NCBI RefSeq assembly: GCF_001194135.2
Contig: NC_068987.1
Span: 13,913,109-13,977,108 of the forward strand
DNA: 64,000 nucleotides
DNA from: Octopus bimaculoides
Taxonomy: Eukaryota
Direction: 5' to 3'
Below the pieces are notes generated by a model. It saw only the letters and a program-made list of their open reading frames with translations, was not told where the DNA came from and searched no databases. The position numbers were made by a program, and so were the translations under genes. The first letter of the stretch is position 1. Each line of letters starts with the position of its first letter. Below are positions 1 to 64,000 of the stretch, piece by piece.

Positions 1-211
1 GCAACTTGCCACAGACACACAGAACAAGAACCAGACAACTCAATATTTACCTTCCCTTGCAGCTCTCCTCTTCCCGAAGATATCATCACTCCCTCCTCCC
101 CGACCATTAACCAGTCTGGTGGCCTCAAATCGTCCACGTCACCTGCTAAATGCTCCAGTACAGCTATCCGACGCCGGTCTTCAGACTCAGACTTGAGTAC
201 CACTCCAAAAG
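1..211 (+). CDS. C2CD5: C2CD5 exon (5' boundary uncertain: before base 1 or at the AG at 61-62)
   Basis: Frame +1 open: ..SPAKCSSTAIRRRSSDSDLSTTPK-G, then donor GTAATA at 212 (phase 1); resembles human SPSKSYSRQSSSSDTDLSLTPK. Confidence 0.85.
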
Positions 212-3200
212 GTAATAATAATAATGCAATAATCATAAATATGAATCACTCTAATACGTATTAACCCTTGAAAAGCAAAAAAAAAAATATATATATATAT
301 ATATATTATGAGGAAAAAAACTAAACAAGGAAGAAAAGAGATTTTCTTTTTTTTTCTTTTGGCTAATTTAACCAAACCATTTGATCGCATTTGTTTTAAT
401 TTTTGCTTCTTTTTTCCTCAATATTAATAATAATGATTTCTTTCATTGGTCAGAAGGGTTTTACTGTTACTACTATTATTAGTACTACTAATAATAATAA
501 CAATAGTAATGATGGGAAACCCTGTTGTATCAGACCCTCAAAAAGTTCTTCTTGTGGGTGCTGCACACATCCTTAGAAAAACACTGTCAACCTGAAAATA
601 TCTATAAAAAAACAATCATGTGATGATGATGATGATTCAGGGAGAAATATTAGTTTACTTGGAAACAAGTGAGGGTTGGCAACAGGAAGAGCAATCATCC
701 ATAGAAAAACTGCCTCAACAAATTCAGTGTGACCCATGTGAACATGGAAAATGGTGATCAATGATGAATGCTCCAATTATTCAATCAGTGGAGCAACTTG
801 CTCACTGAATTTTAATGTAGGTGGCTGAGTATTCCACAGACAATGTACTCTTGATTCTCAGGGAGAACTGGCATGATGCAATATGTGTCAGTCTATCCTG
901 CAGGCTTCCATACAGTTTCTGTCTACCCAAATTTCACTCACAATACTTATGTTGATCTGTGTCTATAATAAGAGACAAATCATCCAAGATGCCATAGAGT
1001 AGGGTTGAACCTGGAACCTCATAATTGCAAGGCAAACTTGACCAGGTTTGTGTCCATCACTTATACTATTGTTGTTACTGGTTAAATATATAAAAACAAC
1101 AGAGTTAGTATTTCAATTAATTTGTTTTGGATGGCATCTTAAATAATTCCTTCACTTTTTTTTATATTTGTGATTTTAATTTCAATATTCTACATTTTGG
1201 AATCATTCAAATTAAAAACAAAAATCAAAATAAATAAGAAATAAAATGAGGAAAAAAGATTTCTAAAAATCAAAACAACCAGAAAATTAAAGTATTAACA
1301 GAATAATACTAATTGCTCGACTAAATAAGTAAGAGAGATTGTTGTTTTTTGTATTCTCTCCGCCCTTCTAAAGTCAACCTACAAAATAAACCAAAATAGA
1401 TTTTTCTCAGGGAATTTAAAAAAAAAATACTTTTGGGGTTTTACAGTAGCTTGTCTTAGTGACATTAATACATAGGATTTTGAATTTAGCTTATTAGGAA
1501 CTGCATTGGTATTGTCCCTGTAGTCTTTGTTGATGTTACATATGCTTCTGACAAACAAGTTGTGCAATATCAATAACAATATCAATGGTCCAAGTGCTGC
1601 ACTGGCTGCTGAGCATTTTTAAGTGCAAATAGTCAGTTGAGCACCAAATGAAGCCACCTTAATTGTGTTTGCTGCAATAACCACTGGAATGTTGAATAAT
1701 TCTGGAGTAATCTGGATAATGAAATAAACACGACATGGCATGACTGCCACTACTCAGCACTCTATAGTGCTAAACATTGAAAAACATGGGCTTGGAACAA
1801 GATGAAGTTGAGTGGGTCTGAGATGCACACTGATGGACCACTCTCACGTTGTTTGATTGGTTAATTCTGTTTGCATAAAGTGAACCAGAGTTATTTAACA
1901 CAGCTGCTTTGTGGAATGATTTATTGAACATTAAAAAAAAAATGGTTAAGGTAGTAAATAAACTCCTACTGAAAATCCAGATGGAGGCGCCCTAAGACAG
2001 ATATGTATGGTTATATTTAACTGATATCTGGTATCTCTTGCTGCTCCATGGATGCTACAAACAGATTGACTTGTCTTACCTTTACAGTGTATCAATAAGT
2101 GGAGAGGTAGTAAGTGTACCTGGGGCCAGTCATTTTTGTCTGGAAACAGCCCAGGCACAACCAACCTATGCAACATAAACACTTTTATAATATAAATGAC
2201 ATTATATTTCTTCAAATTTGATAAGCTTTGAAGACAGTAAAGTAATGACCTTGTAGATATAGCATATCCTTTAGATTTCATACTTTATTTGCTCTTGATT
2301 TGTCTGTTCTCTTGTGACTGATGTAAACTAAAAGTCAAATGATAACAAGAGTACCCAGAGAGCACAAACCTCCGGCAAGGCAACACCAACGTCCTCTCAA
2401 TGATTAGCCGGAGATGGTTTTTAAAATGAGAATATCTGAAATAAACTCAACTGCTCTCACAAATGAGAATACTAAAAATGAACCCTACTGCTCTCAAAAT
2501 TTAAGTAAAAAAACTGGAAAAATAATCCAGAATACTTGTTCAGTACCGGATTGATCCCACAATCTAATCAGTTCATATCAGTCACAAGGCCAAACATCCT
2601 TGAAAGTTTCATACGAATCCATCCAGATATCTTGTCTACGGACAAACAAACAAACACAACTGAAAACAATACCTCCACCTTCACTAAGGCGGAGGTAATA
2701 AATATTTAGACTAGTCACCAAGAAGTCATTGATTTTTGTGAACCTAATTATTGAAATCAAAGGAAAATTTCTTGAAACAATTATTTTATTAATCTTGTTA
2801 AGGATTCTTTATTAGTTCCCAATGTGTATCTCTATATTGGTGGTTTGGAGATGTAGCTTCTTCAGTGACTAGTTTTCTTATACTATATAGACAGATCTTG
2901 CAAAAGTTGGGCATTTGTATATATTGTTGCAGTATATTATTTGACAATTAGATGACCTTTTAATCATGAAAATGAAGTTGTATTGTCAACCAAATGGACA
3001 GAATCAAGCTGCTATTTTGCTCTACCCAGTAATATTATTCAGTGGCTGTAGCAAGTGTTGAACTCTTGACCATGAGGTCAGAAGCTGCAAGGCTTAACCT
3101 TATTGCCATCCACTGAAGTAATAAGATGGGTAACTGTTATGTGGTTGGTTAAATAAGGATGAGAAGCAATTGAAAAACAGCCTTGAGCACCCCTTGTTTG

Positions 3201-4226
3201 AGTCATTCTATTTGTTAGCCATAGCTCAGTTTCATCTTTACTCAACAGTAAACGAAATTTAACATTTAAACTTAAGATAAAAAGCAAAAATATTTCCCAA
3301 AACAGACACTGCCCACTAACGTAATAATGAAACATGATTATTTTTTGGGGTTTTAAATTCAAATGTAAAACCAAAAAAAAAAACCAAAAAACAAAAGCCA
3401 GTCCCATTCAGTTGATAGAGGGAAATAATTATATTCCCCCCAAAAAGATACAAAGTTAGATACGTTATTTAAGAGTAGTGTGGATTAGCAAGTGGTGAGT
3501 TTTAAGGTAAGTGATGTTTTTATGGATAAACCCTTGAGGACTATTTCAAATTTGGCTGAGATTGTCATGTTTAACAAACTAAATTGCACTTTTGCCTTAT
3601 AGTTAAGAAATGCATTTTTTTTAGCTTTCTTTTGTCTGTCTGTGTGTATGTGTGAGTCTGTGTATATGTCTGACCACAATATATACCCATTCTTGTTAAT
3701 TTTTCGTTGAATATCACTTTGTTTCCAGTTGTATCCAGTGTTTTTTGTTGTTTTAATTAATTTGGTATTGCATTTCAAAGAGATCACCACGTTAATTGCA
3801 CATTACAAATATTTTTTTAAAAAAAGTAATAATTACACACCCAGCATAGCTGTCAGCATGTTTTTTTTATACACCACATCCTCAACACACTCTTATAATT
3901 GCATGGTTTTTCATAAATTTATCATAATTATTTTGCATGCTTCACTGTTTGTTCATAACAGTATTTATGGATTTGATTTATATTGGAGAGAAAAAAATAG
4001 ATCAGCATTTAGGATTATCTATACCATTTTTTTTTAATGGTAATTGGTGTTTGTATTTATCAGGATATAAATTGATGTTTTTAAAGGAAATTAGCCTTCT
4101 TTAATCAGACGTCTTGATTTTTTTTTTCAAACTGCAAGCATACTGGGTTTTTTGATACTTCCTTACTATAATAGATAAACCAACTAAAGCTAAACACGTA
4201 AAGAATTTCATGTATGGATATTGATT

Positions 4227-4273
<47 letters not shown>

Positions 4274-7200
4274 AAAATTGAGTCATTGCCAAAGTAGCTT
4301 GTTGAATAATTCATTGAAATAAAGAAAAAGGTGTCCTGCTTGATAATAATAATAATTATTATTATTCACTTAACTTCTGAGTTATCTTTGTCATATCTCA
4401 GCTTCATCCTGCAGCTTAGAAATGCAACACTTTTCTCAACACATGAGTTGTTCCAAGTATTGTTGCCAGCTGAAGTTTGGTGTCCATGGCTTTTGATGCC
4501 AGAATATTGCTCTCTTTCAGATGGTCCCAAGTGCACTGATCGCAATAGGGACCACACTCACTTTTGAGGCTCTATGGATTCATTCCATTTCCAATGCTAG
4601 GTCTTGGTACTTCTCAACTTTCTTGTCCTCTGCCTTTATTATTATTATTATTATTACTATCATCATCATTATTATTATTAAGGTGGCCAGACAAAATGTT
4701 ACTAAACATTTTGTCTGTCTTTATGTGCTAAGGTTATCTTCACCCATCATCATTTTGTGGTCTATAAAGTAAGTACCAGTCAGGTATTGGAGTCAATGGA
4801 ATTGACTTCACAGCCATCAAAAACTGCTGGCTTTGTGCCGGAATTTGAAATCATTATTATCATCATTATTATTGTAGGGCAGTGAGCTGGCAGAATTGTT
4901 AGCACACTGGGCAAAATGTTTAATGGCATTTCGTCTGTCTTCAGATTTTGAGTTCAAATTCCACCAAGGTTGACTTTGCCTTTCATCTTTTCAGGGTTAA
5001 TAAAGTAAGTACCAGTTACGAACTGGGGTCAATGTAATCTTCTAACCCCCTCCCAGCAAATTTTTGGCCTTGTGCCTATAGTAGAAAGGATTATCATTAT
5101 TATTATTAAGGCAGCGAGCTGGCAGAATTGTTAGCGCGCTGGACGAAATGCTTAGCAGTATTTTGCCTGTCGGTACATTCTGAGTTCAAATTCTGCCGCG
5201 GTCAACTTTGCCTTCCATCCTTTCGGGGTCAATTAAATAAGTACCAGTTACACACTGGAGTTGGTGTAATCGACTTAATCCCCCTCCCCGAAGCTGCCCT
5301 TGTGGCAAAAATTTGAAATCATTACTATTATTATCAATATTTTTCCACCAAAGTCAGCATTACCTTTCATCTTTCCGGGGTTGATAAAAGAAGTACCAGT
5401 CAAGTACCGAGGGTGATGTAATCAACTTACTCCCCCCTCTCAAAAACTGTTGGCCCTGTACCAAAATTTTAAACCATTATTATTATTATTATTTGGTATT
5501 AATTATTTTAAATCAATGTTATTGAAATAGTGTACTTAAGAGTTCGATTTGAACGAGATTTCAGGAATGTATTTCATGATATGTCAACAATACGTTTTAT
5601 AGAATTTTTTTTTTTTTTTTTTTTTTAATAATTTATTTTTCCCGTTCAATACTTTTGGTTTGTTGATTGATGCATGGGTTCTTTCTTTTAATTTTTCTGA
5701 AAGCTTAATGTTTTATTCCCATTTTAAGCCAGTGTTTTTCTCTTTCTGCACTTAGGGATGCTCAAAATTTTGTCAATCAAAACAAAAAATCAATATGATT
5801 GTTCTTATTTGTTGTCATGAAAAGAAATAACAACAAAAATGTATTATTGTATTTTGTCTTTTTAGTGTTCTTAAATCTACTTATTTTCTTTACAATATTT
5901 ATTTGTAATCTTCAATTATAATTTTCAATTATTTTTACAAATCCTTTTTATTTTCATATGACAGAAGTTTCTCACAAATCTCCTCTTGCATTTTCAAGTT
6001 TTGCTTGTATTTGACTTCAGTTTGTCTTCTTGAAGGTCATCACTGACACATACACACACACATATTATATGTTTTTGCTGATTTTTGGTGTACTGATGTA
6101 AGTTGCTGTCTTCCTTAGTTTCAAAACTATGCTCGTCAAAGCGATTATAATCAGTCGATCCATTGAGAATATATTTACTTTGAGGATTTAGAAATTCCCA
6201 CTGGAATATACCACAAAGGTTATCTCTGACAACAATTGAATTCAGAAACATTAGAGTATGCATTAAAATTTGAAATATCACAGTTATGAACCATCTACTG
6301 TTAATAGCTTGATATGGGGTAATGCTAATAGTTATTAGCTATTCTTAACAGTTTTATGTCTATTTTATACTCTTGAAGAAAATGTCAAGCTGGCAGAAAT
6401 ATTGGAATCTCAGACAAAATGCTTAGTGGCATTCCTTCTGGCTCTTTATGTTCTCAGTTCAAATCCTCATGAGATCAACTTTGCCTTTCATCCCTTAGTC
6501 AAGTAATTGATTGCCCCTCCTCTCAATATTATTGGCCTTGAAAAGGCAGTGAGCTGACATTATCATTAGCACATCAGACAAAATGTTTAGTGGCATTTTG
6601 TCCATCTCTACATTCTGAGGTCGACTTTGCCTTTCATCCTTTCAGGATCAATAAGTACCAGTTGATCACTGGGGTCAATGTAATCAACTTACTCCCTTCT
6701 CCAAAATTGCTGGCCTTGTAACAAAATCTAAAACCAGATTTTGTATCCTGTTCAGGGTGAATGTTGTGAATCAGTCACTTTATAAGCCATGAAAACTGGG
6801 TAACTGGTCCTAGAGCTCAAGATAAAAAATTATTTTAAATAATAATAAAATGCTCTACAAATCAGAGGTTAGCCTGAGCTGTGGAATTTTTTCAATGAGT
6901 TCATGAAAGATCATGTATCATAAATGTTAGCTGACAATTTAGAAAAAAATTCATGCTATGTGGCTGTGGTAGGGTCTTATTCGATTAGCTGTCTGATTAT
7001 TTGAAACCTGTCTTGAGTTGAACTTAGAACATGTTATTCTGGTCTCTTTCACTGCAAAATAATGTTATTGTAATAATGTAACTAGCATTCTTCATTTATT
7101 AATCAGAATTAAGTTTTCCTTTTGAACTATATTCCTTCGTTGTATATCTATAGCAGTTGTCTTGATAAATCATGTGCATGGTGAACAATGGTATCAGTAA

Positions 7201-8675
7201 TTAATTTGCTCACTGAAGTTACTAGAGCCACAAGCTCTTGTTAGATTTATTAGTCCAGAGTGTCTTTGGCTGATAAGACACAATAATGTCAAAACACTGG
7301 ATGTCCCAGAGTCCCTTTATATTAAAGAATCGAGTGTATTATGAACACACAATCATTTGAAAGTTGTTGTTCTCCTATCATGAAACACAACAAAGATTAG
7401 CATATTCCTGCTTGAATCTGCAGGTATGTATTAGGAATGAATATGCAAATCATCTATTGATGGTGAACTGGCAGAATTATTAGCATGCTGAGCAAAATGC
7501 TTAGTGGTATTTTGTCCATCTTTACTTTCTGAATTCAAATTCTGGTGAGGTCAACTTTGCTTTCATCCTTTCGGGTTTGATAAAATAAGTACCAGTTGAG
7601 CACTGGGGTGAATGTAATCAACTTAATGGCTCTTGGGTATGAATATAAACTACATCCCTCTGTCAAGCAGTGTTAAGCCAGTGTGGTAGAGGAGGCTCAT
7701 CGAACCAGTAAGATCTCAAGCCATTACTTGGAAGGGGGAACATGCTGAGGCCTTCATCCTGCAGTGAACTGAACATAGGTAATACAGTTCAATCCAAAAT
7801 ACGCAAGTCATTTAGTCTTAATATTCTTGAGTAAAGTGTCTCTTGTTTGTATTGGTTGTAATAATTACCCATGTTGATTCTTCCTCTGCCTCACAAGATC
7901 TTAGATTCCTTCTGGTTGACTGCTAGTTTATGAGGTTCTATAGTGTTTTGGTCAAAAAACATTGATGAAAAGAACACCTATGTGATGCTTCTGTCATAGG
8001 GAATTTAAAACATTTAAAATTTCAACTATTCAAAGTAGTTTTCCTTTGTTTTTCTTTTTGTTTTTTTTCTAAACTGACAGCCATTTTTTTCAAGGCTAGC
8101 AAGTTTTGTGTGTGTGTGTTTCAATTTGAAAACTTGTGCATTGGTTTAGCAGTTTATTTAAAGTTTAGTTACCCATCACCTCAAACGACTTGAATAATTG
8201 GTACCTGTTTGTTAGCCAGACAAAACTTCAGTTTCGCAATAGTCATATGTCTTGTTAAAAAGCACAAAGCAAAAAGCTTTATCTTAGTTTGAACAGATGT
8301 AGTTAGTACAGCACTTTAACACTATAGTCTTTATATCTCCTTAATTCCTTAATTTTTCCTCAGATGTCTCTTCTAAAATTTTTAATAAAGTATTGCATGT
8401 GTATTTCTCTGAGGTATATTATTTTTAGTTGTTCTAATAAGTTTGTTTCATGAATAATTGAAATTTTTGCTAGTTTTTGTGTTCTTTATAATTTTTCTCA
8501 CTTGTGTCTGTGTGCGTGTATGTGGGTATGTATTTTACCCCCTATTCTATAAATTTGTATTTTTATGCAATTAATATATAATTGTTTAAACAACTGGTTG
8601 TATATCTTATTTATATTTAGTCTTTATTGCATAAAATTAATAATATTCTTTTTCAGCTAAAAAAGATTATTATTA

Positions 8676-8731
<56 letters not shown>

Positions 8732-9781
8732 TCTGCAAGAGATTGCATGCTATTTTATCTTAGACCCTTTATTTTCCCTATTCAATGGCCCTCCCCTTCC
8801 TCATCCCCGATCCTTTACATATATATACACACACACAAATATAGATGTGCATACATTCACAAACATGCACCCATGCAAATTTAGAAGAAATACCTTTATT
8901 TCATAATTCATTTTATTTGTCTCTCACGTACATACATAACTTTATTTTTGGTTTTGTTTAAATCTTCACCAACACATTTAGACCCACTCCACCAGATTTG
9001 ACTTTGTCGACTTTTTTAACGATTTTAAAAAACAAACAACAACAACAGAAACAACAACTTCAACAATGATCTTGTATTAACTTATTTTTCAGAAGTTTCT
9101 CCAGGCCCGCCTCCTCCAGGTGAGCTGTGGTACCAACTGCTATTTATGGGTAGTCTTGTCTCTAGTCAGTGTTGTTCTGTTCGTACGTACATAGGGTGTT
9201 GTTGTTTAGTGCAAAAATATTCTTGTCACCAGATGCATTAAGTAAAGCTGAAACCACCCTTCTTGCAACAAACTCCTGCTTCATTGTGAAACCAGTCAAC
9301 TATGTTTCTTATCTGTTGCTATACAACCCAAGTTCTCTTACTCAGTCTAGAAAGTTTATTTTGTTTCACTGTTGTTCGTTGTTTCTTTTTTAATTTTTTT
9401 TTTTTAATGGTCAGAAGAAGAAGAAAATGAAAATATTTTTCTGCTTTTGTAAGTTAATTTTCTGAAATGCATTGTTTCTTACACAATATGAAGTTTCCGG
9501 ATTATGGAGCTGTTATTGCTTATTGACCTCATATTTCATGTTTTGTTTCTGTGTTCAACTCCATATTTTGATGCCTCCATTCTTTGATTGCCCTATTATA
9601 CATATAGATATGTCCTGTGGCTGGTATACAATTACACACACACACGAAAAAAATGATCAAAGACCTTTCTCAAAGCAAAGGCTCATAAGATCGATTTCCC
9701 AAATTCTGTGGCAAAGTTCTGTGTACACACAATTACTATGAGTTATTGCGTTTTTATAGCAGTGAAACCATAAGGCTATAA

Positions 9782-9821
<40 letters not shown>

Positions 9822-12800
9822 TAATTATTGAATGACAAAGGAACATGAATTATGTAAACAACTTCACTAGCTTACAGCTGTTTCTATTGTGAAAATGCGC
9901 TGAGAGATGAGTGTCTGTGCAACATCTCATAACTTCCTCAGAGCCATTAAAATGAAGTGTATGTTTATTTCAGAAAACATTTAAATGCATAATGATAACC
10001 TTTGGAACCCTGTATATGCATAAATGATATTATACATACATACATGAATGTATGAACACATGAATATATCTACATTTCTATGAAATGCAAAATTACAGCC
10101 ATAAACTTATACACTCAAATATGTATGTATATGCTTTATATGTACTTATAAATAAGAACAGGGTAACTGAGGACTATCTCTTATCACAGTTTGATCAAAA
10201 TGTGTTGAACAGAGATACATGTTATATAAGGTTATTAGACCAGAAATTTTTAATTACTTTTCCTGTTTTTGACAAATTATTCAATTTCTATTTAAAAAAA
10301 AAGTCTTCAACCCTTCTGTTACCATATTTCTGTTGAAATACAGTGCTTTTGTTTCAATTAATTTTGAAAATAATGAAGAATTTAGTAAACTAATTTTGTC
10401 ATTATTAAACTGGTGTTTGAAACATAAATTAACATAAAATTTTGAAGAAAGGCTTTAATTTGGATCACTGTAAAAAAGCAAGTTTATATCATAGAACCAA
10501 GGGTGATCTTGGGTGGCTTTGTATCAAAAAGGTTAACTCATCAACTGAAAATATTTGTTTAAATTTCTGTATTTTAGTTACATACAAAAGTATCAAGAAA
10601 NNNNNNNNNNNNTGAGTATATTTTTGTTTTTTGTGTTAAGTGCCTAGCGCAGGAGGTAGGCTCTTGCTAAACTGAGCCTGCAATGCCGTTTCCATTCGTG
10701 GCTGAAGATAGTTGCTAATTCATTTTTCTTATGCTGCTGTTGCTCTTTATAACAATCATCATTGTCAAAAAATCACAACCATATATATACTTTATATATA
10801 TATATATATAAAGTTTAAGCTTTATAAAAAATAATTAATTTTCTGTTACAATTTTGAGTCCTTATTAGCTTTCTGGAAACTTATCTTCATATCTAATCTG
10901 GCGTATAGCCATTTTTTTTTTTATCACTAGGAAAGGTCATTTTGATTATGAATATCAAAGCTAAACACTTTTTTTTTAATGGATAAAATTGTTAATATAT
11001 GAAATAATCTACAGTGTGTTGGTGTATCTCAAGCAACTTGGTTAGAGTATAGAATAAAATATTGCCTGTGTGGTTAAATACCATAAATGGGAGAGGCTAC
11101 AACAGAAAGATTATGTCATAAAGTATAAGAATGTGTGTGTGCAACAAAGCCTCCATAAACTAGAAACCCCTAAACAAGTATTACCCTCACCAGAATTAGA
11201 ATCCCTATGAAGGACAATTCCAGCCATTGGGAAATATTACCTTGCTTGGAAACCAGTTAGGTTTGGCAACAGGAAAGGCATCCAGCCATAGAAAATCTGC
11301 CTCATCAAATTCCACTTGACCCATCAAGCATGAAAAAGTAGATGTTAAAATGATGATGGTGATGATGAATATAGAGTAAAACCATTCTGGTACACACATG
11401 CACACACACACAATTTTATACCTTTACTGCCCTTCCATATGAATGAATTAACACTCCCCTTTTCACCTAATACACAATGATGCCATTCAGATTACCCACC
11501 CCTCACTGATTCGGTGTCATCATTCTTGAGGAGTTAATTTTTTTTATTTCTGTCTTTTGTAACTTTAAATGATTTGAGTCAATTTTGTTTTGAATATTTG
11601 AATCATTAAAAATTGGAAACCTGCTTTTATGAGAGGTTGAATGAAGAGAATGGATAGAACTGAGGTGGTCTACACAGTATTTCTCGACCATTTTTTGCCT
11701 GTGGTACCCTTTTGATCCCTAATTTACTGGAATGGACCTCCTAGCCATTCATTATTTAAAAAATTATGTTTTTATAATTAAATATAATTAGGAATTGTAT
11801 TTAAAAAAGGTTTAAATATTTGGTGTACTGTAGAAGCATAAGCAATTTACTGCACATAAATTTCAAAAATAAAATCCATGTGGACCCCAAAGGATCATAT
11901 GAAACTTGGTTGAGAATCACCAGTCCTAACAATGTTGACCCAATAGGGGGACCAGCTATCCAAATTGACAATAGTTAAGGGAGCAGGTATGACTGAGGAT
12001 ATGAAAGCAAAGAAAACAGCATAATCCATGACGAATAGTTTCTGAGATAAACATCACTGTTGTAAAGCATAGCTGTGTGGTTAAGAAGCTTGCTTTGCAA
12101 CCATGTGGTTTCAGGTTCAGTCCCACTGCACAGTACCTTGGGCAAGTGTTTTTTTACTATAGTCTTGAGCTAACAAATGCTTTGTGAATGAATTTGGTTG
12201 TTGGAAACTGTGGAAGCCCATTGTGTGTGTGTGTTTTTTTTTCCTCATCACACTGCTTGATGGCAGGTGTTGCTTTATTTATATCCCTGTAACACACACA
12301 CACATGTGTGTGTAAAAGAAACAGCATGACCCTTTTCCATGAGCAAAAGTATGTATTGCTTGTAGGCCTATGGCTGAGTAACCCCATTGTCTCATAGCGG
12401 TTGTCTTCAATTGCTCCCTATCCTGCCCTCCTCCACTACTATATTCTAGCTATAATCAATTAACAAAGAAACAAAAGGAAATATTCTTACCTTTTTTTTT
12501 TTTCCTGTTTACATTTTCATGATTTCCTTTGACAATGAATTGTGAAAAACGGTGTGCTCTGAGATAGCCTGATAGCATTCAAAAGCTTTCAATGTTATGA
12601 TGTTCTCTCTAATTGCAATTTTCATTTAACATCTTTAGTTCTTTTTTTTTTCTTTTCTGANNNNNNNNNNNNNNNNNNNNNNNNNNNNNNNNNNNNNNNN
12701 NNNNNNNNNNNNNNNNNNNNNNNNNNNNNNNNNNNNNNNNNNNNNNNNNNNNNNNNNNNNNNNNNNNNNNNNNNNNNNNNNNNNNNNNNNNNNNNNNNNN

Positions 12801-13369
12801 NNNNNNNNNNNNNNNNNNNNNNNNNNNNNNNNNNNNNNNNNNNNNNNNNNNNNNNNNNNNNNNNNNNNNNNNNNNNNNNNNNNNNNNNNNNNNNNNNNNN
12901 NNNNNNNNNNNNNNNNNNNNNNNNNNNNNNNNNNNNNNNNNNNNNNNNNNNNNNNNNNNNNNNNNNNNNNNNNNNNNNNNNNNNNNNNNNNNNNNNNNNN
13001 NNNNNNNNNNNNNNNNNNNNNNNNNNNNNNNNNNNNNNNNNNNNNNNNNNNNNNNNNNNNNNNNNNNNNNNNNNNNNNNNNNNNNNNNNNNNNNNNNNNN
13101 NNNNNNNNNNNNNNNNNNNNNNNNNNNNNNNNNNNNNNNNNNNNNNNNNNNNNNNNNNNNNNNNNNNNNNNNNNNNNNNNNNNNNNNNNNNNNNNNNNNN
13201 NNNNNNNNNNNNNNNNNNNNNNNNNNNNNNNNNNNNNNNNNNNNNNNNNNNNNNNNNNNNNNNNNNNNNNNNNNNNNNNNNNNNNNNNNNNNNNNNNNNN
13301 NNNNNNNNNNNNNNNNNNNNNNNNNNNNNNNNNNNNNNNNNNNNNNNNNNNNNNNNNNNTATATATATG

Positions 13370-13400
<31 letters not shown>

Positions 13401-13407
13401 GTATATA

Positions 13408-13457
<50 letters not shown>

Positions 13458-13694
13458 TATAGTACTGGTCAAATAGTCAGACTGATATAACTGTCTGTTC
13501 CCGTCCCCTGAATTTCTATCCTTGTTCCTATTTTAGAAATTACTATTGTTATTGCTGTTTGTAGAGAAGTGGTTGCTTTCCATTGGTCTTAAGAAGCTAT
13601 GTGCTTGTTGCCTTATGTCTCTTGTCTAGTAATCAACAGTTGTACCACAATTGTTATCTTGGAAGATATACCTCTGTGTATGTTTGTATGTACG

Positions 13695-13742
<48 letters not shown>

Positions 13743-16700
13743 CATGCACGCAAGCATTAAAATTAAATACACTTATATGCGTAGTAATCTCATTGCAAAT
13801 TGGTTTATTTTTCTTCTTATTGCTTTTGAGTTTGGTTGTTATTTTTTTATTATTATTATTATTTTCTTCTCGTGTCGTCATTGTATAAAGTGAAACTGGA
13901 TACTGGGTGTCAGAGCAGCAGTGGGCATGGCGGTTATGTTAATGGCGGTTATGTTAATGGCGGAGCTTGTGATAGCAATTAAAACAAAAACAACTGTGAT
14001 TCCATGCTATAACTATGGCAGTTATGAGAGTAGTTACTTATCTAGAACATGAATTCATTTAAAATTGATAAGATTTTATTCCTCTCTGTCTGTTTCTCTC
14101 TCTTCCTCTTTCTCACACACACACACATACAATCCATTGACAGATTATAAACCTCAGCTGTACATCAAATGTTTCATGTATCTATGGTAGATACTCTTCC
14201 ATATATTTCTCAAAATGTTAGTTAACACTTAGTAATAAATATTCTTCATGATATATTATTTAGAAAGATTTGAATCTCATTTCATATAGATGCAGGTAAC
14301 CAACCAAATGGCCACAGAGAGAAAATTAGTCTCCTTTCCTGTAAAGAAGTTTTATTAGTTTACATCTGATAATATATCTTTTATGTTGCTAATCTAAATC
14401 AGCAGATTTGCAATATTTTTATCTATTTTTTTAAATAAATATTTTTCTTTTTCTTTTTCCTTTAGCTTTAGCTTTTATATTTGCTCATGTTTATCTTAAG
14501 ATGAGTGTTCCTAATTATATTCAAACACAGATTTCTTCATATAAAAATATGTACATGAATAAAATGCTTGGTCACGTACACATGTAAGTGACCAGCATTT
14601 GGTACTGTGCAAAAGCTAGTATAGGGATCACATGTGCACTCTGTGTGTGTGTGTGTGTGTGTGTAGCTTAGCAAAATGTTTAAGAAGTTCACTTCAAAAT
14701 CTTGTACCTGCTTTAATCCCTGACATCTTGAGTGTGAGTCTTTTACCTATAATCTTTATGTTTACATTGTACAAGAGTAGAAATAATTGGGAAACAGAGT
14801 CAATACCTTTACATTTTGAGCTGAAAAATCTTGCTAGGATAATTTTGGCATTTCATGCTCCTGGGATCATTAAAATAGATACCAATAGGATTCTAATCAG
14901 GCAAGTGTCTTCTGCCATTGTGTTATGTCAGTCATAGCTCGCCAACAAAATTTGCTAAATGGAAACTGTATAGAAGCCCATGAGAGGGATCATACTTGTT
15001 CTTGGGTGATAGATTTAACCCATTTAGCATTCAGATTACTCTGTCAAATGTAATGCTTATTCATATTGTTTTGAATTTATGTATTATCTCATAGTTATGT
15101 GATTTTGATGATCTGATTGTTTATTTTTAGAATGGCATTGTAGGGTAGGTGTGAGAGACCAAATGTGGCCAGTTTGAAAATAAAACAGATACAATATTTG
15201 GGCTTGATATGGTCAGTTTAAATACTAAAGTGTTAAGCTGTCATCCACCTCCTGGCCCTTGAAAGTGTTTTAGTAAAGTCCATTGTATTTGAAGAAATTG
15301 AGCCATATCTCTGGTTTTAGAATAACTTCTGGTTTTCCTCTCACTAGTCTTGGAGTCCGTAAAAAGGTCATAGGTACTGTCTTTTCTCCTCTGATTAATC
15401 CATTTACCAGTGATTGGCAGCTATATGCTGGTTCTTGGTAATGAGATTGTGTAGAAAAACATGAATGGCATGATATGTGAAGAGGGGGTGATAGGAAGGA
15501 GACAGGATAATGGAAGTTAGGAAAAGTGATGCATATTAACAATTAGTGAAGGTGTAATGTGTGTGTGTGTGTGTGTGAGAGAGAGAAATGAGGGATATCA
15601 ATGAAGATGATAAGAGAGTGGAGAGAGAAAGAGTGTGATGGCTAGTAGCATGGTAGAGAATATGCTGGACATTGAATATGAACAGTGCACAAGCGTTCAT
15701 ATTAGAGATGAGAGATAGAAATATAAAGGCTGATAATGAAGAAAATAGTGTGAGATTGAATACAAGTAGATTCGGCATCATCCCTTGCTACACAGATGGT
15801 ACACCCCCTAAAAAGTGAATTGTGCTGATGTGATGTAGCATCATATAAGCCTGGTAGTTATTCTCTTGGTTGCTTTTGCTGAACCACTAAGTTACAGGGA
15901 CGTAAGCACACCAACACCTGTTCTCAAGCGGTGGTTGGGGACAAACACTGACACACACACACACACACACACATATGTATATATGATGGGCTTCTTTCAG
16001 TTCCCATCTACCAAATCCACTCACAAGTCTTTGGTTGGCTCCAGGTTATAGTACAAAACACTTGCCCAAGGAGCCATGCAGTGGGACTGAACCTGGAACC
16101 ATGTGGTTTGAAAGCAGTCTTCTTACCATACAGCCACGCCTAGTCCTAGAGATTGTATTATACAGTAATAAACTACTACACCAATGGGCTAATGCTCTCA
16201 TCTTCTATATAGAATGATCATACACACATGCTCTCTCTTATATGTGTGTGTGTGTGTGTATGAGTGCATGTGCGGTAGTACATTTTCTTTTTATATTTCA
16301 TCATTTTAGCTTTATTTTTCAAACATGAACTGCAGTTCCTGTAATTACTCAAATGTCATTTTAGAGAGAAAAAAAACAAAAAACATTTCGTCAATTGATA
16401 GTAACTAAGCGATTATTGGGTAAAATGAAAATATTTCATACTTTGTTATTTCCACAGATAAAAACAAAAATTAAATTAAAATGAAGAAAAATTATTGATG
16501 ATGATGACGATGATGATATTAATAATAATAAGTTTTTCCTGTTCAACTTGAATAGTTTCAGTGGTTAGGCTTAACCTTCTGTCTTCCGGAACCGTCCACC
16601 CTCCAATGCATTTGCCAATTGCTGATAATGTTACCAAGTTTTTTGCTGTTAGTCTTACAATACATTCCAATACATATATATATATATAAACATACACATA

Positions 16701-17286
16701 TGCACACATGAATGCATGGACATGTGTACTCACTAATAAACATACACATATAGACATGCATGTAGAAAATATCCACACAAATTACACAATCACTCACACT
16801 GGCATACACACCAACACATGTGCAAATATAAATGTCTAGAAATGCTTGCCTCTCTTGGATGTTATACAAGATACATTTTTTTTTTTTTTTGGTCAGTATA
16901 ATTTGATTCAGAATTGTTTTTTTTTTTTTTAATTTTTATTCCACCCCCTCTTTTTCTTTTCATATTTTCTCTCTCGCTCCTCTCCGCATTCCTCTATTCC
17001 ACCGAACACACATCTCCCTTCCCTGACAACCTTTCATTTTTAGTGTTTTATATTTGTTGATGCCTTCATTTTGTCTTTAGTTAAGTTGAATTTTGGCTTG
17101 ATTTGCTGTGACTCGCAGGGGGTAGTCTGACAGGAAGCAGTGGGAGTGGGAGTGGAACTGGAGTCCTGAGTGGAATTTCTGGGAGAGCGGCAGGAAACAA
17201 ACCAGGGATGCCGCAAACACAGCCAACCATTGACATGTTGGTAAGCCCTGCTGTTTTTTGTCTTTTAATTCTCTCTCTTTCTCTCT

Positions 17287-17385
<99 letters not shown>

Positions 17386-18316
17386 TCCTTTTTTGTATTC
17401 TGCTTATATTTGTTTTTCTACATATCTTGAAACCTTACATAATGTTAGTAACAATTATAATTATATTACTTATAATTCTCTATGTGTTTGTTGATTGGTG
17501 GAACTGTTAGATCATTGGACAAAATGCCATATTATTTAGTTATAGTCCTTTACATTCTAAGCTCAAATCTTGCTGAAGTCAGCTTTGCCTTAGAATCTTC
17601 CATGATAGATAAAATAAACTATCAGTCAGGTACTGGAGTCAATATAATCAATACTTCCTTCCGCTGAGTTTTCTGACCTTGTGCCTTTGTTGGAAACTAT
17701 CATTATTATTATATTAAGCTGACGAGCTGGCAGAATCATTAACACATCAGGTAAAATGCTTAGTGGTATTTCACCCATCACTATGTTCTTAGTTCGTGGA
17801 GGCGCAATGGCCCAGTGGTTAGGGCAGCGGATTCGTGGTCATAGGATCTCGGTTTCGATTCCTAGACCGGGCGTTGTGAGTGTTTATTGAGCGAAAACAC
17901 CTAAAAGCTCCACGAGGCTCCGGCAGGGGATGGTGGCGAACCCTGCTGTACTCTTTCGCCCCAACTTTCTCTCACTCTTACTTCCTGTTTCTGTTGTACC
18001 TGTATTTCAAAGGGTCAGCCTTGTCACACTGTGTCATGCTGAATATCCCCGAGAACTACGTTAAGGGTACATGTGTCTGTGGAATGCTCAGCCACTTGCA
18101 CGTTAATTTCATGAGCAGGCTGTTCCATTGATCGGATCAACTGGAACCCTCGACGTCGTAAGTGATGGAGTGCCAACAACATGTTCTTAGTTCAAATTCC
18201 ACCATGATTTTGCCTTTCATCCTTTCGGAGTCGATTAAATAAGTACCACTTACTCACAGGAGTCGATGTAATCGACTTAATCCTTTCCCCCAAATTTGAG
18301 GCCTTGTGTAGAAAGG

Positions 18317-18385
<69 letters not shown>

Positions 18386-21300
18386 AGGTGGCAAGTTGGC
18401 AGAATTGTTAGCATGCCAAACAAAATGTTGTGTGGCATTCCTTCCAGCTTTACATTTTGAGTTCAAATTCTGCTGAGGTCAACTTTGCCTTTCATCATTT
18501 TTCATGTTGATAAAATAAGTACCAGTTGAGCTCTGAGGTTGATGTAATCGACTAACTCCCTTCCACAAAATCTCAGGCCTTGTACCTATAGTCAAAAAGA
18601 TCATCATTGTTATTAAGAGTGGTTGACTGGCAGAATCAGCAGTATCAGACTTGTTATGATATTAATATAAAGCCCTTTACATTCCCAGTAGAAATCTTAA
18701 AAATATCAACTGCTTTTAATTGTTCTGGGTAAAGGCCACACACTGTAAAGTGGTTGGCATTAGGAAGGGCATCCAGCTGTAGAAACCAATTCAAATCAGA
18801 CTGGAACCTGGTGCCGCTCTCCAGCTTTTGAGCTCTGGTCAAACTGTCCAGCCCATGCCAACATGGAAAATGGATGTTACCGGATGATAATGACGATGAT
18901 GATGAGTCAGTAATATGAAGTTCCATTTGAGTACTGCTATTTATCTCTTTGCAGTGCCACGTGATCATTCTCTCCCCATCTTCTGAATATGGGTATCTGT
19001 ATAGCTTCTCTACAACATGAAACCTGCTCTTCTCCCTTCTCTCATACTTTTAACCCCTCATCCTCGTTTAATGTCCACGTTTCATGCTAGGAGAGGTTAG
19101 ATGGTTTGATAGGATACAACGAATCCAAGGACTGCATTGTGCTCCCTTACCTTTCTTGGCATGCTTTCTGTGGCTCGATGCCCTTCCTAATGCCAACCCT
19201 CTCACAGTATCTACTGGACATGGTTTTTCTTTGTGCCGCTAGCACTAGTGAGGTTACCAGACCCTCAGAATATGATGAGCAGGGGCAGACATCACAAATG
19301 CATTCTATCAAATTCTGTAATGACTCTGTCACTTTTCCAAAAAGAAAAATTGTCAATTAATAACAAGGCTGTTAATTATTGATTAATGATATAATATTCT
19401 AGTAGTGGTTTTCTTTGGTTTGTTTTGTTTTTATGTTAATGTATTTTTGCTTCTGTGTAAATGTAAAATAACGGGATATTGTTTTTTATGTTTTTGCTAT
19501 ACCTTAGGAGGCTCATTATGTCAATAATAGAAAATAGGAAAAATTGGAAAACAAAGTTTTTTTTATGGTTAACATTTTGATTTGGTGTTTATTTTAAATA
19601 TTAAAAATGTCTAAGATGAATCATAGTCCAGAACAGGTTTTAAAGCACTCACACTCGATATATTTAATGTCATATAAGTGACGTCCATCATTTCCAATCT
19701 TCTATGAAAACATGTTTGCTCATGGGGAAATATTTACCTTACTTAAAAAACAGGTAATGGTTGGTGACAGAAAGGGCATCCAGCTGTAGAAAACCTGCTT
19801 CAGCTAATTCCATTTGATCCATGCAAGCATGGAAAGGGGACATTAAAATGATGATGAGATAGTTAAGCCAATGAGGAAGTCTCCAAAGTGGTTGCTTAGT
19901 CTGCTAGAAATAGCAGTCAGATTTCACTACCATTTAACAATAAAAGAAAAGGACACATTTGATGAGCCAGATACATTTTATCTGAGAAAAAAGACAGACA
20001 GGTCACAGCTGAAGTATTTTTGGTCATTGGTTTTCTCAATCAGGGATGATGTGAGCTTAAACAACAATAATGTCTTGAATGTTTCAATATTTCAGTTAAT
20101 TATTTTAAGGACGTCTGAAATCATTTTCAGTGAAGCTTCCTCACAGTTTTCACTTTGTAAACTAGAATGGATAGCAACACATCCAAAATGTTATCTTGCA
20201 ATAAAAATGCTCAGAAATTGAGAAGGATCTCTTCCCATCTCTTTCTCTTTGTACTTATTAAATCATACAAGTGGTGTGCCCTGGTGACCAGTTATTGTAA
20301 GGGAGGCAATTATTCCTAGATAAATCAAAGCAGGATTAGAAGTTTGAATTCTAAATCAAGAAACCTGGAAGAAGATGCATTGCTCTATGATTTTTCCTTT
20401 TTGGTAACTCACGAGAAAGATCATAAAATTTTAAAATTGTAGGTGTAACACTTTGCTTTTTCTTTTCTTTCTTCCCATTTCTTTCTTTTTGTTGTTGTTT
20501 GTATTGTGTCTGCTAGATTATAATTCTGGGCCTGTAATGAAAGCAGTTGATTACAGTGTTTCTGGAGCATGGCAGAAAATAAATTAATAACTGCTAATTA
20601 AATGTGTGTTTGTATCATTTGTATTGACATCACAGACTAATTGTAAATGAGCATCACCCTCCTACAAGCAGTGTCATTCGTTTGCAATCTTACATGGAAA
20701 CATGTCTGGCTGTTATGCTGTTCATGTGTGAAGGATTAAGGTAAATGTTACCTTACTTGAAAGCATGTGAGGGTTGGTGACATGGAAGGCATCTGGCCAT
20801 AAAAAACCTTCTACAAATCTCATCTGACTCATGTAAGCATGAAGAAGTGGACATGAAAATGATGATTGTAGTAATTATATCATGCGGTATATGACATAAT
20901 CTATTATAACATGTATGTAATCATAGTTATTGATCAAATTTTTTCATGAACAAAACTTACAATAGACTAGTATATTATCTAGTCTAGAGTTGAGCTGCCA
21001 TAAAGCTCACCACATCATAATACTTTCTCATAACTACAGTAAATGGAAAATAAAGTGTCCGCACTAAATGATGATGATTTACTTCTTTGTTATTGCTACA
21101 TTATTATTATTATTATTTTTATTGTTTTTGTTATAGGAGTATCCATTTTTCACCATGAAAACCTTTCCTCCTGCATTCATTGTTCACTTAGGAGGTGTTG
21201 TGTCAGCAAAATCTGTTAAATTGCTGGATAAAATTCATAATCCTGGTAAGTTTCAAATGGTTTTGGGCTAGTTCATTATTTTTAATCTCTAAATATAATT

Positions 21301-23169
21301 TGGCATCCGAGATAAAATGAACATATACATACACACACACATGTATATTTTATTTTGCTTTTGCTAAATGTCTAAAACTGAAAATGATTCATTAGTACAA
21401 TGGATTCTAGGACAGCCAATGTTTTGATTGACATTGTTGTATTTCACCTACCAGAGGCATCCCAGACTGATGAAACCAACAAGAGTTCAAAGCTCTTGTT
21501 TATAACTTCTGCAAACAAACGGTTTCCTGATTCAACCACTAATAAATCCTCTTTTGCATGGTGAACAGCAAGAATGGAAACAATGACTTGCATTTTTATT
21601 TTTGATAAATTCCGGCACGTTCGAGTGTGAATACGCTAATTGCCATTGTGTTCATAATGCTAATGGATCGAGTATGTTTCAATCGTACATTTGTTACAAA
21701 GTACTCGTTCTCTTATGATAAAACACAACAGTGATTAGCATATTCACAGTTGAATTTGCCAGAGCATATTAAGAGTAAATATGCAAATCATTATTTTGAT
21801 TCTTACACATGACAATTTATTACCAATTAGCAGTTATCAGCATGAATCAGCAAATAATTTGCTTGCTGAAATCATAAACAAGAGCCACAAATTCTTGTTA
21901 AATTCATTAGTCCAGGATGCCTTTAGCTGACGAGACACCACAATGTTGAAACACTGAGTGTCTCAAAGTCCACTTCTGCTAATGAATCAAATATGTTATG
22001 AACACATTCGTTATAAAGAAGTTGTTCTCCTGTGATGAAACAGCAGTGATTAGTATATTAACATTTGAATCTGTTGGATTATATTAAGAATGAATATGAA
22101 AGTCATTATTTTAGTTCTTGCTCTTCACTGAACAGGTGATGATCTTTTAAGAATTATCTATTATAATGTTATTGTCTGCTAAGAACTCAGGTATTTCATC
22201 AATTGTCTATTGAACTAAGCAATGTGCTTACTTCGACTTGGAGCATGTATACCAAAGCTTCAGTTCATCTTTGATGTTTAGCAAGCTTCTTAATGCAGCT
22301 ATGTCTGTGACTATATAGTAATTTATGTAACAATAAATATTAGGTTAACAGTACAAAGTGTTCTTCTGCATGTTTTATTTTATTTTCCTATTTTCTTTTT
22401 TTTTCCACCCACTTTCAGATGAACCTGAGACGAGAGATGCTTGGTGGATTGAAATCCGTACTGAGATCCGTTCTCATTGTCGTTCAATGGGATGTCATGC
22501 TGTGATAGGTTACAGTGAAATGTCTTCCATATGGTGAGCTTCTTATAATCTGCATGTCTCTGCATTCTTTATCTTTGTCATATGCTCTCACTCTCCATAT
22601 TTCCTCCCCTATATATATATAAATAATAATAAATGGAGCAAAACACATATAAATAAAAGTTCCTTTAATTCCTACACATGTTTCAAAATATATGAGAGAG
22701 CTCTTCTACAAAGAAGTAAGAACTGCTGGAATACCTCATATATTCCTCTTCAGGGAATCCATAAATAAACATATAAAAGCAAGACAAATACGAAATGATG
22801 AGGTAACTTACGAGCTAAGATGTTACATCATAAATTATATATATATATTTGTAAATAGTGATTACTCCAAACATTTACCAGTTTGTTCTCGGTTAGGTAT
22901 ATATATAAAAAGAATTAAAGGTAATGCTATGCCACTTCATAATAATCCTTGTTATAGTTCTATATTTAAGAGATGAAGAATCATGTACATTATTTACATT
23001 TGACGGATATTTGTCTTCATCTTGTTTGTTGTTAACACAACGTTTCGGCTGATATACCCTCCAGCCTTCATCAGGTGTCTTGGGGAAATTTCGAACCCGG
23101 GCGTATGGTGTAGTGGTTAAGAGCACAGGCTGCTAACCCCAAGATTCCGAGTTCGATTCCAGGCAGTGA

Positions 23170-23216
<47 letters not shown>

Positions 23217-25216
23217 TCAAAATATACCTTAGGAATGAGAACCCAGGTTCGAAATGTCCCCCAAGACACCGGATGAAGGCTGGAGAGTATATCAGCCGAA
23301 ATGTTGTGTTAACAACAAACAAGATGAGGACGAATATCCGTCAAATGTAAATAATGTTCTGTACTCAGATTTAATTTTGTATTATAAAATTGAGACTAAC
23401 TTTGCATTGTTGGTGTATACCTATGCATACCAAGTTTCATATTTTGGAGAAAACTGTTTTAATTGATTTTACTACTCCATTCTTCAATTGACATTTTCTT
23501 ATTTCCTTTTTATCTGTATGTGTGTGTGTGCATGTGTATGTATGTATATATACAGGCACACACACACATGCACATGTTTTATATATATCTGTGTGTGTGT
23601 GTAAAATAACTTTTTACAGAAATTGTTTTCATCTTTTTTTGTTTGGTTTTTGAATTCATTAGGATTCCTTTCTTCAAGTGACAAATTATTTTATTTATTT
23701 TTAATTCATTCAGTTTTTTTGGCTTTTTTTTTTTTACATGACACAAGTTCCTTTACTTTTCCATTAAAAAAAAATTTTTTTTCTTTTATTTATCACTTTC
23801 ATTTTATTTTTCCTTCTCCTCCTTCTTTTCGTTTCAGTGATGAAGTAATTATTCTGTCAGCTATTGGCACAGCTGCTGTCATCAGCAGCAACATGGATGT
23901 ACTGCTGCCTGTTGTCGCACAGAAAGAAACTGCTCCACTCTATCAGTCCACTGATAAGGTACCAGTGGAGAAGGAGAAGCTTTATGTTGACGTGAACTTG
24001 GCAAATCAAATGTCACAGAATAGGTAAGGCTTCCTCACTCCCACACACACGCACATTACAACTTATTTATCTATTTTTGCTAATTACTCTATCATTTGTG
24101 CCAAGCTACCTACGTTAGAGTGGTGTATAGTAATAATAATAATAATGATGATTGCATTTATTTGCCACAAGGGTGAAGGATGAGGGGGCAATACAAAGAC
24201 AGACATAAAGTGTGGGAGTTTACATATAATGAAATGATTATAAAAAAAAGGGAAAGAGAAAGAAATTAAGTGGACATGGTATACACTGAAAAAGAAGGGA
24301 CATATGTATAGCATACAATGGTTTAAAAAAATGGTTGGGTAGGATGATAGAAATGCCTCTTTGGATAATCGAGGAACCCCACTGTCTGAGATTTCCCAGC
24401 TAATTTCTAAAGCATAAACAGTGCTGTATTTTATCAGAAATATGGCCATGAAAGGGTTAAAGAAGTCACTGATTTCATAAGAACAATTCCTTATTTATTT
24501 TTGTTTATTTATTTTTTTTCTTTACTTTCCAGTATTGAAGAGGGTTACACACCTGCAAACTGTGTACTTTGTCACATTCCCTACAAAACTGCCTCTATGC
24601 CATTTAAGGTAACACTGGATACCTGCACTGTATGTCAGTAAGTATATTGTTTCTGTATGTTTTAAGATAGCAGTGAACTGTGTGTGTGTGTGTGCATGCG
24701 TTATACATGTCTTTGTCATCATCATCGTCAGCACCTGCTTTTCCATGCTTGCAGGGATCAGACACAATCTGTTGAAGCAGTTTTTTTTTTTTTATGGCCA
24801 AATTCCTTCTTGATACCAGCTCTTACAGACAAGAGTATACATATATAACCAAGTATCTCCTTTACAGCAGCACACCTGTTTCTATCCCCTTTCTTGTTAA
24901 CTTTCTCTTTCCTTCTCTCTCTCTCTCCCTCTGGGTATCCATGTACTTCCCCTGTAGCAAGATACCTCTCTCTCTCTGTCACACTCTAACCTTTCATCAT
25001 CTGATACAAGATCACCTCACACAAAGATTCCTTGTCTTGCAAGTTACTTGGTGATGTTGCAGGTACTGATGCTGGTGTTAGGAAGGGCATCCACCCGTAA
25101 AAAACCATGCCAAAATAGACACAGAAGTATGGTGCAATATTCTACCTGGCCAGCTCCTGTCAAACCATCCAACCCATGCCAGCATTGAAGACGGACAGTA
25201 AATGATGATAATGATA

Positions 25217-25247
<31 letters not shown>

Positions 25248-26957
25248 GATGGGCTTCTTTCAGTTTCCCTCTACCCGGTCTTCTCACTAGGCTTTGGTCA
25301 GCCAGGGGCACTTGCCCAAGGTGCTGTGCAGTGGTACTGAATCCTATTGCACATGGATAGGAAGCAAGCTTCTAAACCACATAACCATACAGTGATATAA
25401 ATATAAATTGCCAATTCTTCAAATTGTAGATCAGCATCTTCCTAATTTATCCTGTAAGTTAACCCTCAAGAGAACTAAAATCGGATTTTCAAAACTCAAA
25501 TTGAAAATGAAAATGAAGAGATGTTAAAAACCGTCAAGGGTGATGACGATGATGATAACAATGATGACAGCATCATCATCATCATCATCAACAACCATTA
25601 CTTTCTTTTTATCCCAGATCCTCTCGACGCAGGTGGCTAGCTTAGTGGGCTCCCACTCTTGACACGTATCAAGGCCCCTCTCCAAAAGAACGTGGGCAGC
25701 ACACATGCTTTTTATTAAGTCAAAATTGTCTGCACTTTTATAACTCTTTTTTCCTTTCTCATGATGTTGGACAAGTTTAACCCTTTAGTGTTCACATTAT
25801 TCTGCCATAATTAATGCTTTTTTATCCACATTGTTTTGAACTAATCAAGCATTATCTCGTAGCTATGAGATTTTGATGAGGTAGCTGTTAATTTTTAAAA
25901 TGATATTGTAGGGCTGGTGTGAGAGACCAGATCTGGCCAGTTTGAACATAGAATAGACAGAATACTTTTGGCTGGATATGGCCGGTTTAAATGCTAAAGG
26001 GTTAAAACATTTAAAACATTAGTTATATTTACATCATTAGAGAGAGAGACAAATTAGATTGTTTTTTTGTTTTTTTTGGCTGGAACCTGAAATGGATAAA
26101 TCTATAAATAATAGTATGTAAATATTTGGAGAGAAAAAGTCGATGGCTGCCCATGGGACACAAACTCATATTTTCTATAAACATGACAAACATTCTGGAA
26201 AACTTTTGACTTCTTCCATCCAAAGATTTTTTTTCTTTTAATCTATTACTTACACACTATTATCTTCAGCTTTATTTACTTTGAGCTTCTCTTTCAAAAA
26301 CAATTAATTTTATTAAAATGATACATTCCCTATTTTTTTAATTCTCACATGCACCACCCACTTTTCAAATTCTACAAAATTAAGTCTAAAATGATTGGGT
26401 GGTTTTTAAGTTTAAGATAATTCATCATTATTATACATTCATCTTTCATTCTGGCATGGGTTGAGTGATTTGACAGGACTTGGCAAGCCAAGGGACTGTC
26501 CCAAGCTGCACTGCTTGTTTTGGCATGGTTTTTTATAGTTGGATGCCTTTCCTAATGTCAACCATTTTGCAGAGTATTCTGGGTACTTTTTAAGTAGCAC
26601 CAGATAAATGAAATTAAATTGTTACAGTTTGATGGTTGGCAGTGGGGAAAAAGGCAGTTCCAAAAAATTGTATTTGGTTCAAATTATTTTCTCAAAAAAA
26701 TACACTTCATCTCCATTATTAATTTCTTGCTCGTTTGTTTGTTTTGCAGTAAACATCCAGTTCCAGATGTGCTTTTTACTACAATCAACCCGCCTGAAGA
26801 AATACAGACAATAGGAAAAGGAACTCTTATACAAGCTCGGTAAGGATCTTATAGAGGAATGCGATGATTGGACATGATCGTTTGGACGCTGACAATTTGG
26901 CACAGTTGACTGGACATACAACATGTTTTAGTGACAGTATATTTGGTGCTGGAGGTA

Positions 26958-27007
<50 letters not shown>

Positions 27008-28411
27008 CAAATACAGAAATATACACATGCAGATAGAAAGAGAGACACACATTACACATGCAAACATCACTAGCTTCCTGAAACATCTGCTTTTCCACGT
27101 TTGTGTGGCGAGATGGCTTTCCTTTTGCCAACCCTGTTTCTAAGTAAGGTAATATTTCCCCATTACCAAACATTGTTCTCGCAGATGATTGGAAATGAAG
27201 GACACTGCTTGTATGATGGTGACACTCACAACTACCATGTGATGTCAAAGTAAGGAGACAGTGACATACATATGTACACACACACAAACACACACACACA
27301 CACACACACATATACATAAAAATTTATATTTGCATAATTATAAATTTTAAGGTGGTGAGCTGGCAGAAACGTTAGCACGCCGGGCGAAATGCTTAACGGT
27401 ATTTCGTCTGCTGTTACGTTCTGCGTTAAAATTCCACCGCAGTCGACTCTGCCTTTCATCCTTTTGGGGTCGATAAATTAAGTACCAGTTACGCACTGGG
27501 GTCGATGTAATCGACTTAATACCTTTGTCTGTCATTGTTTGTCCCCTCTGTGTTTAGCCCCATGTGGGCAATAAATAAATAAATAATTATAAATGTTATC
27601 AAGATTTCTGCTCATAATTTATCTTGGTCTATTGCAGGATATATCGTGCGAAAAAGGAAGGCAAAGGAGAAGCTTGTGCTAAAGAAATTAGTGATGTAAG
27701 CATTTCCTATTTGTTATTATTGTTGTTGCTTCAACGATATTTAGCATGGGCATCTGATTATAGAAAATTTGCCTCAACAAATTACCTCTGACCCATGCAA
27801 GCATGGAAAATCATCATCAATTAACATCTGTTCTTCATGCTGACATGGGTTGGACAGTTTAACAGGAACTGGCTAGCTGGAGAGCTCCCTAGGCTCCATT
27901 TTGTCTGTTTTGATTTGGTTTCTATGGCTGGATGCCCTTCCTAATGCCAGCCATTTTACAGAGTGTACTGGGTGCTGTGAACATGACACTGGTACAGATG
28001 CTGATGTTGATATATATATATATATAATATATAATTTAGATATGCTATAAAATTTATAACTGCTATAAAATTCATCTATGCTATAATTTTAATATACTAT
28101 AAAATTTATAATTCATATATATAACTTAGTAACAAATATTCAAGTTACATTAGATGTTATATTTAAAATGTGAAAACTATAAAACATAGAACAGTTTTGA
28201 TATGCTTCAAATCTTTCCTCTTCTTTGAGATCATCTAACTTGAATCTTTTATTCCATCTGTTGATAGTGTTTACCATTTATGGAATATGAACTTCATAAT
28301 CAACTTATAAATAAATTAAAGGTGAGTTAAAAGTTTCCCTTTTTTTTTTTTTGCCTGTGTAATTACTACTACTACTACTACTACTACTATTATTATTATT
28401 ATTATTATTAT

Positions 28412-28455
<44 letters not shown>

Positions 28456-29357
28456 AGGCAGTGAGCTGGCAGAATTGTTACTGTGCAGGGTAAAATGTTG
28501 AGTGGCATTTCTGAGTTCAAATTTCACCAAATTCAACTTTGCCTTTCTTCCTTTCAGGGTTGATAAAATAAGTACCAGTTGTATACTGGGGTCAATGTAA
28601 TTGACTTACGCCTCCCCAGAAATTTCAGGCACTGTACCCCTATTGTAGAAAGGATTATTAGGGTGGCAAGCTGGCAGAATTGTTAGCACTCTGAGAAAAA
28701 TGCTTAGAGGTATTTCGTCCACCTTTACATTCTGAACTCAAATTCCATGTACTAATGGAGCGCAGGGGTTGATGTAATTGGCTAGCCCCCTCTCCCAAAT
28801 TCCAGTCCTTGTGCCTATAGTAGAAAGAATTATTATTATTATTAAGGCAGCGAGCTGGCAGAAACATTAACATGCCGTGTGGAATGCTTAACAGTATTTC
28901 ATTCATCTCCACATTCTGAGTTCAAATTCTGCCGAGGTCGACTTTGCCTTTCATACTTTCAGGGTTGATAAATTAAACACCAGTTGAGTATTAGGGTCGA
29001 TGTAATTGACTAGTCCTCTCCTCAAAAAACTTCAGACCTTGTGCCTATAGTAGAAAGGATCATTATTATTATTATTTCTCTTCTTATCCTTTTTGTCCCT
29101 CTATTTATCAAGATACTACTGATAAATTCTTTGCGCTATAAATTGCAATTTCATCCAAGTATTATTTTTTAATTTTTGTTTGAGGAATTCCACAAAGGAG
29201 ATCCCATTCATGTTTTCTACATGTGTATATCTATTATGAATTTAATATATTTTTAATATTAATATTTATATTCGTAATGTATTTCCTAGTCTGTAATGAA
29301 ACACATGCAGCATGGAATTAAAAATATACCAAACTTTTCACTTTTGTAATACATACA

Positions 29358-29423
<66 letters not shown>

Positions 29424-32400
29424 ACCTACCATTTACCATTCTCTGGTAATACATATGACATTTTTTTCCATTTCAGATGCGTGGTATGAATGGTCTTTTT
29501 GGACTTGTAGTCCATATCACAGTTGGAGAAACAATGTTAGCTGGAATAGCTGTGAGTATCTTTAAAACTTATTACTTCAGTACATTCCTAAAATTTCATT
29601 TTAATTTACCTTCTGCAAGGTGGTGTGCAAGTGTGTGAAGCATGTTTTTGTCACTGTTAATTTTACATGTTAAATAAAGTAAGTTCTCAGTATACCCATG
29701 CAAAGAGTCTGGATTTAACTGTTGTTACATCCCTATCACAAATATATGTTTTGCTTGACTTTTCATAGGGTATGTATTGCTGGGTAATCAGTCTTGTTGA
29801 CTTTCTAATAGGATTTAGTACTTATCATTGACTGTTAGGTGCAGTGAGGCAGTGTGAGATTAGATGTATTTTCTAGAAACACAACAAAATACCAGCAGTA
29901 GATTTGAACTTATTACTCTTGAGCAGGTTGTTGAAATACCTTATCCACTTTGCCATTTCACTTGTAACTCTGCAGCATCTGACATCCCCTACTTCCCCAT
30001 TCACTCCTGGCCCCACTACTTCAGTTATTCCTAACCACCTTCATACCTTGAAGGTCCACCCTGACACCTCATCACCACTCTTTTCTTATCACTTTCCAGC
30101 TCCATCTCATCACTCTCACCTCTTTTCTAAAACGTGGAGTCATGTAGCTCCCCTATAGCTAGAACCCTGTTCTCCTCTGGCCCTTTGCTCTTAGATTTTA
30201 ATCCTTTCTACTCCTCATCTCCCAACATAAAGCTTCCTGCATCTGGATTTGTAGTCTTGCAGGTTGCATGGCAATCTCACTAGTGCTTGTGGCATGGAAG
30301 AAAACAAAAAGCACCCAGTACTCACAGTAAAGTGGTTGGTATTAGGGAGGGCATCCAGCTGTAGAAACCATGTTAAAACATACACTGGAATATGGTGCAG
30401 TTCTTTGCACCTTACTGGATCCTGTCAAACCATCCAACCCATGTCAACATGAAACATGGAAGTTAAATGATGATAATGATGATACACTGTGATTTAGGTT
30501 GAAGTACTTGCATACACATGATGATGAAGAAGAAGAAGAAAACAATGATGATGCATACACTCACACGCACACACACACACCTATGCCAGTCTTCCACATA
30601 GTTTTTAGTTAATTCATTTGATCAACTTCTCCTGTTCCACTCTACAAAGTATTGTCTTTGCACTTTGATGAAATAAATAACTTTTTAGTTGTTATTGTCT
30701 GTTTTTCTTTTTTTTTTCTTCTTTTCTTCTTTATTGCTCTAACTATTGTTTATGAAACCCTTTTGCTATTCTCTTCATTGTTCTATTTTCAGACAGCAAC
30801 TGCTGCCTATCTGAATGCACTACCTGCTCCATCAGTTCCACGTATCTCAGGACAGGTAATAATAATAATATTTAATTTTATTATTAAATGATCCAAACTA
30901 ATCTTTCCTTTTTCCTTTTTCCTTCATTAGACTCTCCTTTCCTTTAGTGATGAGTGAGAAAATCTGCAGCTCATCATATTGATAGGATTACTGCCACATT
31001 TTAATCCAAGGATTGTTGTTGTTACTTCATTTCAGGAGTAGTGCAAATGTAAATAAACAGGCAGATACAAAAGCACATTCACACACATCCACACAGACAC
31101 AAGCACTCACTCACACACATGTACACAAACTCACACACAGTTAACTACACATGGTTTAGTCAATTGATGCCATTAAAATCTGAGTCATTTTATGAATCCG
31201 AGAAGGATAAAAGGAAAAGTTGACATCAGTGAAATTTGAACTCGGATGAAACTAAATGGTGTGTGCTGCATTCATTTGAGCATGTTACCATTTTTGCTAG
31301 TCTGTTATTCTTTACCTAGAGTAATGTCTTGAAGATGAGGCATCTAGTCAGGGTTTTCACAGCCGACAGTTTGGCTGTCTTTCTCTACCCTCTGTTGATA
31401 GTTAACAGCCTGTAATGATTGACTTTCTAATCAATAGAAGAGTAGAAAGTTTGCTTACTGACAAGGAATTTGCAGACATGTTTGGAAGCTATAAGGCTAG
31501 AAATTGTTAATAAGTTTTTTTCTGTGATATAACTTTGTTGTAATATTCTAATACATTTTAACCCTTTAGCATTTAATCTGGCCATATCTGGCCCAAACAT
31601 TCTACTTGCTTTATGTTCAAACTGTCCAGATCTTGCCTCTCACACCTACCCTACAATATCATTTTGAACATATACACTCACAAAATTGAAATCTCAAATC
31701 TACAAGATGGTTACTGATTAGTTGAAAACACTGAGAACAAATAAACATAACATTCAATGGAATAACCTGAATACTAAAGGATTAAACTGTTTATATGGTT
31801 ATGTGCAAGCATGGCAGTGAGGCTAAGAAGCGTACTTTGTAACCACATGATTTCATGTTCAGACCCCTGGTGGAGGCATGTTGCTTAGTGGTTAGATTGT
31901 CAGACTCATGATCATAAGATTGTGGTTTCAATTCCTGAACCAGGCGATGCATTATGTTCTTGAGCAAAACACTTCATTTCATGTTGCCCCAGTCCACTCA
32001 GCTTGCAAAAATGAGTAATCCTGCGATGGACTGGCGTCCCATCCAGGTGGGGAATATATATGTCGTGGAAATCAGTAAACCGGCCTTTATGAGTCGGCAT
32101 GACTCAAAAAGGTAACTTTACCTTTACTCATGCTCAAGCCAGCAGTGTGGCACATTGAGTCAGTGTTTTCTACCTTCTGTTATAGCCCTAGGCCAACCAG
32201 TGTGAATGAATTTAATAGATGGAAACTGTGGAAGCCCATCATATGCATGTCTTTGTCCACTCTTCCACTGCTCGACAACTGATGTTAGTTTGTTTACATC
32301 TCTGTAACTTAACAGTTTGGCAGAAGAGACCAATAGGATAAGTACCAGACTTTAAAAAAATAAGTACGAGAGTCAGTTTGTTGAACTAAATTCTTCAAGG

Positions 32401-33906
32401 TGGTACTCCAGCATGACCACAGTCCAACAACTGAAGCATGTAAAATATAAAAGATTTAACAGTGAACATCTTTTATAATGTCTTCTTCAAATCTTTATTT
32501 TTGTTTTTTTTAGGTGATGACAGCAAGTGACAATAATGATTTGGAGAAATTACAGCAACGCTTAACCACTACTGTACAGAACTTAAAAGAGCAATATGAA
32601 ATATTTGTGCCTGTAAGTCACTAATACTGTCTTTGAGAGTTCCTGGTGGCTTGACTTACATGCACTTACCTAACCCTAAATGATAACACCATGTTCTCTT
32701 TCTTCCTCACTCTCAGATAAAACATGATGCCCCAAAATGAGTTTATCTTATAAACTTTACTCTTGACTGATTGTTGCTCCCACAAACCCCCAGTTTCTTT
32801 GGATTTCAGGTTTTATCTTATCAGGCTACGATACTTGTGGGGTAAAATCTTGTTTGATTAATTCCTTTTGTTCCCTGTGAAGCATAGGCCATCGATGATG
32901 TTTCCCCCATTGTTTCTGACTCTAGGCTATCTTTTCTGTTTCCCTCCAGTTGAATCCCTGCTTTTTCATTTCTACCTCAGTATCTTGCCTCCAGCTATTT
33001 CTAGGGTGTCCTCTCTTCCACATCTTTTGTTGGTTCCAGGTCAGAGCCTGACATGTAATACAGGATGTTGGTTCCCCAAAGGCATAGTATATCCATCCTC
33101 TCTTACTCTTCAGGGATCTGTTCTTCCACTGGTTTCAGCTCATTCCTTTCTGTTACATCTACTCCATGTTACAGTTTTTGAGGAAGTCAGCCTTGCAACT
33201 TCCTTTCAAATTCTTCTACATTATCATATATTTCTCTGAGGGAAGCCCTTTCTTTTCTAGGTCTTGTTGTTATCAATGCTTCTGTTACTTTGCTTTTTTC
33301 CAGGTAGGGACATTAGCCTATGCAAACCCATTTTTACCTCTGAGAAGAGGTGATCCATATTAGCTTGGCCTCTATCCTTTGATACCTTGCCCAGTCCAAG
33401 AGGTTCCACCAGAAGCTTACCCTTCACTGGCTTAGCTCTCAGGGTGGTTGAAGGCACAGAAGCCACCACAATGCAACAAGAAATAAATCTTGTGATGGCT
33501 GGTAAAATTATGGTTCTTTATCTATTGATTATGATAGTGCTAATATACAGTAGAATTTGTGTTTCAGAGTACAACTCTTAGTTTCATATTATGAAAATCA
33601 TTTCCACATCAGGATATGATCATGTTTTTTAACCAAGAGCAGTTCTAATCAAGTAGACTTATGATCGAAAGTATTCTAGGCATGACCATTCCATCTTTTT
33701 GTCTATGAAGGACCACATTGTCCAGTGTGTACTTTGAGTTTTAAAAAAAAACTAAGTCGGTGTCTGTGAAGAAAATAAAGGTCAAAGTGGGATGTAGTTC
33801 TAAAGAGAGATGATTGTAAAATGTTTAGTGCAGGATTTCAATAAACAAGATACAATAGGGATGATGAGAAGAAGAGCAGTGGGCTTCTACTGTAGGAAAT
33901 TTCTGA

Positions 33907-33974
<68 letters not shown>

Positions 33975-34852
33975 AAGACAAAATGTGTGTGATCAGATTT
34001 GCTTAAATATCAATCAACATTAGGAGTACAAAATCCTAAATAGTATTGTATTGGTGCATGCAGGATTGTGTGGTTAACAAGCCTGTTTCTCAACCACATG
34101 CTTATACATCCAATCCCACTGCATAGCACCTTAAGCAATTCTCTCTCTCTCTCTCTCCCTTTTTTTTTTTTTCACCTTTTCATTCAATTTATTCCAGGAA
34201 GTTGCCCCAGGCCAGTCTAGTCTTCGTTGCAGTGCTGATAATACAGACGACAGTGATGAAGATCAGAGTGATTTAGAACTGTCATTTGGAAACAAAGATA
34301 CATTTGTGTTAGAGGTAAGTAAGGACTTTGGCTGGTTCCAGAGCATGAACAGTCTGATCATTGATTTTTATGTCCACCTTTCCATGCTTGCATGGGTTGA
34401 GTTGAGTGACTTCTTGTCCCCGTAACTTAGTAATTCGGCAAAAGAGGCCAATAGAATAAGTACCAGGCTTAAAAAATAAAAAAAGTATTGTGGTCAGTCC
34501 ATTCAACTAAAAACTCTTCAAGTAAGTGCCCCAGCATGGCCACAGTCTAATGACTGAAACAAGTAAAAGATAATGCATAAACAGATCCTGAAAGATTACT
34601 TGGAGATACTTGATGTATTTTATAAATATGCTTAGTTAAAGTTTCATAAAAGCATGAAGCTATTAGCAGCTCTTTTGGTATATATATTAAATTGATATAT
34701 ATTGCCCCCGTGAGGCCCAATGCTCGGAAGCTGCTTTTTACATGCCACTGGCATGGGTGCCAGGTATGCACCACCATCAGATGTGACTACAATTTCACTT
34801 GGCTTGATGGGTCTTCTCAAGCACAGCATATTGCCAATGGTCTCAGTCACTA

Positions 34853-34893
<41 letters not shown>

Positions 34894-37800
34894 AAAAGAC
34901 AGACACAGGTACATCTTATCTTCATGAATATGTATGTACATGCTTATGTGAAAAGTCACAGTTGAAGGAATTGTTGTGTTTATTAACCAGAAGCATATCA
35001 TTTGATATATGCCATCAGGGAAAGTGCATGTTGTCCCTGATTGAGGTTGTTAGCCCTTGTCAAAGTAAATCGCTAATCATGGTGATGCAGCTTACTACTA
35101 TAGACAGTAGGAGCATTGCATAATTAATGAGTGTTTTGTTCATTTAGTCCAACTCTATACTCTTCATGCTAATTCCAAAGCTGTCATAATCATCGTCACT
35201 TCCAACCATTTGACCTCAGGTTCAATCCCATTGTATGGTACCTTGAGCAAATGTCTTCTATTTTTGCCCTGGGTCAGCCAAAACCTTGTGAGTGGTAGAT
35301 GGAAACAGGAAGAAGCTTCTCATGTGTGTGTATGTATATATATATATATATATATATATACGACGGGCTTTTTTCAGTTTTCGTCTACCAAATCCACTTA
35401 CAAGGCTTTNNNNNNNNNNTTTCCAGTCTGCCATATAAAAGAAAAACAAAAAAAAAAAGTGTCTGGCCATGGGGAAATATTATCTTACCTAGAAATAGAT
35501 GAGGGCAGGCAACAGGAAAGGTATCCAGCCACAGAAAAAACAAGCCTCAATAAATTTTGTTTGACCCATGCAAGTATGAAAAAGTGGACATTAAATGATG
35601 ATGATGATGGTGATGATTCCCTTTTATCATTAATCTCTTTACATGCCATTATATTTATATGGAATTCAAGGTAATTCTTTCAAACTTTTGCATCAATCCA
35701 TTGAAAGACAATGCTGTACTACTTCCTCTTTTCCTTTCATACCATCATTCTGTAAATCTTTTAAAATTTTATCTTCTTCAGGTTGATGATGCAAAAGATG
35801 AAACTGTATCCTTGATTTTAGATGACTTCACAGCTCCAGAAGGATTTGAAATATGCAATACAGAAGTACTTCCAGGAGTGACCAACATTGTTTGTAATCT
35901 ACAGGTAAGTTCACAGTTTTGTTTTTTTTGTTTTTTTTTTGCCTATTTTGGGTTATTCTATCACTTTCTTCAATTTACAGATCTTTTTATTTTATCAGCT
36001 AAATGTCCCAAACTAAACATTTTCCTCTTGTTTTTCCTCTTCAGATGTTTACACATGTGTGGCGTGGCAAATGCCAGAAGGTACCAATGACTGTAAAAGA
36101 TTTCTCTGATTTATTTAACCATTTGATTAGGGTAAGTATTATTGCAGCCTTTTCCATCTGTCAGTCCATTTTTGACACTTACTATTCCTGGGAGGTTCAT
36201 TAAGGTTGAGTTCTCTTATGCCCATATTCTCCCTCAACACACTTGGTTTCTGTCCTTTGTGCACACTAACACTATGCAACCAGTAGAGCATGCTTGCTTC
36301 ATTTCATTCCAGCCTTTGCAAATCCTTCACATTCAGCATCTGTGTCTCAGTCTATCATAATATTTGTTCTTCATATACAAGCTCCATACTATCTCTCCTT
36401 CACTTGAAAAGAGAGAGAAGTAATTGTTGTTGCCAACAGAAGTAACAATTCCCTGAATGTTCCCTACTCTGTCATTATACTGGCTACAGTGGCTTCCCAA
36501 CACACAACTCCAGTGCTGATTATGTTACCTAGGTGACAGAAATTATTAGCTGTTTCTAGCAAACTTTCTGGGCAGTTAAACAACTTCATTTCTTGTATGT
36601 CCTAACTGCTGACCATTCTTGTATTCCTTTTACATATGAGATCCTTCTTCTCTTCTAACCTACCTATGTTCCCTCTGCACCTTTTATGTTTGAATTGGGG
36701 TATACAATATAATGTTCTTATTTGCTCCACTTCTAAATATCAAGCATTGCTACTTTGCAAAAGTACCAGTATTTTGTTTTTTTTTTCTCAAGATAAGACT
36801 TTACTATCTTGGCCTTTGTCTTCTCAATTCTAGATTCTGTTTCCATGACTGGAACTGTTCTAGATTCTGTTTCCATGACTGGAACTGTTCCTGTATGTAA
36901 TCAATATTTAAGCTTTATTTATTCATGATACAAAAACAATTATCATTGATTTGTTCTTATTTTTCTTCTAATTTTATAGAAAATTTGCTTTAAATTAAGG
37001 AAGATGGCACCATGCTGTTTAAGTTGCCTTGATTTCAATTTAGAGCTGGCTGATGAAGACGAAGTGCAGGTATAGTTTACATTCAATTATTTTCAGCATT
37101 TAGATATGTTTCCATTCATTATTGATGAATGCTTGATAACAGCTCTCTAATGGTTGTACAGTTGTCAAAATAGTTGTGCCCCTGGGCTGGCTCTTGTGCG
37201 GGTGACACATGAGGTTTCTCGAGCGAGATGAGCGTGGCCTTTGCCAGTACCGCCTGACTGGCCTTCGTGCGGGTGACACGTAAAAGCACCCACTACACTC
37301 TCTGAGTGGTTGGCTTTAGGAAGGGCATCCAGCTGTAGAAACACTGCCAAATCAGATTGGAGCCTGGTGTAGCCATCTGGTTTCACCAGTCCTCAGTCAA
37401 ATCGTCCAACCCATGCTAGCATGGAAGGCGGACGTTAAACGATGATGATGATGATGAGAAAAGCAACATGTTGACTGATGCAGCAAAGGTGGAATCTTGT
37501 GATGGTTCTGAGTAACTGTAGTACTCGGAAATTGCCAGCTCATCTTTTTTTTTTTTTTTTTNNNNNNNNNNNNNNNNNNNNNNNNNNNNNNNNNNNNNNN
37601 NNNNNNNNNNNNNNNNNNNNNNNNNNNNNNNNNNNNNNNNNNNNNNNNNNNNNNNNNNNNNNNNNNNNNNNNNNNNNNNNNNNNNNNNNNNNNNNNNNNN
37701 NNNNNNNNNNNNNNNNNNNNNNNNNNNNNNNNNNNNNNNNNNNGTTGTGCCCCTGGGCTGGCTCTTGTGCGGGTGACACATGAGGTTTCTCGAGCGAGAT

Positions 37801-40800
37801 GAGCGTGGCCTTTGCCAGTACCGCCTGACTGGCCTTCGTGCGGGTGACACGTAAAAGCACCCACTACACTCTCTGAGTGGTTGGCTTTAGGAAGGGCATC
37901 CAGCTGTAGAAACTCTGCCAAATTAGATTGGAGCCTGGTGTTGCCATCCGGTTTCACCAGTCCTCAGTCAAATCGTCCAACCCATGCTAGCATGGAAGGC
38001 GGACGTTAAACGATGATGATGATGATGAGAAAAGCAACATGTTGACTGATGCAGCAAAGGTGGAATCTTGTGATGGTTCTGAGTAACTGTAGTACTCGGA
38101 AATTGCCAGCTCATCTTTTTTTTTTTTTTGTTAGATTTCTGTACTTAGTTCAAATCTTCATGTGGATCTGCAAAAACTACCTGGGTACTCCACCTCAAGC
38201 CTGAGTTCCTAGTTATTTCTGTTTTCCTTACCATTGGATCCAGACCCTGCTTCTGTTGTCAGACTGTGTGTAGTAAGTTGATAGTGTGCAGCAGTTTGTT
38301 CCTCATCAATCTGATCAAAACTCAGAGACTTCATCTAGGTGAACAACTTTCCCAATGACAAGGGATTCTCCTGTTACCATGACTACTTCTACTTCTGCAA
38401 AAAAGTACCAAAGAACATGCTGCCAGATTATATTTGCAAATGAGTTAGACTAGGTAGCATGTACATGCTTTCACTAATTGTTTTAGGTGCTTATGTAGTC
38501 CCAGGTAGACATAGATATCCTCTTGACTTTCCTACATTTAACCCTAATGGAACATTGAGGACATGACAGCTGGATGGAGAGAGAGAGAGAGAGCTGCACC
38601 AGTACTTGGCTAGTACTCATTTTTAACTGAGTGGACTTAAGCAATGTAAAATGAAGTAGCCTACTCAAGAGCACAACATGCTACCTGGTTCAATATTTGA
38701 ACCCAAAATCTTACAGTACAAGCCCACCATCCTAACCACTAGGCCACTGAATAGTAATGTATTAAAAAAAAAATATATATATATATATATATTTTATTTA
38801 ATGTCTTTAATGTATTTCATTGAATATTTTTACTGGCAGATAACCTTGACTGGGATGTGCACAGGACTTGGAGAAGTACAACCTCAAGCATCTAAAAACT
38901 TAGTGTATAAAACAAGTAAGTTTCCTAAGGCAATTAATGTGTATATTCTTAGGTTTCTCTCATTCTGTTTATATACAGGGTGTCCATGTAATTGTCCAGC
39001 TTGGGAGGCCATATCAGGAGCTTGTGCTGCATTGGCATAGTTCTCAGGGCCATTGAAGCACATACGCCACCACAGTGCAACAAGAAATGGACCTTATGGT
39101 GGCTGTCTGACCCATGCAAGCATGGAAAACTAGATACAGAAATGATAATAATAATGATGATTTTACAGTGATGTATTTACAGACATAAAGTCTTTCTAAC
39201 ATTTTAAGATTTAGTTATTTGAAATAATGATTTTTTCCCCATATAATAATGCTGATTGTTTTGTTTTTTTTATTTTATTTTAACCATTTAGCATTTAAAC
39301 CAGCCATATCTGGCTCAATTTTTATGTTTTATGTTCAGACAGGCTTCTTGCACCAATCCTACTATATCATCAGAATCTCAAAGCTGTGAAATAATACATG
39401 ATTAATTCAAAACATTGTGAATAAATAAGCAATACTTTAGACAGAATAATGTGAATGGTAAATGGTTAAAGAACGGCATCCACGCTGAAAACGAAATTTG
39501 AAATGTTTAATAATTTTCTTTTTTTGTTTTTGTTTTTTTCCAGACAATGGTTCTAACCTCCTTTTGAGTGTGCCGTCCAACAGTAGCTGTGATCAAGACC
39601 ATGACTTAATGTTTCAGATGGAAGAGGTACAAGAAAGCCCTGTTACATCAAAGACATCTCAGCAAGGTAAGACCATTTCTATTGCTTCAATGACATGTGA
39701 CAGGGGAACACATCACACTCTTGTGGGGTGGCTCATCCACTTTGGATGAGCTCTCACCTGTGGCTCCAAGTAACTGTTTGATTGCAACAGCAGCCACATG
39801 CACAATAAACCACTTCAACTTGTGGGTTAAACCAGGTAATGTTAGCTAACAGATATGTAACTCTTGGTGAGTTAAGGCTTGCCTACCTGTGCCTATGAAG
39901 AACTGGATCTGGTAGACTCTGCAAGGTTGGTTCATTCGATTAAAAATTCTTCAAGGCAGTGCCCCAGCATGGTCACAGTCAAAGGACTGAAACAAGATAA
40001 AAGATACCAGTTGTTTTTAATCATGGTTTAAGTGTTCTGTATTGTTTATATCTCTACTTGATATATATATATGTATTTTCTTTTATAATTATATTCTTCT
40101 TTTTTGTTCCCTTTCAGCACAAAAAACTGGCAAAACAGAAAATGGTCTCAAGTTCCATGTAAGTATGGAGATGATTATTGTCATGAAGCCCATGGCTTTT
40201 CTCGTAATTTAGAGAGGTGCTCCCTTCCTGTAGACACTGGATCTGCTGGTGTCTATACTATTAAGAGTTGTCCTGTGCTTTAACCAAATCTGTAAAACAT
40301 GTCTTTGAATCATACTCAAAACAGATTCTGCAGTTTTCTAGATCAAAACACCTTACAATCAGTTTTTCAAGAAAGAGAAAAGCTGTACTCTCTGTGGTCA
40401 CTTGACCTGCTGGAAATTGTAGCTATATCTCCTTCAAATCAAACTCTGCCATCTTAAAAAAGGAAAATAACCTAATGAGCTATTCAATAATGTTCTAAAA
40501 TGATGGAAGGGTCATAGGGGTAATGTTTTTGATGATTGGACTGCTTGTTTAAGGCATACCACAGGGAGACTAAACATCCCTCTAATCTTGAGTTGCTTTT
40601 GTCCTGTTGTACCTATTTACAGCTAGGTGGGCTGGGCTGTTTGAGGGTAAAATGCATTTGGCCAATAGTAGACAGGTTGTATTAGTGGTAGAATATGAAC
40701 AACTGACATAACTCGGTGCAGGCATGGATGCATGGTTAAGAAGCTTGCTTTACAACCACGTGGTTTTGGGTTCAGTTCCACTATGCTGCACCTCAGATAA

Positions 40801-41948
40801 ATGTCTTACATACTGAGTTTAAATTCTGCCAAGGTCAACTCAGCCTTTCATACTTTCAGAGGTCAATAAAAGAAGTACTAGTTGACCTCTGAAGTTGAGT
40901 TAATCGACTAGCTCCCTCCCGCAAAATTGGAAACCAATATTCACACCTCTTTTCTATCTCTGTCCCTTCACATTCTTTTTTACACTCATAAACATACATG
41001 CACACACACACAATCTTTCTTTTTTTCTCTCTCTCTCTCTCTGCTTATGTTTATTGTGGCTATGTCCCTCCTGTAACTCCTGTAACGCCATCCTATCATC
41101 ACATTGTTTGTATTTCTCTACGCAGACACTTCCTCGGCACCGTCTTGGAGTCGAATTGATACCCATGTCATATGTACCAGGTGGAAAGATAGATCATTAT
41201 CTTGGAAGTTATAACTTCTTCTTTATCAGGGAAAGCACATCAGTTCGAGAGGTAAGTTTTCCTTTCCTTTTGATAAATGCATTTTTTTTTTGTGTATGTT
41301 TTAATTTTCCTTCTAAAATACCATATATGGTGGCATAAAAGATGCATGGGCATCTTAGACACACTCCAATTTCAGCGGAACAGATTCAGGAAAAAGAGTG
41401 GCAGGAACAGTATTTGGTCAAACATACATGCAGAGTGTAATCGTTGAGGTTGATAGTTTGTTTTTTTTATATGCACATCTTATTTGTCCTTGGCCTTATA
41501 TTAATTCAGATGACCTTGCCCTGAAGACAAATCACCCATGAAAACTGTTTCGATTCTAACCTTAACTCTGACCAGATCCCAGCGAGACAGTAAACATCGT
41601 CGGCGGCAGCAGTGGCGATATTGCTTTAGTTGTGCTAAAGGGAACATGATAATAATAATAATAATACAAATGATGATGATATGTTAAAAGAAAATCATTT
41701 CTATTTTCAGATGGGAGGAGCCTGTGGTTTTATGCAAAGCTTTGTGTCAGAGGTGAAAGCTATTGTACGAGCCCATGTTGGAGCTCTAGGTGGTAATGCC
41801 ATGGTTGCCTACAAAATGAATGAATGTATTCTTCTCAACAATCCCCATAAAAACCAGGTATTTAATTTTAATTATTCTGTTTCCACTTGCTAACTCCATT
41901 TACACTAATTGCACCTGAACTAACAAATAGACAAGTATTACATCTCTG

Positions 41949-42021
<73 letters not shown>

Positions 42022-43841
42022 GAATTAAGGTTGTAATGAAGACACAGAACTAGTAAGCTCAATTTGGTAAAAATTCTAATGCCAATGATATATGCACTAT
42101 TTTCTAAGAATTTTGTTAAAATATTTTTTCTTATAAATGTACTAAAATTAAATTTAATCAACTTCAGCACAGACGTAGTTGTGTGTTTACCTTGCATATT
42201 TCGTTGCTCTTAGGAAAAGAAATATCTGTATTGATATTTCTTACCAGTGCAGACCACCTAGGTATCGACATGTCATAACAATGATGGCAGAGGTTTAATG
42301 TTTGTAAAGGAAGACAACTCTATAGTGTAACTTTGCTTTTCATTTCAATAGGTTTTAAAATTTGTATGTCTCTTATAAGGCAGCTGACAGACCTGTGAGC
42401 TGACTGGGTAAAACTGTTAGCTGCATTTCATCTGTCTTTACGTTCCGAGTTCAAATTCTGCCCATATATATGGTTGATTTAAGGTGTGGTATGGAAGGGT
42501 GAAAAATATAGTTTTTTTGTGAGTGTTTGGTAACCTTGCTGGTATTGCTACCATAAAAAAACACTCAATACAGTCCATAAAGTAGTTGGCAATAAGAAGG
42601 GCATCCTGCTGTAGAAACCCTGCCAAAGTAGACATTGGAGCTCAACAACACAGTTGTCTGACCTGTTGGATCCTATCAAGCTACCCAACTCATGCCAGCA
42701 TAGAATATGGGCGATGATAATGAGGATTACAAGTGAAGGTATCAACCATGTGAACCAAACAAAATGATTGACATAGTTAAATAAAGCATCACTGTTTTTG
42801 GTCATTTTACACTGTGATAGATTTTAATGGACCAATTTCTTTGGTGCAGTTTGTTCATCCTAGAAAAAGTATGCACAAATTATGAGTGGAATTCGTTTGT
42901 CAACCAAGTCAACTGAGACAATTAGAATTAATGTACCTTGCCTAGAAGAACAGGGTGAACATAAATGACATCTTCAGAAAGCTTTAAAAAAAAAAAAAAA
43001 CCTACTGCATTTGATGGCATATAAGATGCACTCCCCTCTCTCCACGTCTCAAAAAAAATCACCCCGGGTCTTATATGTGATGTTGAGCCTGCCATAAGCT
43101 AATTTTCTAATTGACCTGAATGTATCTGGTCAGTTATGATGATGATGGTTCCAGTTGATCCAATCAATGAAACAACCTACTCATGAAATAAACATGCAAG
43201 TGGTTTAGTGCTCCACAGACACACGTACTCTTAATGTTATTCTCAGGAAGATTCAGCGTGACACAGGATGTGACAAGGCTGGTCCTTTGAAATACAAGTA
43301 CATCTCATTTTTGCCATCTGAATGGAGCAATGTGAAATAAAGTTTCTTGCTCAAGAACTCAATGCGCCACCAGATATCAAACTCACAACCTTACAATCCT
43401 GAGCCAAACACCTTAGCCACTAAGCCATGTGCCTGATTGACCTAATGAGTAATAAAACAATTGATTATTTATTTGGTTAACTAATTGACAAATAATAAAA
43501 TAAAGAAGTTAAAAAAAACAGTGTTTCTGTTTATTAATTGGTATAATGACAATCTGAAGATACAACAAAATAGTATTTATGTATTTTAAAAGCCTTCTGT
43601 TGTAATTTATCTTATGTCTTGCAATATTGGTTAATTTCAGTGCCAGTGTCTTATCAATGTCAGTGGCGATGCTGTCAGTGTGTTATATGGCTTGGAGCTG
43701 CCTTTCGAATTAGCCAACGTGGCCAGCGGCACGCTAAGTGTTAGTCGCGGCGACGTATCTCAAGCTCAACCCAGTGGCAGTGGTAACAACACCCTCTCTA
43801 CAACCTCAAGACCCGTGTCAGATTCGCCTGTCATCTCATGA
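1..43841 (+). CDS. C2CD5: C2 domain-containing protein 5 orthologue, 3' part (22 exons, about 805 aa in window; 5' exons upstream)
   Basis: Manual splicing gives one open frame of 2418 nt. Recognisable motifs include RRSSDSDLSTTPK, EYPFFTMKTFPP..HLGGVVSAKSVKLLDKIHNP, DEPETRDAWW, CHIPY, VPDVLFTT, LPFMEYELH, GMNGLFGL, FFFIRESTSVRE, VRAHVGALGGNA and QCLINVSGDAV, matching human C2CD5 as recalled. Confidence 0.95.
2344..2702 (-). mobile_element. Helentron-type non-autonomous element (HINE / DINE-1-like)
   Basis: Hairpin TACCTCCACCTT-CACT-AAGGCGGAGGTA (2670-2697), (GTTT)n tract, inverted ACCTCCG sub-terminal repeat near 2368 and terminal stem-loop GTGCTC-TCT-GGGTAC on the minus strand. Confidence 0.65.
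4680..5495 (+). mobile_element. Head-to-tail train of about four tRNA-derived SINE copies (family A) joined by (ATT)n
   Basis: Repeated GAGCTGGCAGAATTGTTAG..GAGTTCAAATTC..GCCTTTCATC..AATAAGTACCAG units; clear starts at 4878 and 5110. Confidence 0.85.
7170..7450 (+). repeat. Single monomer of the HHR-bearing repeat
   Basis: Same block order as at 21.8-22.1 kb: twin hairpins, HHR, ATTATGAACAC, GTTGTTCTCC, GATTAGCATATTC, GAATGAATATG. Confidence 0.7.
7258..7314 (+). ncRNA. Degenerate type I hammerhead ribozyme of the same family
   Basis: CUUUGG / CUGAUAA / GACA-CAAUAA-UGUC / AAAACAC-UGG-AUGUC / CCAGAG-UCC; core changes G8A and G12A. Confidence 0.65.
8651..8730. repeat. (ATT)n microsatellite (representative of many)
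   Basis: Other long tracts: (CT)n about 17292-17380 and 33907-33971, (TAT)n 18319-18385, (AAT)n 41950-42020, numerous (TA)n and (CA)n. Confidence 0.95.
9093..9119 (+). CDS. C2CD5: Candidate 27-nt C2CD5 microexon (E-VSPGPPPP)
   Basis: GC-rich island in AT-rich intron; TTATTTTTCAG acceptor, CAG/GTGAGC donor; phase 1-1 matches the host intron; no stop. Confidence 0.6.
10307..10536. mobile_element. TTAA-flanked MITE (piggyBac-like), family 2
   Basis: TCAA-CCCTTCTGTTAC ... GTATCAAAAAGG-TTAA; second copy at 56594-56803. Confidence 0.7.
10641..10655 (+). CDS. C2CD5: Candidate 15-nt C2CD5 microexon (VPSAG)
   Basis: U-rich tract then TTAAG acceptor; GAG/GTAGGC donor; phase 1-1 and open. Confidence 0.4.
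11675..11922. mobile_element. Decayed hAT (Charlie-like) MITE
   Basis: Ends CAGTATTTCTCGACC and GGTTGAGAATCACCA fit a CAGTGGTTCTCAACC-type TIR; target duplication not clean. Confidence 0.45.
12661..13360. other. Assembly gap (700 N)
   Basis: N run; other gaps at 10601-10612, 35410-35419, 37562-37743, 51724-52041 and 52513-52874. Confidence 0.99.
17119..17240 (+). CDS. C2CD5: C2CD5 exon, Gly/Ser-rich
   Basis: Acceptor ..ACTCGCAG, donor GTAAGC; GGSLTGSSGSGSGTGVLSGISGRAAGNKPGMPQTQPTIDML; phase 1 to 0. Confidence 0.85.
17797..18180 (+). mobile_element. Young full-length tRNA-derived SINE (family C) nested in a family-A SINE
   Basis: A box TGGCCCAGTGG, B box GGTTTCGATTCC; 13-bp target-site duplication ATGTTCTTAGTTC at 17784-17796 and 18181-18193. 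Confidence 0.9.
21137..21245 (+). CDS. C2CD5: C2CD5 exon
   Basis: TTATAG / GTAAGT; EYPFFTMKTFPPAFIVHLGGVVSAKSVKLLDKIHNP; phase 0 to 1. Confidence 0.95.
21470..22120 (+). repeat. About two diverged monomers of the HHR-bearing repeat
   Basis: Blocks GTGATTAG(C/T)ATATT..GAAT(C/T)TG..ATTAAGA recur at about 21731-21785 and 22047-22098 (period about 315). Confidence 0.7.
21915..21971 (+). ncRNA. Type I hammerhead ribozyme, intact core, intronic, sense to C2CD5
   Basis: GGA-UGC-CUUUAG / CUGACGA / GACA-CCACAA-UGUU / GAA / ACAC-UGA-GUGU / C cleavage site at 21962 / UCAAAG-UCC. Confidence 0.82.
22419..22533 (+). CDS. C2CD5: C2CD5 exon
   Basis: TTTCAG / GTGAGC; DEPETRDAWWIEIRTEIRSHCRSMGCHAVIGYSEMSSI; phase 1 to 2. 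Confidence 0.95.
22953..23357 (+). mobile_element. Non-autonomous element: tRNA-like head + (AAT)n between ~110-bp inverted arms bearing a Penelope-type HHR
   Basis: Arms 22987-23097 and 23246-23357 are reverse complements with few mismatches; A box TGGTGTAGTGG at 23105 and B box GAGTTCGATTCC at 23149. Confidence 0.75.
23034..23079 (-). ncRNA. Penelope-type minimal type I hammerhead motif
   Basis: Minus strand: GACAC / CUGAUGA+A / GGCUG-GAGGGUAUAU-CAGCC / GAA-ACGU-U / GUGUU; palindromic ACGU in place of helix III. Confidence 0.7.
23838..24023 (+). CDS. C2CD5: C2CD5 exon
   Basis: TTTCAG / GTAAGG; CDEVIILSAIGTAAVISS..LANQMSQN; phase 2 to 2. Confidence 0.92.
24533..24637 (+). CDS. C2CD5: C2CD5 exon (Cys/His-rich segment)
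   Basis: TTCCAG / GTAAGT; SIEEGYTPANCVLCHIPYKTASMPFKVTLDTCTVC; phase 2 to 2. Confidence 0.93.
25777..26005. mobile_element. TTAA-flanked MITE (piggyBac-like), family 1
   Basis: TTAA-CCCTTTAG ... CTAAAGGG-TTAA; further copies at 15015-15236, 31558-31785 (opposite orientation) and about 39284-39467. Confidence 0.75.
26750..26839 (+). CDS. C2CD5: C2CD5 exon
   Basis: TTGCAG / GTAAGG; HKHPVPDVLFTTINPPEEIQTIGKGTLIQA; phase 2 to 2. Confidence 0.95.
27351..27582 (+). mobile_element. Young family-A SINE (same subfamily as 54877)
   Basis: Same GTTTGTCCCCTCTGTG..AGCCCC tail; imperfect duplication ATAATTATAAAT(T/G)TTA on both sides. Confidence 0.88.
27638..27695 (+). CDS. C2CD5: C2CD5 exon
   Basis: TTGCAG / GTAAGC; RIYRAKKEGKGEACAKEISD; phase 2 to 0. 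Confidence 0.92.
28268..28321 (+). CDS. C2CD5: C2CD5 exon
   Basis: TGATAG / GTGAGT; CLPFMEYELHNQLINKLK; phase 0 to 0. Confidence 0.95.
28456..29075 (+). mobile_element. Train of three family-A SINEs after a compound (TAC)(TAT)(TAG) microsatellite
   Basis: Heads near 28456, 28661 and 28845, each preceded by an ATT- or TAG-type tract. Confidence 0.85.
29477..29551 (+). CDS. C2CD5: C2CD5 exon
   Basis: TTTCAG / GTGAGT; MRGMNGLFGLVVHITVGETMLAGIA. Confidence 0.95.
30793..30855 (+). CDS. C2CD5: C2CD5 exon
   Basis: TTTCAG / GTAATA; TATAAYLNALPAPSVPRISGQ. Confidence 0.93.
31872..32126 (+). mobile_element. tRNA-derived SINE with CCTGCGATGGACTGGCGTCCCATCCAGG block and TTTACC tail
   Basis: tRNA-like head, CTTGAGCAAAACACTT core-like block, 3' GGTAACTTTACCTTTAC. 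Confidence 0.7.
32514..32612 (+). CDS. C2CD5: C2CD5 exon
   Basis: TTTTAG / GTAAGT; VMTASDNNDLEKLQQRLTTTVQNLKEQYEIFVP. Confidence 0.9.
32855..33185 (-). mobile_element. 5'-truncated RTE-clade LINE, 3' end of ORF (pseudogenised)
   Basis: Minus translation ..TSCITCQALTWNQQKMWKRGHPRNSWRQDTEVEMKKQGFNWRETEKIA*SQKQWGNIIDGLCFTG resembles the RTE C-terminal pattern ITRQALTWNPxGKRKRGRP..W..GLC. Confidence 0.75.
34198..34314 (+). CDS. C2CD5: C2CD5 exon
   Basis: TTCCAG / GTAAGT; EVAPGQSSLRCSADNTDDSDEDQSDLELSFGNKDTFVLE. Confidence 0.93.
35782..35904 (+). CDS. C2CD5: C2CD5 exon
   Basis: CTTCAG / GTAAGT; VDDAKDETVSLILDDFTAPEGFEICNTEVLPGVTNIVCNLQ. Confidence 0.94.
36045..36131 (+). CDS. C2CD5: C2CD5 exon
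   Basis: CTTCAG / GTAAGT; MFTHVWRGKCQKVPMTVKDFSDLFNHLIR. Confidence 0.92.
36828..36890. repeat. Perfect 30-bp tandem duplication
   Basis: TTCTAGATTCTGTTTCCATGACTGGAACTG twice, about 90 nt upstream of an exon. Confidence 0.95.
36980..37069 (+). CDS. C2CD5: C2CD5 exon
   Basis: TTATAG / GTATAG; KICFKLRKMAPCCLSCLDFNLELADEDEVQ. Confidence 0.93.
37169..37457 (+). mobile_element. SINE or short LINE-tail element with RTE-like 3' end and (GAT)n tail (family D)
   Basis: GAGTGGTTGGC..AGGAAGGGCATCCAGCTGTAGAAA..CCCATGCTAGCATGGAAGGCGGACGTTAAACGATGATGAT; many decayed copies (e.g. 626, 11226, 18740, 35465, 42590, 59410) and a minus copy at 47731-47859. Confidence 0.8.
38840..38915 (+). CDS. C2CD5: C2CD5 exon
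   Basis: TGGCAG / GTAAGT; ITLTGMCTGLGEVQPQASKNLVYKT; phase 0 to 1. Confidence 0.88.
39544..39666 (+). CDS. C2CD5: C2CD5 exon
   Basis: TTCCAG / GTAAGA; NNGSNLLLSVPSNSSCDQDHDLMFQMEEVQESPVTSKTSQQ; phase 1 to 1. Confidence 0.85.
40118..40158 (+). CDS. C2CD5: C2CD5 short exon
   Basis: TTTCAG / GTAAGT; AQKTGKTENGLKFH; phase 1 to 0, required to restore frame to the next exon. Confidence 0.85.
41126..41251 (+). CDS. C2CD5: C2CD5 exon
   Basis: ACGCAG / GTAAGT; TLPRHRLGVELIPMSYVPGGKIDHYLGSYNFFFIRESTSVRE. Confidence 0.95.
41711..41857 (+). CDS. C2CD5: C2CD5 exon
   Basis: TTTCAG / GTATTT; MGGACGFMQSFVSEVKAIVRAHVGALGGNAMVAYKMNECILLNNPHKNQ. Confidence 0.95.
43641..43841 (+). CDS. C2CD5: C2CD5 last coding exon
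   Basis: TTTCAG acceptor; CQCLINVSGDAVSVLYGLELPFELANVASGTL..SDSPVIS then TGA at 43839-43841. Confidence 0.93.
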   Translation, partial: CQCLINVSGDAVSVLYGLELPFELANVASGTLSVSRGDVSQAQPSGSGNNTLSTTSRPVSDSPVIS

Positions 43842-44616
43842 CACACAGGAAAATGCTAAGATTATAACTAACACACACACACACACAAGAAAAAGGAAAA
43901 AAAAAAAAGACTAAGAAAATTAACAAAATCATACGATGAAATCACCAGTCTAGCCTTGATAAGCATATATATGCGTATGTATGTGTAATGTATATATATA
44001 TATATGTATACACACACATGCACATATATATATATATATATATCCATACATACATACCTAACTCAAAGTTGCATCATATTGGAGTCAACAATTGCAGCTG
44101 CATCTTACAAGCTGCTGTTTTACTTCATTTTTTTTTTTTGTGAAGATTTACCTTTTTTTTAACCTGCTTTTTTTTTCTCCTCATTGTGAAAATGGATAAT
44201 TATGTTTCACTAAATTTTTTTTATTGAAATTTCATTTCCTTTGTGTTTTGTTTTATTTTAGTTTTTGTTTGTTTTAATTTTTTTTGTTTGCTTTATTTTA
44301 TTTTGGTTTTTAGAAAGAAAACTTTATTTTTATTTATTATTATTATTATTAATTTAATTTAATTTTTTTCATTTTGTTCAGTTTGAAGTTAGATTTTTGT
44401 CCTCATATCTAAAACACCATAAAGTTGCTCTTTTCTGTCTACTTACCCCTGCAAATGATGTTTACACTGGTTCAACTCCCATTTCCATCTGCTGTGTGTA
44501 ATATCATAGTAGTTTGTGCTTGTCTCACCATGTTCTGGGTTCAAACCCAGCTTGGCTCCCTTTTGTCTTTTATTCCCCAGAGAGTCAAAACAAGTACTAC
44601 TCTTGATCTAAGAGTA

Positions 44617-44661
44617 GTATATACTCCACTCGTATATACTCCACTCGTATATACTCCACTC
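44617..44661. repeat. Perfect 3 x 15-bp tandem repeat
   Basis: GTATATACTCCACTC three times, overlapping a 10-bp stem TACTACTCTT-GATCT-AAGAGTAGTA at 44595-44619. Confidence 0.95.
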
Positions 44662-45967
44662 CCTTCATTTTCTAATGTAGGAAATACTTAGCGACATTAT
44701 TAATGCGATGGTGGTGGTGGTGATGATGGTGATGGTAGTGATGGTGGTGGGGGAAGATCTTTAACGAACCAAATCTATAATCAGTTCTTTAATCCCTATT
44801 AGACCCCTCCCCTTCATTTACATCTTTAATATCTTTAAAAGTATTAACAGAACAACTTCATCTTTCTTTATGTTACTGTATGTTTATGTTGTTGTTATTG
44901 TTGCTATTGGCATCATCATCATCATCATTGATGCTGTTGATGTTGTTATTGATGTTATCACTGTGTTGGTGACTTATGGGCAGTGGACGGGCAGAACCAC
45001 GAGAGTGTCGGACAAAATGCTTCGTCTCTTTGGGTTCTGAGTTCATATTTCACCAAGGTCAGCTTTACCTTTCATCCTTCCAGGGGTTGACAAAATATAA
45101 ACTGAGGTTGATTTAAATTGACTGTACCCTTCCCCTAAAATTGTGGCCCTTGTGCCAATCTTAGAATTTGTTATAAACATTTCTGTTTCCTCAGTTTTCC
45201 TCTGGTGTTTACAGATAAGCATCACTTAACAGATTTTGTGTCCCCTCCCTGCTATTTTCTGATAACACTAACTGGCTTAATGGCAACAATAATTCATACA
45301 TTGATGATCAGAAAGATCTGAAATGCTTGCATTCAACAGTCTGGTTAGGGGACATTGCAAACTGGCTTGGTGTGTTTACACCTTTCTGTCTACAGTGAGA
45401 AATTTTCTCCATGACAAAATACAGCAAATGGATTTCTTGTGGGTTTGAATATCCCGCAAGCATATTTGAACTGGTAACAAGTTTGTACCTTGGTTGTGGT
45501 TGGCTGCTGGTTCTGACAGATGGCAGTGTCAATCATGGATGTTTTCTTTTAGTTTTTTTTTTGTTTCATTTCATTGTTTTCATCAATGTCATTATCCCTT
45601 TTGTTACCATATAGTAGAAGACACTTAGGAAAGTGTCTTCTACTATAGCTCTGGGCTGACTGGAACCCTAATGAGTGGATTTGGTAGACAGAAACTGAAA
45701 CAGGCTTAGGTTCACATGTGATTATGTGGTTTAGAAACTTGCTTCCTAACCATGTGGTCTCGGGTTCAGTCCCAATTTGTGGTACCTTGGGCAAGAGTCT
45801 TCTGCTATAACCCTGGGCAAGTGTCTTCTACTATAACTCTGGGCCAACCAAAACCTTGTGAATTGATTTGTTAGATGGCAACTGAAAAAAGCCTATTGTA
45901 TGTATATGTGTGTGTGTATACACATACATAGGCTTTTTCAGTTGCTATTTAACGAATATAATCACAA

Positions 45968-46009
<42 letters not shown>

Positions 46010-46065
46010 ACTGATCCATTATAGAAAATTCAACAAAGAAAGTACTCCATCTGGTGAGAGATAAA

Positions 46066-46161
46066 TATTTATTTAAAGGTCACAATGCATGTATTAAAGC
46101 GCTACTAATAGTTTCATATTAGTAGCATTTTAATACATGAATTGCGACCTTTAAATAAATA
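46066..46161. repeat. Near-perfect 45-bp inverted repeat, 6-nt loop
   Basis: Arms 46066-46110 and 46117-46161 with four mismatched positions. Confidence 0.9.
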
Positions 46162-49100
46162 ATATATGTGTGTGTGTTTGTGCACCTTTGTCTTGACATC
46201 ATATGATTGTTTGTAAATGAGCATCACTGTTTTACAAGCGATGTTGTTTGTTTCTAATTTTCCATGTAAAACATGTCTTGCCATGGGGAAATATTACCTT
46301 GCTTGGAAACAAGTAAGGGTTAGGGACAGAAAGGGCATCTGGCCCTAGAAAATTTGCCCTCAACCAATTCTTTCTTACTCTTATCAGCACAAAAGAGGTG
46401 AATGTTAAATTGAAGATGATGATGATGACTTCTGTTGGAATATGCTGTCTGTTTCAGTTAATTGAAAAAAAAAGAAACAATGAAGAATTTAATGAAATAA
46501 CTTATGGCAGTTATTAAACTGATGTTTGGAACATAAATTAACATGTAATTATTTCAAGTTTTAATTTAGATCAGTTACTCTAAAACAGAAAGTTTGTGTC
46601 ATAGAATTAGGGGTGATCTTGGATTGGTCAAAATGGTTAATAACTAACGTTATAATGATGATATTAGCATTCAGATTACTTGGTCAAATGCAATGTTTAA
46701 TTATTCACTTCGCTTTGAATTAATCATGCATTATCTTTTGGCTTTAAGATTTCAATGATGTGATTGTTTATTTTTAGAATGACATTGTTGGTTAGGTGTG
46801 AGAGGCCAAATGTGGTCAGTTTAAACATACAATAGATAGAATATTCTCTGCTCAGTTGACATCTCCAGGACTGTTGCCATGAGAAAAAGCACCCAGTGCA
46901 CTTTGTAAAGTGGTTTGTGTTGGAAGGACATCCAGACATTGAAACCATGTTAAAGCAGATATTGGAACTTGGCACAGCCCTTTGGCTCTTTGCTTCCATT
47001 TGAACTGTTCAACTCATACCAGCATGGAAAGAGGCACAGTAAATGATAACAATATCATTGTATTAGTTTTTCCTCCTCCCTCCCCTCCCACTTCTCTCTA
47101 CCGATGCACATCAGTCGTTAGCTATTCTGGATATGAAAGAGTCAACGTTATGTTGTTGTTACTGCTGCAACCAAAAATGCTACACATGCCATGTAGGAGT
47201 AGAAAGTTGTGGGTGAAGAGGAATTCCTTCTCTCTTTGTAATAATATTTGCAACAGATTTTCAGAAGGTTTTGAAAATTGACTGGCAAAAGTACTTTCAG
47301 AGGATTAGAATAGATATTTACTGAAGTGGTTATGTCTCCTTGCTTCTATTTGGAAATATATTCTATATGTAGGGCAGGGATAGATTTAATCCTTTGCTCA
47401 GTTTAACACCATCACCTGTCCCTTGGCTTTCTTTTGTCATGTATCCTCCATTGCAGGCATTCAGGAACAGTTCTCCAGAATTAGTAGAAGCCTTGAATGG
47501 TGATTTCTTCTTCCCTTTCTCCTACTCTTGGAAGTCCTGCATAAAAATCATGGGTGCTACCCTTCATTCTGATTAAGTCATTAAAACAATGTGTGTGTGT
47601 GTCTTTTGATTGCAAGTTTAAATTTTCTTTGGGAGTGTGTAGGTTCAACATGAATTATTCACAATAGTTTATCACATTGTAATTTATAACTTGTGTGTTT
47701 GTGTGTGTTCACATCACTTTATTGTTTATTACGTCGTCGTCGTTTAACGTCCGCCTTCCATGCTAGCATGGGTTGGACGATTTGACTGAGGACTGGTGAA
47801 ACCAGATGGCTACACCAGGCTCCAATCTGATTTGGCAGAGTTTCTACAGTTGGATGCCCAAGTGTGAAATTCCATTGTGGAGTATAGTAAAAAAAAATTG
47901 TTGAAACTCTTCAACAAATGCAAAAATCCATACACGAGGCATAAAGGCCATGAGATGACTCTGTGACAGATGGAAGGAGAGACAAAACTCACAACAATTC
48001 AGTTTTTCTCTGTGACATTCTCTGTGGTCACAGTAACCTGTACATGTCATAAAGACGATGATATTGTATATGACCCTCTATCTTTATTTTCTTTTGCCTT
48101 GAGCCTGTGGGTTTATTAGGGGCCCAGAGCTTATCTAGATTTTCATGGTGTTTAGGTTGGGAATGCAAGACTCTTGCTTCCACCTCCATCCTGAACAAGG
48201 CACCAATTTGTCACAGGGTTGACCTCCAAATACTACTGGTACTCATTTTTAGCCGAGTGTACTCGAGCAATAGGAAAGTGTTTTGTTCAGAGACACAACT
48301 AACCACTTGATCTGCGGATCAAACCAACAAACTAAGGTCAATAATGGTTGTGAGCTCAGCACCCTAAACTGTAAATCCCTACTAAAATATGTATATACAT
48401 TGAAAGAAGCACAAAACTTACTGTTCATAATCATGTAATCATGTGTATAAATAATTGACAAAACTGTATATACTTGTGTCAAAGTTAAATTTTTAGACTT
48501 TTTTAAAGCTAAATTTCAGGGGTTGATTATTATATGGAAACTAACTTTTGAGGTGCTGAAATTCCAGGTTCAATCCCAAATATTGCACCAGCAGGCAGAA
48601 CTACAAATGATTCCTTAAATGAATAAAGGTAAAAGAACTAAAGCAATAAACTATAGTGAATAAAAGTAGGAAATTCATGGGCCTAGCTTCTATACCGATT
48701 AATGTTGCAGTGTAGTTATATGACACTAATTGCACTACTTCGATAATGAACTTGAGAAATCTGTAACATAGTATTTATATGAATTGCATGTGAAAATATA
48801 TAATAATGTCGAGGGGGTGGAATTCATTCCCTTCCTGCAGCATTTATACACAGGATAATCCCTCAGTTAGCTAATATTGTTTAGTTACCTGCGCTTGGCT
48901 ATCACAAGAGTTACATAGAAAATTCCAAATTTTTAAAGCTCCTACCAAAAAGGGAGTTGGCATTTTCAAGCATTATAGGGTACTTGGATATATGTTTTCC
49001 TTTCTATTTGTAATTAATTCTTTGAAATCTTTCATGTCAGTTTTATAACATTCCATTCCTCTTGCTAGATTTGTCTTTCATCCTACTTGAATTGATAACT

Positions 49101-50207
49101 TATACACTAAGACAAGAATAGTGGACTGTACCAGAATTGAAGTTTTTTGACTAATCAAAGGAAATCACTAATTATTAGCCCTGTTGTGTTGTGACAATCT
49201 GAGTTTCTGAATCATATTTGTTCCACATTTATGTGGTAATAACATCTGTTAATTTCCTTTCCTTTAACCTCATTTAGTCCCTGCAGGTAGCTATATACTC
49301 AGGCCTTCTTCTCATCTCACTATGTACTATCTCCACTCATATCTTGTCATCTTCACTGTCCCACGTACAAGACTCTGCACTAAAACACTTCACTTAGTCC
49401 TTCCTTCACTGGACTGCAAACTCAGGAATTAGCTCATCAGTTGTAATTTTCCTTGCAGTATCAACTTACAAATGTTGAAGCTGAATATCAGCCACATGGA
49501 CATTAATAGTTCAAAAGAGTCTGCAAAGGTTCAGGCCATTGCCCCTACTCCTCAAGTCAACTTTATAAAAATTTAAAAATAGAAGTGAATGAAATCTGTC
49601 ATAAAAAAAGGAAGCAAAAGGAAATGGAAGCTGTTTCCATATCTGGAGAACACAAGACTAAATACTTTACCATTTCTTTCATATCTGGCATGCCACTATT
49701 CTGATTTTGAACCCCACCAAAATCAACTTGGCACTTCTTCCTAATAGAATCAATAAAATAGATATCAGTAAGGTATAGAGGAAATGTGGACATAGGGTTC
49801 ACTTGAATCAGCCCTAATCCTACAAAATAAGGAGCTCATCAAAAGAAATATCAATTAAAACAGATATGCTTGTATATTTAATATTGTATGTTCCATCAGT
49901 AAAGTAGCATTTAACATGTCATTAATGTTTAAATGATGTCTCATTTCTGGGACACACCAGGTCTATATTTCACTAAACACATTGTTGTTTAACCCTAGGT
50001 TAACTGGACATATGATCAAAAGGGTACTAACCATGACCATCCTTTTAGAGTGTATCGTGGATAGAGATGGGAAGTTGGGTGTGTATAGTATTGGGTTTTG
50101 CTTTCATAGGACATGAAATGCAGATTCAACATTGGCATTTTGCAAGGTTTCTAAGCAGATGGTTATATTCTCTGTTGTCTCATATTACCTACCTATTGAC
50201 ACAAGGC

Positions 50208-50585
50208 CAGATCATCTGATAATGTTATTGGAAATAAACTAAAAATCTGTATATGTTACTTTTTTATTAAAACAAGATATCAGATCATCTAGCAGTGCTA
50301 CAAGTTATCAAGATCGCTTACATATCGAGACTAGGTGTCAAATCATCTGGTAGTGTAACTGGAAATAAATTACAAACCTCATTGTGTCACCTATGAATTG
50401 AGGCAGGGTATCAAATCTTCTGTCAGTACTACTGGAGATAAACTAGTAATGTTGATCACCTGATTATTGAGACTAGGTATCAGCTCATCTGGAAGTGTTA
50501 TTGGAAAGAAACTAGAACCATCTCTCTGTCATCTGCCTATAGAGACTACACATTAGATCATTTGGCAGTGTTACTGGAAATTACC
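50208..50585. repeat. Degenerate ~70-bp minisatellite, about six units
   Basis: Recurrent CA(G/A)ATCATCTG..AGTGTTA(C/T)TGGAAA; unit starts near 50208, 50281, 50339, 50412, 50481, 50553. Confidence 0.75.
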
Positions 50586-53500
50586 TTGTCAGCTATCGGT
50601 GATCTGCTTATGCCATGAGGCTGGAGCTAATCTCTGTTTTCCAGAGGGCTTCCTCAAGCCACTGGGGATGTTTAGATATTATGGTTTGGAAATAACCTTA
50701 TGACACTTTGGAACAGTTCACAGATCTATGATCCCATTCTTGTTACTGTTGTGTTTACATTATGATTTTTTCCACAAGCACAAGGTACCAGATTCGTGAA
50801 AGAGAGAGAGAGGATATAAGAAACTGTGATGTTCATGTCTTTCCCCCAAGCAGTAGTATATGTGATGTGAAGTATCTACGAATATGAACTAAAAGTGTGT
50901 ATTTGACCGACCAGAAGTTTGCTCGTGCTCTAGTTCATGGTATTCTAGACATATTTTTGATATCAAAAACACTGTAGATTATTGCGCTACTAAGGGGGCC
51001 TCTGTATATTTGCTTGGCATTCTAGAAATAGCAGCCAAATATCTCTTGGATGCATTGAATAATGCTGATCAAGTAGCTCTATTCTGGAATAAAAGGCTGA
51101 ATGATCACGGCATAAATCTTTTTTTATCACAGGTCTGTTCATGAAATTCTGATGGATGGTTTATTTATAATTTCAATCACCATTAAAATGGGAAGTTTCT
51201 ATCATAGAACCAAGGTCTGTCTCAGGTGAGTTGGTATCAGAAGAGTTAAGGAAGAGTTAACTGCCATTTTTAGCGGGTTGAGTAACTACTAAACAACAAC
51301 AAAAGCAACTGAAGGAAGGATAAATGCTTCCTTTCATTGGCTTATGTTGTTGTTGAGCCCTAGGTTGAGGAGATGAGGAGACATGATAAAAACATGCTCC
51401 AACCAGGACATCCTGTCATACATTTTTTTTTAGACATTGTTTATATGCAAATGAAGGAAAGATGGTTAGATACTTCTGTCATTGGATTCTGTTGTTGTTT
51501 AACCCTAGACTGAGCAGATTTATGGTCAAAGACATTCCAACTTTGCCCACATTGTCATATATTTTTTTTAAAGATATAGTCTATATAAAACCAGATGGCA
51601 AACTCACAAAATGCTCCTTAAATGGCCATTATTTTATTAATTTGTTCTTTTGCTTGTTCCAATCATTGGACCACATCCATGCTGGGATATCACTTTTGAA
51701 GGGTTTAGTCAAACAAATTGACCNNNNNNNNNNNNNNNNNNNNNNNNNNNNNNNNNNNNNNNNNNNNNNNNNNNNNNNNNNNNNNNNNNNNNNNNNNNNN
51801 NNNNNNNNNNNNNNNNNNNNNNNNNNNNNNNNNNNNNNNNNNNNNNNNNNNNNNNNNNNNNNNNNNNNNNNNNNNNNNNNNNNNNNNNNNNNNNNNNNNN
51901 NNNNNNNNNNNNNNNNNNNNNNNNNNNNNNNNNNNNNNNNNNNNNNNNNNNNNNNNNNNNNNNNNNNNNNNNNNNNNNNNNNNNNNNNNNNNNNNNNNNN
52001 NNNNNNNNNNNNNNNNNNNNNNNNNNNNNNNNNNNNNNNNNACACACACACATACATATGCCTATGTATTTATGTATATATATATATATATATATGTGTA
52101 TGTATTTGTGACTGGTTCCTATGCAGTTCAATTTGACCAAATTTACTCACAAGGCATTGGTTGGTTTGGGACAACAGCAGCAGACACTTGCCCAAGGCGC
52201 AGTGCAGTGAGAGTGAACTTAAAACCATGGGGTTGGGAAGCAGACCTCTTAACCACATAACCATCCTTGCACATATTTATTTATTTCATTGTTTTTAGTT
52301 TTACTTTCCAGGAATTACTTCGTTAACCTTTTAACCTGTTGTTTTTTTGTTTTGATTTGATTTTTGTTTTCATCTGTGTATGTACGTATGTGTGTGTATG
52401 TATGTATGTGTGTGTGTGTGTAAAGATGTTTCTTGATTTTCATATTTTTTACTCTCCAAGAAACTTTTGGTATGTAATCATGGAATTTTAAGAATATTCT
52501 GAAGAACAAAAANNNNNNNNNNNNNNNNNNNNNNNNNNNNNNNNNNNNNNNNNNNNNNNNNNNNNNNNNNNNNNNNNNNNNNNNNNNNNNNNNNNNNNNN
52601 NNNNNNNNNNNNNNNNNNNNNNNNNNNNNNNNNNNNNNNNNNNNNNNNNNNNNNNNNNNNNNNNNNNNNNNNNNNNNNNNNNNNNNNNNNNNNNNNNNNN
52701 NNNNNNNNNNNNNNNNNNNNNNNNNNNNNNNNNNNNNNNNNNNNNNNNNNNNNNNNNNNNNNNNNNNNNNNNNNNNNNNNNNNNNNNNNNNNNNNNNNNN
52801 NNNNNNNNNNNNNNNNNNNNNNNNNNNNNNNNNNNNNNNNNNNNNNNNNNNNNNNNNNNNNNNNNNNNNNNNNNTGACAATTATTGATGTTCACCCTACT
52901 TCTCTAGTGAACCAAATTTCCCATTCAACGACTATCTTTTATTGAAGTGGAAGACTTTCTTCAGAAGTTAGCCTCTATTCACAAACAGTTTACAATACAA
53001 TGACTACACAACCTGTATTATATTTAAAAGAAAAAACCCAACTAACACTGCAGTTATGTGATATAAAACATGCAATCACATTTTTTTACTGTGATTCGGC
53101 AAAAGTAAAAGAAAAAAAAGCAACAAAAAACTGCACCCCTTTGCACCAATATCATTATTTATTTAATACTATGTTCTGTTTTTTTTCTTGCTATTTTATC
53201 AATGGAATTTTATTATCTATTCTTCCCTCTCTCTCTCTCTATCTCTTTTATACCACACTCTAATTTTTATTTTTCTGTCCTTTTTTTACCCCCATTAACT
53301 AATGTTGTGATTTTAAAAAAAATAGCAGTAGTCTGGTTTTGGAAAGTGGTGTTAGGGTTTATTGTAATATATAAGCTGATTTGAAGGAAGAGGACTCAAG
53401 TGTTTTCTGCATGATCATTCTAGTTTTGGTTAGTTAAACACACAACCCAGACTTCTATTTAACATAATGTAGTTGGTAATATGGAAATATTACTGGAATC

Positions 53501-53909
53501 AGATAATCTGTCTTTTATTTTTTTTTTTAACAAAAACTAATATTTATACAAACAAAGTACAAAAACCACAAACCTGAATTACCAATTTCTGAGAAAGAAA
53601 AAGCGGATCTGACAGTGTCATCTTTGTCACAGTTTTGAGTAGAAAGTTGGGTTTACAGTGTTATTAGACTCAGTGTCTGACTCGTCTCTCATTCCAGCTT
53701 TGTCACTTTTGTTGTACTGTATATATATGCATGGTGGAATTCAGATTGAATCTAAATATGACTACTTCTTGGACATTTGATAACTGTTCTTAAAAAAGCA
53801 GTCACATTTGGAAGATATAGTTAAAGGTACATGGGCAACTGAGGAATCATAACTGCTTCTACCTAGATTACATGTTCTACATGTCCCCTTATAAATCAGA
53901 AAATGGAGT

Positions 53910-54430
53910 GGTAGTATTTCATCATCACATACGCATTACCATTCATGTTGACAGCCACAGTGATCACCTATGAAAGGTTCATTGCCTGTTTGTGGTTTGA
54001 AATTAATTATAGTGAATGAAATGAACACAGAACTGCTTTCACTTTTCAGTTAGAACAATTTTCCTCCTGGCAGTGAAGTGATGGTATTTCATTGTCACAT
54101 ACACAAGTAGTACTTTGCCTGTTAAAGTAACAATGACCACCTTTAATAGGTCCATTGTCTATGGTTTCATAATGTTCTTATCTTTGGAATTAGTTTTAGT
54201 GAATGAAGTGTACACAGTTGCTTTCATTTTTTATTTTATATAGGTAGCACAATCATTCTTCAGCAGCAAAGTAGTGGTACTTCATCATCACATACACAGA
54301 TACAACCTTGTTGTTATAGTAACAATGATCACTTTTAAAAGGTTTGTTGTCTGTGATTTCAAAATATACTTATCCATGAAATTAACTAAGAAGTGTACAC
54401 AGAACTAGATTCATTCTTCAGATAGAATAA
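53910..54430. repeat. Degenerate 170-190 bp tandem repeat, three units
   Basis: TA(T/C)TTCAT(C/T)(A/G)TCACATAC at 53915, 54085 and 54278, each followed by ..ACACAG..TTCA blocks. Confidence 0.7.
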
Positions 54431-54876
54431 TTTTTCTCCTAGCAGCCAAACATTGGTTAGTATGACAAGAAACTGAATGCTCTTTAGGTTTTACATCAAA
54501 GTATCTTTCTCTTTGATGTTTTAACAAGAACCAAGGGTTCGACATTCACAAAAATGTCTTACAGTAAATTGATTCACTCTCTTAAACATTGTTAGGTAGT
54601 TGTTGACACTATGTTAGGTTCATCTGTTATTTGGAGAAGATTCTATTTATGCCTTGCTGAGTTTCTTGTAACCTTCCTGAACAAGCTTGGCCTGGTAAAA
54701 GTGTCAGTTTAATTGCAGATGACCTGAGGATGTAACAGATGGCACTGGATTACAGGAGACTAGTTGCACTCAGAGCAACCTAACATATGTGTACACAGAG
54801 ACACTCTTCTGCCTCTCTTTCTCTCTTATATTCTCTCTTTACATGCACACACAAACAAATGCACACACACTCTTCT

Positions 54877-55107
54877 GGCGGCGAGCTGGCAGAAACGTTA
54901 GCATGCCGGGCAAAATACTTAGCGGTATTTCGTCTGCCGCTACGTTCTGAGTTCAAATTCCGCCGAGGTCGACTTTGCCTTTCATCCTTTCGGGGTTGAT
55001 TAAATAAGTACCAGTTACGCACTGGGGTCGATGTAATCGACTTAATCCGTTTGTCTGTCCTTGTTTGTCCCCTCTGTGTGTAGCCCCTTGTGGGTAGTAA
55101 AGAAATA
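54877..55107 (+). mobile_element. Young family-A SINE with target-site duplication
   Basis: CpG-rich near-consensus copy; ACACACACTCTTCTG at 54863-54877 and 55108-55122. Confidence 0.9.
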
Positions 55108-55310
55108 ACACACACTCTTCTGTCTCTTTACAAATATACTTTGGCATACTCAAACACATTTCTATTTTTACAGATAGACACACACAGATACACACTTTTT
55201 CCTCTCTACAAATATATATACATTCCTCTCTCTATTTCTAGTTGCACATACATGCTCTCTTTCTCTCAGCTACCTCTCTCTCCTCACATACACTTTTTTC
55301 TGCTTTTCTA

Positions 55311-55348
<38 letters not shown>

Positions 55349-57369
55349 CTCTTTCTTTTCTACCTCTCTACAGACACACACACACACACACACACACTTA
55401 CCATGTCATATATCCCTATATGACTTTCAATAATTAAACTGAACAACACAGACCAAATTTAACTGACAGTTTTTGCTTAAGCACATGTCTAGTGCTTAGG
55501 TTTTTCTTTCCAGTAATTGAAACCTCATTTTTTAAATACTTTAGATATATTTGAAATATCCCTTTATTTCTTCCATAATTCTTGCTCTTTGTTTTCTGTT
55601 TAAACACTATATATATATATATATATCCACTTTCTTTTTAATTCCTAATTCTTAGTAATGAAATCTATGAAACCATTTTGTTAATGCTCACCTCCCATGA
55701 CTAGCAGTGGTAAAAACAATATAGTTTCTTGTCATTTTTTAAAATTATTGGTGGGGATTGGCAGAATTGTTAGAGCATTGATAAAATGCCTTGTGCATTT
55801 GTTTCAGCTCTTTGCACACTGAGTTCAAATCCCACCAAAGTCACCTTTACATTTCATCTTTTCAGGGTCGATAAAATAAAGTACCAGTCAAGTACTGGGA
55901 GTGATGGTATCGACTAATCCCTTCCCCGCTCAAAACTGCTGGCCTTGTGCCTAAATCGGAAAACATTATTATCATTATTATTATTATTATGATTATTATT
56001 ATTATTACCTGTTGTAAATTACATTTATAAGAGTCTATTCATAAAATCTGGTTATTAATTATAATCATATTGTTAATATTTATTATATTTTATTTCTTTG
56101 AGGATGTTTGAAGATGTGTAATCAATAGCCGTTTTTTTCATGTCTGAAGAATCCCATGGAAAAGTGGCACACCTTCAAGTAGCTATGTAAACCGATCCTT
56201 GACGCTGCAGGACTTTTCTTCCTGTCTGTGTGGTGCTTAGTAGTTTTAAAGAGAGAATCAGTCCACTCATGTCATATAATTTTTCTGGGTTTATCTGAAG
56301 TTGAGAACCACACACTGGGTTATGTCCAACATGATATAGCCTTGTATAACCCATCACCAGCACTGTATTGTGTCATCTTCGCCAAGACACTAAACTGCCA
56401 AGTGGCTCAGTTGACCAAGCTGTAAATAAATGGGTAAACATCATCCTACTGTGCTAAACAACCAACACACTTTACAATTGATCTGTTTCATTATTGTGCA
56501 ATGCTAAATTAAAATTCTCCAGTGGGATGAATTTTGAGATTGAGTTATGGTATTAACCCTGTCATGCTGTGTTCCTACCATAGTGGGAATAGATTAACAC
56601 TTTTGTTACCATATTTCTGTTGAAATGCTCTGTGTTTGTTTCAATTAATTTTAAATATAACAAAGAATTTAGTAATTATCATTAAGCTAGTGTTAGGAAC
56701 ATAAATTGTAACTAAAGTTTGGTGGAAGATTTTAATTTAGAACTTTTGAAAACAAGACATTTGTGCTATAGAGCCAGAGGTGGATAGGTATCAAAAAGGT
56801 TAAACATCATCTTTACCAGATTTCTGGTAAAGTGGTAATGAACACATATAGATAAAAAAAAAAAAAGAAAAAGCTTCAGCCAATTCTGTTCAATAGTTTG
56901 CCTGCAATCATTACCCTTGAGCTGTATATACGGCTATTTATTTCCTTGCTCAGGAGCCCAAGAGGGTTAAAGGGAAAATTTGATAGGCAAGTATAGCAAA
57001 TAGCTTTAAGAATAACTAAAATAATTCCTAACAGGAAAATAGTTATTGAAGTAAGAATTTTGCTAAATGAACAAACCACATGTATTTCCAAGAACATGTA
57101 GCATCTATAGTGGCAGTGTTGGTGGTATTACCATTTGTTTTTTATTTGAACTATTCAACCATTTCTTGTTTCTTCTCAAATGTTGCTGAATAAGGCCTCA
57201 CATTTTCAGGGTATCATTCGGAGATTGTCTGGTGTCAACTGCAAAATTTGATCTTGACTTTCCTATGAATGTATACCATGTATACCCTAGCCAGCTTCAA
57301 ATCTTTATACCTTTTTCTCCTTTGGGCAAATACAAGTTGATGAGGAATAGCAGTTTTAAGTTTAGTGCA

Positions 57370-58576
57370 TACAGGATGTGAGAGGTATTTGAGGACATAT
57401 TAAATAAAACAACTCTAATCCAGCAAAGACTAAATGTATTTTAATAAAAAAATTATGCATATTCTCTCAGGAAGCTTTTTTGCAAAGTTATTCTATGAAA
57501 CTGCATTCACGTTTGATCACTGATTCAAAGTGAAATCATTGACATGCCTTCACTAAAGGGTCCTTATTCATTTCAGACATCACCTAGACACTGACAGCCT
57601 CCATTGAAGCTATGGTATTGTAAGGATGTCAATTAATACATAGTAGTCCCTGGGATTTAAATCTGGCGAGTTTGGCAGCCACAAGTTTCAGGTTGCATGA
57701 TTGTAAAGATGGCCTGACATACGTTCTTAGGTTACCTGGGCTTTGCAAGATGGTGTTGACCTGTTGAAACAGGTATGGCCTTCCACTGTGTACTTCTGCT
57801 ATCCAGGGCTTAACAACTGTCTCCAGCAGCATTAACTCTAAGACCCTGTTGAAAGATTTGAGATGGCATGACATGACCTTCAATACTCACCACCCCTAAA
57901 ACCATCACAGTTGCTGGAAACTTAGTGTGCATTACACTGGAGACATCTGAAGGATCTATACATAACTGTTTGTCATTTCCCCTGTTAAACTTATGGTGGT
58001 TTTTGGTTGAAGTTTTTTCCATCAGAAAAGAACCGGAGCATGCCATGTTCATGAGGGTTTTTAACCTTGTTAAGTAGTTACTTGGCATGAATCAAATGGT
58101 TTTCCTGTGTCTTTGTAGATATGAATTGATATCTCCTCAGTACATATGGCTTGTATTTCAATATTCTTGTGCACCACAGTTCTGGTAGTCCACTCCAACA
58201 TCTGAAGTACTTTGGTGATGGCCCCCATTGATTTTCTGAGATGATAATTTGATGACTTGTGGTGGTGTCCTTACAATGTCCAAACGTTTAGAATGATTTT
58301 TGTCCTTTGATGCTGTTGAAACATTCTTACCAGAGGCTTCATATTGCATCTGAAACTTTGTGTACAAAAGATTTTGCAACATTTAGAAATTTATCAGTTT
58401 CTAAATTGCTGTGTTATGCACATATGGCAATAATGACTGCATGTCTTTCAATTTCTTGTGTTAGCATTTTATCTGCCATAGTGGTGGGGTCTGAAAGAAT
58501 GAAAAACCTTTTAGTTGGTTTGAAGAGAGGAATATACTAATAATAAGGTGTCCTCAAGTACCCCTCATAGCTGGTA
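57370..58576 (-). mobile_element. Decayed Tc1/mariner transposon, DD37D (maT-like), with terminal inverted repeats
   Basis: TGAGAGGTATTTGAGGACA (left) versus reverse complement TGAGGGGTACTTGAGGACA (right), TA at both ends; internal transposase relic. Confidence 0.85.
57488..58479 (-). pseudogene. Mariner-family transposase pseudogene (stops and frameshifts)
   Basis: Fragments FFSDGKNF, VMHTKFPATVMVLGVVSIEGHVMP, LETVVKPWI..RPYLFQQ, NLWLPNSPDLNPRDYYV, and C-terminal ..FIE*. Confidence 0.85.
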
Positions 58577-59267
58577 GACTTCAGACAATTTGGTAATGAG
58601 TTCAATTCTTATAACTGGTACAAGTCTGGACAAAACACAGATAACTCTGTTTATCTTAGTAGCAAAACAAATTCCAGTCATAATTTTGTAAGTAATGGGT
58701 TGAGCGTTCAACTGATAAAAACAAGGGAAAATATGTCAAAGTTTTTAGCTTTTCAGACCATTAACTTCATGTTTAGAGAGGAAAGGTTTTTCATATTTAC
58801 ACCTACAGAACATGTATAGTTTGATCCTTAATTATCACCAGGTGTTTTATTCCTGGACATGTACATTTGTACCAAACTGAATTCATACCAGTTTGGTACA
58901 AGTTAGTCTAGTGGACCCCTTATTAATTTTATCATGGAACACATGTAAGATTTTCAAAAGAAAAAAAAATTGTAGACCCTATACTTATATTTTATGGAAA
59001 AGTCTTGCAGACCTGAATTTGAGTGACGTTAAATGAAACAAAACTTGTGTTAGAGAGAGAATTTATTCATATAAAAATTGTAAACTCATATATTTCGAAG
59101 ATGGTGCAAGCACGAACTGTGTAGTTAAGAAGTTCACTTCTCAACCACATGGTTTTGGATTCAATCCTACTGCATGGCACCTTTGACATGTTGTCTTTTG
59201 CTATAGCCCTGGGACAACCAAATCCTTGTCAATGCATTTGGTAGATGGAAACTGAAAGAAGCCTATC

Positions 59268-59299
<32 letters not shown>

Positions 59300-59672
59300 T
59301 TATATACACGTGTGTGTATCCTTTTCTTGACATTGTGTGATAGTTGTAAACATTTGTGACTGTCATACAAGCAGTATCATTCATTTCCAATATTGTGGAA
59401 ACCTGTCTAGTCATGGAGGAAATATTTCCTTGCTTGGAAACAGGTGAGGGTTGGCAACTAAAAGGGCATCTGGCCATCGAAAATCTGCCTCAAATAAAAT
59501 CTGTCAATCTATGTAAGCATGAACAAGTGGACATTAAATGATGATGATAAATACACACACACACAGTGGACCAAAAGTCACAAAGTTTGATTGCGTATTG
59601 TTAAGTGTACATAACCAAATGGCTTCAGCAGTTGCATCAACTGCATTTTTATATTTCATGGCTTTTGATTAA

Positions 59673-60040
59673 TTCTTTTACTTGTTTCAGTCATTTGATT
59701 GCGGTCATGCTGGAGCACCGCCTTTAGTCGGGCAAATCGACCCCAGGACTTATTCTTTGTAAGCCTAGTACTTATTCTATTAGTCTCTTTTGCCGAACCG
59801 CTAAGTTACAGGGATGTAAACATACCACCATCGATTGTCAAACGATGTTGGGAGGACAAACACAGACACACAAACATACATATATACGACGGGCTTCTTT
59901 CAGTTTCTGTCTACCAAATCCACTCACAAGGCTTTGGTCGGTCCATGGCTATAGTAGAAGACACTTGCCCAAGGTGCCACACAGTAGGAATGAACCCAGA
60001 ACCATGTGGTTGGTAAGCAAGCTACTTACCACACAGCTAC
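59673..60040 (-). mobile_element. Near full-length tRNA-derived SINE (family B, CORE-like CCTTGGGCAAGTGTCTT segment)
   Basis: Minus strand GTGTGGTAAG..GGTTCATTCC..GGCACCTTGGGCAAGTGTCTTC..; related copies near 12070, 15850, 35200, 45700, 52090, 59110 and 60530. Confidence 0.8.
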
Positions 60041-61224
60041 TTCTGTGTGTGTGTTTATATCTCTTTGTCTTGATATCACAAGATAGTTGTAAGCAAGTGT
60101 CACTGTCAAGCAAGCAGTGTTATTTATTTTCAGTCTTCCATGAAAATGTGCCCAGCCAAGGGGAGGTATTAGCTTGTTTGGAAATAGGTGAGACTTGGTA
60201 ACAGGAAGGGCATCCAGCTGCAGAAAAATCTGCCCTAAGGAATACTGATTGACCCATGCAGGCATTGAAAAGTGGATGTTAAGATGGTGGTAGTGGTGGT
60301 GGATATTGGCTTGTATAAAATACAATTTTTAAAAGGCAACTTTCCTTGAGGAGCCCCAGAATTTTTGCACAGAATGTAGAGAAAATTTGGTTTTGTGGTT
60401 AAGAAATAAAGGGTCTTTGATTAAATCCAATTTCATATTATGCAGCAATAAGATATTTGATGGCCATCAGAGAGTGAACCTTTTAAATCATGTTGATATA
60501 TAAACATCCTCGCATAAGGCTTTGGTTGACCTGGGGCTATAATAGAACATACTTGCCCATGCGACACCTTGGACAAGAGTCTTCTACTATAGCCCTGGAC
60601 CAACCAAAGCCTTGTGAAGGGATTTGATAGATGGAAACTGAAAGAAGCCTATATGTGTGTGTCTTCTTGTTTTGACTTCACATGATAGATGTAAAATGAT
60701 TACCACTGTGTTATTCATTTCCAATATCCTGTGATATCCATGGGGGAAATATTTACTTTGTTGGAAACAGATAAGGGTTGGTGACAGGAAGAGCATTTGG
60801 CCTTAGGAAAATCTGCCTCAATAAGTTCATTCTGATCCATACAAGCATTGAAAAGTAGATGATAAGGATGATTTGTATATCTACATTCTTGCATTAAGGT
60901 TAATAGTCAGGAGATATTGTAATATCATTTTGAATAGTTAATATTCAGGATAAATTTCAGAGTTCTAAAAAACTTTGGGCAGTCAGCTTTGATAACAATA
61001 AATCAAAAGAAAAGTTTGTTGAATATCAAATAAGTTTTGCACAGCTACTAAATTTATTCAACTTGCTTTTCTTTAACAATTAGGTGTATGTTTGTATGCT
61101 AACCATAAAATACACTATTCATTGTTAAAACATTCCCTGCAGATTCAAATGTAAATCTGTTTGCTGGTAGTTTTTGTCCAGAGAACACTATCTCCCTTTA
61201 CATGGAGTATGTTCATAATACACA

Positions 61225-62125
61225 TTTCACTGGTTCATGCTCTAGTTTGATTCATTGGTCTAGTGAGAGAACTTTCACTGAGCCACACAACATAGTTAAA
61301 CCACTGCTGTGTCTCAATGTTCTCTTACACTGGTGAATCACTTGTTTTGAACAAACATAGCCTAAAGGGAGGTGTTCTCCATTGACTGGAAACAATGGTC
61401 AGATATTCACATTTGAATCTTCTAGAATATATTAAGAATGAGCAGTGTAGATTATTTTTTAGATTCTCGCTGGTTTGTGTGCACCCCATAAATTATTACT
61501 GGCTGACATCAGCACATATCTGCCAATAATTTTATTTGTTGATTCCTATAAACAAGAACTTGTGCTCTTGTTAGATTCATTCGTCCAACTGTGAAGTAGC
61601 TTTGACTGAGGAGACACACCACAGTGTCAGGAAGTCCCCTTTCACCTGTGAACTGGTGAATCAATTTATGAACACACATTGTCAATAGAGACAAAGCTTT
61701 CTCTGGTAGTGAAAAACAAGTGATCAGACAGCCCTGTTTGAATCTGCCAGAACATATTAAGAATGAATAAATACATTATTGTTTAGTTTCTCACTGTTCT
61801 GCATGCACTCAATGAATTATTATCATTCTGGCTAGCATCGACACAGCAGCAGCAAATAATTTGTTTGCTGATTCCAGTAAACAAGAGCTCATGCTCTTGT
61901 TAAATTCATTGGTCCAGACGGGTAGCTTTGACCAAAGAGACGTGCAATGAGATCAAAATACTATAATGTCTTCAAATCCCCTTGTACTGGTGAATTGTGT
62001 GTTATTTTGAACACAATACATTGTCTGAAGATTGGAGGTATCCTACATTGACATAAAACATCAGTGATTAAATATTTATGTTCAAATCTGCCAGAACACA
62101 TTAAGAATGAATAGATATCTTGTTG
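61225..62125 (+). repeat. Tandem array of about three ~327-bp monomers, each with a decayed hammerhead motif (retrozyme / satellite-2-like)
   Basis: HHR relics start at 61272, 61600 and 61926 (spacing 328, 326); anchor ATTAAGAATGA at 61431, 61756, 62100. Confidence 0.75.
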
Positions 62126-64000
62126 CTTAGATTTTGCATGCACCTATTGCTTACTCCAGCCCTGGAAAGATTTGAACTCAACACTGCAAGCTTTTATTTA
62201 AATTCCTGGGTTGTCTTTCCTGCCTTTCTTGCCAAGAATCAGTTTTTTTTTACCTCATTATTATAAGTGTAATTTTAATTAATTAAACTAAAAATTTCTT
62301 GGCTCACTTTATTGACATATTTAAAGGTGACAAACTGATAGAACTGTCAATGCATCAGACAAAATGCTTAGTGACGTTTTGTGTGGCTCTTCAAATTCTG
62401 AGCTGAAATTCCACCAAGGTCAACTTTGCTTATCCTTTTGGTGGTCAGTAAAATAAGTACTAGTCAAACATTGATTGGGGGGAGGGGGGTCAATGTACTC
62501 TCTCAAAATTGCTGGCATTGTGTCAAATTTAGAAAGAATATTACTATATCTAATGTAGCCAATACTAAAATACTTAAAAATATTTAAAAATATTAGGAAT
62601 AATTAAGTGATGAGAAAAAGACAAAATTAATCATTAACAACTAATACTATTTTAATTAGGCATCTTATTAGACATCTATGGCAAACAATAAACATCAACG
62701 TACTTGCCAAAGTAGAGATAAGAGAATTCCTATGTAGAAGCACAATGTGGTAGACTGTAGGAGCAGAGGCCCTCTGTCAGTTATGATGATGAGTGCTACA
62801 GTTGACATGAATAACAAAACAACCTGTTCATGAAATTAACATGCAACTAAATGAGCACTCAACAGTCACATGTACACTCTTAACGCTGTCTCAGGGAGAT
62901 TCAGTGTGACAAGGCTGGCCCTTTGAACTACAGGTACATCTCACTTTTGCCAACAGAGTGAACAGGAGCAATGAGAAATAAAGTGTTTTGCTCAAGAACA
63001 CAATGTGCTACTGGAAATCAAACTCACTATCTTACAATCATGAGCTGAATACTCTAACCAGCTAAACTACATGTCTTCTCAAGTAGGTGCAGAGATTTCG
63101 CATATTTTAAAGAATAGCCACAAAGGAGATAGGTATGGCAGCTGAAACTGGCTCAAGGTGGCTGGGGATGACAAGATTTCAGATAGAACCCTTCTGTTGG
63201 CGAGAACTAATTCAGTCTTTGCTGCCTCATTTAGGCAAAATGAACAGGCTAAGGGATGAAGTGTTTGTGAGCCTGAGATACTTGGTTAAGCATAGGGGTT
63301 TCTGATATTACGATGAATTCAGAAGAAGCACTTGTAATACCTCTGAGTAGCTCCTGCAGTTTCTGTGTGGAGCAAAGCATCTCTGATATTTATTTTGCTT
63401 GAGAGTAATGACTGTTGAATAAAGATTTATTGCTGTTGTTGAATGTTGATTGAGCAGACCAATAATCAAAGGCATATTAGCCATGATCATCCCATCTTTG
63501 TTTTCATTTTATTTTTTCCTTCTCTTCCTTGGACATTGTAATCAGTCACTGATGCTGAAAAGTGTCAGAAATGGTGCAGTGTTCAATTAGATTCTCAAAA
63601 GGATTTGGCTTTCCTTTGTTTCTGTCCTAGTTCAAACCCTGCCTTAGTCAACTTTGTCTTTTACCCCTCTCAGGGATCTATGAAATAGGTTACTAATCCT
63701 GAAATACATTTTATTTGATACACATCAACTGTATCTCACCCACTTCCAACTTTATAAAGGGGGAGGTCCTACAGTAGTCCTAGTGCATGCATACAGTGGA
63801 GTAGATAGGTGTATCTCATTGTGGACTTAGCCAGCAAGAGTTAAGTGACATGGTCATAGATAGAACACAAAGCTCATAACTTATGGACTATTGACCATTC
63901 AATTTGACTTGGACACCTGGAAATAAAAAATACAAATTTGTAAAGAAAAATGATTTATATGATGTGAAAGAAATAATAATGAGGTCTCTAGACTTTTGAA

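What the first reader, a model, noticed from the sequence alone, without database searches (positions are those of the whole stretch)
21915..21971. Intact hammerhead ribozyme inside a C2CD5 intron, in the sense orientation
Seen: every conserved HHR core position is present in type I order. Helix I is CUUUAG/UCAAAG (one G-U, one A-C mismatch) extended by GGA/UCC across a UGC bulge. The core is CUGACGA. Helix II is GACA/UGUU with a CCACAA hexaloop, followed by GAAA, helix III ACAC/GUGU and a GUC triplet (cleavage after 21962). Established: a GGA-UG.. bulged helix I plus a hexaloop II is the layout of the Schistosoma Sm-alpha HHR, where the two elements make the activating tertiary contact; intronic HHRs are known in amniote genes. 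Also seen: helix III (ACACU-G-AGUGU) is self-complementary, so a dimeric fold is possible. Inference: this copy could self-cleave the C2CD5 pre-mRNA between the exons at 21137-21245 and 22419-22533, or is the least decayed member of a retrozyme family.
Basis: partly seen in the sequence, partly recalled or inferred. Interest (0 to 1): 0.9.

Follow-up and report, generated by a model that had tools for sequence, protein, structure and literature searches.

The report
Relic hammerhead ribozyme in an intronic repeat
The hammerhead ribozyme motif is really there, but it is the best-preserved copy of an old, decaying ~320-base repeat of a well-known ribozyme-carrying retroelement type that landed in a C2CD5 intron, and nothing suggests the gene uses it.

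Summary
The motif at 21915-21971 (+) is real. All hammerhead core positions sit in type I order, the three helices are as described, and cleavage is predicted after C21962. A strict descriptor finds only this site in the window and none in 300 shuffled windows. "Intact" overstates it, though. Rfam Hammerhead_1 gives 23.3 bits against a gathering score of 34. The base pair of helix II is a G·U wobble left by CpG decay, and helix I has an A·C mismatch next to the core. The hammerhead fold is about 13.6 kcal/mol worse than a competing 7-bp helix.

The motif belongs to a ~320-nt, AT-rich repeat present at three loci in the window, in short tandem arrays and in both orientations. The other five copies carry homologous but broken hammerheads. 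This is the anatomy of metazoan non-LTR retrozymes (Smα- or newt-satellite-like). Copy B has no second hammerhead in cis. An inverted copy just upstream is predicted to pair with the whole ribozyme. B's hammerhead is no better conserved than the rest of the unit, and survival of the core by chance is plausible (P about 0.1-0.3 per copy).

Verdict: an ordinary retroelement relic. Self-cleavage of C2CD5 pre-mRNA is unproven and unlikely.

The parts
21915..21971 (+). Type I hammerhead motif of repeat copy B. Helix I distal GGA/UCC (21915-17 / 21969-71); UGC bulge (21918-20); helix I CUUUAG/UCAAAG (21921-26 / 21963-68, with G·U and A·C next to the core); core CUGACGA (21927-33); helix II GACA/UGUU with CCACAA loop (21934-47, closing pair G·U); GAA (21948-50); helix III ACAC/GUGU with UGA loop (21951-61); C17 at 21962, predicted cleavage between 21962 and 21963.
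   Evidence: Sequence. Rfam Hammerhead_1 23.3 bits, below the gathering score of 34. Only descriptor hit in the window and 0/300 shuffles.
21659..21977 (+). Full ~319-nt repeat unit (copy B) that carries the hammerhead near its 3' end. It includes a conserved upstream hairpin AACAAGAG-N7-UUCUUGUU (21877-21899).
   Evidence: nhmmer with a profile of the window copies, 263 bits. Alignment. Unit fold z=-2.8.
21978..22150 (+). Second tandem unit (B2), truncated before its hammerhead, so copy B has no downstream partner ribozyme.
   Evidence: 89-nt direct repeat with spacing 315. nhmmer model positions 2-174. 77% identical to the matching part of B.
21385..21688 (-). Inverted copy of the same repeat, head to head with copy B. 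Its hammerhead homologue (about 21402-21463) is broken (UAGGUGA instead of CUGANGA; GUCAAUCAAAAC instead of GUCGAAAC). In the sense transcript it is the antisense partner of the copy B ribozyme.
   Evidence: Inverted repeat I2. blastn. nhmmer 214 bits. Sequence. Predicted pairing with 21915-21971.
7164..7538 (+). Another locus of the family (about 1.15 units). Its hammerhead homologue at about 7258-7314 has a perfect helix I but a dead core (CUGAUAA, and AAAA in place of GAAA).
   Evidence: No Hammerhead hit at E<=10.
61102..62140 (+). Tandem array of about 3.2 units (period 324-332 nt). The hammerhead homologues at about 61265-61322, 61594-61639 and 61920-61980 are all broken (core deletion; loss of about 14 nt covering the helix II 3' strand, GAAA and the helix III 5' strand; CCAAAGA core).
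   Evidence: No Hammerhead hit at E<=10.
21137..21245 (+). C2CD5 exon upstream of the intron that holds the element.
   Evidence: Open frame with AG/GT boundaries. Pfam PF23025 E=1e-24 for the two joined exons.
22419..22533 (+). C2CD5 exon downstream of the intron.

Best explanation
The motif is the hammerhead of one copy (B) of an old, AT-rich repeat of about 320 nt. The repeat carried one type I hammerhead per unit and inserted as short head-to-tail multimers. That is the anatomy of metazoan non-LTR retrozymes, the class that includes Schistosoma Smα and the newt/axolotl satellite-2 repeats.

Inferred from the literature, not shown here: in active elements of this kind, a multimeric transcript is cut by the hammerheads into monomers. 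Weak-helix-III hammerheads often do this as dimers of neighbouring ribozymes. A tRNA ligase circularises the monomers, and they are copied back into DNA, probably by Penelope-like element machinery.

Shown here: copy B landed in a C2CD5 intron in the sense orientation and has since decayed by roughly 12%. Its catalytic core survived by chance. It acquired a C-to-U change at the C11.1-G12 CpG, giving a G10.1·U11.1 wobble, and a G-to-A change that puts an A·C mismatch next to the core in helix I.

Inferred: in the pre-mRNA it most likely does not cleave, or cleaves very poorly. The hammerhead fold is strongly disfavoured, there is no second hammerhead in cis, and the upstream inverted copy can sequester it. 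It has no role for the host gene.
For: Family context:
- blastn and nhmmer find copies at 7164-7538(+), 21385-21688(-), 21659-22150(+) and 61102-62140(+), with periods of 315-332 nt.
- All six hammerhead-bearing units align over the ribozyme. The majority sequence restores G2.2 (helix I CUUUGG) and C11.1.
- At the 11.1-12 step B has TG, four copies have CA and one has TA. This is the signature of an ancestral CpG in a window whose CpG observed/expected ratio is 0.24.
- Pair 2.1-1.1 occurs as G-C, A-U and G·U among copies.
- The loci are 32-37% GC.
- Tandem units of 170-400 nt, low GC and one type I hammerhead per unit define non-LTR retrozymes (PMC7229834). In Xenopus, 44% of such copies overlap introns (bioRxiv 10.64898/2026.07.22.740005).

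Decay and neutrality:
- B is 77% identical to its adjacent unit B2.
- B's hammerhead segment matches the leave-one-out majority at 39/46 positions, against 171/210 for the rest of the unit (Fisher p=0.68).
- The chance that 11 strict core bases survive 10-18% decay is 0.11-0.31 per copy, and 1 of 6 copies kept them.

Poor folding:
- The hammerhead fold is +0.8 kcal/mol against an MFE of -12.8, built on the GAGACAC/GUGUCUC helix. All helix II and III pair probabilities are 0.0.
- The double-hammerhead dimer is -10.0 against a cofold MFE of -33.4.
- In a control built on the Rfam consensus, the hammerhead fold lies within 0.2 kcal/mol of the MFE.
- In the 621-nt intron context the motif pairs with 21402-21462, and forcing the hammerhead costs +36.5 kcal/mol.
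- The Rfam score is below gathering.
Against: - All catalytic core nucleotides are present, and the helices can be drawn.
- Nearest-neighbour energies ignore the loop-bulge tertiary contact and co-transcriptional folding.
- Natural hammerheads with a mismatch at the base of helix II (axolotl HHR_Amex2, a U·U mismatch) still cleave: 22% in one hour as monomers, and efficiently as dimers (PMC7229834). Residual activity therefore cannot be excluded by computation.
- The retrozyme assignment rests on anatomy only. No circular RNA, no target-site duplications and no Penelope-like reverse transcriptase were seen in the window.
- With six decayed copies the covariation test has no power.
- The source organism was not identified, so the genome-wide family could not be examined.
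Confidence: 0.78

Rival explanations
1. Functional intronic ribozyme. Copy B is catalytically active in vivo and cleaves the C2CD5 pre-mRNA intron, either incidentally or as a domesticated element, as proposed for the amniote RECK, CTCL and DTNB intronic hammerheads.
For: The core is complete, and the motif is in the sense orientation inside an intron. It has a helix I bulge and a hexaloop II layout that could support a tertiary contact. Domesticated intronic type I hammerheads similar to retroelement ones exist in amniotes (PMC6155905). A mismatch at the base of helix II is tolerated in axolotl hammerheads.
Against: The Rfam score is sub-threshold. There is a G·U at 10.1-11.1 and an A·C next to the core. 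The hammerhead fold lies 13.6 kcal/mol above the MFE, and 36.5 kcal/mol above it in the intron context. No partner hammerhead lies in cis. The hammerhead segment is no more conserved than the rest of the unit (p=0.68). The copy is one of many decaying insertions in both orientations. No orthologous comparison was possible.
Confidence: 0.05
2. The family is not a retrozyme in the strict sense. It could be fragments of Penelope-like element pseudo-LTRs, or a SINE/satellite of the Smα kind that merely carries a hammerhead. Its mode of spread would then differ, but the status of this copy as a relic would not.
For: Non-LTR retrozymes are reported to be closely related to the pLTRs of Penelope-like elements. 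No circular RNA evidence is available here. No target-site duplications were found. One locus has an inverted pair rather than a pure tandem.
Against: Canonical helix lengths (4-bp helix III, 6-bp helix I with a distal extension) match the hammerheads of retrozymes rather than the minimal, helix-III-less variants described for Penelope-like elements. No reverse-transcriptase ORF lies next to any copy. The head-to-tail arrays begin and end at arbitrary points of the unit (model coordinates), as expected for multimeric cDNA.
Confidence: 0.13
3. Chance resemblance: an AT-rich intron happens to contain CUGANGA...GAAA with flanking complementarity.
For: The Rfam score is below gathering. Scaling E=0.0058 for 1 kb to the whole window would give about 0.4. 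The fold z-score is only -1.07.
Against: The strict descriptor gives 0/300 shuffles. Five paralogous copies carry homologous remnants of the same motif, and their majority sequence is a better hammerhead than copy B.
Confidence: 0.02

Closest known systems
Metazoan non-LTR retrozymes (Cervera & de la Peña 2020, PMC7229834), including the newt/axolotl satellite-2 repeats (330-350 bp)
   Same: Unit of about 320 nt. Head-to-tail arrays from just over one unit to about three units. GC 32-37%. One type I hammerhead per unit. Helix III short and near-palindromic, so a dimeric double-hammerhead can be drawn. Frequent intronic location.
   Different: The copies here are old and decayed (63-84% identical to the majority). 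Only one keeps the core. No RNA data are available. Helix II (GACA/UGUU, ancestrally GAC.../...GUC) and loop II (CCACAA) differ in sequence from the GUCC-CAAAUA-GGAC type that dominates the Rfam model, which explains part of the low score. The species is unknown.
Schistosoma mansoni Smα hammerhead (SINE-like ~335-bp repeat; crystal structure by Martick & Scott 2006)
   Same: Type I topology. Six-base-pair helix I, then unpaired bases on the 5' strand, then a distal GGA(U)/(A)UCC helix, and a six-base loop on helix II. This comparison rests on my recollection of the Smα sequence. Both are carried by an AT-rich repeat of about 330 nt.
   Different: Different helix II, loop II and bulge sequences. 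The bulge here is 3 nt on one strand only. The tertiary-contact nucleotides could not be checked. Smα is a fast monomeric ribozyme, whereas this copy has a wobble and a mismatch flanking the core and a strong competing fold.
Amniote intronic hammerheads HH9/HH10 (RECK, CTCL/C10orf118, DTNB)
   Same: A type I hammerhead in the sense orientation inside an intron of a protein-coding gene, thought to derive from retroelement hammerheads (PMC6155905).
   Different: Those are single-copy, ultraconserved across species and not embedded in a recognisable repeat. This one is a member of a multi-copy decaying repeat with no sign of selective preservation, and it has no gathering-level match to any hammerhead family in Rfam.
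Minimal hammerheads in Penelope-like element pseudo-LTRs (PMC4209133)
   Same: Type I, tandem, retroelement-borne, and proposed to be evolutionarily linked to retrozymes.
   Different: Those hammerheads are described as minimal, lacking helix III and the loop contacts. This one has a 4-bp helix III and an extended helix I. No reverse-transcriptase ORF is nearby.

Membership tests
Hammerhead ribozyme, type I (Rfam RF00163) | Conserved core: C3 U4 G5 A6 N7 G8 A9, G12 A13 A14, A15.1-U16.1, non-G at position 17 | tested here: met
   CUGACGA at 21927-33, GAA at 21948-50, A21951-U21961, C21962.
Hammerhead ribozyme, type I (Rfam RF00163) | Three helices around the core, with helix I open (type I), and a stable G10.1-C11.1 closing pair on helix II | tested here: inconclusive
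   The helices can be drawn in type I order. However, 10.1-11.1 is G·U, 2.2-1.2 is A·C and 2.1-1.1 is G·U. The hammerhead fold is +0.8 kcal/mol against an MFE of -12.8.
Hammerhead ribozyme, type I (Rfam RF00163) | Covariance-model score at or above the curated gathering score (34 bits) | tested here: not met
   23.3 bits, E=0.0058 on 1 kb. No hit at gathering level on the window. Not listed in the whole-window E-value search.
Hammerhead ribozyme, type I (Rfam RF00163) | Site-specific Mg2+-dependent self-cleavage 3' of position 17 | not testable with these tools
   Needs in vitro transcription and a cleavage assay.
Hammerhead ribozyme, type I (Rfam RF00163) | Helices supported by covariation among homologues | tested here: inconclusive
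   In six decayed copies, 76.3% of cells are paired against 75.9% in shuffles. Slid registers give 26-40%. Only pair 2.1-1.1 shows G-C, A-U and G·U.
Metazoan non-LTR retrozyme | Head-to-tail tandem repeats with a unit of about 170-400 bp | tested here: met
   Periods of 315-332 nt. Arrays of 1.15, 1.5 and about 3.2 units.
Metazoan non-LTR retrozyme | One type I hammerhead per unit | tested here: met
   Every unit that spans the region has a homologous hammerhead segment. It is intact in the core only in copy B, and the majority sequence is hammerhead-like.
Metazoan non-LTR retrozyme | Low GC content (<45-50%) | tested here: met
   32-37% GC.
Metazoan non-LTR retrozyme | Target-site duplications flanking the arrays (when present) | tested here: inconclusive
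   Only 7-8-nt chance-level matches near the ill-defined array ends.
Metazoan non-LTR retrozyme | Expressed as self-paired linear and circular RNAs of unit length | not testable with these tools
   No RNA data. The units fold moderately better than shuffles (z=-2.8 and -1.46).
Metazoan non-LTR retrozyme | Coexistence with Penelope-like elements in the same genome | not testable with these tools
   No long ORF with reverse-transcriptase character in the 64-kb window. The genome is not available.
Domesticated amniote intronic hammerheads (HH9/HH10) | Single-copy and conserved at an orthologous intron position across species | tested here: not met
   Multi-copy repeat. No excess conservation of the hammerhead segment. 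Orthologous introns could not be retrieved: protein hits were anonymous fragments at 74% identity or less.

The most novel reading that the evidence does not exclude
Copy B retains enough activity, perhaps helped by the helix I bulge / loop II contact or by transient co-transcriptional folding, to cut the C2CD5 intron in vivo. That would make it a young example of a retrozyme hammerhead on its way to becoming a host intronic ribozyme. Alternatively, the head-to-head pair of copies acts as a ~300-bp intronic hairpin that feeds RNA editing or small-RNA pathways.
Probability: 0.05. Interest if true: 0.55.

Novelty: new member of a known kind. Interest (0 to 1): 0.2.

Why it matters
It matters little for ribozyme biology. 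Type I hammerheads inside ~300-nt tandem repeats are known in thousands to more than 100,000 copies per genome across animals, and many lie in introns.

The case is useful as a caution. An intact-looking core in one copy of a decaying repeat is expected by chance, here roughly 1 copy in 4 to 9. It should not be read as an intronic regulatory ribozyme without cross-species conservation or a cleavage assay.

If the source genome's family has not been catalogued, these copies add one more lineage-specific retrozyme-type family. Its helix II/loop II variant scores poorly with the current Rfam model.

Tried and rejected
1. Rfam at gathering level on the whole window gave no hammerhead and nothing else. 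The whole-window E-value search is dominated by microsatellite-driven false miRNA hits and does not list the hammerhead.

2. I searched for family members elsewhere. One metagenome scan with the conserved 22-mer TCTTGTTARATTCATTNGTCCA returned two contigs. Both are chance matches with no hammerhead downstream.

3. I tried to identify the organism or obtain orthologous introns through the C2CD5 exons. The protein search returned only anonymous fragments of 126 aa or less, at 74% identity or less. Three contig look-ups gave unnamed Logan/ENA records without the repeat. The species remains unknown.

4. The covariation test on the six window copies has no power.

5. The target-site duplication search found nothing convincing.

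6. tRNA scan for a SINE-type origin: none found.

7. A literature search for hammerhead plus C2CD5 returned only irrelevant hits about hammerhead sharks.

8. I rejected the idea that c61590's GACAC/GUGUC represents a longer ancestral helix II. It is better explained by a ~14-nt deletion that joins the helix II 5' strand to the helix III 3' strand.

Full report
**Observation**

The stretch 21915-21971 on the + strand reads GGA UGC CUUUAG | CUGACGA | GACA CCACAA UGUU | GAA | ACAC UGA GUGU | C | UCAAAG UCC.
- the seven-base core CUGACGA (21927-21933);
- GAA plus A15.1 (21948-21951);
- A15.1-U16.1 closing a 4-bp helix III with a 3-nt loop;
- C17 at 21962;
- a 6-position helix I with a G·U (2.1-1.1) and an A·C (2.2-1.2) next to the core;
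- a 3-nt bulge and a distal GGA/UCC helix.

Helix III plus its loop (ACACUGAGUGU) is self-complementary apart from the central G.

**Is it more than chance?**

A strict type I descriptor finds only 21921-21968 on either strand of the window and nothing in 300 dinucleotide-preserving shuffles. A looser descriptor gives 0.01 hits per shuffled window.

Rfam's Hammerhead_1 model aligns to 21921-21968 over its full length at 23.3 bits, E=0.0058 for a 1-kb search. This is below the curated gathering score of 34. Nothing is reported at gathering level, and the hit drops out of the whole-window E-value search. The motif is therefore real at the sequence level, but by the standard model it is a sub-threshold hammerhead.

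**Gene context**

Exons 21137-21245 and 22419-22533 have AG/GT boundaries and an open frame. Joined, they match Pfam PF23025, a YbjQ-like domain of C2 domain-containing protein 5, at E=1e-24. An ORF at 35659-36090 on the same strand carries the start of PF23028, the fifth YbjQ-like domain of C2CD5. The motif is thus in a C2CD5 intron, in the sense orientation, as claimed.

**What it sits in**

The motif is not an isolated feature. Self-comparison of the window shows that 21659-21977 is one unit of a ~320-nt repeat. An nhmmer profile of the copies finds the following loci:

| Locus | Strand | Extent |
|---|---|---|
| 7164-7538 | + | about 1.15 units |
| 21385-21688 | - | one unit, head to head with copy B |
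| 21659-22150 | + | copy B plus a truncated second unit, B2 |
| 61102-62140 | + | about 3.2 units, period 324-332 nt |

The loci are 32-37% GC. Six units span the ribozyme region and align across it. Only copy B keeps the core. The others are damaged as follows:

| Copy (approx. position of hammerhead homologue) | Damage |
|---|---|
| 7258-7314 | CUGAUAA core, and AAAA in place of GAAA |
| 21402-21463 (-) | UAGGUGA core, plus an insertion |
| 61265-61322 | deletion in the core |
| 61594-61639 | loss of about 14 nt covering the helix II 3' strand, GAAA and the helix III 5' strand |
| 61920-61980 | CCAAAGA core |

None of these five gives any Hammerhead hit even at E<=10 in short-range searches.

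The majority sequence is a better hammerhead than copy B. It has G at 2.2, which makes helix I CUUUGG/…CAAAG, and C at 11.1.

At the 11.1-12 step copy B has TG, four copies have CA and one has TA. That is what an ancestral CpG leaves behind, and the window's CpG observed/expected ratio is only 0.24. The G·U wobble in copy B is therefore a decay product.

The base pair 2.1-1.1 appears as G-C, A-U and G·U in different copies. This is the only hint of covariation. Overall the six-copy test has no power (76.3% of cells paired against 75.9% in shuffles), although the register is specific (26-40% when slid).

**Comparison with the literature**

Short head-to-tail repeats of 170-400 nt, with low GC and one type I hammerhead per unit, are the defining anatomy of metazoan non-LTR retrozymes. 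The classical newt and axolotl 330-350-bp satellite repeats are examples. Their hammerheads have a weak helix III and cleave efficiently only as dimers of neighbouring ribozymes. The released monomers are circularised by a tRNA ligase (PMC7229834).

A 2026 preprint links these elements to the pseudo-LTRs of Penelope-like elements. It reports that about 44% of Xenopus copies overlap introns (10.64898/2026.07.22.740005), so an intronic location is ordinary.

Domesticated intronic hammerheads do exist in amniotes (RECK, CTCL, DTNB). They are single-copy and conserved across species (PMC6155905).

**Is copy B preserved by selection?**

There is no sign of it. B and the adjacent unit B2 are 77% identical over their shared part. 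If they were identical at insertion, each has decayed by about 12%.

Against the leave-one-out majority, B's hammerhead segment matches at 39/46 positions and the rest of the unit at 171/210 (Fisher p=0.68).

With 10-18% decay, the chance that the 11 strictly required core bases all survive is 0.11-0.31 per copy. One of six copies did. Neutral survival is a sufficient explanation.

**Can it work where it is?**

Computation cannot settle activity, but every test points the same way:
- As an isolated 57-mer, the hammerhead secondary structure evaluates to +0.8 kcal/mol. The MFE is -12.8 and is built on a perfect 7-bp helix GAGACAC(21932-38)/GUGUCUC(21958-64), which consumes the helix II 5' strand and the helix III 3' strand. 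Helices II and III have pair probabilities of 0.0. The fold is not unusual for its composition (z=-1.07).
- Repairing both defects in silico (U11.1C and A2.2G) improves the hammerhead fold only to -7.2, against -14.9 for the competitor.
- The double-hammerhead dimer allowed by the palindromic helix III evaluates to -10.0, against a cofold MFE of -33.4.
- As a control, a hammerhead built from the Rfam consensus (loop bases arbitrary) has its hammerhead fold within 0.2 kcal/mol of the MFE.
- In cis there is no partner ribozyme. The downstream unit is truncated at about 22150, before its hammerhead, and the upstream unit is inverted.
- The inverted unit is transcribed first. In the MFE of the 621-nt stretch 21380-22000 (-219.8 kcal/mol) it pairs with nearly every base of 21915-21971, through 21402-21462. 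Enforcing the hammerhead costs +36.5 kcal/mol.

Three caveats apply. These energies ignore tertiary contacts and folding kinetics. An axolotl hammerhead with a U·U mismatch at the base of helix II is still active. The core itself is intact.

**Conclusion**

Of the two interpretations offered, 'the least decayed member of a retrozyme family' is right. 'Intact ribozyme that cleaves the C2CD5 pre-mRNA' is unsupported and, on the evidence available, unlikely.

The element is a relic of a known kind of mobile element, so the finding is ordinary. Steps shown here:
- the presence of the motif;
- its repeat-family membership;
- the decay pattern;
- the lack of excess conservation;
- the unfavourable predicted folding.

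Steps inferred from the literature:
- the retrozyme life cycle (cleavage, circularisation, retrotransposition);
- the involvement of Penelope-like elements.

Not determined:
- the species;
- the genome-wide family;
- any RNA-level behaviour.

**What did not work**

- The metagenome scan for further family members returned only two chance matches.
- Protein-based attempts to name the organism or fetch orthologous introns returned anonymous fragments.
- No target-site duplications were found.
- No tRNA-like sequences were found.

Noticed in passing
window 21385-21989: Two copies of the repeat lie head to head (minus-strand copy 21385-21688, plus-strand copy 21659-21989). The intron transcript is therefore predicted to form an imperfect hairpin with arms of about 300 nt (621-nt MFE -219.8 kcal/mol). 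This is a possible double-stranded RNA substrate, independent of the ribozyme question.
   Followed up: partly
window 22987-23357: A 99-nt inverted repeat with 95% complementary arms (22987-23085 / 23259-23357) flanks a perfect (AAT)14 microsatellite at 23174-23216, in the next C2CD5 intron. It looks like a foldback or MITE-like element. The inner ends carry GGGGAAATTTCGAACCCGGG / CCCAGGTTCGAAATGTCCCC.
   Followed up: no
window 26868-27415(-), 35210-35674(+), 59245-60201, 15935-16068(-): Another dispersed repeat. ORF fragments share a 'GEILPYLE/GEVLACLEI' peptide (ORFs 26928-27317(-), 35210-35674(+), 59845-60201(+)). Some lie at or next to weak sub-threshold SCARNA7 matches (17.8-26.7 bits against a gathering score of 65).
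   Followed up: no
whole window: The CpG observed/expected ratio is 0.24 at 35.3% GC, which points to a heavily CpG-methylated animal genome. The species could not be identified: the best C2CD5 fragment hits are only 74% identical.
   Followed up: partly
window 13359-13757, 23507-23602, 29349-29420, 34848-35409, 43964-44064, 45866-46001, 52039-52426: Compound (TG)n/(TA)n microsatellites produce many sub-threshold mir-297/mir-466/mir-1277-type Rfam matches, which are false positives. Several sit next to assembly gaps (N runs at 12661-13359, 35410-35419, 51724-52041, 52513-52874).
   Followed up: no
window 21877-21899 and the homologous positions in the other copies: A hairpin AACAAGAG(C)-N4-7-(G)CUCUUGUU just upstream of the hammerhead is kept in five of the six aligned copies, with variable loop sequences, and is only partly kept in the 61250 copy. 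A second palindrome (CAGCAAAUAAUUUGCUUGCUG, about 21849-21869) is also conserved. Both are probably structural elements of the repeat RNA.
   Followed up: partly
window 7539-7610: Immediately downstream of the 7164-7538 repeat locus is a sequence (…CTTTCATCCTTTCGGGTTTGATAAAATAAGTACCAGTTGAGCACTGGGG…) that looks like the start of a different interspersed element.
   Followed up: no
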